64,000 nucleotides of DNA from Ignavibacteria bacterium. Its GTDB lineage: Bacteria > Bacteroidota > Ignavibacteria > SZUA-365. Below, in pieces: positions 1-64,000 of the stretch. Every line of letters begins with the position of its first letter. Positions within the stretch are counted from its first letter, which is position 1. The notes under the pieces are model-generated. The model saw only the letters and a list, made by a program, of their open reading frames with translations, ran no database searches and was not told where the DNA came from. Both the position numbers and the translations under genes were made by a program. The stretch covers positions 199,036 to 263,035 of the forward strand of contig JADKJW010000002.1 in NCBI GenBank assembly GCA_016720835.1, in the 5' to 3' direction.

Positions 1-1
1 C

Positions 2-1624
2 AACATCGACTCGCTGCAGGCGGGACGCTATGCGCGCAAACTCGGGTACGGCCGCGTGAACGCCCTGCGGGCGCTCACGCTCTCGCTGCCGTCCGTGCGC
101 ATGGTCTCGTTCACGCTGAGCGACGCGAAGTACGGCAACGGCAACACCGTGCTGGAACGCGGAGAAAAACTCGAACTGCGCATGCGCTGGAAGAACTTCC
201 TCGGGACGACGAAGAACGCGACGGTGAAGCTCAGCTCCCCGAGTCCGAACGTGACGATCCTCAATCCCGATTTCACGCTCGGCACGCTGGGCACGAATGA
301 GGAGAAGAACAACGAGGCCGATCCCTTCGTGATACAGCTCGCGGACGTCGAGGCGCTCAACGAGCAGCTCGACATGTTCTTCACCATCACGGACGACGGG
401 TACAGCGACTACGGCGGACTCTCCTTCATCCAGCAGCCCACCTACCGCGACCACAACGCCAACGAGATCGTCACGACCATTTCCAACGACGGCAACATCG
501 GTTTCGACGACTTCACGGGCGTGCGGGGCAAGGGCTACATCTTCCGGAACAATGGCTTCAATGTGCTCTTCGAAGGCGCGCTGATGATCGGCGCCACGGT
601 GAACGGCAGTCCGCAGGTGGTGGACGTGGCGCGCAACGAGAGCGGCAACGTGCAGTGCGCCGATTTCGTGGGCGCAACGCCGGTGGTGATGACCACGCCG
701 GGGACGATCGCCGCGCAGGAGGGAATCACGGAATTCACCGACAACAGCGCCCCGGAATTCGACAAGATCGGCGTCACGGTGAAACTCCACACCTACGAAT
801 TCATCGAGGCCGGTCTCACGGGCCTCGTCTTCCTGAAATACACCATCATCAACACGTCCGCGCAGACCTTGACGGATCTGCACGCCGGTCTCTTCTTCGA
901 CTGGGACATTGGCGTGGGCGCGACCAGCGATCTCTCGGATTTCGACACGACCTCTCTCACCGCGTTCGCGTACGAGGCGGGCACGCGCGTGCCGACCGTC
1001 ATCGGCGCGACCGTGCTGTCACGCGGAAAGCCGACGCACTTCGTCTCGATCAACAATCCGGACGCGGACAGCAAGACGGTGTTCGGCATCCACAACGGCT
1101 TCACGAAGGAAGAGAAATGGCGGGCGCTCAGTTCCGGCATCTGGCACATTCAGAGCATCGTCACGGACGTGGCCCAGGTGATCGCCAACGGCCCGTACGC
1201 GCTGTCTCCGGGCGACAGCTGCGTGGTCGGTTTCGCGTTGAGCGCGGGCCTGTCTCCCGCCGACGTCATCAAGCTCACACCGAAAGCCCTCGACGCGTGG
1301 ACACGCCTGATTTCACCCGTCACGACGGCGGAACTCCCGGCGGCTCCCGGCGGATTCGGCATCGTGTCGGCGTATCCCCATCCCTTCCGCGCGGGCGCGG
1401 GGAACACGCTGACGGCAGTCTTCGATGTGCCGTCGGCATCCTCGGTGTCGCTCGAGCTCATTGACGCGCTCGGACGCAGGGCGGCGACGCTCGTGAGCGC
1501 GACGCTCACGCCCGGGCGGCACAACGCCAGCATCGCGCCGTCCTCGCTGCCTCCCGGCATGTACACATTGCGACTGGCCGCCGACGGAAAGTCCTCGCTT
1601 CGCCGGATCGTCCTCCAGCGCTAG
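2..1624 (+). CDS. C-terminal part (5' truncated by window edge) of a secreted subtilase (S8)-family protein with an extra ~400-aa domain and a T9SS C-terminal sorting domain
   Basis: The window opens in frame on ...GYGRVNALRAL, the typical end of an S8 catalytic domain. The last ~90 aa (GFGIVSAYPHPFRAG...MYTLRLAADGKSSLRRIVLQR) match the T9SS type-A C-terminal domain. Composition is protein-like throughout. Confidence 0.55.
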   Translation, partial: NIDSLQAGRYARKLGYGRVNALRALTLSLPSVRMVSFTLSDAKYGNGNTVLERGEKLELRMRWKNFLGTTKNATVKLSSPSPNVTILNPDFTLGTLGTNEEKNNEADPFVIQLADVEALNEQLDMFFTITDDGYSDYGGLSFIQQPTYRDHNANEIVTTISNDGNIGFDDFTGVRGKGYIFRNNGFNVLFEGALMIGATVNGSPQVVDVARNESGNVQCADFVGATPVVMTTPGTIAAQEGITEFTDNSAPEFDKIGVTVKLHTYEFIEAGLTGLVFLKYTIINTSAQTLTDLHAGLFFDWDIGVGATSDLSDFDTTSLTAFAYEAGTRVPTVIGATVLSRGKPTHFVSINNPDADSKTVFGIHNGFTKEEKWRALSSGIWHIQSIVTDVAQVIANGPYALSPGDSCVVGFALSAGLSPADVIKLTPKALDAWTRLISPVTTAELPAAPGGFGIVSAYPHPFRAGAGNTLTAVFDVPSASSVSLELIDALGRRAATLVSATLTPGRHNASIAPSSLPPGMYTLRLAADGKSSLRRIVLQR

Positions 1625-3879
1625 CGCGTCCCGGCGAAGGTCCGGAAATATCCGCACTCCCGCAGCGCTTCACGGGTGAAGTCCGTCGAGGCGTACTCGG
1701 ATATCAGCGCGCGGAAATACTTCCCCGCGCGAAAATCTCCGACATAGCCGGCGGGTTTGTAGAGGAAGAACGCATTCTGTTCGCATTTCGCGGCCATGAA
1801 GACGCACCGCGCGCGAAACTCGGGATCCGACGAGGCTCGCATCGCGACGAGGTACGCCTGTTCGGCGCGGCCGCACGCGAACACGGGATCGCCGCGCCAG
1901 CGCTCCGCCTCGCTGATGGACACATATTCGCGGCGCCCGATCTCCGTCTCGTACACGCGCCGGGCATTGCCGAAGAACGTCATGTTGTAGTACCCGTTCG
2001 CCAACGCGAAGGCGTTGACGCTCGCGTTCTTCGGATCGCGGGCAACGCGTTCCTTCAGGTCGCGCATCCGCTTCGCGAAATCCAGCTTCGTGTACCGGAC
2101 TCGAGCGGGATCCGCGTGGTCGCAGTCGTGACAGTCGTTGATATGGATGACGAACGGATCGCCGGGCAGCCCGGCATCGCCTGATCCTGTGAAGGATTCG
2201 AACATCGCCACCGCTTCGGCGAGACGATCCTCGTACAGCAGCGCAACTGCCTGGTACTCGATGATATCGGATCGCGAGTACCGGTGGAAGTCCAGCAGAA
2301 GTCGGTCGAACGGGCTCTTTCGCGGATGATCCATGAAGGTCAGCATCGCGGCGCGGAGCCGCGGCGAGAGATAGAAATTCGGAAATCCCTCGTCGAAGAG
2401 ACAGGCCGCCCTGACCGAGTCGCCCGCCGAGGCGTAGAGGAGGGACATGCGCTTGCGGGCATAGTCGAGGACCGTGCCGCCGCGCAGGACGGGATCGTGT
2501 CCGTTGTCGCGCAGCCAGCGCAATTCGACGGCGGCATACGCTTCAAACTCCGCGGTCGGCATGTCAAGCAGATCGATGCGGCGGAGAAGCTCGATGGAGC
2601 GCACCTGCTCGAGCACGAGGGCATCCGACGACGCGCCGTCGCGCGCCCGCGCGAGGTGCGACGCGGCGTCCGCATTCCTGCCGCCGAGCAGCAGCAGATA
2701 CCCCGCGGCGAGATCCCAGAGATACGGTTTCGCGGAGCTCCGCAGGGCGGCGGCGCGCTGCACGAAGCGCTGCAATGCCGTGTCCACCGCCGCCCGCTTG
2801 AAGCGGTAGTCGGCGGGCACGGAGGGATCGCCCTGCCAGCGCTCGGGCATGACGCGTTCCTCCTCGATCGCGACGGCGCGGACGAGGAGCAGGGCCAGCA
2901 GATCCGACGCGGGATCGATGGCCGCGATTTCCTTCATGGATCGCAGCGGGTCGCCGTACAAGCCGTTGAGTTGCCAGAGCAATGCGCGTTCGCGGGGGCT
3001 TTCCGCGCGCGCGAGGGCGGCTCGGAGGAGCGGTTCATCGAGAGGGCGATAACTCAGATACGCGCTGATGCGCATGGTCGCGCACTGGTCAAAGATCCGC
3101 GCGTACAGGAGATCCGCCTCGGGCTGCCGGCCCAGACGAAGCAGGGAGCCCGCGGCATACCCCATCGCGCGCCAGCGCAGGCTGCCTCCCGCGTCGAAGT
3201 CCGCGAGATGCCGGGTGTAACTTCCGACGCAGGCCTCGTGCATGCGCCCGTGGAACTGCAGCCGCAGCACCTGGAATCGATACCGCGTGCGGACAAACGC
3301 CGAGCGCGCTCGGGCCTCCGCGCGCTGCCCCGCGGCGATCAACGCGGCGATGGCTTTCGTGTCGCGTCTCGGATCCGGGGCAGCCTTGCGCGATGTCCAG
3401 TCCCAGCCCGGCACGAAGGTCACAAACGGCGCGCAGCGCTTGGCGTACCCGAGGTAGAAGAGGAAGTCCGTCGCCGTCCGCGCCGCGGGAAGACGCAGGA
3501 CGCTGTTCTCCCGGAGCGATGCCGCGCCGGCGACGGCGCTCCCCCGCGCGAGACGGATAAGCGTGTCCACCTGCGGGATGGTGGCGCGCGTGATCAGAAA
3601 CGCGAGATCGCTGTCGGACACGACGCCGCCGAAGTGCGCCGACCATTCCTTCACGTTGATCGAATCGAAATCGGCGATGTTGTCGTCCTTCATGGCCACG
3701 CCGTAGAGCGTGTGGAAGGTCCGGAAAAACGGCCGGTCGCCGTCGGCGCGGCTGACCTCAGGCGCGAAGAAGCTGAAGGACATCGCGTCCTCGTCGATCC
3801 AACTGCAGGCGATGGCGATGCCCGCCGCGAGGAGGAGCACCGGGCTAGCGAAAAGCGCCGTAGATTTTATCGATGTCAT
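1621..3879 (-). CDS. hypothetical lipoprotein / alpha-helical secreted protein (753 aa)
   Basis: The track ORF 1621..3978 was trimmed to the ATG at 3879 (MTSIKSTALFASPVLLLAAGIAIACSW). It has a signal peptide with a Cys lipobox-like end and protein-like composition. No family recognised. Confidence 0.5.
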   Translation of the reverse strand: MTSIKSTALFASPVLLLAAGIAIACSWIDEDAMSFSFFAPEVSRADGDRPFFRTFHTLYGVAMKDDNIADFDSINVKEWSAHFGGVVSDSDLAFLITRATIPQVDTLIRLARGSAVAGAASLRENSVLRLPAARTATDFLFYLGYAKRCAPFVTFVPGWDWTSRKAAPDPRRDTKAIAALIAAGQRAEARARSAFVRTRYRFQVLRLQFHGRMHEACVGSYTRHLADFDAGGSLRWRAMGYAAGSLLRLGRQPEADLLYARIFDQCATMRISAYLSYRPLDEPLLRAALARAESPRERALLWQLNGLYGDPLRSMKEIAAIDPASDLLALLLVRAVAIEEERVMPERWQGDPSVPADYRFKRAAVDTALQRFVQRAAALRSSAKPYLWDLAAGYLLLLGGRNADAASHLARARDGASSDALVLEQVRSIELLRRIDLLDMPTAEFEAYAAVELRWLRDNGHDPVLRGGTVLDYARKRMSLLYASAGDSVRAACLFDEGFPNFYLSPRLRAAMLTFMDHPRKSPFDRLLLDFHRYSRSDIIEYQAVALLYEDRLAEAVAMFESFTGSGDAGLPGDPFVIHINDCHDCDHADPARVRYTKLDFAKRMRDLKERVARDPKNASVNAFALANGYYNMTFFGNARRVYETEIGRREYVSISEAERWRGDPVFACGRAEQAYLVAMRASSDPEFRARCVFMAAKCEQNAFFLYKPAGYVGDFRAGKYFRALISEYASTDFTREALRECGYFRTFAGTR

Positions 3880-4933
3880 CGGAGGTGTACCTCGAGAAGT
3901 AGACGGAATCGCAGGCAAAGAGCGCGACGCGTCGCGGCGCCGGGGGCAGCGCCCGCATCGCCCGCTCCGCCGCGGCAAGGCAGACGGACGCCGGAACGTC
4001 CTCGCATTTGAGCACGTCGCCCGCGGCGAGAAAACTGCCGCGGACCAGCAGCGGCCGCGCGGCGACGAAGCGCCGCGCGTCGAGCGGCGTCAACCCGTCG
4101 GTGTCCCGGATATCGGATACCGACGTCCGGTTCAGGATGCCCGCCATCGCTCCGCCGCGAAAATGCAGCGTCCAATGGAAGATCGGCAGCGCCACGTCCA
4201 GCGGCAGCGGGTAGCGCGCCAGGGAGGCGAGATAGGCCCGCGCGTCCTCGTCCCGGTAAATGGAATTGTCCCCGGCATTCGGGCGCATGCGGCCCGTGTT
4301 GTAGTCCATGAGCATGCCGCGATCGACCGGCGGCACCCCCGCGCGGTCCGGGTACTTCGCCTGGTGGAGGCGGATGGTGGCGGTGAGGCGGGCGCCCCGC
4401 GCATGGAGCGCGTCGCGGAGCGCGCGCGCGACGCCGAAGAAGGCCTCGCGCGTGGACGGGGTCCAGTCGCAGTCGAGCTGAAATTCGGAGAATCGAATCC
4501 CGTTCTCCGATGCAATGCGGTCCGCGGCGTCGAGGATGTCGCGGCCGAGCAGGGCGGCGCTGTCCGCGGAGAGCGTGCGCAGGGCGCGGACGGTGATGAA
4601 GACGACCGGCACGACGCGCAGGGCCGCGGCGGGCGGCTCGCGGAAGGCGATCGGCGCGACAGGCAGAGGCCGCGGACTCCCCTCCTCGCGGTCGACATCG
4701 AAGAAGCGGATGTACATGGCGCCGACGCGCGCGTCGCGCAGCATGGCGCGTTCCGGCGGCGAGAGGGCGTAGACGGTTCTCCAGTAGTACATCGCCCGCT
4801 CGACCGGCGGCGACGAGCAGGCGACGGCGCACAGGGGAAGGACGCACAGCGCGCGGGCGAGACCCCGCGCCAGCCGCCGCCGCTCCCCGTCCGCGGAGCA
4901 GGGGACGCGCATGCGCATCACGGGACCCGGCAT
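3845..4933 (-). CDS. hypothetical lipoprotein (363 aa), possibly a TIM-barrel/glycoside-hydrolase-like DUF
   Basis: The real start is the ATG at 4933 (MPGPVMRMRVPCSADGERRRLARGLARALCVLPLCAVACSS: signal peptide plus lipobox). Upstream of that the ORF is off-frame Arg-rich junk. The gene overlaps the next gene by ~35 nt. Function not recognised. Confidence 0.45.
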   Translation of the reverse strand: MPGPVMRMRVPCSADGERRRLARGLARALCVLPLCAVACSSPPVERAMYYWRTVYALSPPERAMLRDARVGAMYIRFFDVDREEGSPRPLPVAPIAFREPPAAALRVVPVVFITVRALRTLSADSAALLGRDILDAADRIASENGIRFSEFQLDCDWTPSTREAFFGVARALRDALHARGARLTATIRLHQAKYPDRAGVPPVDRGMLMDYNTGRMRPNAGDNSIYRDEDARAYLASLARYPLPLDVALPIFHWTLHFRGGAMAGILNRTSVSDIRDTDGLTPLDARRFVAARPLLVRGSFLAAGDVLKCEDVPASVCLAAAERAMRALPPAPRRVALFACDSVYFSRYTSDDIDKIYGAFR

Positions 4934-4944
4934 CCGGAACCCCG

Positions 4945-5883
4945 TCAGCGGCCGCCGGCGAGCTTCGACCTCGCCGCGGCGAGGACGGGCAGGACGTCGG
5001 GAGGACTCGTCGCGAGCCAGGAATCGAGCACGGGACGCGCGATCTCGGAGAACGCGAAGGACCACCGGATGCGCGGGCGCCGGATGGTCTCGCCGAACAC
5101 TCTGCGGATCTCCGGGTGCGTCTGGTCGCGCTGCGAACCGAGAAACACGCCGAATGCATGCTGGTCGCCGTACATGGCTGCTGCGCGGAGCGCGAAGGTG
5201 ATGCCCGCGTAGACGTTCGCGTCCCCGGCGGCTTCGAACGTGGGAGGCAGGAGCGCGAGCGCCATGGCGGTGAAGGACGCGTCGAGGGTGACGATACGCG
5301 CCGCGGCGCCGAGCGGAAAGAGCTTGCGCCACACCTTCTTCTCATGTGCATCGGCGAGCAGCGCGGCATACTCCTGCTCGAAGTGCGCGCACGTGTAGTC
5401 GAGAAAGGTGTACTGGATGAGGTTGCGGGCATCGACCCAATCCACGCTCGAATCGAGCATCGGCACGAGGGAACGCAGCTTCTGGGGCTGCTGATCGATG
5501 TACAGGTCGAGCACCATCGCCGCGATTTTCCGCAGGTGGATGACGCCGAATTGAAAACCGCGCGCGGCGCCGAACTCGTTCGCATGCGGGATCTGCACCA
5601 TGTGCAGCGGGGCCACATCCCAGAGCCAGGCGCAGAATTCGAAGCCGTTCGGCGGCAATCCGGCAAAGCCCGAACGCAGCGCGCGGGCGATGCGCTTGGT
5701 CAGGTCCGCAACCTGCACGTCCTTGCCGTTCGCGACGGGAGGCTGCTCGAGTTGCACGATGATGTCCTCGAGCGCGGACTCGAAATCTCCGGACACCACA
5801 TGCTGGCTGTTGCGGATGTTGCGCTCGAACACCGCGGCCGCCACTCTCTCGTCGATATGCGCGATCGTCAGTCGGTCTGTCAT
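4945..5883 (-). CDS. hypothetical protein (313 aa), possibly heme-oxygenase-like/iron-containing redox enzyme fold
   Basis: ATG at 5883 (MTDRLTIAHIDERV...). The track's M at 5907 is actually a TTG. Helical, protein-like composition. Family assignment is weak. Confidence 0.4.
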   Translation of the reverse strand: MTDRLTIAHIDERVAAAVFERNIRNSQHVVSGDFESALEDIIVQLEQPPVANGKDVQVADLTKRIARALRSGFAGLPPNGFEFCAWLWDVAPLHMVQIPHANEFGAARGFQFGVIHLRKIAAMVLDLYIDQQPQKLRSLVPMLDSSVDWVDARNLIQYTFLDYTCAHFEQEYAALLADAHEKKVWRKLFPLGAAARIVTLDASFTAMALALLPPTFEAAGDANVYAGITFALRAAAMYGDQHAFGVFLGSQRDQTHPEIRRVFGETIRRPRIRWSFAFSEIARPVLDSWLATSPPDVLPVLAAARSKLAGGR

Positions 5884-5965
5884 GATGGGGGTGTTGAATT
5901 CTCGCAATCAGCAATGTCGAGAAAGTTTCACTCGCGAAAAACATCGGAGCGGAGGCGCGGCCCGT

Positions 5966-6454
5966 TCACTCCAGGTACTGCTTCGGATCGAGCGCCTTCA
6001 CGGTCCACTTGGAGAGGAAGGCGAGCACTTTTTCGGGGCTGTGCGCCTTGCCCTCTTCCAGGAAGCCGCTGTCCTGCGTGTGGAGAAGCATCCCCTTCGC
6101 GTCGATGACGAGGAGCACGGGAAAACCGAAACGCTGCGGATTGCCGTAGCGCGCGAGCAGAGGGAGGTTCTTGTTCTCCGTGCTGTAATTGACGCGGACG
6201 AACACGTAGTTGTCCCGGATCATCGCTGCGATGGTGTCGTTGCCGCTGAACAGCTTCTCCAGCCTGATGCACCATGGACACCAGTTTCCGCCCACCTGCG
6301 CCAGGACCTGCTTGCCTTCCGCCGCGGCCCGGGCGATCGCCTGCTGCACCTCTTTCCCGGCGTCGGCGTCCGGATTGTAGATTTTCACCGCCTGCTTTTC
6401 CTGCGCGACCGCCATGGCGGAAAGCAGCAGGACTAGGAACACATATGGATTCAT
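5966..6454 (-). CDS. secreted thioredoxin-fold protein (thiol:disulfide oxidoreductase-like)
   Basis: N-terminal signal peptide (MNPYVFLVLLLSAMAVAQE). Contains the WCPWC redox motif (GGNWCPWCIRLEKLF). A GGAG sits 8 nt upstream of the ATG. Confidence 0.7.
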   Translation of the reverse strand: MNPYVFLVLLLSAMAVAQEKQAVKIYNPDADAGKEVQQAIARAAAEGKQVLAQVGGNWCPWCIRLEKLFSGNDTIAAMIRDNYVFVRVNYSTENKNLPLLARYGNPQRFGFPVLLVIDAKGMLLHTQDSGFLEEGKAHSPEKVLAFLSKWTVKALDPKQYLE

Positions 6455-6531
6455 CGTCCGATCTCCGTGGTGTTGGACTGCAATCTATCCCGCGCCGCTC
6501 TGGAAAGAAAACCCGGCGCAGGGGCGCCGGA

Positions 6532-7440
6532 TCAGAGCAGTTTCATCAGCAGCGGCACGGCGATCTCCGCGAGACCTTCCACCTTCCGGAGGGCATCCGC
6601 TTTCTCTTCGTTCGACAAGGCGGCGTCCGCGACGATTCCCATCAGCTCCGCGAACCGCTGTTTATCCGTCGCGGTCGGCGTGATGGCGAGGATCTCCTCG
6701 TCCGTCAAGCGCGTCAGGCCTGATACTTTCGCGGCGAAGGCATCGTCCGTCTGCTTTTTCGCCTTCTTCCTGATTTCATCCCATGTGCTGCTCACGGCCG
6801 CTCTCCTTTGCTGTCGATGGTGGATTTGATGGCGTCGTACAGGGAGGTGGCCTTGGCGGATGCCGCGCCCGCCTTTTTCAGGTAGGCGTCGAACGTCCTC
6901 TCGATCAGTTCCAGATCCACCGTGCCGCCGGAGACGGATTTCACGGCCGCGGTGACGGACGTCGTGGCTTCCTCCACGGAGACCGCGGACTGCAGCAGCC
7001 GCGTGATGCCCGTGTTGCCCTGCAGCAGCTGCGCGTAATGGTGATCGCTCCGCGTCAGCAGGAGAACCCTCGTGTTCTCCAGATCGGCATGCTTCTGGTC
7101 GCGCTCGACCATGACGTCGCGGAGCACGTCCTTCATCTGCAGCGGGGTGAGGGGTTTCGGACTGGCCGGCGGCTTTCAGCGCGGCCTGGATATTGGCAAG
7201 GTAGGCCGGGAGGTATTCATTTTCGATCCACTGGTCCACCTGCTGCTTCTTCGACGCGAAGTACGCGTTGAGGACGCCCGTATAGCTTCTCCGGCTCTCC
7301 GCGATGCCCTTGCCGACCTCCGCGCTCAGTTCGACGGATTCCTTCGGGATGCTCGCGCACGCGCCGGCGATCATCGTCAGCGCGACGAGGACGGCGCCGA
7401 TGGAGGCTCGGGTTCCGGCGGCGCGTGGATGGTGCTTCAT
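6532..7440 (-). pseudogene. lipoprotein gene disrupted by a +1 frameshift near 7140-7175 (poly-C run). A possible separate small GTGA-coupled ORF occupies 6532..6797.
   Basis: Frame A from the ATG at 7440 (MKHHPRAAG...LVALTMIAGACAS lipoprotein signal ...NIQAALKAAGQSETPHP) turns into Arg/Gly-rich junk. The protein-like continuation (LQMKDVLRDVMVERDQKHADLE...DSKGERP*) lies in frame +1 and ends at 6792. The frame-B stop TGA overlaps a GTG in frame A (ccGTGAgc), which opens a protein-like 87-aa ORF (..STWDEIRKKAKKQTDDAF...LLMKLL). The shift falls in ccccTCAcccc. Confidence 0.45.
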
Positions 7441-7588
7441 GAGGAACGCTCCTTTCAGACGGTGAGTGACCGCGCGACGTCCGGACTTCCCCGGCAAGCG
7501 TCGATGACGGGAGCGCCGCGCGCACGTTGTCCGATAGTAGCATGGGAAGCGGTGATTGTCAAGAGAAATCCGAACCTGCGCGACGGGA

Positions 7589-7626
7589 TACAAAAAGAGG
7601 TCCGGCTTCGTCGAAGCCGGACCTCT
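7589..7626 (-). terminator. Rho-independent terminator after the giant ice-binding-like gene
   Basis: A perfect 13-15 bp palindrome AGAGGTCCGGCTTCG/CGAAGCCGGACCTCT. On the minus strand it is followed by CTTTTTGT. It sits 17 nt past the stop codon. Confidence 0.7.
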
Positions 7627-7642
7627 GATTTCCGCAGGACGG

Positions 7643-10600
7643 TTACTTGCTGAGAATCATCTTCATCGAGGCGACGAAGTTCCCGGCCTGGAGTCGATAG
7701 GTGTAAATGCCGGAGGGGAGTTGGCGCGCGCCTTCGTTGCTGTTGAATTCCACAGCGTAGATGCCCGCTTCCTGCCTGCCGTTGACGAGTGTTGCGACCT
7801 CACTGCCAAGCAGCGAGTAGACCTTGAGTGAAACCAGGGAGGCTTCCGCAAGACTGTACTGAATGGTCGTGGACGGGTTGAAGGGGTTCGGATAGTTCTG
7901 CGACAGCACGAAACCCTCTCCGAGTTCGAGAGGCGTCTGCACGTCCGTCGTGCCCGCGGTGGTGAAGGTCCACGTGTAGTCCGCTTCCATCGCGTTGCCG
8001 GCCAGGTCCTTGACGCCGGACGTGACCGTCGCGGTGTAGAGGGTGGCCGCGTCCAGCGGATTCGTCGGAGTGAATGTCGCCGTCACGCCGAGATAGGAGA
8101 CGGTGCCCGCCACCGGCGTCGCGCCGTGCTTCAGCATGAACGTGTACAGCGTGATCGTGGAGGGATCCATCGGCTCACAGAAGGTCGCGGAGACCGTGGT
8201 GTTGATCGAAACGCCTGTCGCAAGGTTCGTCGGGTCCGTGCAGCATACCTTCGGATGGGTCGTGTCCGCAACAGGACCGGTGAAGAAGCTCCACACGTAA
8301 TCGAGGAGCATGTGGTTGCCGGCGAGGTCGCGCACTCCGGTGGTGATCCGTCCCGTATACAGGGTATTCGGGGTGAGCGGACTTGCCGGTGTGAAACTCG
8401 CCGTGGTGCCGGCGTAGGTGACGGTACCCGGAACGGGTGCGGTCCCCTGCGTCAGCGTGAACGTCGTGTTGTCGATGGACGCAGGGTTCATCGGCTCGCT
8501 GAAGGTTGCCGTGATGATCTTTCCGGGCGGAACACCGGTAGCTGCATGAGGCGGGTCCGTGGAAATGACGAACGGCGCCGTGTTGTCGAGAGCCTGGCCG
8601 GTGGTAAAGGTCCACACGTAGTTGCTCACCATGGGATTGCCGGCGAGATCTTCGACTCCCGTGGTGATCGTTGCGGTGTAGACGGTGTTGGGTTCGAGAT
8701 TGTTGAACGGCACAAAGGTCGCCGTCGTTCCCGCGTACGTCACAACGCCGCCGACGGGAGTCGTCCCGCTTCTCAGGACGAAGGTGGCGGTGCTGATGGT
8801 CAACGGATCCATCGCCTCGCTGAACGTCGCCGTGATGATTTTATTGAGAACGACACCCGTGGCCGCGTTCGCGGGGTCGGTGGAGATCACGAACGGCGCG
8901 GTGACGTCCGGTGCAATACCGGTGGTGAAACTCCAGGTGTAGGAGGTCACCATGGCATTGCCGGCAAGATCCTCGACGCCGTTGGTGACGGTGGCGGTGT
9001 ACGTGGTATTGGCCGCCAGATCATCGTACGGATCAAACGTCGCCGTGACGCCGGCATAGGTCACCGTGCCCGCGACCTGCGTTTGCCCCCGCATGAGGAT
9101 GAAGGTGGTCGTGTTGATGGTGAACGGATCCATCCGTTCACTGAAGGTTGCCGCGATTTTCTTGTTGATCGCCACGCCGATGGCAGCACTCGCGGGGTCC
9201 GTTGAGATGATGTATGGCGCAGTGATGTCGGGGGCCGATCCGGTGGTAAAGCTCCATGTATAGGGGGCGAGCATCGCGTTCCCCGCAAGGTCCTTGACCC
9301 CTGTGGTGATGGTGGCGGTGTAGGTGGTATTGTTTGCGAGCGGGATGAGCGGGGCGAAGGTCGCCGTGATGCCCGCATAGGTGACGGTCCCCGCAATGGG
9401 GGTGTTGCCCTGCTTGAGCAGGAACGTCGCGGTGCTTATGGTGTGCGGATCCATGGCTTCGCTGAACGTGGCGGCGATCTTTTTGTTGATCTGCACGAAC
9501 GTCGCTCCGTTCCATGGGTCCGTCGAACTGACGGTCGGATGAATGCTGTCCGGAGCCGCGCCTGTCCTGAACCGCCACGTGTACGGGAGCAGCATCGTGT
9601 TGCCGGCGAGATCTTCCACCAGGGTGGTGATCGTGGCCGTGTACAGCGTGTTGGGCGCGAGGAAGTTGATCGGCGTGAAGGTCGCGATCCTTCCGCCGTA
9701 GGTCACCGTGCCCGGCACCGGGGTGGCACCCTGCGCGAGCAGGAAGCTGAGCACGCTGATCGTGGTCGGATCCATCACTTCGCTGAATGTCGCGGTGATC
9801 TTGATGTTGACGCCCACGCCTGCCGCGCCGTTGAAGGGATAGGTGGAGGTCACGGTCGGATGCGTGGTGTCAGGCCCGTTCCCGGTGTTGAAGAACCAGA
9901 CATAATTCTCGAGCATCGCCGTCCCCGAGAGATCCTTGACGCCGTTGGTGATGGTGGCGGTGTACACCGTACTGCCGACGAGCGGAGATGAGGGGGTAAA
10001 GGTTGCGGTGAGACCGGCATAGGTCACGGTGCCCGCGACGGGAAGCGACCCCACCTTCAGAGTAAATGTGGACGTCGTAATCGTGGTCGGATCCATCGTT
10101 TCACTGAACGTCGCCGCGATCTTCTTGTTGATTGCCACCCCGACAGCGGCATTCACCGGGTCGGTGGAACTGACGGTGGGCGGGATGGTGTCCGGTGCCG
10201 CGCCGGTGACGAAACGCCAGGTGTACGCCACGAGCATCGAGTTGCCGGCAAGATCCTTGACGCCGGTCGTGATGGTGCCCGTGAAAAGCGTGTTCGGGAG
10301 AAGAATGCCTGAAGGCGTGAACACGGCCTTCGCGCCGGAGAGCGTCACCGTGCCCGGAACGGGAGTCGTCCCATGCACGAGCAGGAACGTGCTGGTGTTG
10401 ATTGTCGCGGGATCCATCAGCTCGCTGAAAATGGCGGCCACCCTGGTGTTGATCGGCACATCGGTCGATCCGTTGGCGGGATCCGTGGCGAGGACGATCG
10501 GTCGGATGGTGTCCGGAGCGGGAGCGGTCGTGAAGCTCCACGTGTACGTGTTGAGCAGCGCATTCCCCGCGAGATCCTTGACGCCGGTGGTAATCGTGCC

Positions 10601-11941
10601 GGTGTACACGGCGCTGTAGGCGAGGAAACTCTGGGGCTTGAAGGATGCCGTCGCGCCGCTTCTGGAAACGGTGCCCGGCACGAGCGTCGTGCCCTGCTTG
10701 AACGATATCGTCGTCGTATTGATGGTGGTGGAATCCATCGCCTCACTGAAGAGGATCGTGATGAGCTTGTTTTTCGCCACCCCGACGGCATTGTTCGGCG
10801 GATCGGTGGAAATCACCGTGGGCCTGATGCTGTCCGGCGCGGCACCGGTGGTGAAACTCCAGACGTAATTGTTCGCGATCGAAAGACCCGCGAGATCCTT
10901 GGCGCCGGTGGTGATCGTGCCGGTGTAAACGGTGTTGTAGGCGAGGAAGCTCGTCGGATCGAACGTCGCATTTGCGCCGTTGCGCGCCACGACACCGGTG
11001 ATCGGTGTCGCCCCCTGCTTCAGGGTGAACGTGGTTGTGTTGATGGTCGTCGAATCCATCGCTTCGCTGAAGACAACGCCGATGACCTTGTTTTTCAAGA
11101 CGCCGATGGCGTTGTTCGCGGGGTCGGTCGAGATCACCGTGGGACGGGTGGTGTCGGACGGAATCACGACGGTGACGGAGTTTCCATCCATCGTCACGGC
11201 GGTCTGTGCAAGCGCACGGCCGTCCAACGATGCGCCGGTGCTCATTAAAATGGCGGTCTGACACAGAATGATGCCTTTCATCTGGGAGGTCGTGCCGAGC
11301 GTCACCTGCCCGGCGACCTGCCAGAAGATATTGGACGATTGTGCGCCGCCCGTGAGGGTGACGATCGCGCTGTTGGCGATGGTGAGGTTCTGCGCGATCT
11401 GGAAAATCCACACGTCGCTCGGACCGCCCGAGAGCGTGACACCCGCGGCGGACACCAGAACGCCCGTCCCCCACTTGTACAAGCCGGGCGTCAGCGTCTT
11501 CCCGGTGATATCACCGGCATACAATTCCGTGTAGTTCGGCGTCGGCCTGCCGGCCGCGTCGGTGTAGGCGGTTTCCATGTCGCCGATCGCCGTCGTCATT
11601 TTCGTCGGCGTTGGAGCGGCATAGTTCGCTGCGTAGACTTTCCCTGCCACCAGGGAGGATGTCGAAAACGTTCCGGACGGATCCATGATCAGTCCGAAAC
11701 CCGTGATGTACGTCGCGGCGGCCGGACTGATCCCGATATCACCGGTAATCATGGTTGTTCCCGTGGCGGAGATTCCGGTCTTTGCAAGAGCTACGAAATC
11801 CCCCGCGGTGCCGATGTTCACAATCGCGGGCGATTGCGACAGGGCGGTGAACGGCGCCATCAACACGAGCGCCAGCAATGCTCCGGCGAGCCGCGCCCAC
11901 AGGCGCGGTCTCGAGGAGGGTTGTTTTGTATCGGTAATCAT
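7643..11941 (-). CDS. giant secreted adhesin-like protein: N-terminal DUF3494 (ice-binding-like) domain + ~11 tandem Ig-like (Big/SbsA-type) repeats + T9SS C-terminal sorting domain (1432 aa)
   Basis: The real start is the ATG at 11941 (MITDTKQPSSRPRLWARLAGALLALVLMAPFTALSQSP), with GGAGAGAG upstream. The N-domain VNIGTAGDFVALAKTGISATGTTMITGDIGISPAAATYITGF matches the DUF3494/ice-binding pattern. There are ~11 repeats of ~100 aa (..PTVISTDPxNxAxGVxxNxxIxxxFSExMDxxTIxxxTFxL..GxVxYxGxTATFxPxxxLxxNTxYTxTITTGVxDLAGN..). The C-terminus QNYPNPFNPSTTIQYSL...SMKMILSK is a T9SS CTD. Confidence 0.75.
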   Translation of the reverse strand: MITDTKQPSSRPRLWARLAGALLALVLMAPFTALSQSPAIVNIGTAGDFVALAKTGISATGTTMITGDIGISPAAATYITGFGLIMDPSGTFSTSSLVAGKVYAANYAAPTPTKMTTAIGDMETAYTDAAGRPTPNYTELYAGDITGKTLTPGLYKWGTGVLVSAAGVTLSGGPSDVWIFQIAQNLTIANSAIVTLTGGAQSSNIFWQVAGQVTLGTTSQMKGIILCQTAILMSTGASLDGRALAQTAVTMDGNSVTVVIPSDTTRPTVISTDPANNAIGVLKNKVIGVVFSEAMDSTTINTTTFTLKQGATPITGVVARNGANATFDPTSFLAYNTVYTGTITTGAKDLAGLSIANNYVWSFTTGAAPDSIRPTVISTDPPNNAVGVAKNKLITILFSEAMDSTTINTTTISFKQGTTLVPGTVSRSGATASFKPQSFLAYSAVYTGTITTGVKDLAGNALLNTYTWSFTTAPAPDTIRPIVLATDPANGSTDVPINTRVAAIFSELMDPATINTSTFLLVHGTTPVPGTVTLSGAKAVFTPSGILLPNTLFTGTITTGVKDLAGNSMLVAYTWRFVTGAAPDTIPPTVSSTDPVNAAVGVAINKKIAATFSETMDPTTITTSTFTLKVGSLPVAGTVTYAGLTATFTPSSPLVGSTVYTATITNGVKDLSGTAMLENYVWFFNTGNGPDTTHPTVTSTYPFNGAAGVGVNIKITATFSEVMDPTTISVLSFLLAQGATPVPGTVTYGGRIATFTPINFLAPNTLYTATITTLVEDLAGNTMLLPYTWRFRTGAAPDSIHPTVSSTDPWNGATFVQINKKIAATFSEAMDPHTISTATFLLKQGNTPIAGTVTYAGITATFAPLIPLANNTTYTATITTGVKDLAGNAMLAPYTWSFTTGSAPDITAPYIISTDPASAAIGVAINKKIAATFSERMDPFTINTTTFILMRGQTQVAGTVTYAGVTATFDPYDDLAANTTYTATVTNGVEDLAGNAMVTSYTWSFTTGIAPDVTAPFVISTDPANAATGVVLNKIITATFSEAMDPLTISTATFVLRSGTTPVGGVVTYAGTTATFVPFNNLEPNTVYTATITTGVEDLAGNPMVSNYVWTFTTGQALDNTAPFVISTDPPHAATGVPPGKIITATFSEPMNPASIDNTTFTLTQGTAPVPGTVTYAGTTASFTPASPLTPNTLYTGRITTGVRDLAGNHMLLDYVWSFFTGPVADTTHPKVCCTDPTNLATGVSINTTVSATFCEPMDPSTITLYTFMLKHGATPVAGTVSYLGVTATFTPTNPLDAATLYTATVTSGVKDLAGNAMEADYTWTFTTAGTTDVQTPLELGEGFVLSQNYPNPFNPSTTIQYSLAEASLVSLKVYSLLGSEVATLVNGRQEAGIYAVEFNSNEGARQLPSGIYTYRLQAGNFVASMKMILSK

Positions 11942-12009
11942 TACTCTCTCCAGAAATATTGAGTTCAGTACGGAACGATGGATTCGGGCGGAGGGATTCC
12001 GCCGGGTGC

Positions 12010-12168
12010 TTAGTTGTTGCCGAGGACGCGGCGCCCCTGGATGATGCGCACGAGGACGACGATCACGGCGATCACGAGTAGGATGTGGATAAAGCCGCTC
12101 ATGGTGTAGGACGTCAGGAGTCCGAGGAGCCACAGCGCGATGAGAACGACGGCGATGATGTACAGCAT
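12010..12168 (-). CDS. lmo0937-family small membrane protein (52 aa); absent from the ORF track because it is under 60 aa
   Basis: ATG..TAA encodes MLYIIAVVLIALWLLGLLTSYTMSGFIHILLVIAVIVVLVRIIQGRRVLGNN. This matches the characteristic lmo0937 family (IxxVILIVLWLLGFI...HLLLVIAVV..GRRV). Confidence 0.6.
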   Translation of the reverse strand: MLYIIAVVLIALWLLGLLTSYTMSGFIHILLVIAVIVVLVRIIQGRRVLGNN

Positions 12169-12224
12169 GGTATGTGCCTTTCAGGATGAAATGGTGCAGA
12201 ATTGTCGTGAAGCGCCGACGAAGG

Positions 12225-14219
12225 TCATTCGATGACTTCGACGAACACGTTCCTGTTGTACATTCTCCCTTCGGGGAGCGTATTCTGGAAGGTGTACTGC
12301 ATGTTGGTCTGACCGATCCCGATGGCCTGGACGTCGATGTTTTTGCTATCCTTGCCCAGCTGGTCGTCGATGATGCGCTTCGCTTCGTTCGCGCGTTCCT
12401 GCGACAGTTTCTGGTTGGCTTCCTCGTTGCCGATGATGTCGGTGTGTCCATGAACGATCACGGTGTTGCCGACATTCATGCCCGGAGCGATTTCCTTCCG
12501 GATCTTCGTCTCATACGTCGCGACCGCGTCCGCCTTGTTGTAGTCGAAGACCATGAGGTAGCGGGAGGCGTTCTTGACCTCTTTTTCCTTCCGCAGGTTG
12601 AAATTCTCCTTTTCGGTAATCTTTCTGCCATCGGGCATCGACACGACCGTGGTGGCGGTAAAGCTGCCCTGGTCCAGGCCGCGCATGATAGGCGATGCGT
12701 TGATGCGCTGATTCGATGTGGTGTAGGGTCCGTATTTTCTCACCTGATTCTCGCCCGCGATGGAAACCGTCCAGCTGCTGAACGGGGTCGATGTCCGGAC
12801 ATTGAACACCAGGTCGTTGTCGATGGAGGATTCGTCGCGGATGGTGTACTGCACCGGTTTGTACATGTCCTGGTTGCTGAACACGAAGACCACTCTGCGA
12901 TTCTCATCGTCGATCATGGATGTGAACTCGGGATTCGTCAGGGCGCTGCCGGACGGTTTCCGCGGAGGCTCCACAATGATGGTGATGCGGCTGGCCTTGA
13001 TGCCGTAATTGTCCACGAGGTAGTTCTTCACCTTCAGCGCGCATGCTTCGCCGTCCTTTTCGACGGGATCGCAGCCGCGCAGGGTGAGCTGCTCCTTCGG
13101 ATTCTTGCGCATCCGGTCGCCGTAGATGTTCAACACGTTGTAGTAATTCACCATCAGCTGGTCGACGTTCGTTTCCTGCACGGTCAGCTCGCCGGTTGTG
13201 TAGTTTGCGTTGTCCACTTCCTTGTACTTGCCGGCGTCGCCGTTCGACAGCTTGATGTACCGCGCGGGGATCTCCGCGTTGTCCTTCTCGTAGAACACGT
13301 ACGGGAGAATGGAGAAGTACCCCTTGATGTTCTTCGTGACCACTGTGTTGTCGCGGGGCATCACGATGTACACGCTCTTCTCCGCGGGTTTTTCGACCAC
13401 GGCGGCACGCGGGGCGGGCACGTAGGGTGCCTCTGTGATCTTTTCTTCCGGCTTTCTCGATTCCCAGGACAGCCTGATGCCGGCGCGGAACGTCTGCGTC
13501 GACCAGATATCCGTCGTGGAGTTCTGTGACCGCGTGATCACGGATTTCCGCTGCGCGGCGATGAAGGAGTAATCGAAGAACGGGCTGACGTAGAATGACG
13601 AATTCACGCTTCTCGACGCCTCGATGTCATACGCCACGCCGGCAGTCACGCCGAGGGAGGCAACCGGGCGATCCGGCACCTTCTGATCGGCGGCGGTCAC
13701 GTCGCCGGCATGATCGCGTTTGAAATCGAATGTTCCATGCATGTTCACGGCGATCAACGGACCCACAGTGAGGCTGAGATTGCGAATGAGATGCTGGTCG
13801 AAGCGGATGGCCGGCTCGATGGAGATGTAGCTCATGCGGGTGATGAATTTGCTTTTCGGCACCGTATATTCATCGGTGATCTCCGCATCGCGCATGTCCC
13901 ATGAAGCGCGGAACTGCACGCCCCACCAGCTGGAGGACAGGTATTCCACGAACGCGCCGCCGTAGCCCCCGAGGCCCTTGCCGTCAACGTTCTTGTCCGA
14001 TTCCGGGTTCGGGTTGTTAAAATTGTGAATACCCGGGTCGAAGATATACAGATCCTGGTACCCGAGTGAAGCCGAATTTGCATTCACGCCGAGATGAATG
14101 CCGTAGCGCCACGCCTGTGCCCGGAAGGTGTTGTCCTGCGCCTGGGCGTTGCCGGAGATGAGAAGGAGGGCACAGCCGAGCAGCATGCCCGCGGTGATAT
14201 GCTTCCAGTGATTCTTCAT
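12225..14219 (-). CDS. OmpA-family outer-membrane protein (664 aa): N-terminal beta-barrel-like region + C-terminal OmpA peptidoglycan-binding domain
   Basis: Real start at ATG 14219 (MKNHWKHITAGMLLGCALLLISGNAQAQ signal). The C-terminus VHGHTDIIGNEEANQKLSQERANEAKRII...NRNVFVEVIE is the OmpA_C motif. Off-frame junk upstream was trimmed. Confidence 0.7.
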   Translation of the reverse strand: MKNHWKHITAGMLLGCALLLISGNAQAQDNTFRAQAWRYGIHLGVNANSASLGYQDLYIFDPGIHNFNNPNPESDKNVDGKGLGGYGGAFVEYLSSSWWGVQFRASWDMRDAEITDEYTVPKSKFITRMSYISIEPAIRFDQHLIRNLSLTVGPLIAVNMHGTFDFKRDHAGDVTAADQKVPDRPVASLGVTAGVAYDIEASRSVNSSFYVSPFFDYSFIAAQRKSVITRSQNSTTDIWSTQTFRAGIRLSWESRKPEEKITEAPYVPAPRAAVVEKPAEKSVYIVMPRDNTVVTKNIKGYFSILPYVFYEKDNAEIPARYIKLSNGDAGKYKEVDNANYTTGELTVQETNVDQLMVNYYNVLNIYGDRMRKNPKEQLTLRGCDPVEKDGEACALKVKNYLVDNYGIKASRITIIVEPPRKPSGSALTNPEFTSMIDDENRRVVFVFSNQDMYKPVQYTIRDESSIDNDLVFNVRTSTPFSSWTVSIAGENQVRKYGPYTTSNQRINASPIMRGLDQGSFTATTVVSMPDGRKITEKENFNLRKEKEVKNASRYLMVFDYNKADAVATYETKIRKEIAPGMNVGNTVIVHGHTDIIGNEEANQKLSQERANEAKRIIDDQLGKDSKNIDVQAIGIGQTNMQYTFQNTLPEGRMYNRNVFVEVIE

Positions 14220-14344
14220 ACGAGATCCTCTGCTGAATTGTGAAGGTGTGACGTTGGGAGTACAGTGAAGCCGGGTGTTGTCCATGGTTCCTGTTTCTTT
14301 CAGGAGGTCGCGACGGATGCGTCGCCGTTCGTTGCGGTTCTCCA

Positions 14345-14812
14345 TCACCGCGTCAGTTCGTTGGACATGTGCAGTGTGAAGACGTTCGCGATGGATTTCT
14401 CCAGCGTGTCGATTTCGCGGATGGTCACGGTTCTGAATGATTCCCATGCGATATCGCTCCGCGCGGGATAGTCGTCCAGTTTCCGCTTCATTTCCTGATA
14501 GTGTTTTTCCACCGTCGCCAGTCTGGTGACCTGGCCGGCGTTGGAACGATCCTGTTCCTTCGCGATCCGTGCCCACGAGCCCGCGATGCGCGATTCCACG
14601 ATGCGCATGCGCTCTTTCATCGTGCGCTTGAAGGCCCGGAGGGTATCTGTTTCCAGACCGTTTCGACTCGCGGTGGACCAGGTGCCGGGATCCAGAATCT
14701 CGAATGCCGCGTCGTCGGATGCCGCGGATGGTTGCGCCGTGGTGAGCAGGCCGGTCAGCTGAGCGGCGAGAATGCCGGCGGCGAGAAGGAGTATGATGAC
14801 GAGGTTCTTCAT
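14345..14812 (-). CDS. hypothetical secreted protein (155 aa)
   Basis: ATG at 14812 (MKNLVIILLLAAGILAAQLTG signal peptide). Charged, coiled-coil-like remainder. No family recognised. Confidence 0.45.
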   Translation of the reverse strand: MKNLVIILLLAAGILAAQLTGLLTTAQPSAASDDAAFEILDPGTWSTASRNGLETDTLRAFKRTMKERMRIVESRIAGSWARIAKEQDRSNAGQVTRLATVEKHYQEMKRKLDDYPARSDIAWESFRTVTIREIDTLEKSIANVFTLHMSNELTR

Positions 14813-14947
14813 ATGACGCGAAATGGGCGGGTGGACCTGGTGCTGTGGTAGATTTTCGTTCCTGCGTGGATTGTCTCTGCGCATCGCGTGCACGGCGTGT
14901 CGGGGAACACAATCACTATACAAAGGTATGCTCGACACATGCGGTTT

Positions 14948-14988
14948 GCATTACACAACTCCATGAATACATTACAGCATTCACACAT
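14948..14988 (+). promoter_or_regulatory. conserved 41-bp element, copy 1 (two ~13-bp direct repeats TTACA(C/G)(A/C)A(C/T)TC spaced 21 bp apart, followed by CACAT)
   Basis: gcATTACAcAACTCcatgaatacATTACAgCATTCaCACAT. It is 35/41 identical to copy 2 and about 30/41 identical to copy 3. It lies in a gene-free 530-bp intergenic region, 129 bp upstream of the minus-strand gene start at 14812. Confidence 0.5.
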
Positions 14989-15179
14989 CATGGTACTGTT
15001 TTCCGGGAATGCGGGTCATCTGCCGGGTCACGCCTTCTCGCGTATTGTGCGCGCGGATCCTTGCGAGCTCCTTTTCCGTCGCCTATACAACTTTTTACGA
15101 TCGCGCATCGTGCCTCCCTCCAGCGTCTTCTCCCCGCGAGGAGAGGTTGCGGAAACGCGTTGCCCGGCACAACGATGCA

Positions 15180-15211
15180 CAGGAGATGCGCATTGCTGCG
15201 CGCATCTCCTG
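15180..15211 (+). other. perfect 12-bp stem / 8-nt loop hairpin in a gene-free intergenic region
   Basis: CAGGAGATGCGC-attgctgc-GCGCATCTCCTG. No T-run on either strand, so it is not a canonical intrinsic terminator. It sits ~190 bp downstream of motif copy 1. Confidence 0.4.
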
Positions 15212-15343
15212 CGAATCACTCCGTCCGGCGAGGTGGTATTACGAATGCCTGGTCATCATCCGCGGTCTCATCTCCGTGCCTGTCTCGTGCTGTCTGACGT
15301 CGGTGCGGTCCGGCGAGGCGCTCACTCCGCGACGGCGTGTTCT

Positions 15344-15682
15344 CTATTCGTATCCGCTCTTGATGACGGTGAGAATCATTTTGAACCGTTCGTTCGCCTT
15401 GACGATATTCGAGGTATGCGCGGGGATGATGATCGACTGTCCCGTATCGAGCATGTGCGACAGCCCGTCGATGACGATTTCCGCCTTCCCGTCGATGATT
15501 TGCGCGAAAGCATCGTACGGGATGATATTCTCCGTGAGCGCTTCGCCGTCATCGAAGGACATGACGTTGACATGTCCGGTGGTTTTATTGATGATGGTCT
15601 TGCTCACCACCGAATGCGGTTCATATTCAATAATTTCAACCATGATGACCGCTCTTGATTTTTCTAATTCCGTGTTTTTCAT
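15344..15682 (-). CDS. cupin-domain protein (112 aa)
   Basis: ATG at 15682 (MKNTELEKSRAVIMVEIIEYEPHSVV..GHVNVMSFDDGE..GKAEIVIDG..). Small beta-barrel cupin-like pattern. TAG stop at 15344. Confidence 0.55.
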   Translation of the reverse strand: MKNTELEKSRAVIMVEIIEYEPHSVVSKTIINKTTGHVNVMSFDDGEALTENIIPYDAFAQIIDGKAEIVIDGLSHMLDTGQSIIIPAHTSNIVKANERFKMILTVIKSGYE

Positions 15683-15747
15683 CACTGTATCCGTCCTGTG
15701 GTATCCATGGGCCTGTGGGCGAGACACGAAGCACTCGTTTCTCCTCC

Positions 15748-16203
15748 CTATTGATTATCGGACGACACCATGTTTGAGAGAGCGGTGCCCAGGTCATCCA
15801 TGTCGCGGCTGAATTCCGACTTGAAGGATCTCCATGCATCTTGTCCATCTTCCGAATATTCGTTCAGTTTCACCTTGAGCTCCTTGTTTTTCTGCTCCAC
15901 CACGGCGAGGTTCCGCTCGTAACGCGCCCGGTTCTGCTTCTTCTCGCGCGAGATCTTCACTTTGTACTCCGCGATCGCCTTCTCATAGTCGGCGATCTTC
16001 GCCTCGGCGTCCGTACGGAACTGCCGGATGGAATCCTGAATGGCCAGATGCAGCTCCGCAGCCGCTTCACCCGCGGTCGCGTTCGCTTCCCGCACGTTGT
16101 CCCGGGCTTCGTCGATTTTTTCACTGTCGCCCCGGCAACCGGCGGACAGCATGCCCATGACGCAGAGCGTACAGGCGAGGAGGATGAGAGAGGCTGTTTT
16201 CAT
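15748..16203 (-). CDS. lipoprotein with coiled-coil region (151 aa)
   Basis: ATG at 16203. MKTASLILLACTLCVMGMLSAGC lipoprotein signal. The remainder is K/E-rich and helical. Confidence 0.5.
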   Translation of the reverse strand: MKTASLILLACTLCVMGMLSAGCRGDSEKIDEARDNVREANATAGEAAAELHLAIQDSIRQFRTDAEAKIADYEKAIAEYKVKISREKKQNRARYERNLAVVEQKNKELKVKLNEYSEDGQDAWRSFKSEFSRDMDDLGTALSNMVSSDNQ

Positions 16204-16326
16204 GGTCGGTACGCCTGTGTTTCTGATGATACGGTGAGGAAGAGGCATATGATGATCTGTACGCCGTCGACAGTCCGTCATGATACACGATCACGATACA
16301 AACATATGTTTCGCCGATGCTGAAAG

Positions 16327-16367
16327 TGTTACACAACTCTGTATTTCCGTTACACCATTCTCACATT
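16327..16367 (+). promoter_or_regulatory. conserved 41-bp element, copy 3
   Basis: gtGTTACAcAACTCtgtatttccGTTACAcCATTCtCACAT. It is 115 bp upstream of the minus-strand lipoprotein gene start (16203), in a 430-bp gene-free region. Confidence 0.45.
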
Positions 16368-16603
16368 TTCGCGGAGTGCCGACGCTCAGCGTGCTGCGCA
16401 CGCTCTTGTGTGTTCGGTGCCCCAGCACCGGTCATGGCGCTCCCCTGCATCTCGATGGCGCACCGGCTCCACGATCGTCCATCCACTGCAGGATGCGCGA
16501 TGGCAGAGAACACCTCCCCTGCGTGACACAGGTGGGACGTGATCACATCATCATGTTGACTGGAAGGAACGACGGAAAGATGCGAAGACGACCGCGACGA
16601 TCT

Positions 16604-16640
16604 GTTACACGATTCCCCGATTCTTTTGCATGATTCACAC
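16604..16640 (+). promoter_or_regulatory. partial fourth copy of the element, overlapping the stop codon of the AraC-family gene
   Basis: gTTACAcgATTCcccgattcttttgcatgATTCACAC. The two half-repeats are 26 bp apart rather than 21. Confidence 0.3.
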
Positions 16641-17195
16641 CTTCTCGAGCACCGTCCTACGCTTGTGCTTCAGATGCTTGAAAAACGTCGGCGTCAATCC
16701 GGTGATCTTCTTGAATTGATTCGAGAGATGCGCGACGCTGCTGTAATTCAGGAGGTAGGAGATCTGGGTCAGCGTCAGCTCATCGTAGAGAAGAAGCTCC
16801 TTCACCCGCTCGATCTTGTGCGCGATGATGAAATGTTCGATGGTCACCCCGGTCGCCTCGGAGAACAGGTTGGCGAGGTAGGTGTAATCGTGGTTCATTT
16901 TTTCGGAGATGTAGACGGAATTCTTCGTCCGCGGCAGCTCATCCGTGTAGTGGACCATTTCCACGATGACGTTCTTGATTTTCTCGATGAGCATGGCCTT
17001 GCGATCGTCCATCAATTCCAGTCCGGATTTCAGGAGCGCCAGCCTCAGTGCGTCCCGATTCCCTTCCGATATCTGTCCGCGGACATCCACCTCGCCCAGG
17101 TCGATGACGCCGTAGGTCAGTCCGAGCTTGTCCAGCTCGGCCTTGACCACCATTTTGCAACGGATACTGACCATGTATTTGATGTAGATTTTCAT
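16635..17195 (-). CDS. AraC/XylS-family transcriptional regulator (187 aa) with a short N-terminal domain
   Basis: ATG at 17195 (MKIYIKYMVSIRCKMVV...). The C-terminal HTH_18 signature is TIEHFIIAHKIERVKELLLYDELTLTQISYLLNYSSVAHLSNQFKKITGLTPTFF. The upstream part of the track ORF is off-frame junk. Confidence 0.7.
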   Translation of the reverse strand: MKIYIKYMVSIRCKMVVKAELDKLGLTYGVIDLGEVDVRGQISEGNRDALRLALLKSGLELMDDRKAMLIEKIKNVIVEMVHYTDELPRTKNSVYISEKMNHDYTYLANLFSEATGVTIEHFIIAHKIERVKELLLYDELTLTQISYLLNYSSVAHLSNQFKKITGLTPTFFKHLKHKRRTVLEKV

Positions 17196-17745
17196 GGCTG
17201 TCTGTACGTCTGGTTCTTTATCGGGCGGTATGCAGATCGATGTCTGCGATCTCCGTCCCTCGGCGCGATCAACGCTCTGGCTGCTTCTGCGTCGCATCCC
17301 CGATGCGACAGGGTCGGCAGGAAACTGAACAGCGCCATTCCTCGGGCCGGCACGATTCCTTGGGGGGGGTCGTTGCGGGATGCGCTCATTGCAGCGCGGT
17401 GTTCCGTATCCCAATGGAACCTGTGCAGCATGCGGTGCATGATAGGGGTGAACATGAGCGCAGCGGTGACGATGAACACGAGCCCCGCGAACAGCGCGTA
17501 TGTCCCGGCGAACAGCTTCCCCGTCGCAGTCACCGGCGCATTGACCGGCCCCATCCCGCCCGGGAGCATGGCGGAGGAGCGGCGGTTGGATTCGTGTCTC
17601 ATACATGGGGAGGCGCCAATAGTATATAATCTTTCATATCACGCGCGAATCGGTGTCGCGAACACCACTTGGTGCACCCGGAGGACGCGGCACGGGAGAG
17701 TATCATGATATACCCGATAATGGTCTTGACTCTTCCCGCACCCCG

Positions 17746-19161
17746 ATGTACTATATAGAATTCACTTCGCAAGGCCCGCCCGTGATACATGCATCGTTCC
17801 GTGTCCAGACGCCGTGGTTGCGCAAGCTGCTGCACGCGGCGAGTATCGCGTTGGGAACCGTGCTCCTGCTCGTGCTGGTCATTCTCGTATTTTTCTTCGA
17901 TACGCTTCTGAACGGGTACGGCAAGGACCGGATGCTGCTCGCGTTCGCGGAGGCGTATCCTTCGGCATCGCTCCAACTGGGGGATATGTCGTATCATTTC
18001 TGGAGCAATCGTCTGGACATCGATTCCATCCGCCTCGTGACGGCCGATTCCGGAATGACCTGCAGCGTCTCGACGCTCTCCCTGCACGGCATCGCGTGGA
18101 TGCGCATTCTGTGGCCGCGGGACACCGTCTCCCTGCCGTTCGAAAATGCCGTGCTGGATGCGCGCGGGATGGCGGTCCGCTTTCGTCCGTCCATGAATTC
18201 CCTTCGCATCGACGCGTTGCATCTCTCCGCGCCGGATTCGGTCATGACGCTGGATTCCGTGCACTTCCTTCCCGGGTACGATGACGAGGACCTCTTCGCG
18301 CTGAGCCGCTACCGGCAGACGCGCTTCCGGTTCTCCGTCCCCCTCCTGCGCATCTCCGCGCTGGACTGCGCGGCGCTTCTCCGCGGCGACGGATACCGCG
18401 CGCGGCATGTGGCGATCGAGAATCTGGCCGCCGATATTCTGGTCAACATGGACAAGCCGTACGACGCGAAATCCACCCCGCCGCAGATGCCGAACGAGGC
18501 CTTCGCCGCGATACGCGACAGCGTGCGCATCGACAGCGTGACCGTCAGCGGCGGCAGTCTGAACTACTGCGAACGCATCGCCGTTCGGGGTGCGCCAGGC
18601 GTCATCACCTTCGACCGCATCGCCGTAAAGACGGGGCGGATCTCCAATACCGCCGCCGTGCCCGATACCACGATCATCCATGCCGAGGGACGGTTCATGG
18701 GCTCCGCAAACATGACGATGGAAATGGCACTGCCGCTCAGCTCCACGACCTTCTCGCTTCGCTACTCCGGCTATCTCGGTCACATGCAGTTGACGGCGCT
18801 CAACGACTTTCTCGTCCCCTGCGAGCATCGGCGTGTGACGGAAGGGGTCATGCATGCGGCGCGGTATTCGGTGCATGTGGTTTCCGGAAAATCGCGCGGG
18901 ACGTTGCGCGCGGAATACACCAGACTTCGGATTTCCGTCCTGGATGCGCACACGGGAAGTTCCAAGGGCATCTTTAATCGGATCGCGTCCTTCATCGGCA
19001 AGGTCTTCGTCATCAGAGGGAGCAACATGCCCGGCGAGCGCGGATCGCTGAAGCTCGGGACCATCCGCCGCACCCGCAAGGCCGACGATTACTTTCTGCA
19101 GAACCTGTGGTTCGCGCTCCGCGGCGGCGTGGCCGACGTTGTGGGATTCACCGAGAAGTAG
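17746..19161 (+). CDS. membrane-anchored hypothetical protein (471 aa), possibly an AsmA-like/DUF748-like periplasmic protein
   Basis: ATG at 17746 (MYYIEFTSQGPPV...LRKLLHAASIALGTVLLLVLVILVFFF: N-terminal TM helix) followed by a large soluble domain. The antisense ORF 17599..18951 is junk. Family uncertain. Confidence 0.45.
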   Translation: MYYIEFTSQGPPVIHASFRVQTPWLRKLLHAASIALGTVLLLVLVILVFFFDTLLNGYGKDRMLLAFAEAYPSASLQLGDMSYHFWSNRLDIDSIRLVTADSGMTCSVSTLSLHGIAWMRILWPRDTVSLPFENAVLDARGMAVRFRPSMNSLRIDALHLSAPDSVMTLDSVHFLPGYDDEDLFALSRYRQTRFRFSVPLLRISALDCAALLRGDGYRARHVAIENLAADILVNMDKPYDAKSTPPQMPNEAFAAIRDSVRIDSVTVSGGSLNYCERIAVRGAPGVITFDRIAVKTGRISNTAAVPDTTIIHAEGRFMGSANMTMEMALPLSSTTFSLRYSGYLGHMQLTALNDFLVPCEHRRVTEGVMHAARYSVHVVSGKSRGTLRAEYTRLRISVLDAHTGSSKGIFNRIASFIGKVFVIRGSNMPGERGSLKLGTIRRTRKADDYFLQNLWFALRGGVADVVGFTEK

Positions 19162-19163
19162 CC

Positions 19164-19982
19164 TCAGAACGTCACCGTAATCGAGAGCGGATACAGGGAT
19201 GTCACGCCGATCGGCGAGGGTTCCGCCTCGTGCTGATCGACGACCCAGGTGGCGATGACGTAGCCCATGGCCGCGCCGGCAAAATCATCGGAAACCCAAT
19301 GCTTGTCCTGATAGACGCGGGACACAAACGTCAACGCCGCAGGTACATACGCGAGAATCTTCAACCACAGCGCGGACGCATTTCTCGAAAGGACCGTGGA
19401 AAACACGAAGGCGGCGACATTGTGCCCGCCGGGGAGTGATTGATAGTCTGATTTCGAGAGTGCGCCGAGCGGCGAGGTAAAGGAGTGGAACGCATGCGGA
19501 CCCTCGTTGACATAGGGTCTCGACCGGCCGATGGACCATTTCAGCAGGTACGTGATAATGCCGGCGTAGATCGATGCCTGTCCGATTTCATACGCGATTT
19601 TCCTGCTGCCCATGTCGTCGGTGAGAAGAGAATGAATGGCGTAGCCGCCGAAGAGGACGAAGGGCATGTACAGATCGCCCCACATTCGTCCAATTTCCAT
19701 GGGAACGCTCTTCGCATATCGCTGATCGCTCAACGCCCAGTCGCGCGCAGGCTGATCCGCGGTCTCCATGAGCGCATATGTTCCAGCGCCGATGGCACCC
19801 AGAGTGAGCCAGTCACGCGCCTTCCATGTGGTCGGCTGCTTGATGAAGAGCCAGGTCTCATCCCCGAATTGCGAGAAAGTATAGCGGAGCTTCGGATCAC
19901 CGACTGGTGCAGGTCCATTTTGCGCGAGAAGCAGCTGTCCGCAGAGCACGGTCAGGAGAAGAAACAGGATGCCATTTTTCAT
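19164..19982 (-). CDS. PAP2-superfamily phosphatase (272 aa), secreted/membrane
   Basis: Signal peptide MKNGILFLLLTVLCGQLLLAQ. The three PAP2 motifs are KWSIGRSRPY (KX6RP), LPGGHNV (PSGH-like) and SRVYQDKHWVSD (SRX5HX3D). Confidence 0.7.
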   Translation of the reverse strand: MKNGILFLLLTVLCGQLLLAQNGPAPVGDPKLRYTFSQFGDETWLFIKQPTTWKARDWLTLGAIGAGTYALMETADQPARDWALSDQRYAKSVPMEIGRMWGDLYMPFVLFGGYAIHSLLTDDMGSRKIAYEIGQASIYAGIITYLLKWSIGRSRPYVNEGPHAFHSFTSPLGALSKSDYQSLPGGHNVAAFVFSTVLSRNASALWLKILAYVPAALTFVSRVYQDKHWVSDDFAGAAMGYVIATWVVDQHEAEPSPIGVTSLYPLSITVTF

Positions 19983-20034
19983 GATAGTGCCCGATGTCGT
20001 GAGTGGTGGACGAAGGTTGCCCGTCGGGCTCGCC

Positions 20035-21678
20035 TCACCGTTTCTTGAATTTAAACTCTTCGAAGAACAACTGGAAAAAGAGTTTCTGTTCCGTGCGTAC
20101 CGAATGCACAGGCGCGAAGTCGCGCGGATACCGTTCGCTGTAATAGATGATATGCTCGAAGCCGATGCTGAGAATGCTGAAGAGCGGGACCACGATGCGC
20201 GGTTTCACGAGCGCCACGTAACTGTTCCCCGGAAGTCCGACATAGGTGTGGAACCACCAGACGTATCCGACCATGGACAGCTTGAGGAAGCCAAAGTCGT
20301 AGGCGCTTTCCATTTTCGCTTCCGCGCCGCCTCCGAAGTTGTAATCGCGCATCTGCGTCGTATCGGGACCGTAGCGCCCGCTCAATCCGGCGAGTGGCAC
20401 GATGCCGACGTGAAAATCCGCGTACAGGCTCGCGCGCTGGCTCGTCGGCAGCTTCCCGATCAGTCCCGGTCCGAACGCGATCGCGCCGAATTCGAAGGTG
20501 TTGTTGTCGAAGAAATTCATGCGCTGAAATATTCCGAGCAGCGCATCCGCATCTCCCACCCGGATGTTGCGTCCGTACAGCACGGCGTCGCCGGTGACTT
20601 TGGTGATGATTTTTCTTCCGTCTCCGAAGTTGAGCGCGGTCTGCACCTGGAAGTAATCGAAGGGCTTTCGCTCGCGTTTCTCCAGCGGATTCCCGTAGTC
20701 GAGATCCATGCCGAGGCTCACGGCCTGTGTGCCCTTCTCGATGCGGGTTCCCTCGTTGACCTGATGATAGCCCGCCGTCAGGGTGACGTTCAAGGGTTCC
20801 TTCTGGTACACTTCTTCCGTCGTCAGCCGCGTCAGGCTGCCGTTCATCAATCTGCTGAAGAAGCGTGTCGGCGTCATGATGGCGACGGCGGCCTCGCGTG
20901 CAAAGCGGTCCCATCCCGTAGTCTGATCGTCGAGGATATTCGATCCGAGCCGGTAGAAGATCTCGCCGAGGAAGCTGCCGTTGATCGGCGTGTTGATGAA
21001 ATCATTGTAGGAAGGAAGCGTGTTTTCGAAGAAGTACTCCCATTCCAGGCTTCCCAGAAACGCGAAGGGCACGGATTCGAAATAGGTGTATCCGTTCGCG
21101 CGGGCGGCATTGAAGAACATCCCCCCCGAGAACGGGTGGAAGAAGTAATTCATGCCGAAGCGGTCCGTGTCCCACTCCCAGCCGGTCTGGATATTGTGTT
21201 TCCATGAATTGAATCCGATTCTGGCGAAGTCCGCGTTCAACACGTAGCGATCGATTGCCCATGTTGTCACATTCGCAAGTGTCAGGCGCCCCACCACCAT
21301 CCAGGGAGAGGATTTCGTGACGTACAGCGGATTGTCGTTGAGCAGGTCGCCATACTTGTTGAATTTCAGGGAGTCGTCGGCCTGCGGCGCCTGTCCCTCG
21401 ATCAAACGGGGATCCCATGGACTCTGATCGAAGATCAGGGCCGGTGTTTCCGTCGAGGTGAATTCACTGCTGTCGATGCTCCCGGGGTTGGATGCGGTCG
21501 TCGCGCCGGGCATCGCGGATCCTTCCGCCGTCGCGCTGCTGTCGAGCCCGGCCACCGTCTGTGCCTCCAGCGTGGTGGTGAGCAGGAACACCAGGATCAC
21601 GAGACCGGGCACTCCGCAGACGGTCCCGCGGATGGAATGTGCGCGTGCCCGGTTCATATTCGTCGCCATCGTCTTCAT
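20035..21678 (-). CDS. secreted outer-membrane-type hypothetical protein (547 aa), possibly DUF3943-like
   Basis: Start chosen at ATG 21678 (MKTMATNMNRARAHSIRGTVCGVPGLVILVFLLTTTLEAQ), with GAGGATGG 8 nt upstream. Aromatic-rich segment WDTDRFGMNYFFHPFSGGMFFNAARANGYTYFE. The DUF3943 assignment is from memory only. Confidence 0.45.
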   Translation of the reverse strand: MKTMATNMNRARAHSIRGTVCGVPGLVILVFLLTTTLEAQTVAGLDSSATAEGSAMPGATTASNPGSIDSSEFTSTETPALIFDQSPWDPRLIEGQAPQADDSLKFNKYGDLLNDNPLYVTKSSPWMVVGRLTLANVTTWAIDRYVLNADFARIGFNSWKHNIQTGWEWDTDRFGMNYFFHPFSGGMFFNAARANGYTYFESVPFAFLGSLEWEYFFENTLPSYNDFINTPINGSFLGEIFYRLGSNILDDQTTGWDRFAREAAVAIMTPTRFFSRLMNGSLTRLTTEEVYQKEPLNVTLTAGYHQVNEGTRIEKGTQAVSLGMDLDYGNPLEKRERKPFDYFQVQTALNFGDGRKIITKVTGDAVLYGRNIRVGDADALLGIFQRMNFFDNNTFEFGAIAFGPGLIGKLPTSQRASLYADFHVGIVPLAGLSGRYGPDTTQMRDYNFGGGAEAKMESAYDFGFLKLSMVGYVWWFHTYVGLPGNSYVALVKPRIVVPLFSILSIGFEHIIYYSERYPRDFAPVHSVRTEQKLFFQLFFEEFKFKKR

Positions 21679-21695
21679 GCGTGCCATCCTCTGTA

Positions 21696-21917
21696 TTAGC
21701 GTGTATCCTCGGTGTTCCGGGCGGTCGCTTCCCAACGGACGCACTGGCTGAACTTGTGCATCGTGATGCCCGCCAGCACGGTTTCGCGCGTTCCCAATTC
21801 GTACCATGGCCGTGCCGTGCTGATCTGCACCTTCCGCATGCGCCTCGACACGCGCTCCTGTTCCATGCTCGTGTAGATGCAGAAAATGTCTTGTTCTTCG
21901 TTGATTTTCATCGGGAC
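21696..21917 (-). CDS. possible small ORF (73 aa) immediately upstream of the 20035..21678 gene
   Basis: MKINEEQDIFCIYTSMEQERVSRRMRKVQISTARPWYELGTRETVLAGITMHKFSQ... has protein-like (not Arg-rich) composition. There is an 18-nt gap to the next gene. No clear RBS. Motif copy 2 lies 58-98 bp upstream. Confidence 0.25.
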   Translation of the reverse strand, partial: VPMKINEEQDIFCIYTSMEQERVSRRMRKVQISTARPWYELGTRETVLAGITMHKFSQCVRWEATARNTEDTR

Positions 21918-21974
21918 GGCCATTGAGGGAATACCGGAATTGCATAATAAATGTGCCTCCGCACGCCCCAAAAA

Positions 21975-22015
21975 GCATTACAGAACTCCGGGAATTCGTT
22001 ACAGCATTCACACAT
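21975..22015 (+). promoter_or_regulatory. conserved 41-bp element, copy 2
   Basis: gcATTACAgAACTCcgggaattcGTTACAgCATTCaCACAT. It is 202 bp upstream of the plus-strand GT4 gene ATG (22217), in a 540-bp region with no confident gene. Confidence 0.5.
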
Positions 22016-22216
22016 TGAAACCATGGTGCAGGAATTTTTCCCGCGAAACGATATCGGTACAACCCAGCATGAAATGCTGTACATTACATGCACGGTTGCC
22101 GTTTGATATTCGCGGAAGGATCGTCATGCCGGGACCTCCCGTGTGGGGACGTTCCCTCGCCGCGCATCGTTCGCACCGCGCGCCATTTCCCTGCCATCTG
22201 CCGGAGGACTGTTGTG

Positions 22217-24499
22217 ATGGATTCCACGCTGCCGGAACGCATCGCCTTCCTCGGCGGATACGTGCCACGACTCTGCGGTATCGCGACGTTCACACACGAC
22301 GTGTGCGAGGCCGTCGCCACCGCGGCCCCCGGGGCTCTCTGCTTCGCCGGCGCCATGAACGACCGCCTCGACGCGTACGAGTATCCGCCGCGTGTCCGCT
22401 TCGAACTGGATCAGAAGGATCTCGATTCCTACAGGCGCGCCGCGGACTTTCTGAACTTCAGCAACGCGGACGTGCTCTGCGTGCAGCACGAGTTCGGCAT
22501 TTACGGCGGTCCCGCCGGCAGCCATCTCCTCGCCCTGCTCAAGGAAGTGCGCATGCCCGTGGTGACGACGCTGCACACCATTCTGCGCACACCGGACCCG
22601 ATCCAGCGCTCGGTGATGGATGAGGTCCTCCGGCGCAGCGACCGCGTGATCGTGATGGCGCGCAAGGGCGCCGACATCCTTCGCGAGACGTACGGCGTCG
22701 CGGACAGCAAGGTGGACATCATTCCGCACGGCATTCCGGACATGCCGTTCATCGAGTCGCGCTACTACAAGCAGCAGTTCGGCGTCGAGGGACGCATGGT
22801 CCTCCTCACCTTCGGGCTGCTCGGCCCGGGGAAAGGCATCGAGTACGTCATCGAAGCCCTCCCGGATATCGTACAACGGCATCCGAATATCGTCTACCTA
22901 GTCCTGGGCGCCACCCATCCGCATCTCGTCGCGCAGGAGGGCGAGACCTACCGTCTCGGGCTCGAGCGCCTGGCGGAGGACCGCGGCGTCAAGGATCACG
23001 TCATCTTCTACAACCGCTTCGTGTCGATCGACGACCTGAAGGAATTCATCGGCGCGACGGACATCTACCTCACCCCGTACCTGAATGAGGCCCAGATCAC
23101 GTCGGGAACCCTCGCGTACGTGTTCGGCGCGGGCAAAGCCGTGGTGTCCACACCCTACTGGCACGCGCAGGAGCTGCTCGCCGGGGACCGGGGCATCCTG
23201 GTGCCGTTCCGGAACTCCGCCGCCATCGCGGAGGGGGTCTGCGCATACCTGGACGACCCCGCCCGCATGCAGGAAACGCGCGTGAAGGCGCACGATCTCG
23301 GTCGCGACATGATCTGGCCCGCCGTGGCGCAGCGCTTCCTCGAGTCCTTCCAGCGCGCGCGCACGGAGCGCAGGGCGCAGCCCCGCTCGGCGTTCGCCGG
23401 GTGGACGCTCGCGAGCCGTCCCACGGATCTGCCCCCGCTGCGGCTCGATCACATCATCCGCATGAGCGACGGCACCGGCATGCTGCAGCACGCCACGTTC
23501 AACGTCCCGAACTTCGATGAAGGGTACTGCACCGACGACAACGCGCGGGCGTTCATCCTGTGCATCATGCTCGAGGAACTCGGCGGCCGCCCGCCGACGG
23601 AAAATCTCGATCACCTCACCACCAGCTATCTCGCCTTCCTGTCCGCCGCCCTGAATCGCGAGACCGGCCGCTTCCGCAACTTCATGAGCCACGCGCGGCA
23701 GTGGCTGGAAGATTCGGGCAGCGAAGACAGCCATGCGCGCGCCCTCTGGGCAGCCGGGACCGGCGCGGGACGCTCGCACAACCAGGGGCACCGGCGCCTG
23801 TGCGCGCAACTTTTCGATCGCGGTCTGTCCGCCGTGGAATCGTTCTCTTCTCCGCGCGCATGGGCCTTCACGCTGCTGGGCGTCCATGAATATCTGCACA
23901 GTTTCCCGGGGCATCCGGTCGTCGAGGCCGCGCGCATCTCGCTCACCGACAGACTCCTGGAACTCTGGAACGGCTGCGCGACGGAGCACTGGCCGTGGTT
24001 CGAATCCAGCGCCACCTACGACAATGCCCGCATCTGCCAGGCCCTGATCCTCAGCGGTCAGCGAATGCCCAATGCCGACGCCGTCGAGATCGGTCTGAAA
24101 TCCCTCGGGTGGCTGGTCTCCGTGCAGAAGACGCGCGAAGGGCATTTCAGGCCCATCGGGAGCAATGGGTTTTACGTGCGGGACGGCGCGCATGCGGACT
24201 TCGATCAGCAGCCAGTGGAAGCGCAGGCGATGGTGGCCGCGTGCCTCGAAGCCTTTCGCGCCACGCAGGACGACTTCTGGATGCGCGAAGCCAAGCGGGC
24301 GTTCGAGTGGTTCCTCGGACGCAACGATCTCGGCTGGCCGCTCTACGACAGCAGCAACGGCGGGTGCGGGGACGGCTTGCACCACGATCGCGTCAACGAA
24401 AATCAGGGCGCGGAATCGACCCTCGCCTTCCACCTCGCGCTGGCGGAAATGAACTTCGCGAAGCACATCTTCGCGCCGATCACGAGTGTGGTCCCATGA
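22217..24499 (+). CDS. family-4 (GT-B) glycosyltransferase with ~370-aa C-terminal alpha-helical extension (760 aa)
   Basis: ATG at 22217 with GGAGGA RBS (MDSTLPERIAFLGGYVPRLCGIATFTHDV...). The GT4 core is HEFGIYGG...VLLTFGLLGPGKGIEY...GATDIYLTPY...AYVFGAGKAVVSTP. The extension (..DEGYCTDDNARAFILCIM..WPWFESSATYDNARICQALIL..) looks like a six-hairpin-type glycosidase-like domain (tentative). The antisense ORF 22898..24466 is junk. Confidence 0.7.
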   Translation: MDSTLPERIAFLGGYVPRLCGIATFTHDVCEAVATAAPGALCFAGAMNDRLDAYEYPPRVRFELDQKDLDSYRRAADFLNFSNADVLCVQHEFGIYGGPAGSHLLALLKEVRMPVVTTLHTILRTPDPIQRSVMDEVLRRSDRVIVMARKGADILRETYGVADSKVDIIPHGIPDMPFIESRYYKQQFGVEGRMVLLTFGLLGPGKGIEYVIEALPDIVQRHPNIVYLVLGATHPHLVAQEGETYRLGLERLAEDRGVKDHVIFYNRFVSIDDLKEFIGATDIYLTPYLNEAQITSGTLAYVFGAGKAVVSTPYWHAQELLAGDRGILVPFRNSAAIAEGVCAYLDDPARMQETRVKAHDLGRDMIWPAVAQRFLESFQRARTERRAQPRSAFAGWTLASRPTDLPPLRLDHIIRMSDGTGMLQHATFNVPNFDEGYCTDDNARAFILCIMLEELGGRPPTENLDHLTTSYLAFLSAALNRETGRFRNFMSHARQWLEDSGSEDSHARALWAAGTGAGRSHNQGHRRLCAQLFDRGLSAVESFSSPRAWAFTLLGVHEYLHSFPGHPVVEAARISLTDRLLELWNGCATEHWPWFESSATYDNARICQALILSGQRMPNADAVEIGLKSLGWLVSVQKTREGHFRPIGSNGFYVRDGAHADFDQQPVEAQAMVAACLEAFRATQDDFWMREAKRAFEWFLGRNDLGWPLYDSSNGGCGDGLHHDRVNENQGAESTLAFHLALAEMNFAKHIFAPITSVVP

Positions 24500-25959
24500 G
24501 CTCCATCGCCATGCGCCGCCATGAAATGACGCTTGTCCCCGAGAGCGCCCGCGTCATCATCCGTCCGTTCATCCCGTCCTCCGCGCACCGCGTCACGACG
24601 ATCATCGGCCGGGCGCTGGCCCTGAGCGAGGACGACGCCGCGCGCGACCTGGAAGCCATGCTGAAGGAGTTCGAGTCCCGCCACTTCGATCTCGAGTCGC
24701 TGCTGCTCGCGAATTACGAACGCATGCTCCCGCAGATTTTCACCAACCGTCCCCTCTCCCGGCCACGAATGCTTCTCATCGGGGCGCTGTTCTCCGGCGA
24801 GTACGCGGTGGAATCGGCCGCGCTGTTCAATCCGTCCATCGTCCCGCATCCCGACCAGAGCGGCGTGCCCGAAGGCAGTCTGCGTTTCATCATGAGTTTG
24901 CGCGCCACGGGCGAAGGGCACATTTCTTCGGTGGAGTTCCGCGCCGGTCTCATCACTCCCGATGCGGGCATCCGTCTGGATCCCGTCTCCCGCTACGTCG
25001 CCCTGCCGATCATCGACCTGAATCCCGGGTACCAGAAGACGACATTCATCGTCAAGCTGCATGAGATGGGATTCGACAACCGCGTCTCCGCCGCCGTGAT
25101 GGAACCTCTCGGGGACCACTTCAGCCTGACCGAATTGAACCGGAGCGCGCTCCGCGTGCGGCGCGGGACACGACCCGTCACGGAGGAACTCAAGAGCACG
25201 ATCCGCTCCATCCGGCTGCTCGCCGATTCCAACTACGAGATGGAGTTCGCGCCGCAGCTCGCGATGAGCGAGCGCATCATCTTCCCCGTCTCCGCCAACG
25301 AGAGCAACGGCATCGAGGACGCGCGCTTCGTCCGTTTCTGCGAGGAAGACGGGTCGGCGATGTACTACGCCACGTACACGGCGTACAACGGACGCACCAT
25401 CCTGCCGCAGCTCATCGAGACGCAGGATTTCCTCCACTTCCGCGTGCTCACGCTCAACGGCGCGGCGGTGCAGAACAAGGGCATGGCGCTGTTCCCGCGG
25501 CGCATCGACGGCAACTACGCGATGCTCTCGCGGCAGGACGACGAGAACCTGTCCATCATGTTTTCGGACAATCCCCACTTCTGGAATGACGCGACGGTGC
25601 TCATGCGGCCCGCGGAGATGTGGGAGTCCGTGAAGATCGGGAACTGCGGCTCGCCCATCGAAACCGACGCGGGCTGGCTGGTGATCACGCACGGCGTCGG
25701 TCCGATGCGAAAGTACTGCATCGGCGCCGCGCTGCTCGATCTGCAGGACCCGACGAAGGTCATCGGACGCTTGCGCGAACCGCTGCTGACGCCTGAGGGC
25801 AGCGGGCGGGAGGGCTACGTGCCCAACGTGGTGTACAGCTGCGGTTCAATCGTGCATGGGCCCAATCTCATCCTCCCCTTCGCGATGAGCGACCGCGCGA
25901 CCGCTATCGCGACGGTGTCGCTGGACGCGTTGCTCGCCAAGTTGCTAGGGCGGACGTAG
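24496..25959 (+). CDS. GH130-family (beta-mannoside phosphorylase/glycosidase, DUF377) protein with ~200-aa N-terminal extension (487 aa)
   Basis: Start at ATG 24496, overlapping the GT stop (cATGAg, 4-nt overlap). The C-terminal region IFPVSANESNGIEDARFVRF..YYATYTAYNG..GYVPNVVYSCGSI matches the GH130 five-bladed propeller. The track ORF start (23995) is off-frame junk. Confidence 0.65.
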   Translation: MSSIAMRRHEMTLVPESARVIIRPFIPSSAHRVTTIIGRALALSEDDAARDLEAMLKEFESRHFDLESLLLANYERMLPQIFTNRPLSRPRMLLIGALFSGEYAVESAALFNPSIVPHPDQSGVPEGSLRFIMSLRATGEGHISSVEFRAGLITPDAGIRLDPVSRYVALPIIDLNPGYQKTTFIVKLHEMGFDNRVSAAVMEPLGDHFSLTELNRSALRVRRGTRPVTEELKSTIRSIRLLADSNYEMEFAPQLAMSERIIFPVSANESNGIEDARFVRFCEEDGSAMYYATYTAYNGRTILPQLIETQDFLHFRVLTLNGAAVQNKGMALFPRRIDGNYAMLSRQDDENLSIMFSDNPHFWNDATVLMRPAEMWESVKIGNCGSPIETDAGWLVITHGVGPMRKYCIGAALLDLQDPTKVIGRLREPLLTPEGSGREGYVPNVVYSCGSIVHGPNLILPFAMSDRATAIATVSLDALLAKLLGRT

Positions 25960-26101
25960 CGGAAGCGAGTGGGGAGAAGAGAGGAGGGAGGAGGGAGAAA
26001 ATACGAAAGTCGGGTGGGGACCTGCCTTCGCCTCGCTAGGCTCGGCTTCGGCGGGCAGGCAAGCGTCACGCTTGTCAGATTCCGGAGTATCGGAGTCGAT
26101 A

Positions 26102-26716
26102 CTATGATATGAAGAAATCGACGATCCCGGTCTCGAGCGAATACTCGGCGCCGATCACGAGGAGGTCCTCGTGCAGGATCAGCTGCTCGAGCACTTCCGA
26201 TCCGTGCCGCAGGTGGTTGACCGAGGCGCGGATGTTGGCGCGGACGGCGTGCGCGACCAGCGCGTCGTGATCGTGATCGAGCTCCGTGTCCAGGAGTTCC
26301 TCGACCGACGGGCGGATGCGGTCGACGATGGAACGCAGGTTCTTCGACTGTTTCTCCGTCGGCCGGTGCAGTTCCTCCAGCGTCGCGAGGATGGCCCCGC
26401 AGCGGGAATGGCCCAGCACCACGACGAGCGGCGTGCCGAAACGCTCGGCGGCGAACTCGACGCTCCCGACCTGGGAGGGCGCGACGATGTTTCCCGCGAC
26501 GCGGATGACGAACAGGTCGCCCAATCCCTGATCGAAGATGATCTCCACCGGGACGCGCGAATCGGAACATCCGAGGATCACCGCGAAGGGTTCCTGCCCG
26601 TCGACGAGGTCGTCGGGCCGTGTCGGGTTTACGAGCGTGTCGCGGTTCCGCACGTCGGAGACGAAACGGTGATTGCCCGCTTTCAGGCGCTCGAGGGCTT
26701 CGAAGGCTGGGATCAT
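26102..26716 (-). CDS. beta-class carbonic anhydrase (204 aa)
   Basis: ATG at 26716 (MIPAFEALERLKAGNHRFV...). Zinc-ligand motifs CSDSRV and HSRCGA are present. The ATG overlaps the TGA of the upstream methyltransferase gene (cATGAtc). Confidence 0.75.
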   Translation of the reverse strand: MIPAFEALERLKAGNHRFVSDVRNRDTLVNPTRPDDLVDGQEPFAVILGCSDSRVPVEIIFDQGLGDLFVIRVAGNIVAPSQVGSVEFAAERFGTPLVVVLGHSRCGAILATLEELHRPTEKQSKNLRSIVDRIRPSVEELLDTELDHDHDALVAHAVRANIRASVNHLRHGSEVLEQLILHEDLLVIGAEYSLETGIVDFFIS

Positions 26717-27399
26717 TGGCGTCGTGCCCGTTCCGTACTCTGCCCGGGGGGATGCCCCACGTCCTTGACGCAGAGGATTGCGGCAGCATTTTCGGGATGC
26801 GCCCGGCACCACAGGTGTTGCGTGCAGAAGGATATCACGCCCCATGCCTTCCGGGGCCGGAAACGCAGCTGGTGGCCCTCCGAGCGAAGGCATTGAAGCC
26901 CGACAAGGCCGATGACGCGGTACCCCAGCGCACGCATCTCCTGCGGCGTCCATCCGGACAGATGCTCCTGGAAGTCGCCCTCCACGATTCCTGCCTGGGG
27001 AAGAAACCCGTTGGGAGTGAAGACCACCACCTTGCAGACTGCAAGAGTTTCCAGAGTCCGGAGGAACGCGAGTCCGTCGTCTTTGGAAAAATGTTCGAGC
27101 ACGTCCAGCGCGACGCAGGCATCGAACTGTCGCTCTCGAAAGTACCGACCGAGTTCCCGCGCATCAAGCAGATGGAACTCGTCGTGCGTCCCTGCTTCTC
27201 TGGCCTGTACGATATCGGGGTGATACGCGTCGGCTCCGACCAGCCATTCGCAGGAGAGGAAGCGCAACGGCGACCGTGCCCCGCACCCCACGTCAAGCAC
27301 GGAGGCGCAGTCGGCGAGCTCGCGCGCGAGTTCGATTGCACAGTCGCGGGAGGACGACAACGGCCGCGTTTCCTTCGCGATGTTGAATGTGGTTCTCAT
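26713..27399 (-). CDS. class I SAM-dependent methyltransferase (228 aa)
   Basis: Motif I VLDVGCGARSPLRF and motif post-I ALDVLEHF. It is translationally coupled to the carbonic anhydrase gene. Confidence 0.65.
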   Translation of the reverse strand: MRTTFNIAKETRPLSSSRDCAIELARELADCASVLDVGCGARSPLRFLSCEWLVGADAYHPDIVQAREAGTHDEFHLLDARELGRYFRERQFDACVALDVLEHFSKDDGLAFLRTLETLAVCKVVVFTPNGFLPQAGIVEGDFQEHLSGWTPQEMRALGYRVIGLVGLQCLRSEGHQLRFRPRKAWGVISFCTQHLWCRAHPENAAAILCVKDVGHPPGQSTERARRQ

Positions 27400-27503
27400 G
27401 CAGTCGTCTCACCAGCAGCCGGGAAATACATCGATAAGACACTATCGTTTGACAATACGGAGGCTTTCCCGAAAAACCAAAACACCCCGTCGGCGCCTTT
27501 CCG

Positions 27504-27989
27504 CTATTTGAGACTGAGCGGCGGCCCGAGCAATTCCATTCCGTGGGCGCGCCAGAGCGCGGGATCCTGAGGCGGCATGGCATCCGCTTTCGTCACTTCC
27601 CGGAAGAACGCTTCCATGCTGCCCGCGGGTGTGAAGGCCACGAGGATTCTTCCCCTCCCGTCGCCCGCGTGCGCCCAGACGTGCGGCACCATGCGCGGCC
27701 CGAGCACGGAATCGCCGGGCTTGAGGCGGAATCTCTCCTCACCGATTTCGAAGAGGAACTCCCCTTCGAGCACGTAGAACCACTCGTCCTGCGCGACGTG
27801 GAGATGCCTCGCCGGCCCGCCTTTCGCGTGGAAGATGTTCTCGAGCACGAAGAGCCCGTTGCTGCCCGCGCCCGTCACTTTGAAATCGATCTCGCTGATG
27901 CCGAGGCCGCGATGCTCGCCGAAGCGGTCGTGCCCCGCATCCACAACCACGGCTGTATTGAATGACTGCGATCTTGCCGAGTCTGTCAT
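27504..27989 (-). CDS. cupin-domain protein (161 aa)
   Basis: ATG at 27989 with GGAGGAGCAGGAA RBS (MTDSARSQSFNTAVVVDAGHDRFGEHRG...HLHVAQDEWFYVLEGEFLFEIG...). This is a two-His cupin pattern. Confidence 0.6.
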   Translation of the reverse strand: MTDSARSQSFNTAVVVDAGHDRFGEHRGLGISEIDFKVTGAGSNGLFVLENIFHAKGGPARHLHVAQDEWFYVLEGEFLFEIGEERFRLKPGDSVLGPRMVPHVWAHAGDGRGRILVAFTPAGSMEAFFREVTKADAMPPQDPALWRAHGMELLGPPLSLK

Positions 27990-28133
27990 TTCCTGCTCCT
28001 CCAGTGCACACGCTGCGGATGGCCCGCTTTGCGCATTCTCCTGAAACAGCAGGACGGGGTCAGGTGCGTTCCTCTGTCCTGGGTAGCAGAGCGCATAGGA
28101 CTGAGAATCGACGCAGTGCTGCGCTCCAAGTTC

Positions 28134-28196
28134 CAAATTCCGGATTCCGGATTCCGGATTCTGAATTCTGAATTCTGAATTCTGAATTCTGAATTC
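28134..28196 (+). repeat. heptanucleotide tandem repeat array: 1x CAAATTC, 3x CGGATTC, 5x TGAATTC (9 units, 63 bp)
   Basis: Read directly from the sequence: ..caaattc cggattc cggattc cggattc tgaattc tgaattc tgaattc tgaattc tgaattc ttcc. It lies between the stop of gene 28202..29983 and the cupin gene, 145-207 bp upstream of the cupin ATG. Confidence 0.85.
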
Positions 28197-28201
28197 TTCC
28201 C

Positions 28202-29983
28202 CTACGGCCTTCCGAACACGACCACGTGAATACTGGCATCGTGGAGTGTTCCGGAGAGATCGTACGTCTTGATCTCGCACGCGTCGGCCTGGCTCGACGA
28301 GATGACGCATATGTACGGCGTGCCGGAACTGATCACGGTCGCCACCGGCAGCGCGTCATACGAGCTGGAAAACGTGTTCTTGTACACGACGCGGTAGCGG
28401 CCGGTGCTCACACGCGACAGCGTGCAGCCAAACGCACTGAGTTGTGTCCCGGCAGCATTGATGCTCCCCCAGGCGGCACAGGTGTTGTCCTTGTACATGC
28501 CGCCCTCGACGGGCGTCGCGCTGGCGCCGAGCGAGTTCGTCGCCTCGAAATGCCGCGCCTCGCTCGTGCCGTTCGCCCAGACGTCGCCGCCGCGATTGAC
28601 GGAGTGCACCAGGGTGGGATTTCCCAGTTTCATGATGGGGGCCGTGGCGCTGCTGTTGGTGCTGACCGCGTTGATCGTCGGTACCACGCCGTCCGATACG
28701 GCATTGATCGCCGATCCGCCCGTCGCTTCCGCGTCGATGGCGTGAGCGCCTGTCGAGGTACTTTTCGCGAGTACGCGCACGGCGGGCTGCGTGGCGGAGG
28801 TGCTCTCCGAATGCAGGTAGGCGGCCCGACCGTTGCCATCCTGCCGCACTTCGATGCCGTCGCCTGCGGCGTTGTTGTCGATGTTGATGCCGTCGCCCGT
28901 GCCGCTGTGCGTCATGGCAATGCCGCCGCCCGTGCCGCCGGTGGTGTTGATCTCGAGAATGTCGCCGGTGCTGGAGGCCGTCTTCGTGAACCGCGCGACC
29001 GGGCCGTTGCCGCTGTTGTTCGCGGTGATGGCCGCGCTGACATCGCTGCTGTTCGACGCCTGCACGGCATTGCCGTTCCCCGCGAACGCGCTGAAGGCAT
29101 CGGCGCTCGTGGACGTGCCGTTGTTCGACGCGGTAAGCGCCGCCTTGGTCGTCGCCGCGTTGTCGATGCCGAACACGCCCGCGCTACCCGTGCCGGTGTT
29201 CTCGATCTCGAAGGCGATGCCGGTCGACGCGGCGGTGCCCTTGTACGGCAACGTGAATCCGGGAGACGCCGCGGCCGCGATCGTGATCGTGTGCGCGGTG
29301 GCATCGGGCGTGATCGTGATGTTGCTGCCCGCGACGAGGCCGATATCACCCCCGTCGTTCTTGACGCCCCCGACGCTCGAGACGATGTTCGGGATGATTT
29401 TCGCGGCGCTGATCGTCGCGTCCTGAATTTTCGCGCCGGTGACCGCGCCGTCCGCGATGCGGGTCGCGCTGAACGGGCCGAGCACATCACCCTGCAGGAG
29501 CTGCGTGCCCGATGCCGAGATCTGCAGCGTGCCGCCCGTGTTCGTGACGGTGATCCCCGTGCCCGCCGTCACTTCCGTTTCCTTGAGCATCGCCGGATCG
29601 AGCACGCGCTCCGCGACGCGGGAGGCGAAGCTGTAGGCCGACGTCGTGAGTCTCACCCGCGGCGAGTATTCCGAACCTCCCGCGAGCGCGATGCCGAGAT
29701 ACAGCGGCTTGTCGAATGCCAGGGCGATCGGATTTCCCGAGCCAAGGACGACGGAAAACAATCCGCTGCGCACCTGCACGGAGGACTGGGTTTCCGTCCA
29801 CAGCGACGGACCGCCGGAGGCGTTTTCGTACAGCGAGAATGTGAACGCAAACGTGCCGTCGGAAACGGGCGTCCCTGTAATATCCGTCAGGTAACCCTGG
29901 TAACTCATGAGCGACGGAACGGGCTGCGCAACAGCGGTTGCGGCGATCGCGCAGAGGATCGCAGCGAGATACACGTGCTTCAT
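28202..29983 (-). CDS. secreted tail-fiber-like repeat protein (593 aa), no T9SS CTD
   Basis: ATG at 29983 with GAGGAGGG RBS. Signal MKHVYLAAILCAIAATAVAQ. The N-terminal module SYQGYLTDITGTPVSDGTFAFTFSLYENASGGPSLWTETQSSVQVRSGLFSVVLG resembles the conserved N-terminal repeat of Bacteroidota 'tail fiber domain-containing' proteins. It has a long G/T/A/S/N-rich low-complexity middle and a C-terminal globular domain. Confidence 0.5.
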   Translation of the reverse strand: MKHVYLAAILCAIAATAVAQPVPSLMSYQGYLTDITGTPVSDGTFAFTFSLYENASGGPSLWTETQSSVQVRSGLFSVVLGSGNPIALAFDKPLYLGIALAGGSEYSPRVRLTTSAYSFASRVAERVLDPAMLKETEVTAGTGITVTNTGGTLQISASGTQLLQGDVLGPFSATRIADGAVTGAKIQDATISAAKIIPNIVSSVGGVKNDGGDIGLVAGSNITITPDATAHTITIAAAASPGFTLPYKGTAASTGIAFEIENTGTGSAGVFGIDNAATTKAALTASNNGTSTSADAFSAFAGNGNAVQASNSSDVSAAITANNSGNGPVARFTKTASSTGDILEINTTGGTGGGIAMTHSGTGDGINIDNNAAGDGIEVRQDGNGRAAYLHSESTSATQPAVRVLAKSTSTGAHAIDAEATGGSAINAVSDGVVPTINAVSTNSSATAPIMKLGNPTLVHSVNRGGDVWANGTSEARHFEATNSLGASATPVEGGMYKDNTCAAWGSINAAGTQLSAFGCTLSRVSTGRYRVVYKNTFSSSYDALPVATVISSGTPYICVISSSQADACEIKTYDLSGTLHDASIHVVVFGRP

Positions 29984-30212
29984 GGAACCCTCCTCTTGAA
30001 AGGTCGAAGGCAGCACGCAGTCCGGCTCCCGCAGAACAGTCGCATCAACAACCCGGACTGCAGCCCGATCCATGCGAGAACCCGCACGCGTGTCTGCCCG
30101 TCACGAAATAAAATTATGCGGACAAGATACTCAGGAAATATTTTTGGTGAAAACAACGCCGGGAGCCGACGCGCGACGGCGCGCCACGGCCTCGCTGATG
30201 TGTGTGGGACGT

Positions 30213-30425
30213 TCAGTTCCCTGATGAATCTGATCCACCATCATCATCAATCGAATCCTTCGCCGCATCCCGTGCCGTGAGGTACTTCGCGCCCGCCTCG
30301 CGAAACAACAACGCACGCTCGCGAAGCGCGTCGAGCATACGGAGTTTCTCTTCGATCGGCAAGGCGGCCAACTGTTGCCTGAACGCAGTCTTGCTCGCAG
30401 TCACGGCATCCCAATCTGTTGTCAC
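30213..30425 (-). CDS. small protein (70 aa) resembling the 'putative addiction module component' family (TIGR02574-like)
   Basis: GTG start overlapping the upstream gene's stop (aaGTGAca). The motif ..FRQQLAALPIEEKLRMLDALRERAL.. fits the LPxxERxxLxxxL pattern of that family. Acidic C-terminal tail. Confidence 0.35.
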   Translation of the reverse strand: MTTDWDAVTASKTAFRQQLAALPIEEKLRMLDALRERALLFREAGAKYLTARDAAKDSIDDDGGSDSSGN

Positions 30426-30958
30426 TTCTTCTCCAACGGATGCTGCTCTTGAAACGATGTCCAGCGGTCACCCAACCCGTTTCGATCGACTATGGATTCG
30501 AAACGGCTCATCGACAATGCACCGGCTTGCAAAAATTGAAGCAACCGTGTCGTATCCTTGACACGTCCCGTTTCAAGAGCGATTGCAGCGAGGTGTTCCG
30601 GTGAAAACACCCAAACAGGAGTATCGTCGACGCGCATCACAACTGCGTCAGCGAGCGCTTCATCAGCCAACGCTCCCGTCGTCGCGAGAAACTGTACAGG
30701 CCAGCCTTCGATCATGACGTACTCGCCCGCCGGCGAGTATCCCAGATGCTGCAAGTATTCGAAAACCGCACCGAGGCTGAGCAACAGCGAACCCGGAACC
30801 TGTTCGATATGAATGAACACATCCACATCCAGAGTGCTGATAGGTTCAAGATAGAACGTCGCACCCACTGCACCGCCGATCGCGTAGGATTGAATCACGC
30901 CGTCCGCCTTCATGCGATTGATGACCTTCAGCGCTCCGACGATGTTCATACTATTCAT
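30422..30958 (-). CDS. nucleotidyltransferase-fold-like hypothetical protein (178 aa)
   Basis: ATG at 30958 with GAGGAG RBS (MNSMNIVGALKVINRMKADGVIQSYAIGGAVGATFYLEPISTLDVDVFIH...). The GG-x9-DxD-like arrangement suggests a minimal nucleotidyltransferase. It is coupled to the 70-aa ORF downstream. Family assignment weak. Confidence 0.35.
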   Translation of the reverse strand: MNSMNIVGALKVINRMKADGVIQSYAIGGAVGATFYLEPISTLDVDVFIHIEQVPGSLLLSLGAVFEYLQHLGYSPAGEYVMIEGWPVQFLATTGALADEALADAVVMRVDDTPVWVFSPEHLAAIALETGRVKDTTRLLQFLQAGALSMSRFESIVDRNGLGDRWTSFQEQHPLEKK

Positions 30959-31083
30959 GTTGCTCCTCGCACTGCATGCTAACAAATGTCCGCCTGATTG
31001 ACAACAGCGTGCCTTCCGGGTGGCGACCCTCGGAAATAGGTGAGATGCGAGATTCTCACTGCGAACATCGCATATCCGATATC

Positions 31084-31132
31084 TGGATTCTGAATTCTGA
31101 ATTCTGAATTCTGAATTCTGGATTCTGTATTC
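31084..31132 (+). repeat. second heptanucleotide tandem repeat array: TGGATTC, 4x TGAATTC, TGGATTC, TGTATTC (7 units, 49 bp)
   Basis: Read directly from the sequence. It has the same unit and orientation as the array at 28134. It is 126-174 bp upstream of the ATG of gene 30422..30958 and just downstream of the terminator of the large oxidoreductase gene. Confidence 0.85.
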
Positions 31133-31135
31133 CCG

Positions 31136-31167
31136 TCCACAAAGCACGAAGCCCTCTCTCGAGGGCT
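31136..31167 (-). terminator. probable intrinsic terminator after the oxidoreductase operon
   Basis: Hairpin AGCCCTC-tctc-GAGGGCT 30 nt past the stop at 31197. On the minus strand it is followed by TCGTGCTTTGTGG (moderately U-rich). Confidence 0.4.
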
Positions 31168-31196
31168 CCGTAATCAACAAACATCCCGATCAGAGT

Positions 31197-34100
31197 CTAC
31201 GCCTTGATCTGCTTGATCCGGTCAGTGACGCGCGCGTCGATTTCGAGGACGTTGGCGGTGGCGGCGTTGGTCGGAAGCACCTGGTCGGAGTAGACGATGA
31301 AGTTCGCCTTGCCGTCCGCCGTCTTGAACGCGCCGCGGAGCAGGCCGTTCATGCCGTGCAGCGCGATGATGCCTTCGAGTTCGCGGTGCGTGTCCTCCGC
31401 ACTGCCGTAGCCGTCGCTGCCGCCCATGCGGTGCGCGAGATCGGCGATGAGGTCCAGCGTGTGCCTGCCGCTGAGCGGTTCGCCGATGGGCGTGCTCTCC
31501 TGCCGCATGCCGCACCAGTTGGTGAGGTGCCCCTTCGTCTCGAGGTAGCCCGAGAGCGGCAGGAACACGTCGGCCGCCTGGGCGGTCTCGGTGAGGAACA
31601 TGTCGCCCACCACCACGAACTCGAGGTTCTGCACGAAGGCGTTATACTCGGACGAGACGATCGGATTCTCGCCGAAGATGAACGCCGCCCGCACCTTGTC
31701 CTCGCGCATCTTGCGCGCGAGATTGCTGCCCGAGGCCGCGGCGAGCGCGCGCACATCGGTGTTCCACAGCGCCTGGACGGCGTCCGCCACCGGACCCGCG
31801 TGCATCGGCGCTCCGCCCGGCAGCAGCTTGCTGTCGAACCCCGCGAGCGTCATGCCCGTGTGGTTGGCCTGCCCGGAGAGCAGCGCGAGCCCGCTGCCCG
31901 GCACGCCGATCCTGCCGAGAACCATGAGCAGCGTGGCGAGCGCGCGCAGGTCGCTGGATACGCGGTCGATGCGGCTGTCGATGTTGTACCACGCGACGAT
32001 CTTCTTCTTCGGATCCGAGAGCATGTCGGCGATCTTCAGGATCACCGCTTCCGACACGCCGGTCACCGAACTCACGTCGCCGATGTCGTTCTTCAGCACA
32101 TGCGCCTGGAACGCGTCGAAGTGCGCGGTGCGTCCGTCGATGAAGGCCTGATCCGCGGCGCCGCGGCGCAGCAGTTCGGCGATGACGCCGTTGAGCAGGA
32201 CGGTGGCCGTGCCGCGGCGCGGATCGGCCCAGGCGCCCGCGAAGGGCACGAGATCGATCTTCGCGGAGTTGATCACGATGGCTTCCGCGCCGTGCTTGAT
32301 GCGGCGCTTCACCTGCCAGCCGAGCACCGGATTCTCGCCCGTCGGATTGCCGCCGAGGAAGATGTAGAGGTCGGCGTCGCGCACCTCGTCCGCGTCCACC
32401 GTGGAGACGGTGGCGCCGAGCATGTCGTCGAGCGCGTGGTAGTCGGCCTCACTCGCGAGATGATGGAAGGAGGCGATGGTGTTGGTGCCGATGGCGACGC
32501 GCGCGAACTTGCCCGCGAGGTACAATTCCTCGTTGCTGAGCTTCGGCGATGCCGCGACGAGAATGTGGTCGGCGCTGTGGTCCTCGATCACCTTCTTCAT
32601 GCCCTTCTCCGCGGCCTCGAGCGCTTCGTCCCAGCTCGCCTCCACGAGACGTCCGCCCTTCTTCACCATCGGGCGCGTGGCGCGCGAGCCGTCGAGGTAG
32701 TGCTGGTATCCGAAGCGGCCCTTCACGCACAGTTCGCCGTGATTCGGTTCCGCGTCCGGCGCGGCGCCGGTCACGTAGAACAGGTCGGACGTCTTCACCT
32801 GCAGCGAGAGGGTGCAGCCGACGGAGCAGTAATTGCAGACGTTCGGGACGGCTTCCATGTCCCACGGCCCCTGGCGGCGGAACGGCATCAGCTCGACGAG
32901 CGCGCCCGTGGGGCACACGTCGATGCAGTTGCCGCAGGACACGCAGTTCGTCTCGTGCAGCGCCTTCTCCATGGCCGGCTTCACGATGGTGCGGAAGCCG
33001 CGATTGACGAAGCCGAGCGCCGCGACGTTGAGGATTTCGGCGCAGGTGTTCACGCAGCGCCCGCAGCGGATGCACTTGTTGGAATCGATCTTGATGAAGG
33101 GATGGCGAGAGTCCACCTTGTACTTGTTGAACTCGCCCACGAAGCGCTCCTGCTGCACGCCGTACTCGGTGCAGTAATCCTGCAGGCGGCAGGCCAGGCC
33201 CGCGTCGCAGCCGCATTCGGCGCAGCGCAGCGCTTCCTCGATGGCGGACGTCGTGTCGTAGGCCATTTCCACTTCGTGGAAATCGTTCTTCCGTTCGCCG
33301 GCCGGACGTTCGTGCGCGTGATGCCTGCCGCTCTTTTCGATCGGAGGCAGATCCTTCTCGGTGAGCTTCTGGAAGTTGTCGCGCTTGCTCTCGAAGCGTT
33401 TCGTGAGCGGCGTGACGACGCCCGTTTCGAGGTAGAGCATGATCGCGTCGGCGGCCATCTTGCCGGCGGCGATCGCGTCGATCGCGTCGGCCGGACCCGT
33501 CACGACGTCGCCGCCGGAGAAGACGCCCGGTCGCTCGGTGTGGAAGGTGCCCTTCGCGGCTTCGATGGTCTTCCACTTCGTGATCTTGATGCCCGCGTCG
33601 TTGTGCACGCCCGTCAAATCGGCTTCCTGGCCGATCGCCGAGATCACCCAGTCGCACGGGAAGTCGTGCTCGGAGCCCTTCAGCTCCACGGGACGGCGTC
33701 GTCCGCTGGCGTCGGGTTCGCCGAGTTCCATGGTGATGCATTCGACGGAGACCACGCGGTCGTTCTCCACATTGACGCGCGTCGGCGCCTGCAGGAATTC
33801 CATGCGCACGCCTTCTTCTTCGGCGGCGACGATCTCCACCATGTTGGCGGGCATTTCCTTGCGCGTGCGGCGGTAGAGCAGCACCACTTCGTCCGCGCCG
33901 AGGCGCAGCGAGGTGCGCGCGGCGTCGATGGCGGTGTTGCCGCCGCCGACCACGACGACGCGGCCCTTGACCGGCGGCGCGCTGCCCATGGTCACCTGCT
34001 TGAGGAATTCGACGCCGCTGAGCACGCCGGGGACATTCTCATTCTCGACCTGCATCGGCTTGCCCACCTGCGCGCCAAGCGCGACGAAGACGGACTGATA

Positions 34101-34931
34101 GCCCTGCGTGAAGAGATCGTCCATCTGGAAATCGACGCCGAGACGCTGGTTCACGTGCACGTCAACGCCGAGCTTCGTGACCCAGCCGATTTCCTTGTCG
34201 AGCACGGCCTTCGGGAGGCGGTACTCGGGAATGCCGTAGCGGAGCATGCCGCCCATTTCGGGGAGCGCCTCGTAGATCGTCGGTTCGTAGCCCTCGCGCA
34301 CGAGGTAGTACGCGCAGGTGACGCCGGCGGGACCGCCGCCGATGACCGCGACGCGCTTGCCGTTGCGCGGTTTCACGTCCGGCGTCCACATGTCGCCCGC
34401 CATGTCGAGATCCGACGCGTAGCGCTTGAGGAAGTCGATGCCCACCGGCTCGTCGATGAGGTTGCGGCGGCAGTTGAGCTCGCACTTGCGCGTGCAGACG
34501 CGGCCGCAGACGGACGGCAGCGGGTTCTTCTCCTTGATCAGCTCGATCGCCTCGGTGAACTTTCCGAAGCTGATGAGCGACATGTAGCCCTGGATGTCGA
34601 TGTCCGCCGGACAGGCGAGGCGGCAGGGGCCGAAGCAGTCCGCGTAATGATCGGACAGCAGCAGCTCGAGGCAGGTCTTGCGGGCGCGGCTGACGCGTTC
34701 GGAGCGCGTCTGGATGACCATGCCCTCGGCCACCTTCGTCGAGCAGGCGGGGAAGAGGCGGTTCTGCCCCTCCACCTCCACCACGCAGAGAAAGCAGGAG
34801 CCGAAGGGCGGGAGTTTCTCGTCGTAGCAGAGGGTCGGGATGGTATCGATGCCCTGCTCGTGACAGACCGCGAGGATGGTCTTGTCAGGGGACGCGGTGA
34901 CGGTGTTGCCGTTGATCGTGAGTGTGAGCAT
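31197..34931 (-). CDS. multidomain oxidoreductase fusion (1244 aa): 2Fe-2S ferredoxin + GltD/NfnB-like FAD/NAD(P) flavoprotein + NuoG-type [4Fe-4S] modules + formate-dehydrogenase-family molybdopterin (MopB) domain lacking the Cys/Sec Mo ligand
   Basis: N-terminal 2Fe-2S Fd (..CHEQGIDTIPTLCYDEKLPPFGSCFLCVVEV..). GltD-like Cys cluster plus Rossmann motifs (VAVIGGGPAGVTCAYYL; VVVVGGGNTAIDAART). His/Cys Fe-S segments (CAECGCDAGLACRLQDYC; CIRCGRCVNTC; CVSCGNCIDVCP). MopB 4Fe-4S (CNYCSVGCTLS..ELCVKGRFG). By eye-alignment to FdhF (..VDCCARVUHGPSV..) the corresponding stretch is ..TIASFHHLASEADY.., so no Cys or Sec is present. The antisense 1250-aa ORF 31356..35108 is junk. Confidence 0.7.
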   Translation of the reverse strand: MLTLTINGNTVTASPDKTILAVCHEQGIDTIPTLCYDEKLPPFGSCFLCVVEVEGQNRLFPACSTKVAEGMVIQTRSERVSRARKTCLELLLSDHYADCFGPCRLACPADIDIQGYMSLISFGKFTEAIELIKEKNPLPSVCGRVCTRKCELNCRRNLIDEPVGIDFLKRYASDLDMAGDMWTPDVKPRNGKRVAVIGGGPAGVTCAYYLVREGYEPTIYEALPEMGGMLRYGIPEYRLPKAVLDKEIGWVTKLGVDVHVNQRLGVDFQMDDLFTQGYQSVFVALGAQVGKPMQVENENVPGVLSGVEFLKQVTMGSAPPVKGRVVVVGGGNTAIDAARTSLRLGADEVVLLYRRTRKEMPANMVEIVAAEEEGVRMEFLQAPTRVNVENDRVVSVECITMELGEPDASGRRRPVELKGSEHDFPCDWVISAIGQEADLTGVHNDAGIKITKWKTIEAAKGTFHTERPGVFSGGDVVTGPADAIDAIAAGKMAADAIMLYLETGVVTPLTKRFESKRDNFQKLTEKDLPPIEKSGRHHAHERPAGERKNDFHEVEMAYDTTSAIEEALRCAECGCDAGLACRLQDYCTEYGVQQERFVGEFNKYKVDSRHPFIKIDSNKCIRCGRCVNTCAEILNVAALGFVNRGFRTIVKPAMEKALHETNCVSCGNCIDVCPTGALVELMPFRRQGPWDMEAVPNVCNYCSVGCTLSLQVKTSDLFYVTGAAPDAEPNHGELCVKGRFGYQHYLDGSRATRPMVKKGGRLVEASWDEALEAAEKGMKKVIEDHSADHILVAASPKLSNEELYLAGKFARVAIGTNTIASFHHLASEADYHALDDMLGATVSTVDADEVRDADLYIFLGGNPTGENPVLGWQVKRRIKHGAEAIVINSAKIDLVPFAGAWADPRRGTATVLLNGVIAELLRRGAADQAFIDGRTAHFDAFQAHVLKNDIGDVSSVTGVSEAVILKIADMLSDPKKKIVAWYNIDSRIDRVSSDLRALATLLMVLGRIGVPGSGLALLSGQANHTGMTLAGFDSKLLPGGAPMHAGPVADAVQALWNTDVRALAAASGSNLARKMREDKVRAAFIFGENPIVSSEYNAFVQNLEFVVVGDMFLTETAQAADVFLPLSGYLETKGHLTNWCGMRQESTPIGEPLSGRHTLDLIADLAHRMGGSDGYGSAEDTHRELEGIIALHGMNGLLRGAFKTADGKANFIVYSDQVLPTNAATANVLEIDARVTDRIKQIKA

Positions 34932-34939
34932 GGGGCACC

Positions 34940-36697
34940 TCAGTTCTTTTCAACCGCATCGAAGCGGCAGACGGTGAAGCATTTTCCGCATTTGATGCAT
35001 TTGTCCTGTTCGACCACGTGCAGCACCTTCTTGCCGCCGAGGATGGCCTCGGTGGGACAGGCGCGCGCGCAGACCTGGCAGCCGGTGCAGGCCTCGTTGA
35101 TGGTGTAGGTCAGCAGCGCCTGGCACTCGTGCGCCGGACATTTCTTGTCGACGATATGCGCGACATACTCGTCGCGGAAGTACTTCAGCGTCGTGATGAC
35201 GGGATTCGGAGCTGTCTGTCCGAGACCGCAGAGCGAGGCCGCGCGGATCTGGTCGCTGAGTTCCGAGAGGTTGTCGAGGTCGTCCATCGTGCCTTCGCCG
35301 CTCGTGATGCGCACGAGGATTTCGAGCATGCGCTTGGTGCCGATGCGGCAGAAGGTGCACTTGCCGCAGGATTCGGCCTGCGTGAAGGTGAGGAAGAAGC
35401 GCGCGACGTCCACCATGCACGTCGTTTCGTCCATCACGATGAGGCCGCCCGAGCCCATGATGGCGCCGGTGCGGTTGATCTGCTGATAGTCGATCGGAAG
35501 CTCGCACATTTCGGCGGGGATGCAGCCGCCCGACGGGCCGCCCATCTGCACGGCCTTGAACTTCTTGTCGTCGTTGATGCCGCCGCAGATGTCGAAGAGG
35601 ATCGAGTTGATGGTGATGCCCATGGGCACTTCCACGAGGCCGGTGCGCCGCACCTTGCCGGCCATCGCGAACACCTTGGTGCCCTTGCTGTCGGCGGTGC
35701 CGTAGGCCGCGAAGGCCGCGCCGCCGTTGGTGATGATCCACGGGATGTTCGCGAAGGTCTCGACGTTGTTGATGCTCGTCGGCTTGCCCCAGAGGCCCGA
35801 GATGGCCGGGAAGGGCGGCCGGAAGCGCGGCATCCCGCGGCGGCCCTCGATGGACGCGATGAGCGCCGTCTCCTCGCCGCACACGAAGGCGCCGGCGCCT
35901 TCCTTGATGCGCACGTCGAAGGCGAAGTCGGTCCCGAGGATCTTCTCGCCGAGCATGCCCCGCTTCTTCGCCTGCGCGATGGCCTGGCGCAGCAGCGCCA
36001 CGGCTTTCGGATATTCGGCGCGGCAGTAGATCACGCCCTCGTCGGCGCCGATCGCGTAGCCGGCGATCATCATGCCCTCGAGCACGGCGTGGGGGTCGCC
36101 CTCGAGCACCGAACGGTCCATGAACGCGCCGGGATCGCCCTCGTCGGCGTTGCAGATGATGTACTTCTTGTCGCCCGCGGCGCCGCGCGTGAATTTCCAC
36201 TTCGTGCCCGTCGGGAAGCCACCGCCGCCGCGCCCGCGGAGGCCGGAGGCGAGCACGTCCTCGATGACGGCTTCGGGCGTCATCGTGGTGACGGCCTTCT
36301 CGATGGCCGTGTAGCCGCCCGTGCCGATGTACTCGTCGATGGAACCCGGATCGATGCAGCCGCAGTTGCGGAGCACGATGCGGACCTGGTTTTCGAAGAA
36401 GCCCGGTTCGCGCCCTTCGCCGATCACGATCCAGTCGTCGATCGCCTCGTCTTTCACGAGATCCTCTTCCACGATGCGGCCGACGCGCTCGGGCGTCACT
36501 TCGCCGTAGGTGTAGGACGCGCCGCTGCCGTTGCTGATTTCCACGAGCGGCTCGCGATAGCACATGCCGATGCAGCCCGTCTCTTTCAGGATGAATGCGC
36601 CCGGACGCTCCTTGAGCTCGTCCATGAAGGCCTTGTACACTTTTTCCCCGCCGGCGGAAATGCCGCAGGTGCCGAGTCCGATGGTCACGGTTTTCAT
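34940..36697 (-). CDS. NuoF/HydB-like NAD(P)H-binding flavoprotein subunit with N-terminal thioredoxin-like 2Fe-2S domain and C-terminal 2x[4Fe-4S] ferredoxin domain (585 aa)
   Basis: FMN/NADH motifs (GRGGGGFPTGTKWKF; ICNADEGDPGAFMDR). The 4Fe-4S N3 site is ESCGKCTFCRIG. C-terminal CTGCQVCARACP / CIKCGKCFTVCRF. The alternative-frame ORF 34950..36563 is junk. Confidence 0.8.
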   Translation of the reverse strand: MKTVTIGLGTCGISAGGEKVYKAFMDELKERPGAFILKETGCIGMCYREPLVEISNGSGASYTYGEVTPERVGRIVEEDLVKDEAIDDWIVIGEGREPGFFENQVRIVLRNCGCIDPGSIDEYIGTGGYTAIEKAVTTMTPEAVIEDVLASGLRGRGGGGFPTGTKWKFTRGAAGDKKYIICNADEGDPGAFMDRSVLEGDPHAVLEGMMIAGYAIGADEGVIYCRAEYPKAVALLRQAIAQAKKRGMLGEKILGTDFAFDVRIKEGAGAFVCGEETALIASIEGRRGMPRFRPPFPAISGLWGKPTSINNVETFANIPWIITNGGAAFAAYGTADSKGTKVFAMAGKVRRTGLVEVPMGITINSILFDICGGINDDKKFKAVQMGGPSGGCIPAEMCELPIDYQQINRTGAIMGSGGLIVMDETTCMVDVARFFLTFTQAESCGKCTFCRIGTKRMLEILVRITSGEGTMDDLDNLSELSDQIRAASLCGLGQTAPNPVITTLKYFRDEYVAHIVDKKCPAHECQALLTYTINEACTGCQVCARACPTEAILGGKKVLHVVEQDKCIKCGKCFTVCRFDAVEKN

Positions 36698-36701
36698 GGC
36701 A

Positions 36702-37208
36702 TCACTCCTGCATCGCGGTGGCGGTGGCGCGGACGAGCCGCTTCTGTTCTTTCATCAGCTTGATGAGCTTCTGCGAGGTCAGGCGTCCGTGCGTCTCGCC
36801 GTTGATGGTGATGACGGGCGCCAGCGAGCAGCAGCCGATGCAGGCCACGGACAAGAGGCTGAACTGTCCGTCGTCGCTGGTTTCATCGTAGCTGATGCCG
36901 AGTTCGTCCTGGATGGTGTTGTACACCGAGCGCGCGCCGTTGACGTGGCAGGCCGTGCCGTTGCAGACCTTCAGCACGTTCTTGCCGAGCGGCTTGGTGC
37001 GGAACTGGGCGTAGAAGGTGACGACGCCGTAAATCTCCGCCGCGGGAATGCCCGTCACGTGGCTGATGTAGTCGATCGCCTTCTCGGAGACGTACCCGTA
37101 CGTGTCCTGGGCGGACTGCAGCAGCGGAATCAGGGCGCCGGCGTGACCGTCGAACTTCCAGAGTTCGACGTTGAACGGCTTGAAGTCCAGAGTGTGGGTT
37201 TCTTCCAT
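36702..37208 (-). CDS. NuoE/HydC-like thioredoxin-fold [2Fe-2S] subunit (168 aa)
   Basis: ATG at 37208 (MEETHTLDFKPFNVELWKF...). The 2Fe-2S ligands are ..VCNGTACHVNG.. and ..VACIGCCSLAPV... It ends 5 nt before the NuoF-like gene. Confidence 0.75.
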   Translation of the reverse strand: MEETHTLDFKPFNVELWKFDGHAGALIPLLQSAQDTYGYVSEKAIDYISHVTGIPAAEIYGVVTFYAQFRTKPLGKNVLKVCNGTACHVNGARSVYNTIQDELGISYDETSDDGQFSLLSVACIGCCSLAPVITINGETHGRLTSQKLIKLMKEQKRLVRATATAMQE

Positions 37209-37228
37209 GTGCGAACCTGTGGTGCGGT

Positions 37229-37723
37229 CTAGAGGTGGGAGAGATTGATGACCCAGTCGTGTTTCATGCGGAGCACGCCGTCCATGCCGCGGAGGCGGTC
37301 GCCGATCGTCGCTTCGAGATCCTCGAAACTGCTGCCGCGGAGCAGGGCGACGATGTCGCATTCCCCGGTCGTCATCGAGCAGAACACGACGTGGGGATCC
37401 GCTTTCATGGCGTCGCGCACGGCATCGCGCGACTCCGGCTCCGTGTCCAGATACACGTAGCCGTGACAGGCGTCGTCGTCGGGCGTCGCGGCGCCTTCAT
37501 CGTCGGTTTCGATGTCGAAGCGCTCGATGTGGCCGATGCCCGGCAGGGCGGCAATGCCGCAGGGCAGTTCGGGACCGTCGAGCAGCACCTTCATCACGAG
37601 ATTGTGCTGGCCCTCCACCGCGTCCCAGCGAAGGACGCCCGGGCAGGTCCTGACGGCCTCCACGGCCGGCAGCATGGAATTCGTGTCAGGGAAACGCGCG
37701 ACGACGTAGGCATGGGTGATCAT
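37229..37723 (-). CDS. stand-alone tandem RAM-domain (Lrp/AsnC C-terminal ligand-binding domain-like) protein (164 aa)
   Basis: ATG at 37723 with AAGGAG RBS. There are two ~75-aa repeats (MITHAYVVARFPDTNSMLPAVEAVRTCPGVLRWDAVEGQHNLVMKVLL... / CHGYVYLDTEPESRDAVRDAMKADPHVVFCSMTTGECDIVALLRG...) resembling the AsnC-type regulatory domain. No HTH is present. Confidence 0.45.
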   Translation of the reverse strand: MITHAYVVARFPDTNSMLPAVEAVRTCPGVLRWDAVEGQHNLVMKVLLDGPELPCGIAALPGIGHIERFDIETDDEGAATPDDDACHGYVYLDTEPESRDAVRDAMKADPHVVFCSMTTGECDIVALLRGSSFEDLEATIGDRLRGMDGVLRMKHDWVINLSHL

Positions 37724-38231
37724 ACCTGGCTCCTTGAGGGTGCATGAATGGACGCCGCCCGGGCACAGCCGGACCGCGTCTCGGAATTTCCGCAACGGGA
37801 ATGAGGCGCAATGAAGCGGGGAGAGGAGAACAACACTGGAGGGCGGAGGTGCAGCTGATGCATGAGGTGCGGAAACGCGCCATTGCAGCGCGGGTGAATT
37901 CGTGACGGTGTCACGAAGAGTGAATCACGTAGCGTACCAACAGGTCCGAAAGGGCAAAGCGGCAGGAATATCGAGCGCCAATTTGCGCAATCGGACAATA
38001 CTGCACAAACGCTTCGCAAAATTGAGAATTCGGATAAATAATAGAGAGTATTTGTGCAATTGCGGGCCCCGGGGGTGTAACCCGCTGCATTCCCTGATTG
38101 TCAGTTCCCTGAGAATCGGCATATTGATCGAACGGAAGAATCCCGCACAGTCCCCCCTGGCGGGAGGCTTGACAGTGAGCCCCGGAAGTGCCGATCTTTC
38201 CTCCCTCGTTTCACACAGGAATTCTGATGAC

Positions 38232-39800
38232 ATGAAGCACCTCATGGTCCTTTTTTCGGTCCTGTGCGGCATTTCCGCGCAGGAGGGTCTCGCCCAGAAA
38301 GCCGGGGACGGTATTTTCGGCGGCATCCAGGTCCACACCATCAACCTGCGTTTCCCGCGGACGGATTATTGGGACTCCCTGCTCTTCTATTACAACCGCG
38401 GCGACGAGCAGTGCATCCTCGCGCATGCCGTGATCGACGGCATCGCCATCGACAGCATCGGTGTCCGTTTCAAGGGCAATTCCTCCTTCAACCATCCGAA
38501 CAACAAGAAATCCTTCCGTCTGTCCTTCGATGAGTTCAGGGACGACGGACGCTGGGACGCCTTGAAGGGCGTGCACCTCAACAACATGTGGGGCGACCCG
38601 TCCTTCATGCGCGAGAAGCTGTACCTCGATTTCTGCAGCGCCGCGGGCATCGCCGCGCCGCGAGCCAACTACGCGCGCCTCTCGATCAACGACACCCTCT
38701 TCGCCTTCTACTCGCTCGTGGAGCACGTGGACAAGACCTTCCTCGACACGCGCTTTTCGAACAAGGCCGGCAACCTCTTCAAGGCGGTGGACGGCATCGG
38801 CGCGGGCGACTCGCTCATCTCCGATTTCGCATGGCTCGGCCCGGACACTGCGCGTTATCTCCCCCGCTACGAACTGAAAACGGACGGATCCCTCACCGCC
38901 TGGCCGCAACTCATCGGTTTCATCGACACACTCGCGAACTCCTCCGACAAGGCCGCAACCATGCAGCGCGACGTCGACCTCCCCGCGCTCGACAAGGCGA
39001 TCGCAGCGGACATCCTCTTCGCGAACCTCGATTCCTACATCAACAGCGGACGGAACTTCTACGCGTATTTCCATTCGAAGACGGGCAAACTCTCCTGGAT
39101 CATCTGGGATGCGGGCCTCAGCTTCGGCGCCTACGGCGGCGGCGTTTCGACGCCCGAAAATCTCAACGTCACCTACCTGATCAACGCCGCGAACCGTCCA
39201 CTCGTCGGTACGATTTTCAGCGTGCCCGCTCTGGCGAACGAGTACCTCGTGACGCTGTGCGCGCTCCATTCCTCCTCCTTCACGGCGGCGCGCATGTTCC
39301 CGCACATCGACAGCGTCGCGGCCCTCATCCGGCCGCACATCTCCGCGGATCAGCGAAAGATGTACACCAACCAGCAGTTCGAGACGAACATTTCGAACGA
39401 CGTGACGGTCGGCGGCTCGCGCAAGCCGGGATTGAAGTCGTTTCTGACGGCCCGCGCCGCGAGCGTGCAGGCGCAGCTCACCGCGCTCGGCATTTCCTGC
39501 GTCACAGATGCGGAGCGTGCTGACGCCCCGGTGGCGATGCAGGTCGCGCTCGCGCAGAACTATCCCAATCCCTGCGCGCGGCGAACGACGATCAGCTACA
39601 CCCTGCCAGCGAGCGGACTCGCGACGCTCACGGTCTACGACGCGCTCGGCCGTGCCGCTGCAACACTCGTCGACCGCGCGGAGGACGCCGGAACGCACAA
39701 CGCCGCCTTCGATGCGAGCGCGCTGCCCGGCGGCATGTACCACTACGAACTCGTGCAGGGTCGGTCGCGCGCCGCGCGCACCCTCCTGGTACACCACTGA
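38232..39800 (+). CDS. CotH-family (spore-coat-protein-H-like kinase fold) secreted protein with T9SS C-terminal domain (522 aa)
   Basis: ATG at 38232 (MKHLMVLFSVLCGISAQEG signal). CotH-like segments (..NNKKSFRLSFDEF..; ..LDSYINSGRNFYAYFHSKTGKLSWIIWDAGLSFG..). The CTD is ..LAQNYPNPCARRTTISYTLPASG...ARTLLVHH. The antisense ORF 38211..39863 is junk. Confidence 0.65.
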   Translation: MKHLMVLFSVLCGISAQEGLAQKAGDGIFGGIQVHTINLRFPRTDYWDSLLFYYNRGDEQCILAHAVIDGIAIDSIGVRFKGNSSFNHPNNKKSFRLSFDEFRDDGRWDALKGVHLNNMWGDPSFMREKLYLDFCSAAGIAAPRANYARLSINDTLFAFYSLVEHVDKTFLDTRFSNKAGNLFKAVDGIGAGDSLISDFAWLGPDTARYLPRYELKTDGSLTAWPQLIGFIDTLANSSDKAATMQRDVDLPALDKAIAADILFANLDSYINSGRNFYAYFHSKTGKLSWIIWDAGLSFGAYGGGVSTPENLNVTYLINAANRPLVGTIFSVPALANEYLVTLCALHSSSFTAARMFPHIDSVAALIRPHISADQRKMYTNQQFETNISNDVTVGGSRKPGLKSFLTARAASVQAQLTALGISCVTDAERADAPVAMQVALAQNYPNPCARRTTISYTLPASGLATLTVYDALGRAAATLVDRAEDAGTHNAAFDASALPGGMYHYELVQGRSRAARTLLVHH

Positions 39801-39820
39801 GACCGAAGGGAGCTCACACC

Positions 39821-41968
39821 ATGTCACACGCATTCGCACACAAGGATTTCCGAATGAACGCACGCATACTCCGCTTCGCGTTGCTCGTGCTCTTCACGCA
39901 GACCACCGCGGCGCAGGACTGGCACTGGCTCAATCCGCTGCCGCAGGGCAACACCCTCACGGCCGCGCAGTTCGCCTCCGACGGGACCCTCTACGCCGCC
40001 GGGGATGGCGGCAGCGTGCTCAAGAGCGCGGACGGCGGCGCCTCGTGGAGCATCCTCTCCACCGGCACGCGCGCACAGCTCACGGCGCTGGCGGTGATCA
40101 GTCCCGAGCTCGTCTTTGCTGCAGGCGGTGACGGGACGATCCTGAAGACCAGCGACGGCGGCGCCACCTGGACGAAGCTCCCGACCGGGACCTCGTCGTG
40201 GCTCTTCGGCATCGCCTTCGCCAACGCCAACACCGGCTTCGCCGTCGGCGATGCGGGCATCATCCTGAAAACCACCAACGGCGGCGCGTCGTGGGTGGAG
40301 CTGGTCAGCGGCAGTCCGAATCCGCTCTCCGCCGTCGCGGCCATCGATGCTTCCATCGTGTACGCCTCGGGCGTCTCGGGCACCATCCTGAAAACCATCG
40401 ATGGCGGCAAGAACTGGATCCTACAGACGACGGGCACCTTCAACGGCCTGTACTCCCTCTCGTTCACGAGCGCGAACACGGGATACGCCGTTGGCAACGG
40501 CGGTATCATTCTGAAGACCACCGATGGCGGCGCCACATGGCTGCCGCAGACGAGCGGTACGGGAGACTGGCTGCTGTCCGTCACCTTCCCGACTCCGGAC
40601 ACCGGCTATGCCTGCGGCTATAACGGCACGGTTCTCGTGACCGGCAATGGCGGCGCAGTGTGGACGAAGCGCGCATCGGGCAAACCCGTCACCCTTGGCG
40701 CAATCGCGTTCTCATCCGCCAGCACGGGTTGCGCGGTCGGAGAGTTTGGCGCGATGCTCACCACCAGCGATGGCGGAGCCGCATGGCGGATCCGCTCGTC
40801 GGGCGGCAGCACGCAGTATTTCGGCGTGCACTTCCCGAGCGCGATGCTCGGTTTCGCTGTCGGCGATAACGGCATCATCAGCAGAACGACGGACGGTGGA
40901 TCCTTCTGGGTGGATCGCAACAGCGGCACCGCCAACATGCTCCAATCAGTCTTCTTCCCCGACACGTCGACGGGATACGCCGTCGGCGATGTCGGCACGA
41001 TTCTCAAATCCGTGGACAATGGCAGGACCTGGCTCCCGCTCAACAGCGGCGTGTCGGACTGGCTCATGTCCGTGCATTTTCCGAGCCCATCGATCGGCTA
41101 TGCAAGCGGCTACAACAACACGATTCTCAAGACCACGAACGGCGGAGTCGACTGGGTGCGGCAGAAAGGCGGCGGTACCGATGTCATCACGTCCATCCAT
41201 TTCGTGACCAGCGACATCGGCTACGCGGTGGGTGGCGATGGATACGGAACCAACGGCATGATCTTCAAGACCACCGACGGGGGCGCCGTCTGGACGCATC
41301 AATACGATCATCCCTCCTCCATGCTGATGTCCGTCTACGCATCCGGGCCGGATGTCTGCTATGCCGTGGGCTACAACGGGACCATCGTGAAGACGACGAA
41401 TGGCGGTGCGGACTGGCAGTATCTGACCGACGAAAACAGCAGCATCCTCTACTCCGTCACCCTGTTGAGCGCGACGCACGCCTTCACGGCCGGCTACAAC
41501 GGGACCATTCTCGAATCAACGGACGGCGGAGACACCTGGATCGAACACCGCAGCGGCACCAACAACATGCTGACCGGCATCGTCTTCCCGGACGCGGCTA
41601 CCGGGTATGCGGTTGGAGCGGGTGGAACGATTCTGAAATCAGGCGCCTTCGTCAACGCGGTACACCAGCCCCTGGAAGTCGCTCGCACCGAAACATTCAC
41701 GCTGTCCCAGAACTTCCCGAACCCCTTCGGCGCAGCAACGGGTTCTCCGGCAACGACGATCGCCTTCCGGCTTTCCATCGCATCCCCCGTGCAGATCCGG
41801 GTGTACTCGATGCTCGGAGTTCACGTGGCCACCCTCGTCGACGGGCGTCTCGATGCTGGCGACCATCTCGCGCGCTTCGACGCGTCGGCCCTCCAGGCAG
41901 GAGTGTATTTTTGCACCGTCAACGTCAACGGACTCACCCGCACGATGCGGATGCTCCTGTCCAAGTAA
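39821..41968 (+). CDS. Ycf48/BNR-like repeat beta-propeller protein (two propellers?) with T9SS C-terminal domain (715 aa)
   Basis: There are ~12 repeats of W..L..GT...L..I.F.....G.AVG..G.ILKT.DGG.TW. The CTD is FTLSQNFPNPFGAATGS...TRTMRMLLSK. Alternative start MNARIL at 39854. Confidence 0.6.
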   Translation: MSHAFAHKDFRMNARILRFALLVLFTQTTAAQDWHWLNPLPQGNTLTAAQFASDGTLYAAGDGGSVLKSADGGASWSILSTGTRAQLTALAVISPELVFAAGGDGTILKTSDGGATWTKLPTGTSSWLFGIAFANANTGFAVGDAGIILKTTNGGASWVELVSGSPNPLSAVAAIDASIVYASGVSGTILKTIDGGKNWILQTTGTFNGLYSLSFTSANTGYAVGNGGIILKTTDGGATWLPQTSGTGDWLLSVTFPTPDTGYACGYNGTVLVTGNGGAVWTKRASGKPVTLGAIAFSSASTGCAVGEFGAMLTTSDGGAAWRIRSSGGSTQYFGVHFPSAMLGFAVGDNGIISRTTDGGSFWVDRNSGTANMLQSVFFPDTSTGYAVGDVGTILKSVDNGRTWLPLNSGVSDWLMSVHFPSPSIGYASGYNNTILKTTNGGVDWVRQKGGGTDVITSIHFVTSDIGYAVGGDGYGTNGMIFKTTDGGAVWTHQYDHPSSMLMSVYASGPDVCYAVGYNGTIVKTTNGGADWQYLTDENSSILYSVTLLSATHAFTAGYNGTILESTDGGDTWIEHRSGTNNMLTGIVFPDAATGYAVGAGGTILKSGAFVNAVHQPLEVARTETFTLSQNFPNPFGAATGSPATTIAFRLSIASPVQIRVYSMLGVHVATLVDGRLDAGDHLARFDASALQAGVYFCTVNVNGLTRTMRMLLSK

Positions 41969-41986
41969 GCCGTCACATCTTTCATC

Positions 41987-44900
41987 ATGGAGACCGCGTC
42001 GATGCCCGCCAGCAGAAATGCACACCTCATTCTCGCGATCGTTCTGACAGTGCTGGTCCCGGTGCTGCGCACCCACGCACAGGCCTTTCCGGGGTATACG
42101 CTCTACGGTCCGCTCGGGACGAAGAACACCTACCTCATCGACCTGAACAACACCGTCGTGCACACCTGGGCAAGCAGCAGGAATGGCGGCTACGCGGCAT
42201 ACCTGCTCGCGGACGGCAGCATCATGCGCACCGCACAGGCGACGAATCCGCAGATCAACGGCGGCGGCGGCCAGGGCGTCGTGCAGCGCCTCGCCTGGGA
42301 CGGGACGCAGGTCTGGACCTACACGTACAGCAGTTCCACCTACCTCTCGCATCACGACGTCTGCGTCATGCCAAACGGCAACGTGCTCATGATCGCCTGG
42401 GAAGTGAAATCGTCATCGCAGTGCGTCGCAGCCGGTCTCGATCACACCGCATCCATCTGGCCCGACCACATCATCGAGGTGCAGCCGACAGGATCCAGCG
42501 GCGGCAACATCGTCTGGAAATGGCATGCGTGGGATCATCTCATCCAGGACCACGACGCGACGAAAGCAAATTACGGCGTCGTGGGTGATCATCCAGAACT
42601 CCTCGACATCAATGCCGGAAACGTGACCTCCGGGGATTGGATGCACCTGAACAGCGTCAACTACAATCCCGAACTGGACCAGATCGTCTTCTCCTCCCAC
42701 AATCTCAACGAAGTGTATGTGATCGACCACAGCACGACCACTGCGGAGGCCGCAAGCCACAGCGGAGGAAACAGCGGCAAGGGCGGTGATTTCCTGTACC
42801 GTTGGGGGCAGTCCTGCAAATTACCGCGCGCCGGGCTCGGCGTATTTCAACGTCGTGCATTGCGGATCGTGGATTCCGGCCGGCCTGCCAGGCGCGGGCC
42901 ATATCATGGCCTTCAACAATCGGCAGGGACAAGGCACCTCGATCATCGCGGAGATCATCCCGCCCGGAAACGGCAGCGGACAGTATCCGTTGACGCCCGG
43001 CACTGCATGGGCGCCCACGGCGCCGACGTGGACGTACACCGCGGGTGGTTTCTACTCGAGCCACCTCGGAGGCGTGCAGCGCCTGCCCAACGGCAACACC
43101 CTGATCGCGCAGTCCACGAGCGGCAAGATGCTGGAAGTCACCTCGGGGGGTGCCGTGGTGTGGAGCTTCACTCCCGGCGGCGAGATTGTGCGGGCCTACC
43201 GATACGCGACGGATTATTCCGGAATCCTCCTCAGCGGCTTGAAGGTCTCGAAGGTGGAGGTCTCCGCACCCACGCTCACGTCCTGGCCGACCGTCTCCGT
43301 CCCCTTCCGCGTCACATGTCTGGACACGGTCCGCTACGGTCTCGACAAGAGCTGGTTCACGATTCTGGAGGACACCGCGCGCATCACCAATTTCACCATT
43401 TCGTGCCCGGGCTCCGGCACCGGGATGTGCACGCTCAGCTACACGTCGTCCTGCCCGGACGGCGCGCAGCGCGCGCTGTCCATCCGTTTCTCGGGATACT
43501 GCTCCCTCGACACCACGGTGGTGAAGAATATCACCGTGCCGCGCGATACGGCCGCGCTCGCGCCGGTGCATGTTGCGCTCGCGGATGTCGCCGTGAAGGA
43601 TCTGACCCTGGCCACCGTGCCGCTGAACCTGCTCGACCCGCTGTCGAACCAGACCCTGGCGCCGTCCACGTTCGAGGTGCGCTACGACAGGGCGCTCTGC
43701 GAATTCGTCGGCATCTCCACGCCTCCTGGATCGCTCCTTGCCGGCGTCAGCATCTCGGAAACGCCGACGCCGGAAGGGATGAAGTTCTCGATTCCCTCCC
43801 CGCGCGTCGTCACAGGGAGCGGAAAGCTCGCGGACCTCGTGTTCCGCCGCGTTGCGACGGGCGCGTCCGTGCGCGCGGGGTTGCATCTCACGGGGTGGGC
43901 CTTCGCCTCCGGATGCCTCAAGGCCCTGCAGGGCGACGGCAGCGCGACGTACGAAAGCACGCAGCGCATGTCCGCCTCCCTCCCCGATTCGAGCAGCATC
44001 GACTTCGGCGAAGTGATTCTCGGGCAATCGGCAACGCGCTCCTTCATCCTGCGTAGCACCGGGGAGGGAGCGCTGACCGTCCACGCGCTCGCCGTTGCGG
44101 GCGCGAACGCGGCGGACTTCACGGCCGTCTCCCCCGCGGCGCCGCGCGTGCTCGCGGCGGGCAAATCAGATACTGTTGTCCTGAAATATTCCCCGGCGAT
44201 TCCGGGGGCGGGCACGGGAACGTTGACGGTGCAGTGCGACGATCCGACGCGTCCATCGTTCACAGTATTTCTCACCGGTTCCTGCATCGCACAGGCGCGG
44301 CGTCCGGTCCTGTCGTGCTCGGTGGCCGATTCCGGCACGCTGGACTTCGGCACGGTGACGCAGCACGGCACCGTGACCAGGACCCTGGTGATGACGAATA
44401 CCGGCAGCAGCCCGTTGCAGGTGTCCGGCGAAACCGTCACGGGCGCGAATGCCGCCGATTTCGCCCTCACGAAAGGCAATGGCCCGCATACGATCGCCCC
44501 CGGACTCTCAGACACCCTCGTCCTCACCTTCTCATGGAGGGCCACCGGCGCCCGCAGCGCGACCCTCACGCTCGCAAGCAATGATTCGACGAAGCAACCC
44601 TACACGGTGTTCCTGACCGGCATCGGCGCGCTGGTCGATTATTCACTCACGTCCACCGTCACCATCCTGGATTTCGGCTCCGTGGTGATCGGAAAGGATT
44701 CCGTCCGCGCGGTCCGGCTTGCCAACGGCGGACGCCTCGCGGTGCCCGTCCTTTCGCAGGTCCTCGCGGGAGCGGATTCGTCACAGTTCTCGCTCACGCG
44801 TCGCAGCGCGTCCACGATTCCCGCAACGGGCGCCGATTCCATTCTCGTGCAGTTTCGTCCGCAGGCCGCGGGCCAGAAGACCGCCGAGCTGCGCGTGACC

Positions 44901-45929
44901 TGGAGCGATCAGCAGGCGGGCCAGACGATCCCGGTCGTGTTGCGGGGTGCGGGCGTCGCGGTGATGCGCCCGATTCTGCGGACCCATGTCGACACGCTGC
45001 GCTTCGACACGACAGTCGTCGGCACGCCCGTCCACGGGACCCTGGTCGCGACCAATGCCGGCAACGCGGCGCTCGTCGTGCAGTCGCAGGGCCTTTCGGG
45101 AGCGGACGCCGCGCGTTTCTCGTCGCAGACATCCCTCCCGCGCACCTTGCAGCCGGGCGACACGGCGCGCCTCGCGTACACGTTCACGCCCGCCGCGGAA
45201 GGGCCCGCCACCGCGATGCTCGTGTTGACGAGCAATGATGCCGTGGCGCCGAACACGACCGTGCTCCTGCTCGCGCACGCCATGGCCGCGCCGTCGCCGC
45301 GCATCGCCGCGAGCCTGTCCGCCGTGGATTTCGGCGACGTGACCGTGGGATCGACAAAAGACACATCAGTCCTGATTTCAAACACCGGCACCGCCGATCT
45401 CCTGCTCTCCGGACAAGCGGTGACGGGTGCGGACGCCACGCAGTTCGCGGTGCCCGTCCCGGCGTCCGCGACCGTGTCCGCGGCGCAATCATCCCGTGTG
45501 ACACTGCGATTCTCGCCCACGGACGCCGGTCCGAAATCCGCCATCTTCCGCGTCCTGTCGAACGACGGCCTGCAGCCGCAGCTCGACATCGCCCTCCGCG
45601 GCATCGGCAGCGCGCCCAGCGCGACGGACAACCCCGCGCGCGCGTCGCTCATCGATCTCGGACAGAACTATCCGAATCCCTTCGGCGCCGGCTCGCCGAC
45701 CGGCGGCGATCGCACCACGATTCCCTACCACCTCCGCGCCGCCGGGCACGTCACGCTTTCGGTGCGCGACATGCTGGGACGCGAGGTCGCCCTCCTGACC
45801 GACCGCTTCGAGGAGGCGGGCCGGCACACCGCGGAGCTGCACGCCCGCGCGCTGCCCGCCGGCATCTATGTGTACCAGTTGACCACAGGCGCCCGCGTCG
45901 CGTCGCGGACGCTGCTGCTTCTGCGATGA
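41987..45929 (+). pseudogene. ASST-like (arylsulfotransferase-type) beta-propeller fused to ~800 aa of choice-of-anchor-D/Ig-like modules + T9SS CTD; interrupted by a 1-bp insertion in an A3 run at 42818-42820
   Basis: Frame 1 (41987..) matches the paralog 45926..47518 up to ..GDFLYRWGQS and then becomes junk. Frame +1 (the 42786 ORF) continues ..NYRAPGSAYFNVVHCGSWIPAGLPGAGHIMAFNN.., collinear with the paralog (..NYGAPGSKVFDVVHCAVWIPEGVPGAGHIMAFNN..). Removing one A from tgcAAAttacc restores the frame. Downstream are repeated ~100-aa modules (DFGxVxxGxxxxRxxxxxNxGxxxLxV..GADAxxF..) and a T9SS CTD (..LGQNYPNPFGAG...TLLLLR). Confidence 0.6.
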
Positions 45930-47518
45930 GCGCGGCAGAATCCAACCACCACGTCCACTCTCACCACCCATTGCCGATGCACCCTGCTCCACGTCTCGCC
46001 GCCGCCCTCGCGCTGTTCTGCGCCATTCTCGCCGCACCCACCATGCCTGCGCGCGCGCAGGCCTTCGACGGATACACGCTCTACGCGCCGAACGGCTCGC
46101 GCACCACGTATCTCATCGACATGAAAAAGGCCACGGTGCACACCTGGACGCACACGAAGAGCATCGGCTATTCGTGCTATCTGCTCGGTGATGGAAGTCT
46201 GCTCCGCTCCACCATGGTCAGCAATCCCCAGCTGGGTTCGGGCGGCGCCACGGGCGTCGTGCAGCGCGTGTCGTGGGAAGGCGCCCTGCTCTGGAACTAC
46301 ACGTACAGCAGCGCCACGTACCTCGCGCACCACGACATCTGCGCGATGCCCAACGGCAACGTCCTCCTGATCGCCTGGGAAGTGAAGACCGCCGCGCAGG
46401 CGGTGGCGGCCGGACTCAAGCGCAGCACCGTCATCTGGCCCGATCACCTCATCGAAGTGCAGCCCACCGGTTCGAGCGGCGGCAACATCGTGTGGCAGTG
46501 GCATGCCTGGGACCATCTCGTGCAGGACTACGACGCCACCAAGGCGAATTACGGCGTGGTGGCCGACCATCCCGAACTTCTGAACATCAACATGGGCGCG
46601 AGCGGCATGGGCGTTCAAGGCGGGGATTGGATGCACATCAACGGCCTGAGCTACAATGCCGCCCTGGATCAAATCGTGATTTCCTCGCACACGCTCAATG
46701 AAGTGTACGTCATCGACCACAGCACGACGACCGCCGAAGCCGCCACGCATTCCGGCGGACGCTGGGGAAAGGGCGGCGACATCCTCTATCGCTGGGGCAT
46801 GCCTTCCAACTACGGCGCCCCCGGAAGCAAGGTGTTCGACGTGGTGCATTGCGCGGTCTGGATCCCGGAGGGCGTCCCTGGCGCGGGCCACATCATGGCG
46901 TTCAACAACGGCGCCGCGCAGCGGCGTTCCGTGGTCGTCGAACTGGCGCCTCCCGTGGACGGCAACGGCGCGTACACGCGCCAGGCGGGACAGGCGTTCG
47001 GACCCGCGAGCCCGAGCTGGTCCTACACCGCAAGCGATTTCTTCTCGAACCATCTCGGAAGCAATCAGCGCCTCCCGAACGGGAACACCTTCATGGTGGA
47101 ATCGACCACGGGAAACATGGTGGAATGCGATCCGGCCGGTGCGGTCGTGTGGAGCTACGCGAAAGGTGGAGAAATCGTCAGGGCCGTGCGCTACGCCCCG
47201 TCGTACCCGGGCGTGCAGAAGCTCACCGGCAACGGAGAGGTCCCGGCGCTTCCCTCGTCGCCGGAACTCGTCTCGATCTCGCCGAATCCCGTCTCCTCGA
47301 TGGCCACGGTGTCGTATCGCCTGCCGGAACGGATGACTGTCGCCATCACCGTCGTCGACGCGCTCGGGCGGGAGGTCGCGACGCTCGCGGACGGACTGTC
47401 CGACGCGGGTTCGCACAGCGCGCGCTTCGACGCCTCCGCGCTGCCCTCCGGCGTGTACTACTGCCGGATGCTCACCGCCGCAGGTGTTTCGATGCTGCCG
47501 CTGCAGCGAGTGCGATAA
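45926..47518 (+). CDS. ASST-like beta-propeller protein with T9SS-type C-terminal domain (530 aa), paralog of the upstream gene
   Basis: ATG overlaps the upstream stop (cgATGAgc). The signal peptide is probably MHPAPRLAAALALFCAILAAPTMPARAQA, so an internal start at 45977 is possible. Conserved blocks HHDICAMPNGNVLLIAWE, WHAWDHLVQDYDATKANYGV. The C-terminus LVSISPNPVSSMATVSY...VSMLPLQRVR is a T9SS CTD. Confidence 0.65.
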   Translation: MSAAESNHHVHSHHPLPMHPAPRLAAALALFCAILAAPTMPARAQAFDGYTLYAPNGSRTTYLIDMKKATVHTWTHTKSIGYSCYLLGDGSLLRSTMVSNPQLGSGGATGVVQRVSWEGALLWNYTYSSATYLAHHDICAMPNGNVLLIAWEVKTAAQAVAAGLKRSTVIWPDHLIEVQPTGSSGGNIVWQWHAWDHLVQDYDATKANYGVVADHPELLNINMGASGMGVQGGDWMHINGLSYNAALDQIVISSHTLNEVYVIDHSTTTAEAATHSGGRWGKGGDILYRWGMPSNYGAPGSKVFDVVHCAVWIPEGVPGAGHIMAFNNGAAQRRSVVVELAPPVDGNGAYTRQAGQAFGPASPSWSYTASDFFSNHLGSNQRLPNGNTFMVESTTGNMVECDPAGAVVWSYAKGGEIVRAVRYAPSYPGVQKLTGNGEVPALPSSPELVSISPNPVSSMATVSYRLPERMTVAITVVDALGREVATLADGLSDAGSHSARFDASALPSGVYYCRMLTAAGVSMLPLQRVR

Positions 47519-47554
47519 ACGACCTTCAATGATGACCGTTTTGCATCCCGCCCG

Positions 47555-47821
47555 TCACGATTCGATTGCCGTTGTGTACACATCTCTCCGGTGGCCGATT
47601 TGAAGGACGAGCACGGTCGAGTCCATGATCGCGAAGATGATCCGGAAATCCCCGACGCGCATTCTCCGAAGTCCCGCGAAGGATCCGGACAGCGCCGGAT
47701 GCCTGTCCGGTTTCCTCGACAGATCTGCTTCGATCTGATCGAGGATACGTCGCGCGTCCGCTTTCGAGAGCCGTTTCAGATCGCGCGTGACGGAGTTTTT
47801 GTACGCGATCTCATAGGCCAA
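47555..47821 (-). CDS. ParE/RelE-family type II toxin (88 aa, TTG start)
   Basis: (L)AYEIAYKNSVTRDLKRLSKADARRILDQIEADLS...GDFRIIFAIMDSTVLVLQIGHRRDVY is the classic ParE/RelE pattern. It overlaps the antitoxin 3' end by 11 nt. Confidence 0.65.
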   Translation of the reverse strand: MAYEIAYKNSVTRDLKRLSKADARRILDQIEADLSRKPDRHPALSGSFAGLRRMRVGDFRIIFAIMDSTVLVLQIGHRRDVYTTAIES

Positions 47822-48029
47822 GGGATTTCCTCAGCGCCTTTCCTGACACGACGGGATCCGCGGTATCGTGCAGCCTGTCCAGTGCAATCTGCAGCTCCGC
47901 GCGATCATCGAGATACGCTTCGATCGCCTTCTGTATGATGAACGAACGTGAGCGCTCGGTATCCCGCGCAATGCTTTCCAGCTGTTCCGCGAGATGCTTC
48001 GGGAGTCGTATGGAAATCGCCGTCGTCAT
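47811..48029 (-). CDS. ribbon-helix-helix (CopG-like) antitoxin (72 aa)
   Basis: ATG at 48029 (MTTAISIRLPKHLAEQLESIARDTERSRSFIIQKAIEAYL...). N-terminal RHH beta-strand plus helix pattern. Sits upstream of ParE. Confidence 0.6.
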   Translation of the reverse strand: MTTAISIRLPKHLAEQLESIARDTERSRSFIIQKAIEAYLDDRAELQIALDRLHDTADPVVSGKALRKSLGL

Positions 48030-48039
48030 CTGACACCTG

Positions 48040-48059
48040 TTGTCTTTGTTGTAAGACAA
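48040..48059 (-). promoter_or_regulatory. palindromic candidate operator of the RHH-ParE module
   Basis: TTGTCTT-tgttgt-AAGACAA (7-bp perfect inverted arms), 11-30 bp upstream of the antitoxin ATG. Confidence 0.4.
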
Positions 48060-48084
48060 GGTAATCAGATGAAATACAAGACGC

Positions 48085-48114
48085 AAAAAACGCGGCGATC
48101 GCTCGCCGCGTTTT
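48085..48114 (-). terminator. Rho-independent terminator downstream of the aminopeptidase C gene
   Basis: Minus strand: AACGCGGCGA-gcga-TCGCCGCGTT followed by TTTTTTGCG. It is 13 nt past the stop at 48127. Confidence 0.7.
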
Positions 48115-48126
48115 CATACCTCCGAC

Positions 48127-49527
48127 TCAGCGCTCGAACGCGAACATGGGATCCCAGGGCGGGAGCACTTCGGGCGTCTGCGTGAACATGTCGAGGATGT
48201 CCTTCGAGAGATGCTTCCTGTTGATGATGACGGCGTACATGTACTCGTCGAACCAGCTGTCGTACATCGTGAAGAGGCCGTTGTTGCCCGCCTTCGTCCC
48301 CCAGGAATTCTCGACCAGCCACTTCTCGGGCTTGCCGTTGATCACGTCCACCCCGACGAACACCATGGCGTGCGACGGCACGCTCTCCTGGTACAGCACG
48401 CGGTCCTTCTTGCTGAGCTTCATGCTGACGCCGTACAGCGACTCGTAATCGTACAGCCCGCGCTTCATGAGGCCGAGCTTCGAGTCCGACTCCTTGCCGA
48501 CGTCGCAGCCGAACCACACCGGCTCGTCGCCGAGCACGGAGGCGAGCGTCAGTTTCTTCATCGTCTCGATCGGCACGTTCGCGAAGGTCATGTTCGGCGC
48601 GTCGACGAGGTTGCGGTCGTAGCGGATCTGGTAGAGTGTGTTGAACGCGTGCGTCGGAACGCTGTACAGGCACACGTAGTCCTCGAGACGGACGTTCACG
48701 AACTTCCTGTAGAATTCCTTCGGCGTGTACGTCGCCGGCTCCGTCACCTTCCCGTCCTTGTCTTCGTAGCGCCAGGTGAACGACTCGGGCGGCATGCCGA
48801 GGTGGATGACGAGCATGCGGTACACTTCCTTGAGCATCGAGGACTTCGCGGCGCGGATCTCGGCCTCGCTCATGCCCTGCGCGCCCATGCCGCGCAGCGC
48901 GATGGCGTGGCGGTGCAGCACCGTGCTGATCATGCCGTTCATCAGGCCCGTGTTGCCGCTGCTCTCGGTTTCGGGCATCACGTCCGACGGGACGACGCCG
49001 TACTTGTCGACGAGGGAGAGGACCATGTTCCACTGCCCGCCGTCGGGGAGCGAATTCTTGATCAGCCAGTCCACATCGCGGTCGTCCAGCGGCCTGGCGC
49101 GCGTCTGGATGATGGATTCGAGGAAGAGGTTCGCCTTCTCGATCTTGTCGTAGAAGGCGAGGTAGTTCTGCGAGAATTCGAATCCCTTCTTGTTCAGCGA
49201 CGAGCCTGCGACCGGACGCAGGATGTTGAGACCGGCGAAGAGCCAGCAGCGGCCGCTGGATTTCTGGTCGGTGATGCCCTCGGTCTTGATCTTGTGCGAG
49301 AAGTGCTGATTCGCGTCGAGCACGGTCTCGCGGTCGAGCACGAGCGCCTTCGCACTGTTCGCGGAGACCGCGTTCATGATCGTCTTCGTCGCGGCGTCCT
49401 TCGTGACCGTGCCGCGGAGTTCCTGCAGCAGCTCGGGAGTGAGGGCGCCCTGCGCGCGTGACGCGGCGGGAGTCAACAGGACGGAAAAGAGGCAGCACAA
49501 CAGCAGAAGTGATGCGATACGGCGCAT
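48127..49527 (-). CDS. pepC: secreted C1-family aminopeptidase C / bleomycin hydrolase-like (466 aa)
   Basis: ATG at 49527 (MRRIASLLLLCCLFSVLLTPAASRAQG signal). Catalytic Cys motif QKSSGRCWLFAGLN; His region HAMVFVGVD..KWLVENSWG. The plus-strand ORF 48211..49461 is antisense junk. Confidence 0.8.
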   Translation of the reverse strand: MRRIASLLLLCCLFSVLLTPAASRAQGALTPELLQELRGTVTKDAATKTIMNAVSANSAKALVLDRETVLDANQHFSHKIKTEGITDQKSSGRCWLFAGLNILRPVAGSSLNKKGFEFSQNYLAFYDKIEKANLFLESIIQTRARPLDDRDVDWLIKNSLPDGGQWNMVLSLVDKYGVVPSDVMPETESSGNTGLMNGMISTVLHRHAIALRGMGAQGMSEAEIRAAKSSMLKEVYRMLVIHLGMPPESFTWRYEDKDGKVTEPATYTPKEFYRKFVNVRLEDYVCLYSVPTHAFNTLYQIRYDRNLVDAPNMTFANVPIETMKKLTLASVLGDEPVWFGCDVGKESDSKLGLMKRGLYDYESLYGVSMKLSKKDRVLYQESVPSHAMVFVGVDVINGKPEKWLVENSWGTKAGNNGLFTMYDSWFDEYMYAVIINRKHLSKDILDMFTQTPEVLPPWDPMFAFER

Positions 49528-49853
49528 GGGGCGGTCTCCGATGGTGGAATGTCGGGAATTCAGCATCAATGAATGTAGGAAGTATTGACGGAAAAGCCGA
49601 ACGCCACGTTCACTCGCCGATGATTTCATTCAACCCGTCAACGCGGAGAATTTCGAAACCCTCCATGAGGTTGGGAGGTATGTCGCTTCCCTCTCAAACC
49701 GGCGGTCTTGACAACTTTCGAAGAAATACGGATATTCGTTATCCATTTATCAACCCATGGCACCTCTCATAGAGCCGACAGGATGAGAGACCGATGTTTC
49801 GATCTCCATCCGGCGAGGGGTGGGAGGGCCTGTCTATCCGAAAGAGGATCTCC

Positions 49854-50765
49854 ATGAATAGAGCATTTCATCGTCTTCCCTTCCTCGCGTCTGCACTGGC
49901 GTTTCTCGCCCTCCTGAATCCGTGCGGCGTTTCCCAAACGCACGAGCTCAAGCAGGAACTCACGGGCGCAAGCACCTGGTTCGGGGGCGACAACCGCCCC
50001 AACAGCAGGCGCACCGTCGGCGTCGGACAGCTCGTGCTCATGGATACGAGCATGACCGTCAACAGCTTCTCCTTCCGCTTCGAGAGTCCCTTCGATTTCA
50101 TCATGAATCCAACCGGGGGCGGACATGAGGTGACGCTCCGCATGCACGTGCGCAATCGCGCCGGAGTGATCATGAAAACGGCGGACGTCACGGTGCCGGC
50201 GTCGTTCACCTCCGGGTGGGTGACGTGGGATGGCCTGGGAATCCCCGTGACGCAGGGTGTCAAGCTCTTCTTCACGGCGTACCTCGTCGGCGGCTTCGAT
50301 GTGAACATGTACTACACCGGGTTCACCGCATCCGCGTCCAACCCGTACTCCGAAGGCACCCTGATGCTCAAGGACGGCCAGAGCGACGCGGACCTGGATG
50401 CGTGGACGGACTGGGTTCCGAACTCCGCATGGGACGCCGCGTTCCGCCTGACCGGGACACTCCTCAGCACAGGGACGGACGACGTCCAGCTTCGGGAAAC
50501 ACCCGCGCTTCGCCTCGCGCAGAACCATCCGAATCCGGTCCGCTCTTCCACGGCGTTCGACGTCACCGTGTCGCAACGATCCGCGGTCGCGCTCGAAGTG
50601 TACGATGCGGCGGGCAGGAGCGTTCGCACCATCTTCGAGGGCCAGATCGATGCGGGCACGCACCGGATACAGTGGACGGACGCCTCGCTGCCAAACGGCG
50701 TGTACACGGTCCTGCTGCGATCCGGACGAAACTCGACCACGAGAATGCTCACCGTGCTGCGATAA
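49854..50765 (+). CDS. hypothetical secreted protein with T9SS C-terminal domain (303 aa)
   Basis: ATG at 49854 with AGAGGA RBS. Signal MNRAFHRLPFLASALAFLALL. The C-terminus LRLAQNHPNPVRSSTAFDVTVSQ...TTRMLTVLR is a T9SS CTD. Confidence 0.6.
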   Translation: MNRAFHRLPFLASALAFLALLNPCGVSQTHELKQELTGASTWFGGDNRPNSRRTVGVGQLVLMDTSMTVNSFSFRFESPFDFIMNPTGGGHEVTLRMHVRNRAGVIMKTADVTVPASFTSGWVTWDGLGIPVTQGVKLFFTAYLVGGFDVNMYYTGFTASASNPYSEGTLMLKDGQSDADLDAWTDWVPNSAWDAAFRLTGTLLSTGTDDVQLRETPALRLAQNHPNPVRSSTAFDVTVSQRSAVALEVYDAAGRSVRTIFEGQIDAGTHRIQWTDASLPNGVYTVLLRSGRNSTTRMLTVLR

Positions 50766-50822
50766 CCGTCAACGATACCGGACCGTGCCGCGGAACGTCG
50801 AAGACGCGGACGGCGCGCGGTG

Positions 50823-51509
50823 TCAGCCCGCAGCGGACGCGAGACGATCGAGGCGTTTCGAAATCGCGAGGAGCGACGCGCGATGTGTTTGCGTGATGCG
50901 GCGCAGACTGATGTCCCGTGCGAGCGCCGCGAACAGGCGCGCGGACCCGGCGAGGTGTTCTTCGCTGTGTCCGTGGTGAAAGCGCGCGTTCCGGGGAATG
51001 ACGCTCTGTCGCGTGGATGGCGGGAGCAGCACCCTGCGCACGCGCTCGCGTTCGCGCGGAGTCAGGATGCAGTGCAGCGGAGACTCGCGGAGCACGCTCC
51101 CGAAGGCTTCGAAGAGGGCGCGGTCCAACAGCTCGGCATGGTCGAAAATTCCGGCTCTCCCGATCGCCCCGTCAAGCGGCCAGACTTCCATCTCGGCAAT
51201 GTCGCCGGGTTCGAAGGCGCGCAGCCCCGCGAACATCGTCGCCGGCTCAGCCAGATGGCGTTCGATGCAGAGGCGGAACGGTTGCGTGTTCTGGCTGAGG
51301 AACAGCGGACGGCCGTCGGCCGCGTACACGGCGTAGACGCAGTGCTTCACCTGTCCGAGACTCCGGCCGTCAATGCCGGTGAGATCGAGGAAATGTGATA
51401 CGCCGAGCCTCACCAACGCGAGCTCGTCGTGCCCCGGATGGTTCTTCACCACCGCCCTTGGAGCGGAGGTAAACACCCGTTTCATTTTTTCATCTCGTGC
51501 CATGTGCAT
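50823..51509 (-). CDS. hypothetical protein (~228 aa), weak GIY-YIG-like N-terminal motif
   Basis: Protein-like composition. VYAVYAADGRPLFLSQNTQPFRLCIERH loosely resembles GVYxFxDxxGxxLYVGKAxNLRxR. Start among M at 51509/51503/51485. Family uncertain. Confidence 0.3.
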   Translation of the reverse strand: MHMARDEKMKRVFTSAPRAVVKNHPGHDELALVRLGVSHFLDLTGIDGRSLGQVKHCVYAVYAADGRPLFLSQNTQPFRLCIERHLAEPATMFAGLRAFEPGDIAEMEVWPLDGAIGRAGIFDHAELLDRALFEAFGSVLRESPLHCILTPRERERVRRVLLPPSTRQSVIPRNARFHHGHSEEHLAGSARLFAALARDISLRRITQTHRASLLAISKRLDRLASAAG

Positions 51510-51674
51510 TCTGAGGTATTCAACGGGCATGAAGGAACGCGGAAGGCGACGGAGCGGCCGCGCCTGCGACAGCACCAGTTCTTCCGCTCACGATTTCAAG
51601 CGCAGAAAATCAGGACAATATCCTGAAAATCCAAATGCGGCCCGCCCGCTCACCCTTCCCCGGGCCGCCGCCTG

Positions 51675-52740
51675 TCATCTGCCCCCTGTCACCATGACGG
51701 CTTTCGTCAACACTTCCCCGCCGCGGAGCGGCTGGATGCGAACGAAATACAGCCCGCCGGGCAAGTTGGAGCAGGCGATGTCCGCGAAACGGCCGGCATA
51801 TTCCGCGGAGGACACGATCGTGCCGATGGACGATACCAGCTGCACCCGCGACGCGGAGGGCAGCTGCACGAGGATGGTGCTCCTGGCCGGATTGGGCGAG
51901 AGCGTGAATTGACGATCCTCCGACGCTTCCTGAGCGACAGCAGTCGTGTTCGTCAATCCGAAGAACTCGACGATCTCGCTCGACGTGGGATACATGCCGT
52001 TGCTCCAGGAGTGCCCCATGCCGGTGATGCGGATCAGCGACACCTCAACGGGAGGCGGACAGAACACGAGCTTGTCCGCGTCGTTCGGGCGGCGCTGTAC
52101 GTCGGGCGGTCCGGCACAGGATACTCCTCGTAGTCCTTCGGGGTCCTTGTCGGGTACTCGCGTGCCGTCGGCCGTGCTGCGTGCATCACGGGAATTTCCT
52201 TAGTTGGTATCGATCCGTGGGGGTTGTTGTCGGCCTGTTCGCCGCCACGGGGCGATCGGGATCTCGTCCGCGGCCAGCATCACGGGCGTGACATGAAGCC
52301 GCCGTTCGGGGGGCGTGCGTGTGGCGTTGAGCCGAAGTTCGTGGGTACGCGTGATGTCGCGTGTGAACAATCGTCCGGGCGTCGTCGCGTGCCCGGGCTT
52401 GTCGTCGATGCACGTTCCACTGCAGTCCTATTTTCACGGCCTGCGGATACACGACGATGAAATTGTTCGCGTCCGCGAGGACGTTGAACCCGGTGACGGA
52501 CTTCATCCCCTGCGCCGTGCCGCCCGTGCCGTGATAGCAGAGAAGCACCGGCAGCATTGCCGGAGGCGTTGCCGATGGAAGATGGACATCGAAGCTGCGC
52601 CGTTGCTGCTGTGGGATGGTCGGTCCTGCTGTGCCTGCGCCAATCCGCAGAGAGGAGGTGGAATCTGTGCGCGTATCCTTTCGGTGTGAGAAGCTGGGGT
52701 GAGGGTGCGTGGGGGCGCCGCGGAACTTCCGATTTCGCAA
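51675..52740 (-). pseudogene. PHB-depolymerase-family esterase (alpha/beta hydrolase) with T9SS CTD, broken by at least 3 frameshifts; no intact signal peptide found
   Basis: The esterase core is split over three frames. (1) ..TIPQQQRRSFDVHLPSATPPAMLPVLLCYHGTGGTAQGMKSVTGFNVLADANNFIVVYPQAVKIGLQWNVHRRQARARDD then junk (~52380). (2) ..KDYEEYPVPDRPTYSA.. (~52150). (3) ..DADKLVFCPPPVEVSLIRITGMGHSWSNGMYPTSSEIVEFFGL + T9SS CTD (FTLSPNPARSTILVQL...VLTKAVMVTG) in the 51675..52067 frame. Shifts fall in G/C homopolymer runs. Confidence 0.5.
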
Positions 52741-52772
52741 AACGGAATGGCGCCCGCAGAGGGCGCCATTCC
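52731..52772 (-). terminator. Rho-independent terminator after gene 52796..53161
   Basis: GGAATGGCGCCC-tctgc-GGGCGCCATTCC (12-bp perfect stem) followed on the minus strand by GTTTTGCG. It is 24 nt past the stop. Confidence 0.7.
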
Positions 52773-52795
52773 GTCCAACAGTGTGGAAGTGCCTG

Positions 52796-53161
52796 TTACT
52801 TCGTGTGTTTCTTTCCTTCGCCCTTACCGCCGTCGACCAGATCCACCTTGTGCTCCTTGCAGGTGTCCTGCTCCACGTACCACCAGTCGCCGTTCTCGGC
52901 GATGCCGATGATGTACGTTTCGCACGCTTCGCCCTCGAAGGCCTGGACTTCAATCGTCTCACCCGGGGTCATCGGATCGTCGTGGATGAGATTGTGCTCC
53001 CAATCCGCCTCCCCGTTCTTCAGGTCGCTGAGCGACATGAACAGCCCGACCAGCGTGGCCTTGGTGTTGTTGTGGATGGCGACCTTGTCCTGCGCGCGGG
53101 CACAGGTGGCGCCGATGAACAAGGCGAGCGCGATGGCGGCGAGTGTATGGGAATGCTTCAT
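52796..53161 (-). CDS. small secreted hypothetical protein (121 aa)
   Basis: ATG at 53161 (MKHSHTLAAIALALFIGATCARAQD signal). Acidic, Trp-rich mature part and a K/G-rich C-terminal tail. Confidence 0.5.
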   Translation of the reverse strand: MKHSHTLAAIALALFIGATCARAQDKVAIHNNTKATLVGLFMSLSDLKNGEADWEHNLIHDDPMTPGETIEVQAFEGEACETYIIGIAENGDWWYVEQDTCKEHKVDLVDGGKGEGKKHTK

Positions 53162-53458
53162 GGAATCTCCTGTTGAATGATGGGTGGAAGTGAATGGCGC
53201 ATGAGCGCGCCGATGGAGCGAGTGCTCGGCGACCTTCCGCAATGTTCTTGCGGAACGCATCGTCCGATGCGTGAAATACACGGGCCAAAAGATGATGATT
53301 TTGCTGGGAGGCAGAGCTGACAAGAGTAGAACCACGAAATCGCCGATCCGGTTCCGTCATCTCCCGTGGGGCATCTTCATGGATTGAATGTTGCTCTGCA
53401 AAGGAGTACCTTTTCATGCTCTTTCGCTTCCAGGGAATTACTCGAAGAGGTATCGGTC

Positions 53459-55924
53459 ATGGCAAACACTCGCGTGTGGCACATGCAGTCATTCATCCTG
53501 TGCATCCTTGGCTGCATGTTCTGCGTGGTCGGGCGCTCGAACGCACAGCAGGCTGCGGGAAGTTTCGGGGCGTACAACGCGACGCTCGCTCGCGCTGCCG
53601 CGGGCGCGCAGGCAGGCGTACCCCTGGAACCGAACATCCCGCGCGGAGATGCATCATCTGCCGACCTCGCGTCCATTCCGGAAGACACGTGCTGGTACGA
53701 CGGGTTCTCCGGTTTCGAATATTCGCTCCGCAGCATCGCGGTTTCCGGCTCGGTCCTGTACGCCGTCAGCGGGCTCGTCGCCGGGAAATGGGATGGAAGA
53801 AAGTGGACACGGCTCGGGACAGGGGGACCCATCTCGACCGTCGCCGTTTTTGGCGGGGATGTGTACATCGGCGGAAATTTCACCAACATCGCAGATGTCC
53901 CCGCCGCGCGCGTCGCGCGCTGGGACGGAAACGCGTGGAAGGCGGTGGGCGGCGGCTTCAACAACGAGGTTTGCGCGTTGCTCGTGCACGATGGCGCACT
54001 CTATGCCGGCGGGCGCTTCACCACCGCGGGTGGCTCTCCCGCGAGGCATCTTGCGCGATGGAATGGCTCGGCGTGGTCCGAGGTGGCAGGTGGCATCGAC
54101 AGCACCGTGCTCGCGCTCTGCGAATACAGGAACGGTATCGTTGCCGGAGGGGACTTCCGCAAGGCAGGCGCCGTGAGCGCCCGGCGTATCGCGCGTCTTG
54201 AGGGCGGACAATGGTACGCCTTCGAGGAGGGAACGGACGGACCCGTGAATGCATTGACCGCGCGCGGCGACGATCTGTACGCAGGCGGAGAATTTCTTAC
54301 CGCGGGAATAACCGCCGCCAACAACATTGCGAAATGGAACGGAAGCGCCTGGTCGGCGCTCGGCGCCGGCACGAACAAGGCCGTCCTCTCCCTCCTCGCG
54401 GTCGATACCATGATCTACGTCGGAGGAAAATTCGATTCACCCAACCGGCACCTCGCACGATGGGGCGGCAGTGCGTGGATCGGACAGGCCGCTTTCGGCG
54501 GTGTCAACGGCGACGTGACCGCGCTCGGCGTGCTCGGGACCGATCTGTTCGTCGGGGGCGGTTTCTACCAGTCGTACACATGGGATGGCGACCCCGCCCT
54601 GACGTGCGGAGGGTGCATTGTCTGGAATCTCGCGAGGCGGTATTGGTCGGCGCCGATGCTGGGGTATCGTAACCCGGTGTCCAGTCTCATCGCCGCCGAC
54701 GACAGCCTGTACATCTGCAGCAACGAGTACGTCATGCGCTGGACGGCGGGCACGTATCGAAAGTTCGGTCTCGCTGTCTACCCTGTCTGGTTCTGGACGT
54801 CGGTGCGATACAAAAACGCCTTGATCGCCGCCGGGCAGTTTGTCTCACCGTGGAACTGGACGCTGCAGGTAAAAAACGTCATGCAATTGCAGGCAGATAC
54901 CTGGACCGCGCTTGGAGCCGGTCTGTCCATGTCAGACGAGACAAAGTCCCGCGTCTGGGCACTCGACGTCATCGATACGGTCCTCTACGCCGGAGGCAAC
55001 TTCGACAGGTCCGGTCAAGGCAACTACATCAAGATGGTTGCTGCGTGGAACGGCGTCACGTGGACGAAGCTGGGGAGCGGCATGGACGCCGAGGTGTACG
55101 CGCTCGCGAACGACGGAAAAAACCTGTACGCCGGCGGCGCTTTCCGCACCGCGGGAGGAATACAAGCCAACCGCGTGGCCCGCTGGGATGGTGTGGCGTG
55201 GTCCGCGCTCGGCAGCGGGATGAATGCGAACGTCGACGTGCTCGCATGGATGGACGGATACCTGTACGCGGGAGGCACGTTCACCCTCGCGGGCGGCGCG
55301 GATGTGTTCTACATCGCGAGATGGGATGGCACGCGCTGGGCGGCCTTCGGAGACCCCCTCGACGGGAACGTGACCACGATGGCTGTCGTGGACCGCGAAC
55401 TCGTCGTCAGCGGCACCTTCATGCACGCCGGGAACCTCACGGTGAATCGAATCGCGGGCTGGAATGGGACTCGCTGGAGGACCTATGGATCGGGACTGGA
55501 CGCTCCCGCCACGGCCATCGCCGCCGCGCGCAACGGAGCCATGTTCCTCGGCGGGGAATTCTCCCTCGCGGGAGGGAAAAGCTCCTGGCATCTCGCGCGA
55601 TGGTCGCCCTCGGGCTCATTCACAGCAGTGCCCGTTTCTGCGCCGTTGCTGTTCAGACTCGAGCAGAGCTATCCCAATCCAGTCAGGCCGTCGTCCGAGC
55701 AGTCCTCCGCCATCATTTCGTACAGCGTCGATGCTCCCACGCACGTGTCGTTGCGCGTCTACGACCCACTCGGGCGGCAGATTTCCACGCTCGTCGACCA
55801 GAGAATGGAGCCGGGCGATCACCGTTGCGAGTTCCGCGCGGATGCGCTGCCATCCGGAGTGTATTACTACCGCTTGGAAGGGTTCGGGAAATCGATCGTG
55901 AAAAAGCTGCTCGTGCAGCGCTGA
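53459..55924 (+). CDS. large beta-propeller repeat protein (~13 x ~50-aa repeats) with T9SS C-terminal domain (821 aa)
   Basis: ATG at 53459 with GAAGAGG RBS (MANTRVWHMQSFILCILGCMFCVVGRSNAQ). Repeats of the type ..LYAGGxFTxAGGxxAxxIARWDGxxWSALGSGxNxxVxAL... The CTD is LEQSYPNPVRPSSEQ...KSIVKKLLVQR. Confidence 0.6.
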   Translation: MANTRVWHMQSFILCILGCMFCVVGRSNAQQAAGSFGAYNATLARAAAGAQAGVPLEPNIPRGDASSADLASIPEDTCWYDGFSGFEYSLRSIAVSGSVLYAVSGLVAGKWDGRKWTRLGTGGPISTVAVFGGDVYIGGNFTNIADVPAARVARWDGNAWKAVGGGFNNEVCALLVHDGALYAGGRFTTAGGSPARHLARWNGSAWSEVAGGIDSTVLALCEYRNGIVAGGDFRKAGAVSARRIARLEGGQWYAFEEGTDGPVNALTARGDDLYAGGEFLTAGITAANNIAKWNGSAWSALGAGTNKAVLSLLAVDTMIYVGGKFDSPNRHLARWGGSAWIGQAAFGGVNGDVTALGVLGTDLFVGGGFYQSYTWDGDPALTCGGCIVWNLARRYWSAPMLGYRNPVSSLIAADDSLYICSNEYVMRWTAGTYRKFGLAVYPVWFWTSVRYKNALIAAGQFVSPWNWTLQVKNVMQLQADTWTALGAGLSMSDETKSRVWALDVIDTVLYAGGNFDRSGQGNYIKMVAAWNGVTWTKLGSGMDAEVYALANDGKNLYAGGAFRTAGGIQANRVARWDGVAWSALGSGMNANVDVLAWMDGYLYAGGTFTLAGGADVFYIARWDGTRWAAFGDPLDGNVTTMAVVDRELVVSGTFMHAGNLTVNRIAGWNGTRWRTYGSGLDAPATAIAAARNGAMFLGGEFSLAGGKSSWHLARWSPSGSFTAVPVSAPLLFRLEQSYPNPVRPSSEQSSAIISYSVDAPTHVSLRVYDPLGRQISTLVDQRMEPGDHRCEFRADALPSGVYYYRLEGFGKSIVKKLLVQR

Positions 55925-56005
55925 CGGTCCCCTCGAAAGGCTGGCCAGGGACGCTGCGAAAGATGTGCTCCGGCCGGATCATGGATCGCGTTCGACCCCG
56001 CGGTA

Positions 56006-56428
56006 TTACTTCGTTGATGTCGCTATGAACGCGAGCAATTCACGCGGATCGAGCGCGGGTATGGTCGCCTTGGTGAATCCCGTGCGATCACGCGTGGCAA
56101 TGGCATCTGCGGAGATCGCGCGTGCAGCTTCATGAAGCACCGCGTCTTCATGATCCGAAAACTCGGCATCGAGCGCCGCAAGCAGAATGTGCTTGTTCAC
56201 CGGCGCGATGTCGAAGATCCCGAGCAGATTCCGCACCTGTTCGCGGGCTTTCCGAACACCGACGGTCTTCGCCGCGATGGAGTAAATGGTTGTTGCCGTG
56301 GTGGAACAGATGGCTCCACGAATGTGGCCTGAATCCGCCAGTGAAAACAACCGGGCCGCAGGCAGGACGTGAGGTTCGCGTTCGAGAAGTACATCCAGAA
56401 CCACATTCGTGTCGAACAGGACAGTCAC
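56006..56428 (-). CDS. vapC: PIN-domain toxin (VapC-like, 140 aa)
   Basis: MTVLFDTNVVLDVLLEREPH...DAEFSDHEDAVLHEAARAISADAIATRDRTGF has PIN acidic residues in the typical positions. It has a 4-nt overlap with the upstream antitoxin. Confidence 0.65.
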   Translation of the reverse strand: MTVLFDTNVVLDVLLEREPHVLPAARLFSLADSGHIRGAICSTTATTIYSIAAKTVGVRKAREQVRNLLGIFDIAPVNKHILLAALDAEFSDHEDAVLHEAARAISADAIATRDRTGFTKATIPALDPRELLAFIATSTK

Positions 56429-56631
56429 CTGTTTCTCTCCTCGAGATGTCTTCTGTAGTCAGCCTCGTTCGCTGCGGCTCCCTTGAGCGAGCCGATCATG
56501 TCCTGTACGCGTGGTGTGATGTCGGTCCCTGCGTTCATTTCCGCCGACTCGATGAGCGTGAAATAGTCGGCGACGAGCTGCGAAACAGACTTGCCGAGGC
56601 GATCGGCACGACGCTTCGCACGTTTGAACAT
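56425..56631 (-). CDS. VapB-type antitoxin (68 aa)
   Basis: MFKRAKRRADRLGKSVSQLVADYFTLIE.. is a small basic N-terminal DNA-binding-like domain, encoded immediately 5' of the PIN gene. Confidence 0.5.
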   Translation of the reverse strand: MFKRAKRRADRLGKSVSQLVADYFTLIESAEMNAGTDITPRVQDMIGSLKGAAANEADYRRHLEERNR

Positions 56632-57626
56632 CAGCGCAGCTTTTCCTCGAACAGCGCCCTCTCGATAGCCTGGTAGAAGGTGTTGCGTACGCCCGCTTCG
56701 ATGGAAGGGACGTCCCTCGCGTAGAATCCTCCTATCGTGCCGCCGTCCTCGTACGCGTAGTGCACGGTGAAATTATGCAGCTTCGTCACCTTGTTGAGGT
56801 AGTCGTACTTGATGCCGAAACTGAAGGTCGTGTTTTTTTTCCCGTCCTTCAGAACGCTCATCAGCCCGTCCTTTTCCCCGTTCTGCTCGGCGGGCATCTT
56901 GTCGACGACGGAGCTCCAGGCGAGCGTCGGATTCGTGGATTTTTCCACTTCGACGGTGGCGACGGCGAGCGGTTCGGTGTCGACGTATTCCAGGGGAATC
57001 ATCCACCGCAGTTCGGACTTGTCGTAGTACTTCAGTTCCGGCGCCTCGCGCGTGTAGCCCGCGACGTGCAGGATGTAGATCTTCCACCCCGGCCGCGCCT
57101 TCTTCATCCACGAGATGAGCGAGGTCATGTCCGCCATTTCCTCCATCATCGAGAATCGGCTCGAGACCCAGTCGGCCGCGGGGGCGAAGCGGGTTTCGCT
57201 GGTGGCGATCTCCTTCCACTTCGGGAGGTCGCCCATGCCGGAAGGCCACGCGGTGAAGAGCTGACTGCCGGCCTCGTCGTGCGAGACGTAGAAGCGCGTG
57301 CGGAGGTATTCCGACTTCAACGTCGACACCTTTTTGCCCGTCGATTTCTTCAATGCGCCGAGGTGCTGGGCGTAGGTCTTCCCTCCCTTGACCAGATACC
57401 GGACATGCATATCCTGATTCTCGCCCGCGGTGATGAGGAATGTTCCACCCTGATAGCGGAAGAGGCCGGCTTCGAATTGCGCGAGCGCGGGCGCCTTCTC
57501 CTGCGCCACCGCGGCCGCCCCCCATCCGAAGGCCTTGATATACCCCTGGTCAAGGTCCTGTGAACACAACGGCGCTGCAATACAGAGCGCCATGACGGCT
57601 GCCATGAAAACGGTCGTTCGCGACAT
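56631..57626 (-). CDS. hypothetical secreted protein (331 aa)
   Basis: ATG at 57626 (MSRTTVFMAAVMALCIAAPLCSQD signal). Protein-like composition. No family recognised. Confidence 0.5.
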   Translation of the reverse strand: MSRTTVFMAAVMALCIAAPLCSQDLDQGYIKAFGWGAAAVAQEKAPALAQFEAGLFRYQGGTFLITAGENQDMHVRYLVKGGKTYAQHLGALKKSTGKKVSTLKSEYLRTRFYVSHDEAGSQLFTAWPSGMGDLPKWKEIATSETRFAPAADWVSSRFSMMEEMADMTSLISWMKKARPGWKIYILHVAGYTREAPELKYYDKSELRWMIPLEYVDTEPLAVATVEVEKSTNPTLAWSSVVDKMPAEQNGEKDGLMSVLKDGKKNTTFSFGIKYDYLNKVTKLHNFTVHYAYEDGGTIGGFYARDVPSIEAGVRNTFYQAIERALFEEKLR

Positions 57627-57754
57627 GTGCGGTCTCCCGTGACTGTGGGGGTGCAAGAGATAAAGGATTCGGAAATTACGCAAAGAAACAGGAGAGAATC
57701 AACACACCATACACCATCGAGCCATCGGGACAGATGCTTCCGGGTGATGCGGGC

Positions 57755-57960
57755 AGAATACGGCGCCGCTCGCGCAGGGTGACTCGGCGCGGGTGGGGCG
57801 GGGGCGGGGTCGCTCCCGGCGCGCCCCGCCGCGCCGGCGGCGCCGGGGAGGCGGGGGCGAGGCCGGGGCCCGGCGCGGGCGTTCAGGCGGTCGCCGCCCG
57901 GCGCGGGTCGGCGAGCGGGTGGCGGGCGCGTTCGTGGGCCGCGGCGGCGGCGGGTGTGGA
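57755..57960 (+). other. extremely GC-rich (~85%) G-rich tract with G-quadruplex-type motifs, in the upstream region of gene 56631..57626
   Basis: gggtggggcgggggcggggt (57791-57810) and ggggaggcgggggcgaggccgggg (57845-57868) lie on the plus strand. The surrounding ~200 bp are almost pure G/C. The overlapping ORFs are Pro/Arg/Ala-rich junk. Confidence 0.5.
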
Positions 57961-58184
57961 TCGTCTCGTCTTTCGGTTCGAGCCGCATTGCGCGCTCGCG
58001 GCGCTGCCGGGCTCTTTCGTGATGTTGATCCGCAGCGCGTCGCGCCGTGCGGGGCCGCAGCTCCGAGACCCTCGTAGATCTCGATGCTGAAAGGGATGTT
58101 CACATCATGGAAAGGAGGTATCATGCGAGCAAACGTAGGGAAATCCGCGGAGATCCCATAACGTGTCCGCCCGCAGGGATTCGG

Positions 58185-59685
58185 TCATGGCGAGCCGTGT
58201 TGCGCGCCGTACCCTTGAACATTTCCAAACAGCAGCAGCGCCTCTTTCCACGGGTATTTATTGGCGAACATGGTGACGGAGGAGCTCATGGTGCCCTGCA
58301 TGTTCATCCCCAAAATGGATCTCCACTGATTCGAGGGCGAGTTGCGGTCGAAATCCGTGGACTCGGAATACCGCGCGCTCAGATATCCCTCCAGGTAATC
58401 CGTGTTGAGCTGCAGTGTTTTCGGTATTTCATTTTTGTTCCCGTTCACGCTGGCGATTTGAATGTCATCGAAGTCCTTCGCGTCAATACGAAGCCGGGTA
58501 TTGCTGGCGGGGCTGAAATGAAAGTCCTTGTCCTTGTTGACAAAAAATATGTTGTGATCAACGGCGATCCATTCATTTTTATTGAATCGCGTGTGATCCA
58601 CTCCCGCAAGGATGGAGGCTCCGATGATATTGTGATGGATAGTGTATCCCGCCTTGGTCATGACGCGCACGCCATACCCCATATCCTGAAAATCCTTGGT
58701 GCGGCTCCAGGTGAACAGAATGGTATTGTAGGCGATTTCAACCTCCCCGCATTTCGACATATTGCCCGGGCCGGGCGGATTGGCGCAGGTTCCGTAAATC
58801 TCGATGGCGGCCATTTTATTGGCAATGAAGACGTTGTTCTTGACGGTGAATTTTCCGCTTCTGTGGCCGGCTTGCAGCGCAAAATTGGAGCCGTTGACAA
58901 AAACGCAGTGTTGCACCACCACGTCACCGCCGGTGGTCGCACTCACGAATTGAAGCAAGGGCTCGCCGACGGTGGGGAATCCGACAGGCGGCCTTTCCGT
59001 GGGAGGAAGCAGTCGTCCCCCTTGGACACCTTTGACGATACCTTCCTTCACATGGTAGGCATTTCTTTCACCGTCATCAAATACCAGATTGTCCAACACC
59101 GTGCCATTCACATCCTGTGTAAACCTCATCAGCGCCTTTCCTGTTCGAGCGGGCGCTTTCGTTGGTAGGTTGGATCACCGTGGGGTGATCCTTGATGCTT
59201 TGTTTTGTGAAGCCTTCATCCCAGCTCCCGTAGATTTTGACCGCCTTGTCAGCTTCGATGAAGCCGGCATCGAGGGTTCCTGTTTCAATCCCGCCGGTCA
59301 CATGAATCGTGCCTCCGGGCTTCGCCGCTTGTATTGCCCTGTCCAGATTCTTGAGTGGTGATGACTTGGAACCGTCGTTTCTGTTGCTGCCATTCTGTTT
59401 TGAAACGTAGATCACATCCCCTGAAAATTCGGGTGCTGTGTTGGCCGCGCCATCGGTGCTGCCCGCGCTTTCCGGTGTCCGGCTATTCTGTGACGGCTGG
59501 GTCACCTCCCTTTCGGCATCTCTGATGGCCTTATCCGCCGCCCTTTCCACGGTTCGTTCCACCGCTTGTTCTGTTTTTTTCTCCAGTTTCTTCCCGAGGT
59601 TTTTCAGGTCCACTCTCTGGGAATAGCCGGATACTGGAATCGATACTACCGCCAGGATGAGGAGGTGAAGTGTGAATGATTTCAT
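58185..59685 (-). pseudogene. secreted right-handed parallel beta-helix (pectin-lyase-fold) protein split by a frameshift between 59080 and 59175
   Basis: N-part (ATG 59685, MKSFTLHLLILAVVSIPVSGYSQ ... SSPLKNLDRAIQAAKPGGTIHVTGG ... ESARSNRKGADEV) runs into a stop at 59077. The beta-helix repeats (HCVFVNGSNF, NNVFIANKMAAIEIYG, HHNIIGASILAGVDH, DHNIFFVNKD) continue in another frame (58185..59129). Confidence 0.5.
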
Positions 59686-59798
59686 GGTACCGCCGTGAGG
59701 TGTGAAATGGAATGTGCTTGACTGATGGAGATCGATCACGTGACGCGTAACCCTCTGCGTGGTGGTTGGGGCGAACATAGCGCCACGCCGCGCGAATG

Positions 59799-59957
59799 TC
59801 AAGGCGCTGTCGTCTGGTATGCCGCCTCATAGGCCTTCTCCATTGCCGCTCCGTCGAGCTTCACCATGGTCATCATTGCATCCATGACGGCCTGTACCTT
59901 TTTCGGATTCTCGACGACGATGAGTTCCATCCCGCGTACCGCTTCACGATGGACCAT
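59799..59957 (-). CDS. possible small ORF (52 aa; 43 aa from the second ATG)
   Basis: MVHREAVRGMELIVVENPKKVQAVMDAMMTMVKLDGAAMEKAYEAAYQTTAP has protein-like composition. It is not in the ORF track (under 60 aa). No RBS. No family recognised. Confidence 0.2.
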   Translation of the reverse strand: MVHREAVRGMELIVVENPKKVQAVMDAMMTMVKLDGAAMEKAYEAAYQTTAP

Positions 59958-60223
59958 TCCGAAATGTCACTGGGACAACGCCATGAACGAACCGATGGTC
60001 ATCCATCATGGACGCGTCTCTCGGTATCGATCGCAACTGCGTTATGAAATTTCCGGACACTCAGGTTATGAAACAAGCGAAATGCTGTACATGGTGCTTT
60101 TCCGTATGTGAAACGTTTCCCTGCTGCCGGGAAAGGAGACTGTGGATTCGATCTTGCGGACCGTGTTGATGAAGGTGCTCGGTCGCGGACCTCGCCACAC
60201 AGCGGAGCATCTGAATTTGACGA

Positions 60224-61096
60224 TTACATCGACAGGAGCGCTTGCCCCGGAGGGTGTTTCGCGGCCAGCGCTTTCATGATGTGCGCGCAACCTCCTTGGC
60301 GCACATGACTGCCATGATCGTCGACACTCTCGAACTTCCGCCCGCAAATCTTGGAGCATTCGAATTCGTAATCGGTACATTGCAGGAAGGTCTCGATTCG
60401 TTCAAGTCCGGCGGGCGATTTGAAATCGAGCTTCCCGCCTTCCTTCTTCAGGCTCTCCATGCCGCTGATCCACAATGCCGTCCCCAATGCCCCGCAGGCT
60501 CCACCACTGAGACCGATGCCTCCCGCGAGTCCCGCCGCCATGACTGCCTGCATATCGGATGCGCCCATCATGCGAGCCGTTTCCGCCGCGCAGCTGACGG
60601 GAGCAGGGGGCGCCGGGGCGTTCTGGTCGGAAAGCGCCGCGTCGATTTCGCGATACGCGACCGGCGCGTACCGCGCAGCCATCCGAAAGCAGCCGACAGT
60701 CCCACCCTTCAGGAGAAAGTATGTGAGCAGTTGCTTCGTTGTCGAAGATTTGTCGAGCGCGGTAATATCAGAGCAGTCTGTATGCCCGTTCTGTTTGCGG
60801 AAGGATTCCACGAGCCGTTTCGATGCGACGATTGCGCGGGCCTCCGCTTCAGGCCCGACGCCAAAGAGATGAAATGCCCGAGCCCCGGCGGCAAGCGCCG
60901 CGCCCCAGATCATTCCGCATTGGTATCCATGCTGCATGATTCCTCCCGCGAAGGGCATGACGGCACACTCTTCTTCCGGCATGGAGCTATCAAAGGCATT
61001 GTTCAGGACGTGGAAGAGCGTATCCGAACACGCCCTGCCATTGATGAATGCACCGACCGTTCTCATCGAGGAGATGCGGCCATTTGATGTGTTCAT
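60224..61096 (-). CDS. C_GCAxxG_C_C-family putative redox-active protein (~290 aa)
   Basis: ATG at 61096 (alternative 61066). Characteristic segments GYQCGMIWGAALAAG and GGIGLSGGACGALGTALWI, plus C-terminal Cys pairs (CTDYEFECSKICG, GGCAHIM). The upstream part of the track ORF is junk. Confidence 0.5.
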   Translation of the reverse strand: MNTSNGRISSMRTVGAFINGRACSDTLFHVLNNAFDSSMPEEECAVMPFAGGIMQHGYQCGMIWGAALAAGARAFHLFGVGPEAEARAIVASKRLVESFRKQNGHTDCSDITALDKSSTTKQLLTYFLLKGGTVGCFRMAARYAPVAYREIDAALSDQNAPAPPAPVSCAAETARMMGASDMQAVMAAGLAGGIGLSGGACGALGTALWISGMESLKKEGGKLDFKSPAGLERIETFLQCTDYEFECSKICGRKFESVDDHGSHVRQGGCAHIMKALAAKHPPGQALLSM

Positions 61097-61372
61097 GAGA
61101 TCCTTCTGTCGTTGTGTATTCCGAGACACCCGGCCACCGATATGGTCACGGCCCGACCGGATCATCGGCGCGAAGCGGATGGCACTGAGCCATGATACGC
61201 AGCATCGTGCGTATTGTTGCTTCGTCTCCTGCACGCGGGTCGCCCATTCTCCCGCTTGGTGGCGGGGGTGACGGTTTCCCACGTGCCGCCGGTCAGCGGA
61301 GGGAAATAGAGCGATTGCGCCGGGAACCGGACGGCGAGGAACAACAGAAGCAGCGTTGAAATTCTACCACGT

Positions 61373-62988
61373 TCATCTCCAGGTTTGCCGCGCGCCGAGC
61401 AGCATCATGTGTATTGATGTTGCGAAAGGTCCCGCCGTGAGAACACAGGAATACACATTCCCGGCAGGCGAATCCGGCGCTGTGAACGTTGATTGATGAC
61501 GTCCCGCATTCTGCCATTCGTCCACCAGAGTTTGGTAACGCCTTCCGAGCATATCATAGATCTTCAACGAGACATTTCCGGCGGATGGCACTTCATAGGT
61601 GATGACGGTGCTGCTGGAAAAGGGATTCGGATAATTCTGCGTCATCGTGAGTTCCGGCGAAGCAACCCGCGTATTCCGATCCACCGATACGGCAATGGAG
61701 GACGAGTGAAAATATATTTCCCAATCGTTGGAGCGGTAATCGCTCCACACAGAAAACAGGGACTCACCGGTGAGCGCCACTCCGAGGAAGGAATTGCAGC
61801 AGCCCAGGGTAATCCAGGGCGACGATACGGAACTCAACCGCTGGTTGGGCTCGAAGCCGACGCCGCCATCCTGCGATACCCTGGCGTAGATGTCGAAGGG
61901 TGCGGACAGACCCGGCACGGCGAGCCGACGATCGCGCCAGACCACCGCGAGTTGTCCCGCCGGCGCATAACTCGCCCAGACCAGATCCTGCACGACGCCG
62001 TTCGCCTCGGGATCGTCGTTGATGCGCACCGCGGATCCCCGGTCAGACCGCCGTTCGTAGTACGCTTCAATAGCACATCGCTGTCGCCGTAGCGTTCATC
62101 GATCCATGCGACAACGGCATGGCCGGGACGCACGGGATCGGCTGCGATGCAATACCCCTGCGCATATCCGAAACTGGACGGCGTCAGGGCGACATTCGCG
62201 ATCACCGCGCGCTGCCACGTTGCTCCGGCATCCGACGATACCGCGGCATACATTCTGAGAAAGGGACTCAATGATGTATCATACGACAAGTATGCGGTGT
62301 AGAGCTTTCCGTCGCCGCCAACCGAAATTGCGCCATAGGATTTCGTCACCAGGCCCGGGGAATATTCGTCATTGTCCAGTCGGTTCAGCGGGCTCCAGGT
62401 GGCGCCTGTGTCCGAGCTGCTCCGTGTATAGATACGGTGCTCGCCGGTATACCAGTATGCGGACATCACGCTCATGGTCACTGTTCCGTCCGTTGCGCCG
62501 CCGCTGTTGTCCACGACCACCCAGGGCCGGTCAAGCGGCAGGTCCGGCCGTCCGATCGTGCTTACGGCTTCGCGCGGCTCAGACCAGCGCAGTCCGCCGT
62601 CCGTGGAGTGTGCGAGATACACGCCGCCGACCGTATCGGGCACCATCCGATAATCGATATACAGCAGATACGCGAGACCCGAACGATGAAAAGCGATGGA
62701 CACGTCCGCTGAACCATAATCGGGCTGCACGTGCGGGAGGAATTGCATGGGACTCCACGTAGCGCCACCATCGAAGGACGAACGCACCGCGATCCAGATC
62801 TTGCCGTCCAGACGGAGGCGCATCCACCCTGCGATGATATTGTCGGGGTTCTGTGGATTCACTGCGAGGGAAGGTTCGCCGTCGAAGCTCACGAGGTTCG
62901 AGAGGTTGACGTTGCCCGTCTGCGCGTATGAGCACAACGGAAAAGACAACAGGATGAACAATGAGACGGCAAGGAATAACGTGTGCAT
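61373..62988 (-). pseudogene. BNR-repeat sialidase-like secreted protein with T9SS CTD, interrupted by a frameshift near 62030-62080 (G4 run)
   Basis: N-part from ATG 62988 (MHTLFLAVSLFILLSFPLCSYAQ) carries four SxDxGxTW repeats (SFDGGATWS, STDGGLRWS, SSDTGATWS, SSDAGATWQ) up to ..VAWIDERYGDSDVLLKRTTNGG. The continuation (..VRINDDPEANGVVQDLVWASYAPAGQLAVVWRDRR..IYARVSQDGGVGF.. + CTD TMTQNYPNPFSSSTVITYEV...) lies in another frame (the 61373..62029 ORF). Confidence 0.55.
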
Positions 62989-63103
62989 GAGCGTACCCGT
63001 CTGTTGGAATGCGCAGAAAGTCACGATGACACCGGCATCAAAGTCAGGACTCCTGCCGAACTCCGTTGGAATGCATGGCACAAGGTACGCACGGGTGATC
63101 GCA

Positions 63104-64000
63104 TTACCATCTCGCCACACGATATGTCCGCTTCCCCGCGAAGAGCAGATACACGCCTGCACTCCATGACGCGGCATCGACCGTCCATGTTCCTTCGATC
63201 CTCCCCCGCCACAACTCGCGGCCAAGGATGTCGGTGATGCGCGCATCCGTAGGGACGGCGGCCCGGATGGTGAACAACGAGCGGGAGGGATTCGGATAGA
63301 TATCGATTGAGCGCACCCCATTTCCGATTTCAGATATGTCCGTGATGGGAGAGTTGACCAGCGTCAGGAGGAGTTGCTGCGCAACGAGTGCGGCCGGAGC
63401 GGGAGTCGCGTTGATCAGGACACAGATCACGGTCTTGAGCGCGGTGTCGTACATCATCTGCGACGAATAGCCGCGTATGCTCCCGCCATGCAGCCACAGC
63501 AATCTGCCCGCCACCGTCTTTTCAGAGATACCGAATCCATAGTTCCCCGATCCGACAAACGTCGTCATCTGCCTGAACGATTCCTCCTGCAGCACGCGCC
63601 CGCTCATCAGTGCGGCATACCACTGCGCCATCTCGCTCGACGTGGAGTACATCGCGCCGGCGGACCATGCGGTCGTGAGCAGCGAGACTCTCGGTGTTCC
63701 GCTGATTTCAACGTCGTTCGCCCACGGGTGGGCAATCGAGCCCGACACGAGTTCTTCGATGGGCAGGAAGGTGCTGTCCAAACGCAACGGGGCCAGCACG
63801 CTGTCTCTGAGGAAGCGCGCCAGTCGTTTCCCTGACGCGTGTTCGACGATCATGCCGGCGAGAATATAATTCGTGTTGGAATAACTCCAGGACGTCCCGG
63901 CCCGAAAATGCGGCGGCCCCACCCATCCCAGCACCTCTTCGCGTGTAAAGACGCGGAGCGGATTGCTGAGTATGCTATCCGGGTATCCCTGAATGTCATT
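63104..64000 (-). CDS. beta-lactamase-fold serine hydrolase (C-terminal part; 5' end beyond the window) with T9SS C-terminal domain
   Basis: ..GTSWSYSNTNYILAGMIVEHASGKRLARFL.. is the typical class-C/DD-peptidase-like segment. The C-terminus IDIYPNPSRSLFTIRAAVP...YLLFAGKRTYRVARW is a T9SS CTD. The frame stays open to the window edge at 64000. Confidence 0.55.
   Translation of the reverse strand, partial: NDIQGYPDSILSNPLRVFTREEVLGWVGPPHFRAGTSWSYSNTNYILAGMIVEHASGKRLARFLRDSVLAPLRLDSTFLPIEELVSGSIAHPWANDVEISGTPRVSLLTTAWSAGAMYSTSSEMAQWYAALMSGRVLQEESFRQMTTFVGSGNYGFGISEKTVAGRLLWLHGGSIRGYSSQMMYDTALKTVICVLINATPAPAALVAQQLLLTLVNSPITDISEIGNGVRSIDIYPNPSRSLFTIRAAVPTDARITDILGRELWRGRIEGTWTVDAASWSAGVYLLFAGKRTYRVARW

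Follow-up and report, generated by a model that had tools for sequence, protein, structure and literature searches.

A tandem-repeat element beside a small AraC-family gene in an Ignavibacteria bacterium: putative activator-dependent promoters of a probable stress regulon

Introduction

This locus raises the question of what is served by a 41-bp element that recurs around an AraC-family gene in the window (the whole 64-kb stretch of DNA analyzed here). The element has a fixed geometry and orientation, is spread across phyla and is linked to AraC genes. It is most likely the docking site of the small AraC-family activator encoded beside it, and we assign a probability of about 0.72 to the copies being parts of activator-dependent promoters with a tandem AraC-type dimer site, controlling a stress-type regulon, where both binding and transcript starts are predictions. 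No literature on the element was found.

Results

The element and its copies

A search of the window with the consensus of an earlier, sequence-only reading, allowing up to three mismatches, returned exactly the three strong copies listed in Table 1, all at the places initially reported, whereas 100 dinucleotide-preserving shuffles of the window contained none. Read on the minus strand, each copy has the form AATGTGTGAAT-n-ATGTAAY-N10-A-n-TT-n-TGTAAY. The element thus comprises two TGTAAY half-sites 21 bp apart, with a half-site core of A-R-T-n-R-TGTAAY that is extended in the distal half-site to AATGTGTGAAT-n-ATGTAAY. This supports the original proposal of a protein operator composed of two direct repeats with this period, and the element is described here as a predicted operator. 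Copies 1 and 3 are identical at 36 of 41 positions, one more than first counted. With a weight matrix (PWM) built from 138 foreign instances, whose training sites were pattern-selected, the three strong copies scored 45.7–47.6 bits. The suspected degenerate fourth copy proved real, retaining the 21-bp period. No other site above 8 bits was present in the 64 kb. All four sites cluster around the AraC gene, inside 7 kb, and are oriented toward minus-strand targets, and the likeness among them stops at the element and its -7 box.

Table 1. Predicted operators, promoter boxes and genes at the locus.
Feature	Position	Strand	Remarks
Operator copy 1	14950..14988	-	Motif position 1 at 14986; exact pattern match; 47.6 bits
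Copy 1 half-sites		-	Distal GAATGCTGTAAT, proximal GAGTTGTGTAAT
Copy 1 -7 box TACCTTTG	14921..14928	-	Register as in 101/139 foreign instances among the matches listed; predicted transcript start near 14916
Gene C, 155-aa secreted coiled-coil protein	14345..14812	-	GC3 0.75; weak sll1863-family match
OmpA-family outer-membrane protein gene, 3' of gene C	12225..14228 (start approximate)	-	Pfam OmpA and OMP_b-brl_2; probably one transcription unit with gene C
Operator copy 2	16328..16366	-	Motif position 1 at 16364; 45.7 bits
Copy 2 -7 box TATGTTTG	16299..16306	-	TAnnTTTGTAT match; in register; predicted transcript start near 16294
Gene E, 151-aa sll1863-family stress response lipoprotein	15748..16203	-	NCBIfam NF052504, 45.5 bits (cut-off 35)
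Small cupin gene, 3' of gene E	15344..15682	-	Weak Cupin_2 match (Pfam); probably one unit with gene E
Operator copy 3	21977..22015	-	Motif position 1 at 22013; 47.3 bits
Copy 3 -7-like box CACATTTA	21948..21955	-	Correct register; invariant in relatives; predicted transcript start near 21943
Small ORF, first gene after copy 3	21696..21923	-	71 aa from ATG 21911, 75 aa from 21923
DUF3943 protein gene	20035..21678	-	Pfam DUF3943; starts 17 nt past the small ORF; probably one unit with it
PAP2 phosphatase gene, 3' of DUF3943	19164..19982	-	Pfam PAP2; possibly one unit with the DUF3943 gene
Degenerate operator copy 4	16604..16642	-	Motif position 1 at 16640; 31.9 bits
Weak -7-like box CATCTTTC after copy 4	16575..16582	-	Correct register
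Candidate regulator, 186-aa AraC-family protein	16635..17195	-	Pfam HTH_18 and HTH_AraC

Close relatives were compared copy by copy. Copy 1 is identical in L123, where three positions have changed between it and the -7 box; copy 2 keeps its half-sites with variable spacers in L123 and L124; and copy 3 shows a single substitution in L127–L129, located in the inter-repeat spacer. In L123 and L124, copy 4 scores 35 bits, and all its substitutions fall at non-consensus positions.

Conservation across phyla

At least 120 stretches of the genome collection matched the degenerate pattern, compared with roughly 1–6 expected by chance according to our own arithmetic. Among the matches listed, 118 of 120 records carry Bacteroidota, Ignavibacteriae or Chlorobiales in the title, a purity that is overstated if the collection is taxon-ordered; of the other two, L084 is labelled Syntrophales and L036 is an untitled metagenome chromosome. 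Positions left free by the pattern were also conserved among these matches, including A at -1 (129/140), T at position 4 (126/140) and A at position 10 (118/140). Absence from relatives had been named at the outset as an argument against a regulatory role; the motif is instead conserved in three FCB-group phyla, where it is linked to AraC orthologues.

Promoter geometry

The element had been described as lacking any FCB-type promoter match, which is incorrect, as the minus strand carries an FCB-type -7 box (TAnnTTTG) 22 nt past the end of the element. The extended form TAnnTTTGTAT occurs twice in the window, only after copies 1 and 2, against 0.03 expected; the boxes of copies 3 and 4 are imperfect. 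Among the matches listed, A-nn-TTT occupies motif positions 60–65 in 101 of 139 foreign instances and is shifted by -1 in another 17, with about one instance in any other register. The usual -33 TTTG is absent at the expected spacing, where the proximal TGTAAY half-site stands. Since the sigma-A box spans -12 to -5 (PMC9723704), the element would extend from about -73 to -34 if the -7 box here lies likewise, in place of the usual -33 TTTG box. The transcript starts in Table 1 are extrapolated from that one flavobacterial study.

The promoter orientation agrees with the position of the genes. In 91 of 104 instances the downstream side has the start of an ORF of 50 aa or more at 20–200 nt, compared with 24 of 104 for the other side (p = 8e-22), and the median distance from the element to the ATG of such ORFs is 67 nt; within 220 nt, 133 of 138 foreign instances have an ORF of this size (all among the matches listed). 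The earlier suggestion that the long intergenic regions may encode sRNAs is unsupported, given these downstream ORFs, no Rfam match and a non-significant fold (z = -0.71). Instances with no such ORF showed no shared downstream sequence.

Target genes in the window

Genes C and E, which follow copies 1 and 2, encode distant paralogues with 29% identity over 91 aa (E = 5e-12). At two other foreign sites (L008 and L100), the motif is immediately followed by a member of the sll1863 family, to which gene E belongs. Among the matches listed, this family is found in 13 of 120 motif loci, OmpA-type genes in 25, and the cupin family of the gene after E in 10; the latter also follows the motif in L125.

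The region 21679–22216, first considered gene-free, holds a minus-strand ORF of 71–75 aa, with a GC3 of 0.78–0.83 in its frame. Six of its seven substitutions relative to close relatives are synonymous, and it is annotated as a 75-aa gene in related assemblies; no family match was obtained in Pfam or NCBIfam. Copy 3 had been described as lying upstream of the plus-strand GT4-GH130 operon. It points the opposite way, at this small ORF and the DUF3943 and PAP2 genes, and because the copies point at minus-strand targets, including the overlooked 71–75 aa gene, copy 3 does not appear to serve the plus-strand GT4 gene. The PAP2 neighbourhood is the same in L125 and L126. In L125, the order is a small gene (DUF5670), a gene whose 555-aa product has no Pfam match on record, and PAP2, which parallels the order in the window.

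Copy 4 overlaps the end of the AraC gene, whose stop codon TGA (16635–16637) forms motif positions 4–6. Downstream of it, the segment 16368–16570 showed no ORF, no significant fold and no similarity to the sequences compared, while 16368–16520 is well conserved in close relatives.

The AraC-family protein

Three parts make up the encoded protein: an HMA-like domain (beta-alpha-beta-beta-alpha-beta) at the N-terminus, a linker helix and an AraC DNA-binding domain with two HTH units. It is 75–80% identical across Bacteroidota, all 8000 scored candidates having E <= 1e-5, and the residues of the predicted helices 104–115 and 154–165, taken as its putative recognition helices, are largely invariant across the taxa compared. 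In the AF2 model (pLDDT 87), Foldseek matched the DNA-binding domains of MarA, AdpA, SoxS and AraC, with weak HMA matches for the N-terminus. There was no NCBIfam equivalog match.

Several observations tie this subfamily to the motif. An orthologue was found in 25 of 123 sequences searched (120 motif loci among the matches listed, together with L001, L002 and the window), and none of the 22 most frequent neighbour families of these motif loci, other than AraC, is DNA-binding. Conversely, 58 of 80 AraC-seeded metagenome loci (72%) contain at least one site of at least 25 bits. These loci hold 89 such sites in total, and five shuffled versions of every locus gave none. Of these sites, 27 run across the AraC stop codon, and 11 precede an AraC gene in promoter position. 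The remaining 22 loci, many of which are short contigs, have no site at this threshold; L001, with 6 kb on each side, also lacks one. The stop-codon overlap also occurs in 10 motif-seeded loci among the matches listed. In Emticicia sp. C21, three motif copies directly follow the AraC orthologue, and the taxonomic ranges of motif and subfamily coincide (motif range among the matches listed). The adjacent AraC-family gene, proposed earlier as the binder, is therefore the best candidate, whereas the gene neighbourhood gives no support to the LytTR or OmpR/PhoB operators proposed with it.

Downstream genes and neighbours

Genes downstream of the motif encode CsbD, OmpA with Gly-zipper, Ice_binding-like, DUF5670, MlaE, ferritin, YtxH, DUF892, CSD, YceI, DJ-1, Usp, Band_7, M48 and aldehyde dehydrogenase proteins, in addition to OmpA-type lipoproteins, sll1863-like proteins and, in several loci, an AraC paralogue. 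csbD, dps and ytxH are members of the Bacillus SigB regulon (PMC7824861). Across Bacteroidota, Ignavibacteriota and Chlorobiota, promoters of this type precede stress-type genes, envelope genes and, in some cases, a paralogue of the regulator; the promoter type therefore probably defines a conserved stress regulon, a label drawn from family names and analogy with other phyla. Neighbour families were those present in at least three loci, each judged by one example sequence and some checked with Pfam. The commonest, ahead of AraC, were hybrid kinases with PAS, HisKA, HATPase and receiver domains (32 of 120 loci among the matches listed), so a response regulator could be involved.

Discussion

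Proposed mechanism and alternatives

Each copy would supply the upstream half of a minus-strand promoter that depends on an activator. This activator would be the neighbouring 186-aa protein, two molecules of which, each contributing two helix-turn-helix units, may bind in tandem, one per half-site, and the HMA-like domain or the linker helix would hold them together. RNA polymerase would be recruited by the promoter-proximal molecule, as in class II activation by AraC, XylS, RhaS, MarA and SoxS. Copy 1 would thereby drive the secreted coiled-coil protein and OmpA, copy 2 the sll1863-family lipoprotein and the cupin, and copy 3 the 71–75 aa protein, DUF3943 and PAP2, with the weak fourth site fused to the regulator's own stop codon. 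Activation of these promoters and an inducing signal are presumed.

An operator of another tandem-binding regulator, such as a response regulator of LytTR or OmpR type that receives its signal from the nearby PAS hybrid kinases, or a Crp-like protein, with the AraC gene as a frequent target or neighbour, is unlikely but the most credible of the alternatives. By textbook accounts, LytTR regulators also typically use direct repeats with a 21-bp period upstream of -35, the hybrid kinases are the commonest neighbours, and in several loci the AraC paralogue is among the targets. However, no LytTR, OmpR or Crp family appeared among the neighbour families described above, and such a regulator would leave aside the 27 sites on AraC stop codons, the 72% of AraC-seeded loci with a site and the shared taxonomic range. 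The near-invariant DNA motif is also matched by largely invariant predicted recognition helices.

It is very improbable that the whole 70-bp block is the promoter of an alternative (e.g., ECF-type) sigma factor with TGTAAC as its -35 element. ECF promoters often have GTAAC/GAAC-like -35 boxes (textbook knowledge) and the usual -33 TTTG is absent, but the 22-nt gap from TGTAAY to the downstream block exceeds the length of an ECF spacer, a second hexamer, which a sigma factor does not need, stands 21 bp upstream, and no sigma or anti-sigma gene is enriched near motif loci among the matches listed. The block itself is of the sigma-A type A-nn-TTTG and differs from CGT-type -10 elements, of which motif SM6 is an example (PMC9723704). 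Just as little weight is given to the copies being marks of sRNA genes, remnants of dispersed repeats or mobile elements, or functionless relics of local gene duplication. The long host intergenic regions, the conserved ORF-less segment after copy 4 and the paralogy of genes C and E, by which copies 1 and 2 could stem from one duplication, fit such an origin. Against it, proteins C and E are only 29% identical compared with about 85% for the elements, the gene after copy 3 is unrelated, similarity ends at the element and -7 box, and the motif is kept across phyla before unrelated genes in fixed orientation and register; the structure and Rfam searches and the ORF-less cases, which have no common downstream sequence, likewise give no sign of an RNA.

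Comparison with known systems

In the class II systems of AraC, XylS, RhaS and RhaR, one two-HTH monomer occupies each half-site, the proximal site abuts or overlaps -35, and the activator makes up for a weak core promoter; the same would hold here. The tandem AraC-type site proposed here resembles AraC at araI1-I2 (pBAD), XylS at Pm and RhaS/RhaR in its two direct-repeat half-sites about 21 bp apart and in its predicted span (about -73 to -34, versus about -70 to -35 by textbook accounts). It differs in its FCB-type sigma-A core promoter in place of -10/-35, in a regulator of only 186 aa with a modelled HMA-like ferredoxin-fold N-domain rather than a cupin sugar-binding/dimerisation domain, in stress and envelope targets rather than a catabolic operon, and in an operator often fused to the regulator's stop codon. 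MarA, SoxS and Rob are likewise small AraC-type proteins with a closely similar predicted DNA-binding fold (Foldseek probability 1.0), and with the marbox they share a dispersed stress regulon, putative here, reached through a degenerate asymmetric box beside the core promoter; MarA and SoxS, however, act as monomers on a single 20-bp box, whereas two tandem boxes are the rule here and the protein has an extra N-terminal domain. In the LytTR operators of AgrA, ComE and AlgR, direct repeats likewise recur about every 21 bp and reach -35 from upstream, but the half-site sequence differs, and the gene enriched near the motif is AraC, not LytTR.

The putative regulon overlaps those of SigB (Bacillus), RpoS (E. 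coli) and EcfG/PhyR (Alphaproteobacteria) in CsbD, YtxH, Dps/ferritin, DUF892 (YciE/F), Usp, OsmY-/OmpA-like lipoproteins and aldehyde dehydrogenase, regulon contents that, apart from the three SigB members cited above, are textbook knowledge. Those regulons depend on an alternative sigma factor and its promoter, whereas the housekeeping -7 box is kept here and specificity would come from the upstream activator site. Relative to the Bacteroidetes sigma-A promoter (-33 TTTG / -7 TAnnTTTG; PMC9723704), the right -7 box is found at a fixed position, with the proximal TGTAAY half-site in place of the missing -33 TTTG.

Four copies of the element on the minus strand

The sequence-only reading had proposed three copies of a 39-41 bp element, and a search of the window with the consensus, allowing up to three mismatches, returned exactly these three sites (see the table), with 0 matches in 100 dinucleotide-preserving shuffles. 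Upon recounting, copies 1 and 3 share 36 of 41 positions, not 35 of 41. With a weight matrix trained on 138 foreign instances, the three strong copies scored 45.7-47.6 bits; the degenerate fourth copy, which had also been suggested, proved real, keeping the 21-bp period and reaching 31.9 bits. Besides these four, no position in the 64-kb window scored above 8 bits. The four sites are all located inside 7 kb, around one AraC-family gene.

The common orientation reported for the copies was borne out and, since every gene they face also lies on the minus strand, the element is to be read on that strand, as AATGTGTGAAT-n-(A/C)TGTAAY-N10-A-n-TT-n-TGTAAY. The two direct repeats described as about two helical turns (~21 bp) apart were observed in all three strong copies as TGTAAY-N15-TGTAAY. 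With up to 1 mismatch, this pattern has 4 matches in the window against 0.1 expected; three are the strong copies, and the other (38055-38081, 1 mismatch) is an unrelated site that the weight matrix does not flag. Separately, a lone extra TGTAAT hexamer upstream of copy 3 is invariant in three close relatives (L127-L129) and is not part of a full site.

Table. Features of the window discussed in the text
Feature	Position	Strand	Remarks
Copy 1	14950-14988	-	Consensus pattern match
Copy 2	16328-16366	-	Consensus pattern match
Copy 3	21977-22015	-	Consensus pattern match
Gene C, 155-aa secreted coiled-coil protein	14345-14812	-	After copy 1; followed by an OmpA-family protein
Gene E, 151-aa lipoprotein	15748-16203	-	After copy 2; followed by a small cupin
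71-75 aa ORF	21696-21911, or to 21923	-	Between copy 3 and the DUF3943 gene
AraC-family gene, 186 aa	16635-17195	-	Last codons overlap copy 4
136-aa ORF	17192-17602	-	Overlaps the AraC start codon by 4 nt
GT4 glycosyltransferase gene	22217-24499	+	
TGTAAT hexamer	22083-22088	-	~70 bp upstream of copy 3
Hairpin	15180-15211		In the spacer downstream of the cupin gene

Promoter geometry

Alignment of the four minus-strand regions revealed a further common block downstream of the element, TAccTTTGTAT after copy 1 and TAtgTTTGTAT after copy 2. Both match the FCB-group sigma-A -7 box, TAnnTTTG, exactly, so the earlier statement that no FCB-type promoter match was present is wrong. In the same register, copy 3 has CAcaTTTA and copy 4 CAtcTTTC. 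The 11-mer TAnnTTTGTAT occurs in the window only at copies 1 and 2, with 0.03 occurrences expected. TAnnTTTG alone has only 5 matches in the whole window, which is not above chance; what makes the box significant is solely its constant register relative to the element. The sigma-A box of Flavobacterium psychrophilum lies at -12 to -5 (PMC9723704). Extrapolating from this species, transcript starts are predicted near 14916, 16294, 21943 and 16570; on these predictions the element would reach from about -73 to -34 and its proximal half-site from about -44 to -34.

The same arrangement was observed in other genomes, where motif positions are numbered along the element in the direction given above and position 60 is the A of the -7 box. 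Among the matches listed, a fixed 22-nt gap separates TGTAAY from this A, with 101 of 139 foreign instances in register, 17 of 139 with A-nn-TTT one base closer, and about one instance in each other register. The -7 box at positions 60-66 carries A at 60 in 123/140 and TT at 63-64 in 138/140 of the listed foreign instances, followed by T and G. A -33 TTTG, expected ~19-21 bp before the -7 box, is not conserved; A-c-T-T stands at positions 38-41, and the proximal TGTAAY half-site takes the place of the -33 TTTG, an absence consistent with activator dependence. The element is also directional: in the matches listed, 91 of 104 cases have the start of an ORF of 50 aa or more 20-200 nt downstream, versus 24 of 104 on the opposite side (p = 8e-22), and the median distance from the element to the ATG of that downstream ORF is 67 nt. 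Judged by this sequence architecture, the element would be an activator-dependent promoter, neither a mobile repeat nor an RNA gene, and we place the probability that it is a conserved promoter element above 0.9.

Among the matches listed, 18-20 of 138 promoters have GTGA at motif position 71, the predicted +1, and in most of these (L005, L025, L030, L057, L061, L064, L074, L078, L081, L085, L092, L115 and others) a 16-bp palindrome, GTGAA-N6-TTCAC, was found to begin exactly there and to occupy positions 71-86. Of the 20 listed, about 13 appeared by eye to have two perfect arms. The palindrome has a half-site similar to the distal TGTGAAT box and could be a second operator, possibly that of a repressor. 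Copies 1 and 2 of the window have only GTGAT at this register (14912-14916 and 16290-16294).

Genes faced by the copies in the window

In NCBIfam, the lipoprotein encoded by gene E, after copy 2, scores above the threshold of the sll1863 stress-response protein family. Copy 3 had been assigned to the plus-strand GT4 gene, but its orientation is opposite, and a minus-strand ORF of 71-75 aa that had been missed occupies its target side; on these two grounds, bidirectional use of copy 3 for the GT4 gene is rejected. The region 21679-22216, described as gene-free, thus contains this ORF, which is followed by the DUF3943 and then the PAP2 genes. The ORF shows strong codon bias (GC3 0.78-0.83), is called as a gene in related assemblies, and 6 of its 7 substitutions relative to these relatives are synonymous. 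A search for homologues gave no family match and one near-identical homologue cluster only. The ORF is lineage-specific, and its reality rests on the codon bias and the synonymous substitutions.

Copy 4 extends into the 3' end of the AraC gene. The TGA stop codon of this gene corresponds to motif positions 4-6, and its last two codons (AAT/AAG GTG) to positions -2 to 3 (window 16635-16642, minus strand). The stop-codon overlap recurs at 27 sites in the loci retrieved with the AraC protein (L132-L211) and at 10 in those retrieved with the motif (L003-L122), where the first motif base lies two bases short of the end of the last AraC codon. As these codons lie inside the operator, the conserved C-terminus (...ENV*) and the motif constrain each other. 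On the other side of the AraC gene, the 136-aa ORF has a hydrophobic segment, a GC3 of 0.74 and no Pfam match; in the close relative L123 the gene upstream of AraC ends ~250 nt before the AraC gene, so the 3' part of this ORF may not be real.

Homologues of the GT4 glycosyltransferase were identified in 5 of the 120 listed motif loci (L083, L028, L037, L054 and L051), with 33-41% identity over 450-745 aa in four and 31% over a truncated 150-aa fragment in L054. They are on the same strand and downstream of the motif in 4 of the 5, at ~500 nt in L083 (5333-7576). The family belongs to the motif neighbourhood elsewhere, though copy 3 of the window points away from its GT4 gene.

Conservation across genomes

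The degenerate pattern GTGNGAATNNTGYAAY-N10-ANTTNTRTAAY was scanned over one genome per species and detected at least 120 stretches, compared with ~1-6 expected by chance in the collection. By title, the 120 listed matches comprise 116 Bacteroidota, 1 Chlorobiales, 1 Ignavibacteriae, 1 Syntrophales and 1 untitled metagenome chromosome, a taxonomic purity that is overstated if the collection is ordered by taxon. Conservation in related genomes, which the sequence-only reading had proposed as a check, was therefore found across Bacteroidota, Ignavibacteriae and Chlorobiales among the matches listed. The half-site spacing is the same in 140 listed foreign instances, and positions left free by the pattern are also conserved in them (A at -1 in 129/140, T at 4 in 126/140, A at 10 in 118/140). 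The only listed match labelled outside the FCB group, a 3.7-kb "Syntrophales" MAG contig (L084, JBAZOY010000146.1), encodes an Ice_binding-like protein typical of Bacteroidota loci, and its label is probably a binning error.

The AraC protein is similarly widespread. Proteins of Saprospirales, Chitinophagaceae, Phaeodactylibacter and Emticicia share 75-80% identity with it, and all 8000 scored candidates of the protein search fell at E ≤ 1e-5; a cluster with 100% identity is attributed to an Ignavibacteria MAG. In Emticicia sp. C21, three motif copies follow the AraC orthologue, the first overlapping its stop codon. Like this strain, Maribellus maritimus 5E3 and Ancylomarina salipaludis SHSM-M15 are cultured carriers.

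The AraC-family protein as candidate binder

The 186-aa protein, with Pfam domains HTH_18 and HTH_AraC and no NCBIfam equivalog match, is encoded next to the sites in the window. An orthologue (tblastn E < 1e-20) was identified in 25 of 123 sequences, namely the 120 listed motif loci, L001, L002 and the window, and at several sites the motif lies ~90 nt upstream of an AraC paralogue. When all ORFs of the 120 listed loci were clustered, the 22 commonest families included AraC (22 loci) and no other DNA-binding family, as judged from a single example sequence per family, with Pfam confirmation for some of them. A reciprocal scan covered 80 metagenome loci (334 kb) fetched by the AraC protein and not by the motif. 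In this set, 58 of the 80 loci carry at least one site of at least 25 bits (89 sites in total), with 0 in five shuffles of every locus; besides the stop-codon overlaps, 11 sites are in promoter position upstream of an AraC gene and 10 lie up to 400 nt downstream. The Saprospirales orthologue locus L001 has no motif within 6 kb, and the pairing is thus not universal.

The protein has one conserved cysteine (R12-C13-K14). In its AlphaFold model (pLDDT 87), residues 1-62 form an N-domain of beta-alpha-beta-beta-alpha-beta topology, followed by a linker helix and then by an AraC DNA-binding domain of seven helices. In Foldseek, the latter matched the DNA-binding domains of MarA, AdpA, SoxS and AraC, and the N-domain weakly matched HMA-fold metallochaperones. 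The predicted helices 104-115 and 154-165, which we take to be the recognition helices of the model, are largely invariant across taxa with a nearly invariant DNA motif. Neighbourhood, reciprocal scan and protein fold all favour the earlier nomination of this gene product, which probably binds the element and activates transcription.

Comparison with known systems and alternative explanations

AraC at araI1-I2, XylS at Pm, and RhaS bind as tandem two-HTH monomers, one to each 21-bp half-site, that touch the core promoter. Of the features that define a class II AraC/XylS operator, those that can be read from sequence are present here: the direct repeats, their position beside the core promoter and genetic linkage to an AraC protein with two HTH units. 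Among the features of FCB-group sigma-A promoters, the -7 box TAnnTTTG is found, whereas the -33 TTTG is not. By this likeness, the element is a candidate site that would work as a class II AraC/XylS-family operator on an FCB-type sigma-A promoter, each 21-bp half-site being occupied by one two-HTH monomer, in tandem and in contact with the core promoter. Neither the motif nor the AraC regulator is described in the open-access full-text literature searched.

Direct repeats of this period could also belong to a LytTR operator, but no LytTR, OmpR, Crp or sigma family was identified among the neighbour families present in at least 3 of the 120 listed loci, each family being judged from one example. 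An ECF sigma promoter would combine a GAAC-type -35, a 16-17 nt spacer and a CGT-type -10; the conserved block here is A-nn-TTTG, 22 nt away, and among the matches listed the foreign instances have no conserved CGT block between motif positions 38 and 59. If the copies were a dispersed repeat, a MITE or an IS remnant, their similarity would not be expected to stop where it does: it is limited to the element and the -7 box, and the element's orientation goes with that of the gene it precedes. Paralogous duplication as the sole origin of the copies is rejected, as the gene C and gene E proteins share only 29% identity, against ~85% for the elements upstream of them. The element, far better conserved than these genes, is thus under its own constraint and is no passive remnant of duplication.

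The long spacers had also been suggested to encode sRNAs. Rfam searches of the window spacers in gathering and E-value modes gave no match, the 205 nt after copy 4 (16368-16572) fold no better than shuffles (z = -0.71), and the three spacers matched nothing by blastx and blastn against all retrieved loci. Among the matches listed, all but 5 of 138 foreign instances have an ORF of 50 aa or more within 220 nt, and the five exceptions have no common sequence. With no Rfam match, no significant fold and no shared downstream sequence, the sRNA proposal is abandoned. In the earlier interpretation, the operator and its AraC-family partner hold, while the target of copy 3, the absence of an FCB promoter and the sRNAs are wrong or lack support.

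Downstream genes and the putative regulon

Among the matches listed, the genes directly downstream of the element encode CsbD-like proteins (13 cases), OmpA lipoproteins with glycine zippers (10), Ice_binding-like secreted proteins (9) and the AraC paralogue itself (5). Also found in the listed matches were DUF5670 and other tiny membrane proteins, sll1863-like lipoproteins, YtxH, bacterioferritin, DUF892, a cold-shock protein, Usp, YceI, DJ-1/PfpI, Band_7, M48 peptidase, MlaE, BrkB/YihY and aldehyde dehydrogenase. Several of the families besides CsbD and YtxH are RpoS- or EcfG-dependent elsewhere. In Bacillus, csbD, dps and ytxH are core SigB-regulon genes (PMC7824861). This overlap with SigB, RpoS and EcfG gene content gives the set the look of a general stress and envelope-protection regulon. 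Judged from gene families only, we consider it plausible, at somewhat less than even odds, that the motif regulon is a general stress response.

In at least 7 loci, the motif is followed by an AraC paralogue and then by a PAS/HisKA/HATPase/receiver hybrid kinase, a gene order that suggests positive feedback and sensory input in some lineages. This module is absent from the window. The conserved unit in L103, L116, L033, L018, L038, L044 and L020 consists of the motif, a 181-aa AraC paralogue and a PAS protein with AELxxANKELxFQNxEKxKRA repeats, which reaches 1038 aa but is truncated in several loci; in L033 the PAS protein (989 aa) carries HisKA, HATPase and receiver domains. Such PAS proteins form the commonest neighbour family (32 of 120 listed loci). 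In L083, a fragment directly after the motif (4870-4960) is apparently, by eye, the C-terminus of a small cupin (KANERFKMVSTIIKSV...) and looks like a decayed copy of the cupin gene that follows the motif in other loci.

Bacteroidota and their relatives are major members of soil, water, wastewater and gut communities. To our knowledge, the coordination of their stress and stationary-phase responses is poorly understood; we know of no RpoS-, SigB- or EcfG-like regulator defined in the FCB superphylum, nor of any description there of the general-stress sigma factors of other phyla. The element and its HMA-like AraC activator might be the master switch of a general stress (or dormancy/envelope-protection) response in Bacteroidota, Ignavibacteriota and Chlorobiota, an idea we hold to be somewhat doubtful. 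If true, this would be a functional counterpart of RpoS, SigB and EcfG that operates through an upstream activator site and the housekeeping sigma factor, with no alternative sigma factor, and with positive feedback via a paralogue and PAS hybrid kinase input in some lineages. The finding supplies a phylum-spanning promoter signature, a named candidate regulator and a predicted regulon that takes in many uncharacterised proteins (DUF5670, DUF3943, DUF6600, DUF6799 and small membrane proteins). For thousands of metagenome-assembled genomes, the motif offers a practical marker by which stress genes and activator-dependent promoters can be annotated.

Variation in the spacers

Compared with close relatives, the 355-bp spacer upstream of copy 1 changes faster than the element. 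This spacer, downstream of the cupin gene, contains a perfect 10-12 bp hairpin (GGAGATGCGC, an 8-nt loop, GCGCATCTCC), of which the stem is conserved and the loop differs in L123. It has no T-run and may mark the end of the cupin transcript. Between copies 4 and 2, the segment 16368-16520 is unusually well conserved, with a 1-nt indel, and has no convincing ORF and no Rfam match. The longer stretch 16368-16570 (minus strand) shows ~5% differences in close relatives, versus ~15% in other spacers, and ends at a palindromic hairpin (16388-16404).

Follow-up and report, generated by a model that had tools for sequence, protein, structure and literature searches.

Why should a glycosyltransferase of family GT4 and a protein of family GH130 be encoded by overlapping genes, and what might the two do together? 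The question is raised by a locus in a 64,000-nucleotide stretch of Ignavibacteria DNA (the window), for which the original prediction had proposed that a synthase and a phosphorylase, translationally coupled, build up and recycle a β-mannosyl or related storage or compatible-solute glycan. Both reading frames, and the ATGA overlap contained in the junction GTCCCATGAGC, lie exactly where that prediction had placed them (Table 1). The start of gene 1 was accepted because its homologues are of the same length (759-761 aa) and open with MDSxLP.

Table 1. Features of the gene pair and its upstream region, in window coordinates
Feature	Positions	Strand	Basis or remark
41-bp element TTACA-N16-TTRCA...ATTCWCAC, copy nearest the cassette	21975-22015	+	ends 202 nt before gene 1 ATG
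Other copies of the 41-bp element	14948-14988, 16326-16366, 16602-16642	+	four copies in window in total
Gene 1 (760 aa)	22217-24499	+	GT4 glycosyltransferase and C-terminal barrel
GT4-type glycosyltransferase domain (GT-B, retaining family), gene 1 aa 1-390	22217-23386	+	Pfam, distant PDB relatives
(α/α)6 six-hairpin barrel, uncharacterised family, gene 1 aa 391-760 and stop	23387-24499	+	AF2 model, Foldseek, profile match
ATGA start/stop overlap, gene 1/gene 2	24496-24499	+	translational coupling; read from sequence
Gene 2 (487 aa)	24496-25959	+	GH130 protein
N-terminal, mainly helical extension of the long GH130 form, gene 2 aa 1-100	24496-24795	+	AF2 secondary structure
Propeller blade 1 (FNP motif, R136), gene 2 aa ~101-160	24796-24975	+	hhalign, alignment with short GH130s
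Partly helical insertion at GH130_4 lid-loop position, gene 2 aa ~161-265	24976-25290	+	AF2 model, alignment
GH130 propeller blades 2-5, catalytic and phosphate-binding residues, gene 2 aa 266-487 and stop	25291-25959	+	Pfam, PDB, profile comparison

Conservation of the pair in other genomes had been named as a check, and the pair is indeed conserved. The GT4-barrel gene lies directly upstream of the GH130 gene in 79 of 79 informative loci (58-84% identity), which come from Acidobacteriota, Verrucomicrobiota, Spirochaetota, Planctomycetota, Hydrogenedentota, Nitrospirota and Myxococcota; with the Ignavibacteria of the window, the pair spans at least eight bacterial phyla, and it is linked even at 36-42% identity. 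Some start/stop overlap is retained in 75 of the 79 loci, the other 4 having a gap of 11-26 nt, and because the ATGA form is kept in 68 and TGATG is found in 7 others, the overlap is more than chance. The same modules occur in split layouts (standalone barrel, GH130, GT4; or standalone barrel, long GH130) and, in one case, in a fused layout where a mannose-6-phosphate isomerase (PMI-GT4-barrel) precedes the GH130 gene. Adjacency, overlap and linkage of the modules in split and fused layouts argue strongly, on comparative grounds, for a functional link between gene 1 and gene 2. Beyond the pair itself, no neighbour gene is conserved among 80 loci, be it a transporter, regulator, secreted glycosidase or guanylyltransferase, and the genomic context differs lineage by lineage.

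The conserved element noted upstream of the pair is real: it occurs four times in the window, always on the + strand, against zero expected in shuffled sequence. It is absent upstream of all 71 related cassettes examined; by this comparison it is specific to this genome, and it probably serves as a promoter or regulator site particular to this host. The 200-nt leader of gene 1 has no Rfam match, and its folding is not unusual (z = -0.68).

Assignment of gene 1 to GT4 was upheld by four GT4-type Pfam models, all over cut-off within aa 49-353: Glyco_transf_4 (49.2 bits, cut-off 28.5), Glycos_transf_1 (53.3 bits, cut-off 26.4), Glyco_trans_1_4 (58.4, cut-off 27) and Glyco_trans_4_4. MshA and PimA are distant PDB relatives. 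In remote HMM alignments (E ~1e-12), the domain retains K206 and lacks both the canonical Arg of the G-R...K motif, where L201 stands instead, and the second Glu of EX7E. As these two canonical nucleotide-sugar-binding signatures are missing, the sugar donor is uncertain. The JGI label for the glycosyltransferase is "glycosyltransferase involved in cell wall biosynthesis".

The ~370 aa that follow (aa ~391-760) have zero Pfam matches, even at E<10. The earlier guess of an (α/α)6 fold is nonetheless supported, since the AF2 model (pTM 0.75) has 11-12 paired helices and the top structural matches are themselves (α/α)6 barrels: YPO2471 (7tem) leads the Foldseek matches (E 1.6e-6; profile match E 8e-8), which include cellobiose 2-epimerases of the AGE family and GH76. 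Confidence in the AF2 models of the two proteins is moderate (pLDDT 67 and 72), and what is said here of pocket and lid is drawn from secondary structure and alignments. The barrel family comprises 4770 representative clusters and is found fused or standalone. Among 134 diverse members, conservation reaches ≥90% at some 20 polar or aromatic positions, and the invariant polar residues of the pocket are D440-D441, E596, D663, D719 and E733, a pattern of conservation suggesting that the barrel is probably catalytic.

Gene 2 belongs to GH130, as originally assigned: aa 257-480 match Pfam Glyco_hydro_130 (PF04041) at 109.4 bits (cut-off 26; 2.3e-31), profile comparison gives 3.8e-37, and the best PDB matches, 9fj8 (1e-33) and 7fip (1e-29), are the two GH130 β-1,2-mannoside phosphorylases of Thermoanaerobacter. 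The N-terminal extension of ~200 aa that had been described proved not to be a single block, although ~190 residues are extra; blade 1, at aa ~102-160, splits them into a helical N-terminal extension of ~100 aa and an insertion of ~90 aa between R136 and E274. By hhalign, aa 102-139 correspond to residues 18-46 of the Teth514_1788 family (E 0.0023), with F111-N112 and R136 aligned to F27-N28 and R43, and the AF2 model places β-strands at 114-161, in blade 1, and helices at 181-245, in the insertion. The N-terminal extension, which has no match in PDB or Pfam searches, is missing from short GH130 partners, and the insertion from partners of 327 and 369 aa. The insertion is presumed, from alignment and model, to form an enlarged lid over the active site, the GH130_4 lid position being that described for Uhgb_MS/Lin0857 (PMC12814180).

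Around the active site, E274-D275, N327-K328, R346, K380 and H399 align with Uhgb_MS E136-D137, K184, R202, R242 and H261. The catalytic Asp is D275, the phosphate binders R346, K380 and H399 are present, and the L2 loop is short, like that of Teth514_1788. A Glu/Lys pair, in gene 2 E274/K328, is the β-1,2 determinant (PMC12814180), and the alignment makes the pair of gene 2 one that is typical of β-1,2-mannoside phosphorylases. Compared by sequence with the NCBIfam equivalog models of β-1,2-mannobiose phosphorylase, gene 2 scores 148 bits, far under the cut-off of 450-550, so that its substrate identity is not established.

All three modules recur in the Thermoanaerobacter cluster Teth514_1785-1789. 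Its GT4 shares 38% identity with the gene 1 GT4 domain along the whole of that domain (E 8e-107) and has the same L201/EX7E-type motif losses, and a 350-aa "hypothetical protein" (Teth514_1785-like) is 32% identical to the barrel (E 5e-67). Around them lie two GH130 genes and a mannose-1-phosphate guanylyltransferase, together with an ABC importer, LacI, a GH5 mannosidase, ATP-grasp and SDR. Teth514_1788/1789 have been shown biochemically to be β-1,2-mannoside phosphorylases (Chiku et al. 2014, PMC4264767), and Teth514_1785-1787 are reported to form an ethanol-induced operon (PMC3751872). Homology to this mannoside/GDP-mannose cluster, along with the Glu/Lys pair and the phosphomannose-isomerase fusion, bears out the mannose theme of the original prediction.

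How might such enzymes cooperate? Retaining GT4 enzymes acting on α-linked activated sugars give α-glycosides, and GH130 enzymes cleave or make β-mannosides, with inversion. Because GT4 products are α and GH130 bonds β, the bond recycled by the GH130 cannot be one that the GT4 makes; of the proposed synthase/phosphorylase cycle, the functional link survives, with adjacency at every informative locus, and the common β-bond does not. Having no common bond, the two must share a metabolite, whether mannose-1-phosphate/GDP-mannose or a mixed α/β glycoside.

The reading favored here, with a probability of roughly 0.45, is a self-contained, coupled cytoplasmic cassette whose three catalytic modules act on an endogenous mannose-containing glycoside. 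The GH130 would interconvert β-mannoside plus phosphate and α-mannose-1-phosphate plus acceptor, possibly using GDP-mannose too, and its enlarged lid would probably limit the acceptor to one short, specific molecule. The GT4 would most likely use GDP-mannose to form an α-linked glycoside that serves as acceptor or primer, or that gives the same molecule a second linkage, and the barrel, with its conserved acidic/aromatic pocket, would most likely trim, transfer or isomerise that glycoside. The shared currency would thus be mannose-1-phosphate/GDP-mannose rather than a shared bond, and the likely physiology a soluble mannoside, built up and turned over phosphate-dependently as a reserve or stress protectant. 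An endogenous substrate is favored because transporters, regulators and secreted glycosidases are not conserved nearby, because no signal peptide is apparent at either N-terminus when the sequences are read by eye, and because Teth514_1785-1787 are reportedly ethanol-induced. To our knowledge, a mannoside product is known from no host organism of the cassette. The storage or compatible-solute role originally proposed was not borne out, the sole hint of it being the ethanol-stress induction of these homologues.

Against an endogenous substrate, the Thermoanaerobacter triad, with its importer, LacI and GH5 mannosidase, resembles scavenging. Following the published model for that organism (Chiku et al. 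2014, PMC4264767), imported β-1,2-mannosides (fungal or protist glycans, for example) would be phosphorolysed by the GH130, mannose-1-phosphate would be converted to GDP-mannose, for which a guanylyltransferase is at hand there, and the GT4-barrel protein would α-mannosylate a cell component, making the cassette a catabolic or salvage core. This is an account to be taken seriously but, on balance, unlikely: the 80 loci in other phyla have none of these accessory genes conserved beside the pair, the strict ATGA coupling and the very close similarity of sequences over phyla suggest a self-sufficient unit, and a β-1,2-mannan source is known in none of these habitats, a problem also raised for Thermoanaerobacter (PMC4264767).

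The motif losses of the GT4, common to the Thermoanaerobacter homologue, would also suit a nucleotide-free relay, in which the GT4 uses α-mannose-1-phosphate directly, as GT4 trehalose phosphorylases use sugar-1-phosphate, and inverting GH130 and retaining GT4 interconvert β- and α-mannosides through a mannose-1-phosphate pool, GDP-mannose playing no part. L201 replaces the donor-phosphate Arg, K206 is present, no guanylyltransferase accompanies the cassette in the 80 loci, and GT4 does contain a phosphorylase (PMC10913872). We nevertheless consider such a relay quite unlikely, as the motif calls come from remote alignments, housekeeping ManC could supply GDP-mannose, and the Thermoanaerobacter guanylyltransferase directly precedes the GT4 and is reportedly co-transcribed with it.

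A role for the pair in decorating LPS, EPS, S-layer or lipoglycan, in which the GH130 would be a β-mannosyltransferase, is improbable, even though the JGI label points to the cell wall and β-1,2-type GH130 enzymes have weak GDP-mannose transferase activity, for the 80 loci have no conserved envelope gene nearby, whether flippase, polymerase, polyprenyl-phosphate transferase or another, the surroundings vary in each lineage, and neither protein, read by eye, has an obvious hydrophobic membrane-type stretch. Very little probability attaches to the literal model of one β-mannosyl polymer or solute made by the GT4 and phosphorolytically recycled by the GH130, which fits the gene linkage and mannose theme but conflicts with general family knowledge of the α/β stereochemistry, quite apart from the fact that a GH130/GT108 phosphorylase-type enzyme can itself be a β-1,2-mannan synthase (PMC12814180, PMC10913872).

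The favored cytoplasmic cassette resembles several known systems in part. With the GH130 β-1,2-mannoside phosphorylases and dual phosphorylase-transferases (Teth514_1788/1789, Lin0857, Uhgb_MS; PMC12814180), gene 2 has in common the propeller fold, the ED motif with the catalytic Asp, the NK motif, the Arg/Lys/His phosphate binders and the short L2 loop; it differs in its ~190 extra residues and its obligate pairing with a GT4-barrel gene. The cluster of Thermoanaerobacter sp. X-514 has the three modules as separate genes, with short GH130s (296-302 aa) free of both the N-terminal extension and the insertion; these alone have been characterised, and the barrel protein went unrecognised as a member of the system (PMC4264767).

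In the mannogen cycle of Leishmania (GT108 MTPs; Sernee 2019), β-1,2-mannosides are synthesized and phosphorolysed in the cytosol as a reserve carbohydrate (PMC10913872). The likeness is one of working principle: the GT108s are propellers with a GH130-like active site that use GDP-mannose or mannose-1-phosphate, and they have no GT4 or six-hairpin partner, whereas gene 2 is a GH130, matched by the Leishmania structure 2b4w only at E 7e-5. We know of no cassette bacterium in which β-1,2-mannan has been shown.

An (α/α)6 barrel of the AGE superfamily also acts with a GH130 in Bacteroides and Ruminococcus, in the pathway of cellobiose 2-epimerase and mannosylglucose phosphorylase that Senoura (2011, cited in PMC7660257) reportedly described. 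That pathway, a catabolic one, is specific for β-1,4 linkages and involves no GT4; the gene 1 barrel, in which Pfam AGE finds no match, resembles the epimerases at the level of fold (12% identity, TM 0.5-0.58). Of solved structures, only that of YPO2471 of Yersinia pestis, for which a literature search found no paper, has a sequence detectably similar to the barrel. YPO2471 shares the N-x-N-x-G-A-E-S motif of the barrel, but it is a putative exported protein with no glycosyltransferase fusion.

Finally, the cyclic β-1,2-glucan synthase Cgs is a single giant membrane protein of unrelated families (GT84 for the glycosyltransferase domain, GH189 and GH94) that handles glucose, not mannose. All three of its domains work on one β-1,2 linkage, something that the modules of the cassette could not do. 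In architecture, Cgs likewise brings a glycosyltransferase, a transglycosylating (α/α)6 barrel and a phosphorylase domain to bear on one cytoplasmic glycan (PMC10834661, PMC10901819).

The pair formed by gene 1, a GT4 glycosyltransferase with a C-terminal (α/α)6 barrel, and gene 2, a GH130 protein, is a remarkably conserved, uncharacterised form of GH130 mannoside phosphorylase with a glycosyltransferase partner; this cassette is neither an artefact nor already explained. Both reading frames of the original prediction sit exactly where it had placed them (see the table), and the ATGA overlap that it reported between them is present, as can be read in GTCCCATGAGC. A longer frame for gene 1, opening at 22088, was rejected in favor of the start at 22217 because hundreds of homologues share a length of 759-761 aa and an MDSxLP beginning. 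The gene 2 product is identical to NCBI MBL0174344.1, a "glycoside hydrolase family 130 protein" from an Ignavibacteria MAG (611-kb contig). Inspected by eye, neither N-terminus resembles a signal peptide. Base composition was uninformative as to a compositional island, the GC content of the cassette (62-69%) and that of its flanks (56-66%) both falling within the range of the window.

Coordinates of the features discussed, with the sequence in which each is located
Feature	Located in	Position	Strand	Remark
Gene 1	window	22217-24499	+	product 760 aa
GT4 lineage	window	22217-23386
GT4 lineage	L088 (Thermoanaerobacter)	12182-13354
Gene 2	window	24496-25959	+	product 487 aa
ATGA overlap	window	24496-24499
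Helices	gene 2 product	aa 36-98		AF2 model
β-strands	gene 2 product	aa 114-180		AF2 model
Helices	gene 2 product	aa 181-245		AF2 model
Rest of propeller	gene 2 product	aa 247-475		AF2 model
41-bp element	window	14948-14988	+
41-bp element	window	16326-16366	+
41-bp element	window	16602-16642	+
41-bp element	window	21975-22015	+
β-carbonic anhydrase gene	window	26102-26953	-	convergent with gene 2
Tandem 321-nt units	window	7957-10990		about ten, 61-74% identical
AATTCTG heptamer array	window	28136-28197		7-9 copies
AATTCTG heptamer array	window	31082-31132		7-9 copies
ORF	window	28202-30073	-	its region bracketed by the arrays
CAGAACTATCCSAATCC segments	window	39535-39571, 45643-45679, 50500-50536, 55644-55680
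123-nt repeats and paralogous segment pair	window	40124-41529 and 42263-42807 vs 46241-46797		ten repeats plus the pair, 76-79% identical
Triple fusion	L085 (related locus)	7001-10369		1122 aa
Teth514_1785	L088 / L089 (Thermoanaerobacter)	13375-14427 / 13378-14427		full-length six-hairpin family member
ATP-grasp and SDR genes	L088 (Thermoanaerobacter)	14481-16271		follow the barrel gene
Zn-ribbon + Peptidase_Mx gene	L036, L037, L043, L046, L047, L052-L054, L056, L061, L066, L073			12 Verrucomicrobiaceae loci

Each of the two proteins has thousands of homologues, the nearest of which (74-96% identity for gene 2, 79-84% for gene 1) come from Holophagae/Geothrix, "Spirochaetes" and "Deltaproteobacteria". 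Of 80 genome loci, 79 have the gene encoding the GT-barrel fusion directly upstream of that for GH130, and the remaining locus has no room upstream. At the junction, 68 of the 79 have ATGA and 7 have TGATG; in the other 4 the genes are separated by 11-26 nt. These loci are drawn from Acidobacteriota, Verrucomicrobiota, Spirochaetota, Planctomycetota, Hydrogenedentota, Nitrospirota and Myxococcota, and the identity to the window proteins (67-80% for gene 2, 58-82% for gene 1) is high enough between phyla to imply a probable horizontal spread under strong constraint. Clustering of the flanking ORFs in the 80 loci yielded no third conserved gene, be it a transporter, a regulator or a secreted glycosidase. 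With the pair conserved and its flanks not, this is a free-standing, translationally coupled two-gene cassette found in changing contexts. The GH130 lineage is locked to the GT4 and six-hairpin (barrel) families by gene fusion, by start/stop overlap and by co-transfer over at least eight phyla, and three catalytic-looking modules are strictly co-inherited and co-translated.

Some neighbors recur within single lineages. Directly 3' of the GH130 gene, on the same strand, 12 Verrucomicrobiaceae loci have a gene for a Zn-ribbon and Peptidase_Mx (HExxH) protein of ~343 aa, a lineage-specific feature; near the cassette in a few Geothrix loci there is a TatD-like gene. A β-carbonic anhydrase gene is the next neighbor downstream of gene 2 in the window and of a 94%-identical GH130 on a JGI contig; local synteny is thus kept within the lineage and not beyond it.

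The 41-bp element that had been placed upstream of the operon is real, with four copies between 14.9 and 22.0 kb. Each carries a pair of TTACA half-sites at a 21-nt spacing and a conserved ATTCWCAC tail. That shuffled sequence is expected to hold none is a circular argument, as the search pattern was built from the same four copies. It was rejected as a part of the cassette, being absent upstream in 71 related loci. All copies are intergenic or 5' of + strand ORFs, and no Pfam domain is recognised in the genes that follow the other copies. The element is most readily taken for a promoter or regulator site peculiar to this host, and it may serve a particular regulon of the Ignavibacteria genome as promoter or response-regulator site. 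The 200-nt leader of gene 1, searched for a riboswitch or structured leader, gave no Rfam match, and its folding is not unusual (z = -0.68). Elsewhere in the window, the tandem 321-nt units presumably encode a repeat-domain surface protein, and two AATTCTG heptamer arrays lie ~2.9 kb apart. Translated, the CAGAACTATCCSAATCC segments would give a QNYPNP-like motif that recalls the C-terminal domains of type IX secretion, and together with the 123-nt repeats and the paralogous segments they suggest a possible cluster of secreted repeat proteins.

Gene 2 belongs to GH130 on every count that could be tested. Pfam PF04041 covers aa 257-480 (109.4 bits, cut-off 26), and the AlphaFold2 (AF2) model (pLDDT 72, pTM 0.73) is a five-bladed β-propeller that matches 35 GH130 chains in Foldseek, the best being 9fj8 (E 1e-15, TM to target 0.69). 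The C-terminal 220 aa align with four β-1,2-mannoside phosphorylases, Teth514_1788 (9fj8, 1e-33), Teth514_1789 (7fip), Lin0857 and Uhgb_MS. Assignment to GT108 was rejected, GH130 chains scoring E 1e-15 to 1e-10 in Foldseek and Leishmania 2b4w 6.9e-5. Residue roles in β-1,2-mannoside phosphorylases have been described, including that of E136/K184 as the β-1,2 determinant (PMC12814180). The catalytic Asp and proton donor of gene 2, D275 in a G-x-E/Y-D-x-R motif, corresponds to D137 of Uhgb_MS and is invariant in 37 homologues. By alignment, the phosphate binders K328, R346, K380 and H399 match K184, R202, R242 and H261 of Uhgb_MS, with a Lys at the K380 position in Teth514_1789 too; retention of these basic residues marks GH130 phosphorylases as opposed to GH130_3 hydrolases (PMC4599007, PMC12814180). 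The E274/K328 pair (the Glu before the Asp and the Lys of the NK motif) is the counterpart of E136/K184, as in GH130_4 / GH130_6, the subfamilies specific for β-1,2-mannosides. The +1-subsite Arg, R136, pairs with R43, which is invariant in the Teth514_1788 family (hhalign, a weak match at E 0.0023), and the L2 loop is short as in Teth514_1788, whose class takes GDP-mannose as well (PMC12814180). Judged from these residues, the site appears to be an intact one of the β-1,2-mannoside-phosphorylase type. Scores against the NCBIfam β-1,2-mannobiose phosphorylase equivalogs fall below their cut-offs (NF050092 148.7 vs 550, NF052550 147.5 vs 450), so gene 2 is not an orthologue of the characterised β-1,2-mannobiose phosphorylases.

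The original prediction gave gene 2 a single N-terminal extension of ~200 aa, a view that must be abandoned because the first propeller blade lies within that stretch. Its presence there is indicated by the AF2 model, by the Foldseek alignment of ~390 columns of gene 2 to 298-aa GH130 chains, by the short GH130 partners of related cassettes, whose first blade aligns with aa ~105-150, and by an hhalign comparison with the Teth514_1788 family (E 0.0023), which sets aa 102-139 against aa 18-46 and F111-N112 against F27-N28. With blade 1 at aa ~102-160, the extras become a helical N-terminal extension of ~100 aa and an insertion of ~90 aa between R136 and E274. Neither Pfam at E<10 (aa 1-260) nor a PDB sequence search (aa 1-265) gave a match. 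The insertion is placed where GH130_4 enzymes carry a 48-aa lid that restricts substrates to di- and trisaccharides (PMC12814180), and we infer that it is probably an enlarged lid defining a specific, short acceptor.

The N-terminal half of gene 1 matches GT4-type Pfam models over aa 49-353, all above cut-off: PF13439 (49.2 bits, cut-off 28.5), PF13579 (33.1, cut-off 29.7), PF00534 (53.3, cut-off 26.4) and PF13692 (58.4, cut-off 27). The families predicted for the two genes, GT4 and GH130, are therefore borne out by Pfam models well above their curated cut-offs. Characterised relatives of the GT4 domain are only distant (MshA 1e-12, PimA 3e-10, by family profile), and no NCBIfam model comes near its cut-off. 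In a remote alignment to PimA and MshA, the canonical donor signatures, the G-R...K phosphate motif and EX7E, do not appear intact: the Lys is retained as K206 and the Arg replaced by an invariant L201, while the first Glu (E291) is mostly kept and the second replaced in the L299-Y301 region. Membership in GT4 thus follows from the models and not from the canonical donor motifs, which suggests a possibly atypical donor site that we flag and do not assert. The lineage lacking the donor-motif Arg and the second EX7E Glu includes a Thermoanaerobacter protein (L088 in the table) and has extremely conserved motifs of its own (PRxCGIATFT, QHEFGIxGG, TFGLxGPGKGIE, TPYLNxxQxTSGTLAY and STPY).

For the remainder of gene 1 (aa ~391-760) Pfam gave no match at E<10. 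The earlier guess of an (α/α)6 fold for this C-terminal extension is upheld by an AF2 model with 11-12 paired helices (pLDDT 67, pTM 0.75), whose Foldseek matches are all (α/α)6 proteins (TM 0.45-0.58). Among them are YPO2471 of Yersinia pestis (7tem; E 1.6e-6, TM 0.58), cellobiose 2-epimerases, AGE-family enzymes and D-mannose isomerase, and GH76 α-1,6-mannanases. The only sequence-level PDB match is again 7tem (profile E 8e-8), with an N-x-N-x-G-A-E-S motif in common; a literature search found no paper on YPO2471. Likeness to the AGE superfamily is at fold level only (12% identity, again with no Pfam match at E<10). An invariant D440-D441 pair recalls the adjacent catalytic Asp-Asp pair of GH76, a family also present among the fold matches, though the window domain has no Pfam GH76 match and a Thermoanaerobacter barrel member reaches only 17.6 where the cut-off is 25.9; the latter family member weakly passes the cut-offs of GH88, GH127_cat, C5-epim_C and LANC_like. 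The barrel belongs to the six-hairpin clan and within it to no defined family.

An exhaustive search returned 4770 representative clusters with this domain (1079 at E≤1e-30), in which it stands either behind a GT4 domain (~750 aa) or alone (~360-400 aa, annotated "hypothetical protein"). Conserved at ≥90% in 134 diverse members are D418, Q424-H425, D440-D441-N442, R444, N488, R508, R547, E596, N603, D663-Q664-Q665, N703, C717, D719, N727, N729, E733 and several Trp, the pattern of a predicted sugar-binding catalytic pocket. Occasionally the barrel is fused to a BD-FAE esterase (protein P0323) or a Gfo/Idh/MocA oxidoreductase (P0335), and among divergent members an SDR gene follows the GT-barrel gene (loci L086/L087) or ATP-grasp and SDR genes follow the barrel (L088). 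Such partners hint that the substrate may be oxidised or acylated further in some lineages.

Several related loci carry the modules in other arrangements. In L081 a standalone barrel (381 aa) is followed by a GH130 (327 aa) and a GT4 (459 aa), in L082 (Chthonomonadales) a standalone barrel precedes a long GH130 (484 aa), and in L084 a divergent fusion (barrel 36% identity) stands ahead of a long GH130 represented by its N-terminus (42% identity). L085 encodes a mannose-6-phosphate-isomerase-like cupin (1qwr, 3e-13) fused to GT4 and barrel, ahead of a 369-aa GH130, and this triple fusion is a "Rosetta-stone" link between the module and mannose metabolism. Ties to mannose metabolism come from the isomerase fusion, from a guanylyltransferase neighbor and from the characterised homologues.

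GT4 is a retaining family, and GH130 enzymes act on β-mannosides with inversion, so the same bond cannot be both made and broken by the two. The synthase/phosphorylase cycle of the original prediction accordingly stands in its coupled pair and its mannose theme, and falls in its single shared bond. What the two enzymes have in common may instead be a pool of Man1P/GDP-Man or a mixed α/β glycoside. The GT4 domain would make an α-linked glycoside, most likely from GDP-mannose, to serve as acceptor or primer or as a second linkage in one and the same molecule; the barrel may trim, transfer or isomerise that glycoside; and the GH130 would reversibly convert a short β-mannoside and Pi into α-Man1P and the acceptor, perhaps also using GDP-Man.

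We favor, at a probability of roughly 45%, an endogenous soluble mannoside, a reserve or stress protectant, over scavenging, because the GH130 is locked to the GT4 and barrel and the cassette travels through the 80 loci without a transporter, regulator or secreted glycosidase. That absence weighs against the main rival, the scavenging model of Chiku et al., who characterised the GH130s only and proposed a route from Man1P through GDP-Man to an α-mannosyltransferase (PMC4264767); we regard it as rather unlikely here. The same authors, the discoverers of bacterial β-1,2-mannoside phosphorylases, found no β-1,2-mannan source for Thermoanaerobacter, which bears on the physiological role of these enzymes (PMC4264767). 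A nucleotide-free relay, in which the GT4 domain would take Man1P directly, suits the absence of nucleotide-binding signatures from that domain and is improbable.

The endogenous mannoside can be put in a sharper form that we hold to be quite a long shot: a bacterial counterpart of Leishmania mannogen, in which a horizontally spread two-gene builder would make a cytosolic β-1,2-mannoside reserve or protectant, its primer α-linked by the GT4 domain, and its chain length or release set both via the six-hairpin domain and via phosphate-dependent turnover by the lidded GH130. If true, the "orphan" bacterial β-1,2-mannoside phosphorylases would gain an endogenous substrate, and the six-hairpin domain would be a new catalytic family. 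The cassette offers a compact system in cultured Geothrix spp., Holophaga foetida DSM 6591, Luteolibacter sp. Populi and Brevifollis gellanilyticus. There is also a benefit for annotation: a protein family of several thousand clusters without a Pfam model is flagged, and Teth514_1785 is placed in the six-hairpin family, filling a gap apparently unremarked in the papers found.

The closest known system is Thermoanaerobacter Teth514_1785-1789, which has the same three families and includes the biochemically characterised GH130s Teth514_1788/1789 (Chiku et al., PMC4264767); a transcriptome study reported that Teth514_1785-1787 form an operon and that ethanol stress induces it (PMC3751872). The gene order there is LacI, ABC importer, GH5 mannosidase, GH130, GH130, mannose-1-phosphate guanylyltransferase, GT4 (391 aa), a 350-aa "hypothetical protein", ATP-grasp and SDR. 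Its GT4 is 38% identical to that of gene 1 over the full length (E 8e-107), with signature motifs in common, and the 350-aa protein is 32% identical to the barrel, also over the full length (E 5e-67). Unlike those of the cassette, its modules are unfused, its GH130s are short, and the whole is set in an uptake / GDP-mannose cluster. We found no paper describing the fused GT4-barrel/GH130 pair, and what is new relative to known GH130-GT systems is the fused six-hairpin family together with the re-modelled GH130. The mannogen cycle of Leishmania is a functional likeness, although gene 2 is GH130 and not GT108, and cyclic β-1,2-glucan synthase is an architectural one, combining a GT, an (α/α)6 transglycosylase and a phosphorylase. 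In the cellobiose-2-epimerase/GH130 pathway an AGE-fold barrel can feed a GH130, a likeness that the barrel of the cassette shares at the level of fold only.

Follow-up and report, generated by a model that had tools for sequence, protein, structure and literature searches.

Intergenic heptanucleotide repeat arrays beside a fibre-like gene and a MenT1-like nucleotidyltransferase gene pair in an Ignavibacteria genome

Heptamers are over-represented among the long simple sequence repeats (SSRs) of many bacteria, an observation attributed to Mrazek et al. 2007 (PMC4692102). Intergenic heptameric SSRs were described in Xanthomonas (GGGAATC) and Nostoc (GGGGAYT) by Rehm et al. 2015, and 186 GGGAATC-type arrays are known from Xanthomonas campestris (PMC4692102). 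The mean distance of such SSRs is 28 nt to the ORF upstream and 160 nt to the one downstream, and their position is conserved while their length varies among species; their function is unknown, the genes beside them are functionally random, and phase variation was judged unlikely by the authors (PMC4692102). Dispersed TAACTGA direct repeats were reported in Beggiatoaceae, Cyanobacteria and Bacteroidetes (MacGregor 2015; PMC4679880). In Haemophilus influenzae, heptanucleotide SSRs are situated upstream of hmw1A and hmw2A; those of hmw1A grade expression, an effect that depends on a 5' UTR structure targeted by RNase III (PMC8262952, PMC12721329).

Here we analyzed two heptamer arrays in a 64-kb stretch of Ignavibacteria DNA (the whole of which is called the window). 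A sequence-only reading of the window had regarded heptamer SSRs as rare in high-GC bacteria, which according to the literature is not true in general (PMC4692102).

Position and composition of the two arrays

On the plus strand, array 1 consists of CAAATTC, three CGGATTC and five TGAATTC units (nine units, 28134-28196), and direct reading added a degenerate unit, CAAGTTC, at 28127-28133, which gives ten units in all. In the minus-strand (gene) sense, the array reads as five GAATTCA, three GAATCCG, GAATTTG and GAACTTG. Array 2 contains seven units (TGGATTC, four TGAATTC, TGGATTC and TGTATTC), or GAATACA, GAATCCA, four GAATTCA and GAATCCA in gene sense, followed by a degenerate GATATCG at 31077-31083. 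Both have the form of long SSRs, in which head-to-tail 7-nt units, numbering at least 3-4, show a homogeneous centre and degenerate ends. Tandem Repeats Finder (TRF) detected array 1 at 28136-28197 (period 7, 8.9 copies, 94% matches) and array 2 at 31082-31132 (7.3 copies, 93% matches), and no further comparable period-7 array in the window. When the unit 20-mer was searched with up to three mismatches, only these two arrays were matched in the window and nothing in 100 shuffles. Direct reading and TRF thus confirmed the coordinates, copy numbers, shared orientation and intergenic location that had been reported for the arrays. The two arrays are real and non-random, with none expected by chance in 64 kb. 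Their spacing of 2.9 kb would occur with a chance of about 9% if they were placed uniformly in the window, which is mildly suggestive of a link between them.

Both arrays are intergenic and equally oriented, and all flanking genes are located on the minus strand (table 1). The first base of array 1 is 5 nt past the stop codon of the fibre gene, and the cupin ATG at 27989 follows after about 140-145 nt. Array 2 is found 65 nt past the stop codon of the fusion gene, with which a NuoE/NuoF-like operon ends, and the ATG at 30958 comes 126 nt later. Each array is therefore nearer to the preceding gene's 3' end than to the following gene's start (5 versus 145 nt and 65 versus 126 nt).

Table 1. Features around the two heptamer arrays (positions in the window)
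Feature	Position	Strand	Basis
Cupin_2 protein gene, downstream of array 1	27504..27989	-	Pfam
Heptamer SSR array 1	28127..28196	-	Units read directly, TRF
Secreted fibre-/adhesin-like beta-repeat protein, 593 aa, IPP94_03615	28202..29983	-	Domain hits
Two-helix partner, 70 aa, acidic tail, GTG start	30213..30425	-	Sequence read directly, conservation in 20 contigs
MenT1-like minimal nucleotidyltransferase (predicted), 178 aa, IPP94_03625	30422..30958	-	Predicted structure
Sigma-70-like promoter match, TTGTCA-17-TAGCAT, extended TG	30976..31004	-	Consensus match only
Heptamer SSR array 2	31084..31132	-	Units read directly, TRF
Terminator-like 12-bp hairpin, GAGA loop, then GCUUUGUGG	31145..31172	-	Centroid RNA fold
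1244-aa fusion: 2Fe-2S / GltD-like flavoprotein / NuoG-Fdh-like molybdopterin	31197..34931	-	Pfam

The 593-aa protein showed a weak match to Bdello_MAT_N, and its homologs contain PF13884/YadA domains and bear "tail fiber" names, which supports the fibre-like annotation proposed previously. Its N-terminus resembles a signal peptide as judged by eye. No T9SS CTD was hit on this protein, in agreement with the previous claim that it lacks one. The GC content of its gene (64-68%) represents native composition.

The MenT1-like gene pair

The GTG start of the small partner overlaps the stop codon of the nucleotidyltransferase (NTase)-like gene by 4 nt (GTGA), so that direct reading bears out the coupling of the two genes noted before; NCBI annotates IPP94_03625 from an ATG at 30949. 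The 178-aa protein had no match in Pfam, NCBIfam or PADLOC at E <= 0.1, none in PHROG, and none to PDB sequences even when a 41-sequence profile was used. Its AF2 model (pLDDT 91.1, pTM 0.86) was compared with the PDB by Foldseek, and MenT1 chains took the first five places (E 2e-6 to 8e-5, TMq 0.62-0.69), ahead of other NTases. The predicted structure thus upholds the NTase-like call made from sequence, and the protein is predicted to be a minimal nucleotidyltransferase with a MenT1-like fold. Residues T42 and D44, which form a T42-x-D44 pattern inside a GG-x14-DVD motif, are invariant in 41 homologs.

TIGR02574 was rejected as the identity of the 70-aa partner (no hit at E <= 0.1). None of 61 members of the partner family matched any toxin-antitoxin family in NCBIfam or Pfam, and the previous assignment to a TIGR02574-like addiction module could not be maintained. 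A partner of 65-66 aa is conserved downstream of NTase homologs in 20 contigs. Homologous pairs in other organisms are embedded in Type I restriction-modification (R-M) operons, and none of the 20 homologous pairs is accompanied by heptamer arrays. The GC content of the pair is about 55%, compared with 64-68% for the fibre gene, and the closest of its non-self homologs, which belong to other phyla, show no more than 61% identity. The pair is compositionally foreign, was probably acquired horizontally and is probably a toxin-antitoxin or defence module.

The closest described system is MenAT1 (Rv0078A/Rv0078B), an NTase toxin-antitoxin of Mycobacterium tuberculosis, whose MenT1 contains T39/D41 (PMC10435456). 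Both systems would comprise a minimal NTase of about 180 aa, the predicted fold here being best matched by MenT1, and the T39/D41 of MenT1 are paralleled by the invariant T-x-D motif. The partners are also similar in size (a helical protein of about 70 aa here, 68 aa for MenA1). On the other hand, the 178-aa protein matches neither MenT1 nor DUF1814/AbiEii at the sequence level (E <= 0.1 for the DUF1814/AbiEii model), the NTase gene precedes the small gene whereas menA1 is usually upstream of menT1, and homologs of the pair occur within Type I R-M operons, unlike MenAT1. As a candidate toxin-antitoxin or defence module, the unnamed MenT1-fold NTase family, which has more than 4,000 homologs, no Pfam model and a conserved small partner and is often found inside Type I R-M operons, is a more promising lead than the arrays, although a by-product of this analysis.

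Variation among relatives and distribution in other genomes

Two near-identical wastewater contigs (L001 and L002), which are independent assemblies with 97.6-98.7% identity to the window elsewhere, have three GAATTCA cores in array 2, compared with four in the window. In a third relative (L141), which is 93% identical to the window in the cupin gene and 81% at the 3' end of the fibre gene, array 1 is present at the orthologous position with eight units of other composition, compared with ten in the window; all these differences are between samples or strains rather than inside one population. The arrays are hypermutable, with gain, loss and substitution of units at conserved positions among relatives, and the suggestion that they are slippage-prone SSRs agrees with the differences in copy number and unit composition among close relatives. 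In addition, the Logan contig L140 (k=31) is interrupted precisely at the edge of the array.

The order fibre gene-array 1-cupin gene is kept in L141, and the order Fdh-like gene-array 2-gene pair in L001 and L002. A further relative (JGI contig, cupin 92%) has an equal spacing of 212 nt upstream of the cupin gene, a comparison of spacing rather than of DNA. The Fdh and cupin relatives beyond these are more distant, lack synteny with the locus and are thus uninformative about an empty site. Persistence of the arrays through 7-19% divergence of their flanks could reflect selection for some function.

A genome scan with (GAATTCT)n 20-mers detected arrays at at least 120 loci in about 12 phyla (cyanobacteria, Bacteroidota, Ignavibacteriae, Planctomycetota, Acidobacteriota, Verrucomicrobiota, Firmicutes, Proteobacteria, CPR and others). 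The loci listed do not include the present genome. Of 145 arrays, 34% had the 3' end of an ORF (at least 80 codons) between -10 and +30 nt from the array when the GAATTCA strand was considered, compared with 14% for the opposite strand and 5.9% for random positions; when cyanobacteria were excluded, the values were 27% and 33% versus 10.7% at random. Other heptamer units, such as GACTCCT, co-occur in array-bearing loci, and other genomes with such arrays commonly have them in successive intergenic regions. The frequency of the unit was controlled in viral contigs rather than in the genome collection, and there heptamers of the same composition (47, 19 and 13 stretches) were equally common as GAATTCT (15 stretches). 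The premise that arrays of this kind are special is not borne out, since across genomes they form a dispersed repeat family unrelated to these genes, an outcome that the sequence-only reading had itself named as refuting, the window itself having two arrays in 64 kb. In about a dozen phyla, arrays of one palindromic-core heptamer are found beside the 3' ends of genes. The unexplained excess of heptameric SSRs had been known chiefly from Xanthomonas, cyanobacteria and Beggiatoaceae, and the scan adds Ignavibacteria as well as numerous uncultured lineages.

Possible roles of the arrays and comparison with known repeats

In our view, each array is probably an intergenic heptanucleotide SSR in its own right, of the (GAATTCW)n / (GGATTCY)n type, and not one end of a genetic element. 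Each array fills the spacer past one minus-strand gene, 126-145 nt before the next co-directional gene. The variation is observed among relatives, and from established SSR biology we infer that 7-nt units are gained, lost and homogenised via slipped-strand mispairing in replication; folding back of the self-complementary GAATTC core in a single strand probably aids slippage. Between the arrays there would then be two unrelated items that happen to occupy successive intergenic intervals: a gene for a fibre-like surface protein, native in composition, and a putatively horizontally acquired MenT1-like NTase with its small helical partner.

The sequence-only reading had suggested that the arrays are direct repeats delimiting an inserted or excisable module (the fibre gene and the NTase pair). 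Such a module may have been created, possibly long ago, when DNA entered a single ancestral array, and recombination between the two resulting arrays could remove it. The two arrays do share orientation and core unit at a distance of 2.9 kb, the edge of array 1 next to the fibre-gene stop codon is sharp and perfect, and the pair region has a low GC content and resembles a mobile module found in defence loci elsewhere. However, the two sites have only the repeat in common, without flank homology, and the difference in GC content between the fibre gene and the pair implies that the "module" is not one compositional unit. Pfam analysis revealed no recombinase (integrase or transposase) in the genes between or beside the arrays or in ten further large ORFs at about 7.6-42 kb (NuoE/F/G-like, CotH, BNR, GT, GH130 and T9SS proteins were among the screened neighbours), and no empty site lacking the segment between the arrays was found among the relatives compared. 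Moreover, relatives keep the junctions and the spacing upstream of the cupin gene, homologous pairs elsewhere are array-free, and consecutive intergenic arrays are a common arrangement in other genomes. An excisable cassette is thus highly improbable, and nothing shows that the arrays mark a mobile gene cassette. It also seems improbable that the arrays are recombination-prone "landing pads", such that an ancestral array past the Fdh-like operon was split by capture of the pair, with or without the fibre gene; if true, such SSRs would serve as integrase-independent sites of gene capture and gene loss in many phyla. In a softer variant, the arrays could be tunable intercistronic stem-loops by which adjacent genes are expressed in a set ratio to each other.

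Regulatory roles were also considered. Slippage in unit number might tune or switch the cupin gene (array 1) and the NTase-like pair (array 2), as in contingency or "rheostat" SSRs. Copy number differs among strains, start codons follow the arrays at 126-145 nt, and the heptanucleotide SSRs of hmw1A provide a precedent (PMC8262952, PMC12721329). However, the only promoter-like site (0.9 such matches being expected by chance in the array 2 region) follows array 2 at a distance of 80 bp and precedes the NTase-like gene start by about 20 nt. Changes in unit number would leave its -35/-10 spacing unaffected, and phase variation via promoter spacing is therefore unlikely. A consensus scan limited to sigma-70 type promoters, and weak as negative evidence, found none spanning array 1 or in the interval from there to the cupin gene, and the consensus terminator scan detected no terminator between the fibre gene and array 1, so that array 1 is probably intercistronic. 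The terminator-like sites are located at 27499-27479, after the cupin gene, and 13 nt before array 2, where the hairpin in table 1, which was not picked up by the consensus scan, appears to end the Fdh-like operon. In addition, a cupin enzyme and a toxin-antitoxin-like pair are atypical as phase-variable targets, published heptamer SSRs adjoin functionally random genes and were doubted as phase switches (PMC4692102), and variation was observed between strains rather than within one population. Tuning by unit number is accordingly an unlikely role for these arrays. We give a similarly low likelihood to their being functional RNA stem-loops, REP/BIME-like hairpins in 3' UTRs or between cistrons, and to the roles that such hairpins may have in shielding the upstream mRNA from 3' exonucleases, attenuating read-through or stalling terminating ribosomes within about 15 nt of the stop codon. 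The analogy rests on the biology of REP elements in Escherichia coli. The core is self-complementary, array 1 begins 5 nt past a stop codon, arrays are enriched at ORF 3' ends across phyla, and the RNAs of the arrays are more stably folded than shuffled sequences (z = -2.7 to -3.3; -20.9 kcal/mol and z = -3.3 for array 1, -7.8 kcal/mol and z = -2.8 for array 2). Against this, the array 2 fold is weak with an unpaired centroid structure, the flanks are neither covarying nor conserved, the arrays have no Rfam match, and many other heptamer units found in this position, such as GGGAATC and TAACTGA (PMC4692102, PMC4679880) and GACTCCT, are not self-complementary.

If the probable independent SSRs do affect expression, they would most likely act as a transcribed, length-variable stem-loop spacer, that is, a 3' UTR or intercistronic element influencing read-through or mRNA 3'-end stability; resetting of -35/-10 spacing is less likely. 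For the locus, the result is mainly corrective: the arrays should be annotated as hypervariable intergenic heptamer SSRs usable as strain markers, and are neither cassette boundaries nor a demonstrated phase switch.

Among known repeats, those of H. influenzae are similar in that a 7-bp SSR whose unit number is changed by slippage lies upstream of a gene, and they suggest a plausible route by which unit number could grade expression via a transcribed leader. Nevertheless, the hmw1A/hmw2A SSRs are situated between mapped promoters and an adhesin start codon, where an effect on expression was measured, whereas the arrays analyzed here have no bracketing promoter and are followed by a cupin gene and a toxin-antitoxin-like pair. 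Cyanobacterial STRR and TAACTGA repeats are likewise short dispersed intergenic tandem heptamers that recur in distant phyla, with stop codons in all three frames of one strand and the other strand open. TAACTGA sets are mostly found a few nt upstream of start codons, suggesting translational control (PMC4679880), whereas the present arrays adjoin stop codons, with over 120 nt separating them from the following start. The SSRs of Xanthomonas and Nostoc also consist of 7-nt units in high-GC hosts, are mostly intergenic between co-directional genes and far nearer to the upstream stop than to the downstream start, and combine conserved position with variable unit number or sequence and functionally unrelated neighbour genes; the CGGAATC units of array 1 differ from Xanthomonas GGGAATC by one base. 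Unlike those units, the arrays here are not G-rich, allow no G-quadruplex and have a palindromic GAATTC core, and two were seen in 64 kb compared with about 186 per Xanthomonas genome. The arrays are probably members of the common and already described kind of intergenic heptameric long SSRs (Xanthomonas/Nostoc/STRR type).

Heptamer arrays and their turnover among relatives

Direct reading of the sequence bore out the units and positions of two arrays of 7-nt simple sequence repeats (SSRs) as first described, and a tenth, degenerate unit was recognized in array 1. Tandem Repeats Finder reported both as period-7 arrays (8.9 and 7.3 copies, 93–94% matches) and found no comparable period-7 array at any other position in the whole 64 kb. 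Within the window, a 20-mer of the unit (up to three mismatches) matched at the two array sites only and in none of 100 shuffles, and a looser pattern gave 26 matches against 2.7 expected, the five outside the arrays each being a single one-mismatch 12-mer. Read in gene sense, both arrays are (GAATTCA)n, and this strand has no stop codons; all genes of this neighbourhood are carried by the minus strand. A tandem repeat with a 321-bp unit (1.8 copies, 75% matches) lies at 10566-11143, within a 1602-aa Big_5/ice-binding-like protein (7643-12451) that bears a T9SS C-terminal domain.

Features around the two heptamer arrays (positions in the window)
Feature	Position	Strand	Remarks
NuoE-like gene	36702-37361	minus	First in operon
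NuoF-like gene	34940-36697	minus	Same operon as NuoE-like gene
1244-aa Fdh/GltD-fusion gene	31197-34931	minus	Same operon, before array 2
12-bp terminator-like hairpin	31145-31172		Between Fdh-like operon and array 2
Array 2	31084-31132		Seven heptamers: TGGATTC, 4x TGAATTC, TGGATTC, TGTATTC (direct sequence reading)
Sigma-70-like match, TTGTCA-17-TAGCAT	31004-30976		Downstream of array 2
178-aa NTase-like gene	30422-30958	minus	
70-aa partner gene	30213-30425	minus	GTGA overlap with 178-aa gene
593-aa fibre-like gene	28202-29983	minus	Array 1 begins 5 nt past stop codon
Array 1	28134-28196		Nine heptamers: CAAATTC, 3x CGGATTC, 5x TGAATTC (direct sequence reading)
Array 1, tenth unit	28127-28133		Degenerate CAAGTTC (direct sequence reading)
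Cupin gene	27504-27989	minus	Last; terminator-like site afterwards

Comparison with relatives revealed that unit number differs between strains at both arrays. A 178-aa protein identical to that of the window is encoded on three short wastewater-metagenome contigs, two of which (L001 and L002; 97.6–98.7% identical to the window overall) span array 2, and both of these have three GAATTCA cores versus four in the window. In L141, a contig from one of the same wastewater samples whose cupin gene and fibre 3' end are 92.6% and 81% identical to the window, an array occupies the same position, 5–6 nt past the fibre stop, with eight units versus ten (GAATCCA, GAATTCA, 2x GAATCCA, GAATTCA, GAATCCG, GAATTCT, and GAATCTG). 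L140, a k=31 Logan contig from a further relative, starts exactly at the array edge, as is expected where a repeat breaks assembly. The spacing from an upstream ORF to the cupin gene in a JGI contig is 212 nt, the same as in the window (a comparison of spacing only). Thus, the arrays stay at fixed sites while their units are gained, lost, and mutated among relatives, and the variation is between strains.

Differences outside the arrays were also observed. About 50 nt directly ahead of the fibre ribosome-binding region (29995-30075 in the window, 1165-1215 in L001) have been swapped for unrelated sequence in L001, which is otherwise 97.6% identical to the window. On the other side of array 1, the spacer leading to the cupin gene is 84.6% identical to L141 over its whole length, the adjacent fibre coding sequence being 81% identical, and about 90 nt upstream of the cupin start (27990-28085) are well conserved among the window, L141, and the Logan contig L140. 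Such sequence conservation suggests that this stretch may be a functional leader or promoter; no Rfam family matches it. Beyond the cupin gene (26102-27503), gene content is unlike that of a JGI relative with a 92%-identical cupin: a methyltransferase-like ORF (26713-27399) overlaps the long N-terminal extension of a carbonic anhydrase ORF in the window, and the relative has another cupin gene and a DinB_2 gene ahead of carbonic anhydrase.

Distribution, placement, and possible effects of the arrays

We scanned one genome per species (596 Gb) for GAATTCTGAATTCTGAATTC, for which fewer than about one chance match was expected by our estimate, and found it in at least 120 loci. The matches listed include Nostoc, Calothrix, and other cyanobacteria (many per genome), Bacteroidota, Ignavibacteriae, Planctomycetota, Verrucomicrobiota, Acidobacteriota, Clostridia, Proteobacteria, Desulfobacterota, Nitrospirota, Patescibacteria, and others, with GC contents from 32% to 69%. 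Among these matches, several MAGs are represented by multiple loci, and two to four arrays are found together in many of the 8-kb loci; it is therefore not unusual for successive intergenic regions to carry arrays, as they do in the window.

Placement relative to genes was assessed by asking whether the stop of an ORF of 80 codons or more falls between -10 and +30 nt of an array, with random positions in the same loci as controls. Such an ORF end adjoined the array (n = 145) on the GAATTCA strand in 34% and on the GAATTCT strand in 14%, versus 5.9% of random positions. When the interval was widened and stop codons furnished by the array itself were admitted, the two strands gave 27% and 33% in non-cyanobacterial loci (10.7% at random positions) and 44% and 10% in cyanobacterial loci (3.6%). 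Array 1 conforms to the post-gene pattern of the 145-array test, and its stop–array junction, TAGGGGAA followed by GAATTCA (28197-28204), recurs verbatim in a Bryobacteraceae MAG (L070, ~905-915). A G-rich run (GGGGA or GAGG) precedes many arrays of other phyla on the GAATTCA strand.

Could GAATTCT be a special, horizontally spread unit? Its wide distribution was set against units of the same composition in viral contigs, where it accounts for 15 stretches versus 47 for GATTACT, 19 for GTATACT, and 13 for GATATCT, and other heptamer units are also present in the array-bearing loci. Since controls are equally or more frequent and other heptamers co-occur, the idea is unsupported, and what is seen reflects how abundant heptameric SSRs are in general. 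A role as restriction-site decoy, or avoidance of the site, was rejected because 29 GAATTC sites occur outside the arrays in the window. Other loci illustrate the diversity of such repeats. In an activated-sludge Bacteroidetes MAG (L004, 5198-5554), a 357-bp compound array of about 51 units passes through blocks of CCTAATT, CTGAATT, CCGTATT, and TCGYATT, an example of unit drift along a single array. Past a distant Fdh-like orthologue (L124, 2500-2700), a canonical terminator hairpin is followed by (GATGGC)4 and ~15 GAAAACC/GAAACC units, a different SSR in an equivalent post-terminator position.

The sequence-only reading had also proposed that the arrays delimit a 2.9-kb inserted or excisable module. 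Nothing in the flanks, gene content, composition, junctions, or homologous pairs supports this. The two sites have the SSR alone in common: shifted flank comparisons fall to about 64–66% identity and reveal no further direct or inverted repeat connecting them; the idea of a larger dispersed element was rejected on the same ground. No recombinase was detected by Pfam in the flanking genes and ten further large ORFs (about 7.6-42 kb). The fibre gene has a GC content of 64–68%, like its surroundings, and the two-gene pair with its flanking spacers about 55%, so the content between the arrays is compositionally mixed. The outer junctions are kept in relatives, that at array 2 in L001 and L002 and that at array 1 in L141, and heptamer arrays are absent from 20 contigs with homologous pairs, retrieved for two homologues of the 178-aa protein. 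Relatives found in a metagenome scan with the Fdh C-terminus (at most 58% identical there, 60–70% over the whole protein) have unrelated downstream genes with no shared synteny, and a 79%-identical cupin homologue (P0124) lies in a different neighbourhood without an array; these more distant loci are uninformative about an empty site. The bracketing is most likely incidental; the observation of the arrays stands, and the interpretation first placed on it holds only in part.

The tandem 7-nt units, which change in number and sequence at fixed post-gene sites, probably do so by replication slippage. The palindromic core renders each array self-complementary; in predictions the array RNAs fold more stably than their shuffles, with -20.9 kcal/mol for array 1 (z = -3.3) and -7.8 kcal/mol for array 2 (z = -2.8), although the centroid structure of the latter is unpaired. 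No known RNA family was found by Rfam at E ≤ 1. A terminator-like site is present past the cupin gene and none between the fibre stop and the cupin start; array 1 is therefore likely to be intercistronic or to lie in a 3' UTR. Array 2 has a terminator-like hairpin on one side and a promoter-like site on the other. If expression is affected at all, transcript structure or read-through would be a more plausible route than a change in promoter spacing; the 7-bp SSR of Haemophilus influenzae hmw, with its RNase III-dependent leader, shows that such effects are possible (PMC8262952, PMC12721329).

A MenT1-fold gene pair and a fibre-like gene

The two small proteins encoded between the arrays had been likened to a minimal nucleotidyltransferase (NTase) and a TIGR02574-like addiction-module component. 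HMM searches (Pfam/NCBIfam) gave no family match for either. The first call holds at the level of fold: the 178-aa protein (locus tag IPP94_03625) has no sequence match in Pfam, NCBIfam, PHROG, PADLOC, or PDB, and its confident AlphaFold model (41-sequence alignment; pLDDT 91, pTM 0.86) has as its five best PDB structure matches chains of the Mycobacterium tuberculosis MenT1 toxin (E 2e-6 to 8e-5, TM 0.62–0.69), followed by other minimal nucleotidyltransferases. Within a GG-x14-DVD motif, T42 and D44 are invariant among the 41 sequences and parallel T39 and D41 of MenT1 (PMC10435456). Unlike in MenAT1, the small gene lies downstream of the NTase gene. Its 70-aa product (215 homologues) is predicted to have two helices and an acidic tail; together with 60 relatives, it matches neither TIGR02574 nor any other antitoxin model, and that call was not upheld.

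The 178-aa protein has 4,324 homologues, all those with a source name being called 'hypothetical protein'. For the two homologues looked up, an overlapping 65–66-aa partner is encoded in each of the 20 contigs (L142-L161), which belong to other phyla, and in most of them the pair lies between hsdR and hsdS/hsdM in Type I restriction-modification operons. Homologous pairs are sometimes beside AbiEii, Fic, or RhuM genes in these contigs. The 178-aa protein and its 65–70-aa partner are thus a conserved pair with more than 4,000 homologues and no Pfam or NCBIfam model, and a candidate for an unnamed toxin–antitoxin or defence module. The location within Type I restriction-modification operons recalls PrrC, a tRNA nuclease embedded in a Type I restriction-modification locus. 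This MenT1-fold gene pair is a more useful lead than the arrays.

The fibre-like assignment of the 593-aa protein (locus tag IPP94_03615) is based on a sub-threshold NCBIfam match of residues 13-84 to Bdello_MAT_N (a Bdellovibrio family of mosaic adhesive trimer fibres), on homologues that are named 'tail fiber' or contain Peptidase_S74/YadA domains, and on an N-terminus that by eye resembles a signal peptide. The closest full-length homologue of this protein is only 68% identical, and its 3' part shares 81% nucleotide identity with L141; it looks like a surface protein that evolves rapidly.

Comparison with known heptamer repeats

A literature search with the literal repeat sequence returned nothing relevant. 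The class to which it belongs has been described: of the Xanthomonas arrays of GGGAATC and the Nostoc arrays of GGGGAYT, 89–93% are intergenic. Their mean distance is 28 nt to the upstream ORF and 160 nt to the downstream ORF, the genes on either side are mostly co-directional, and the arrays keep their site across species while varying extensively in length and sequence (Rehm et al., PMC4692102). They are transcribed with no detectable regulatory role and, given the random functions of the genes associated with them, were considered unlikely to serve in phase variation (PMC4692102). A 2007 finding, as cited in that paper, was that bacterial SSRs include heptamers more often than expected, a possible cause being a mode of DNA polymerase slippage. 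Dispersed TAACTGA heptamer repeats are common to Beggiatoaceae, cyanobacteria, and Bacteroidetes (MacGregor, PMC4679880). Arrays 1 and 2 agree with the published class in every tested feature, their abundance being known for the 64 kb alone, and the CGGAATC units of array 1 are one base off the Xanthomonas unit GGGAATC. Both arrays belong to this known class, as ordinary heptamer microsatellites that are intergenic and hypervariable.
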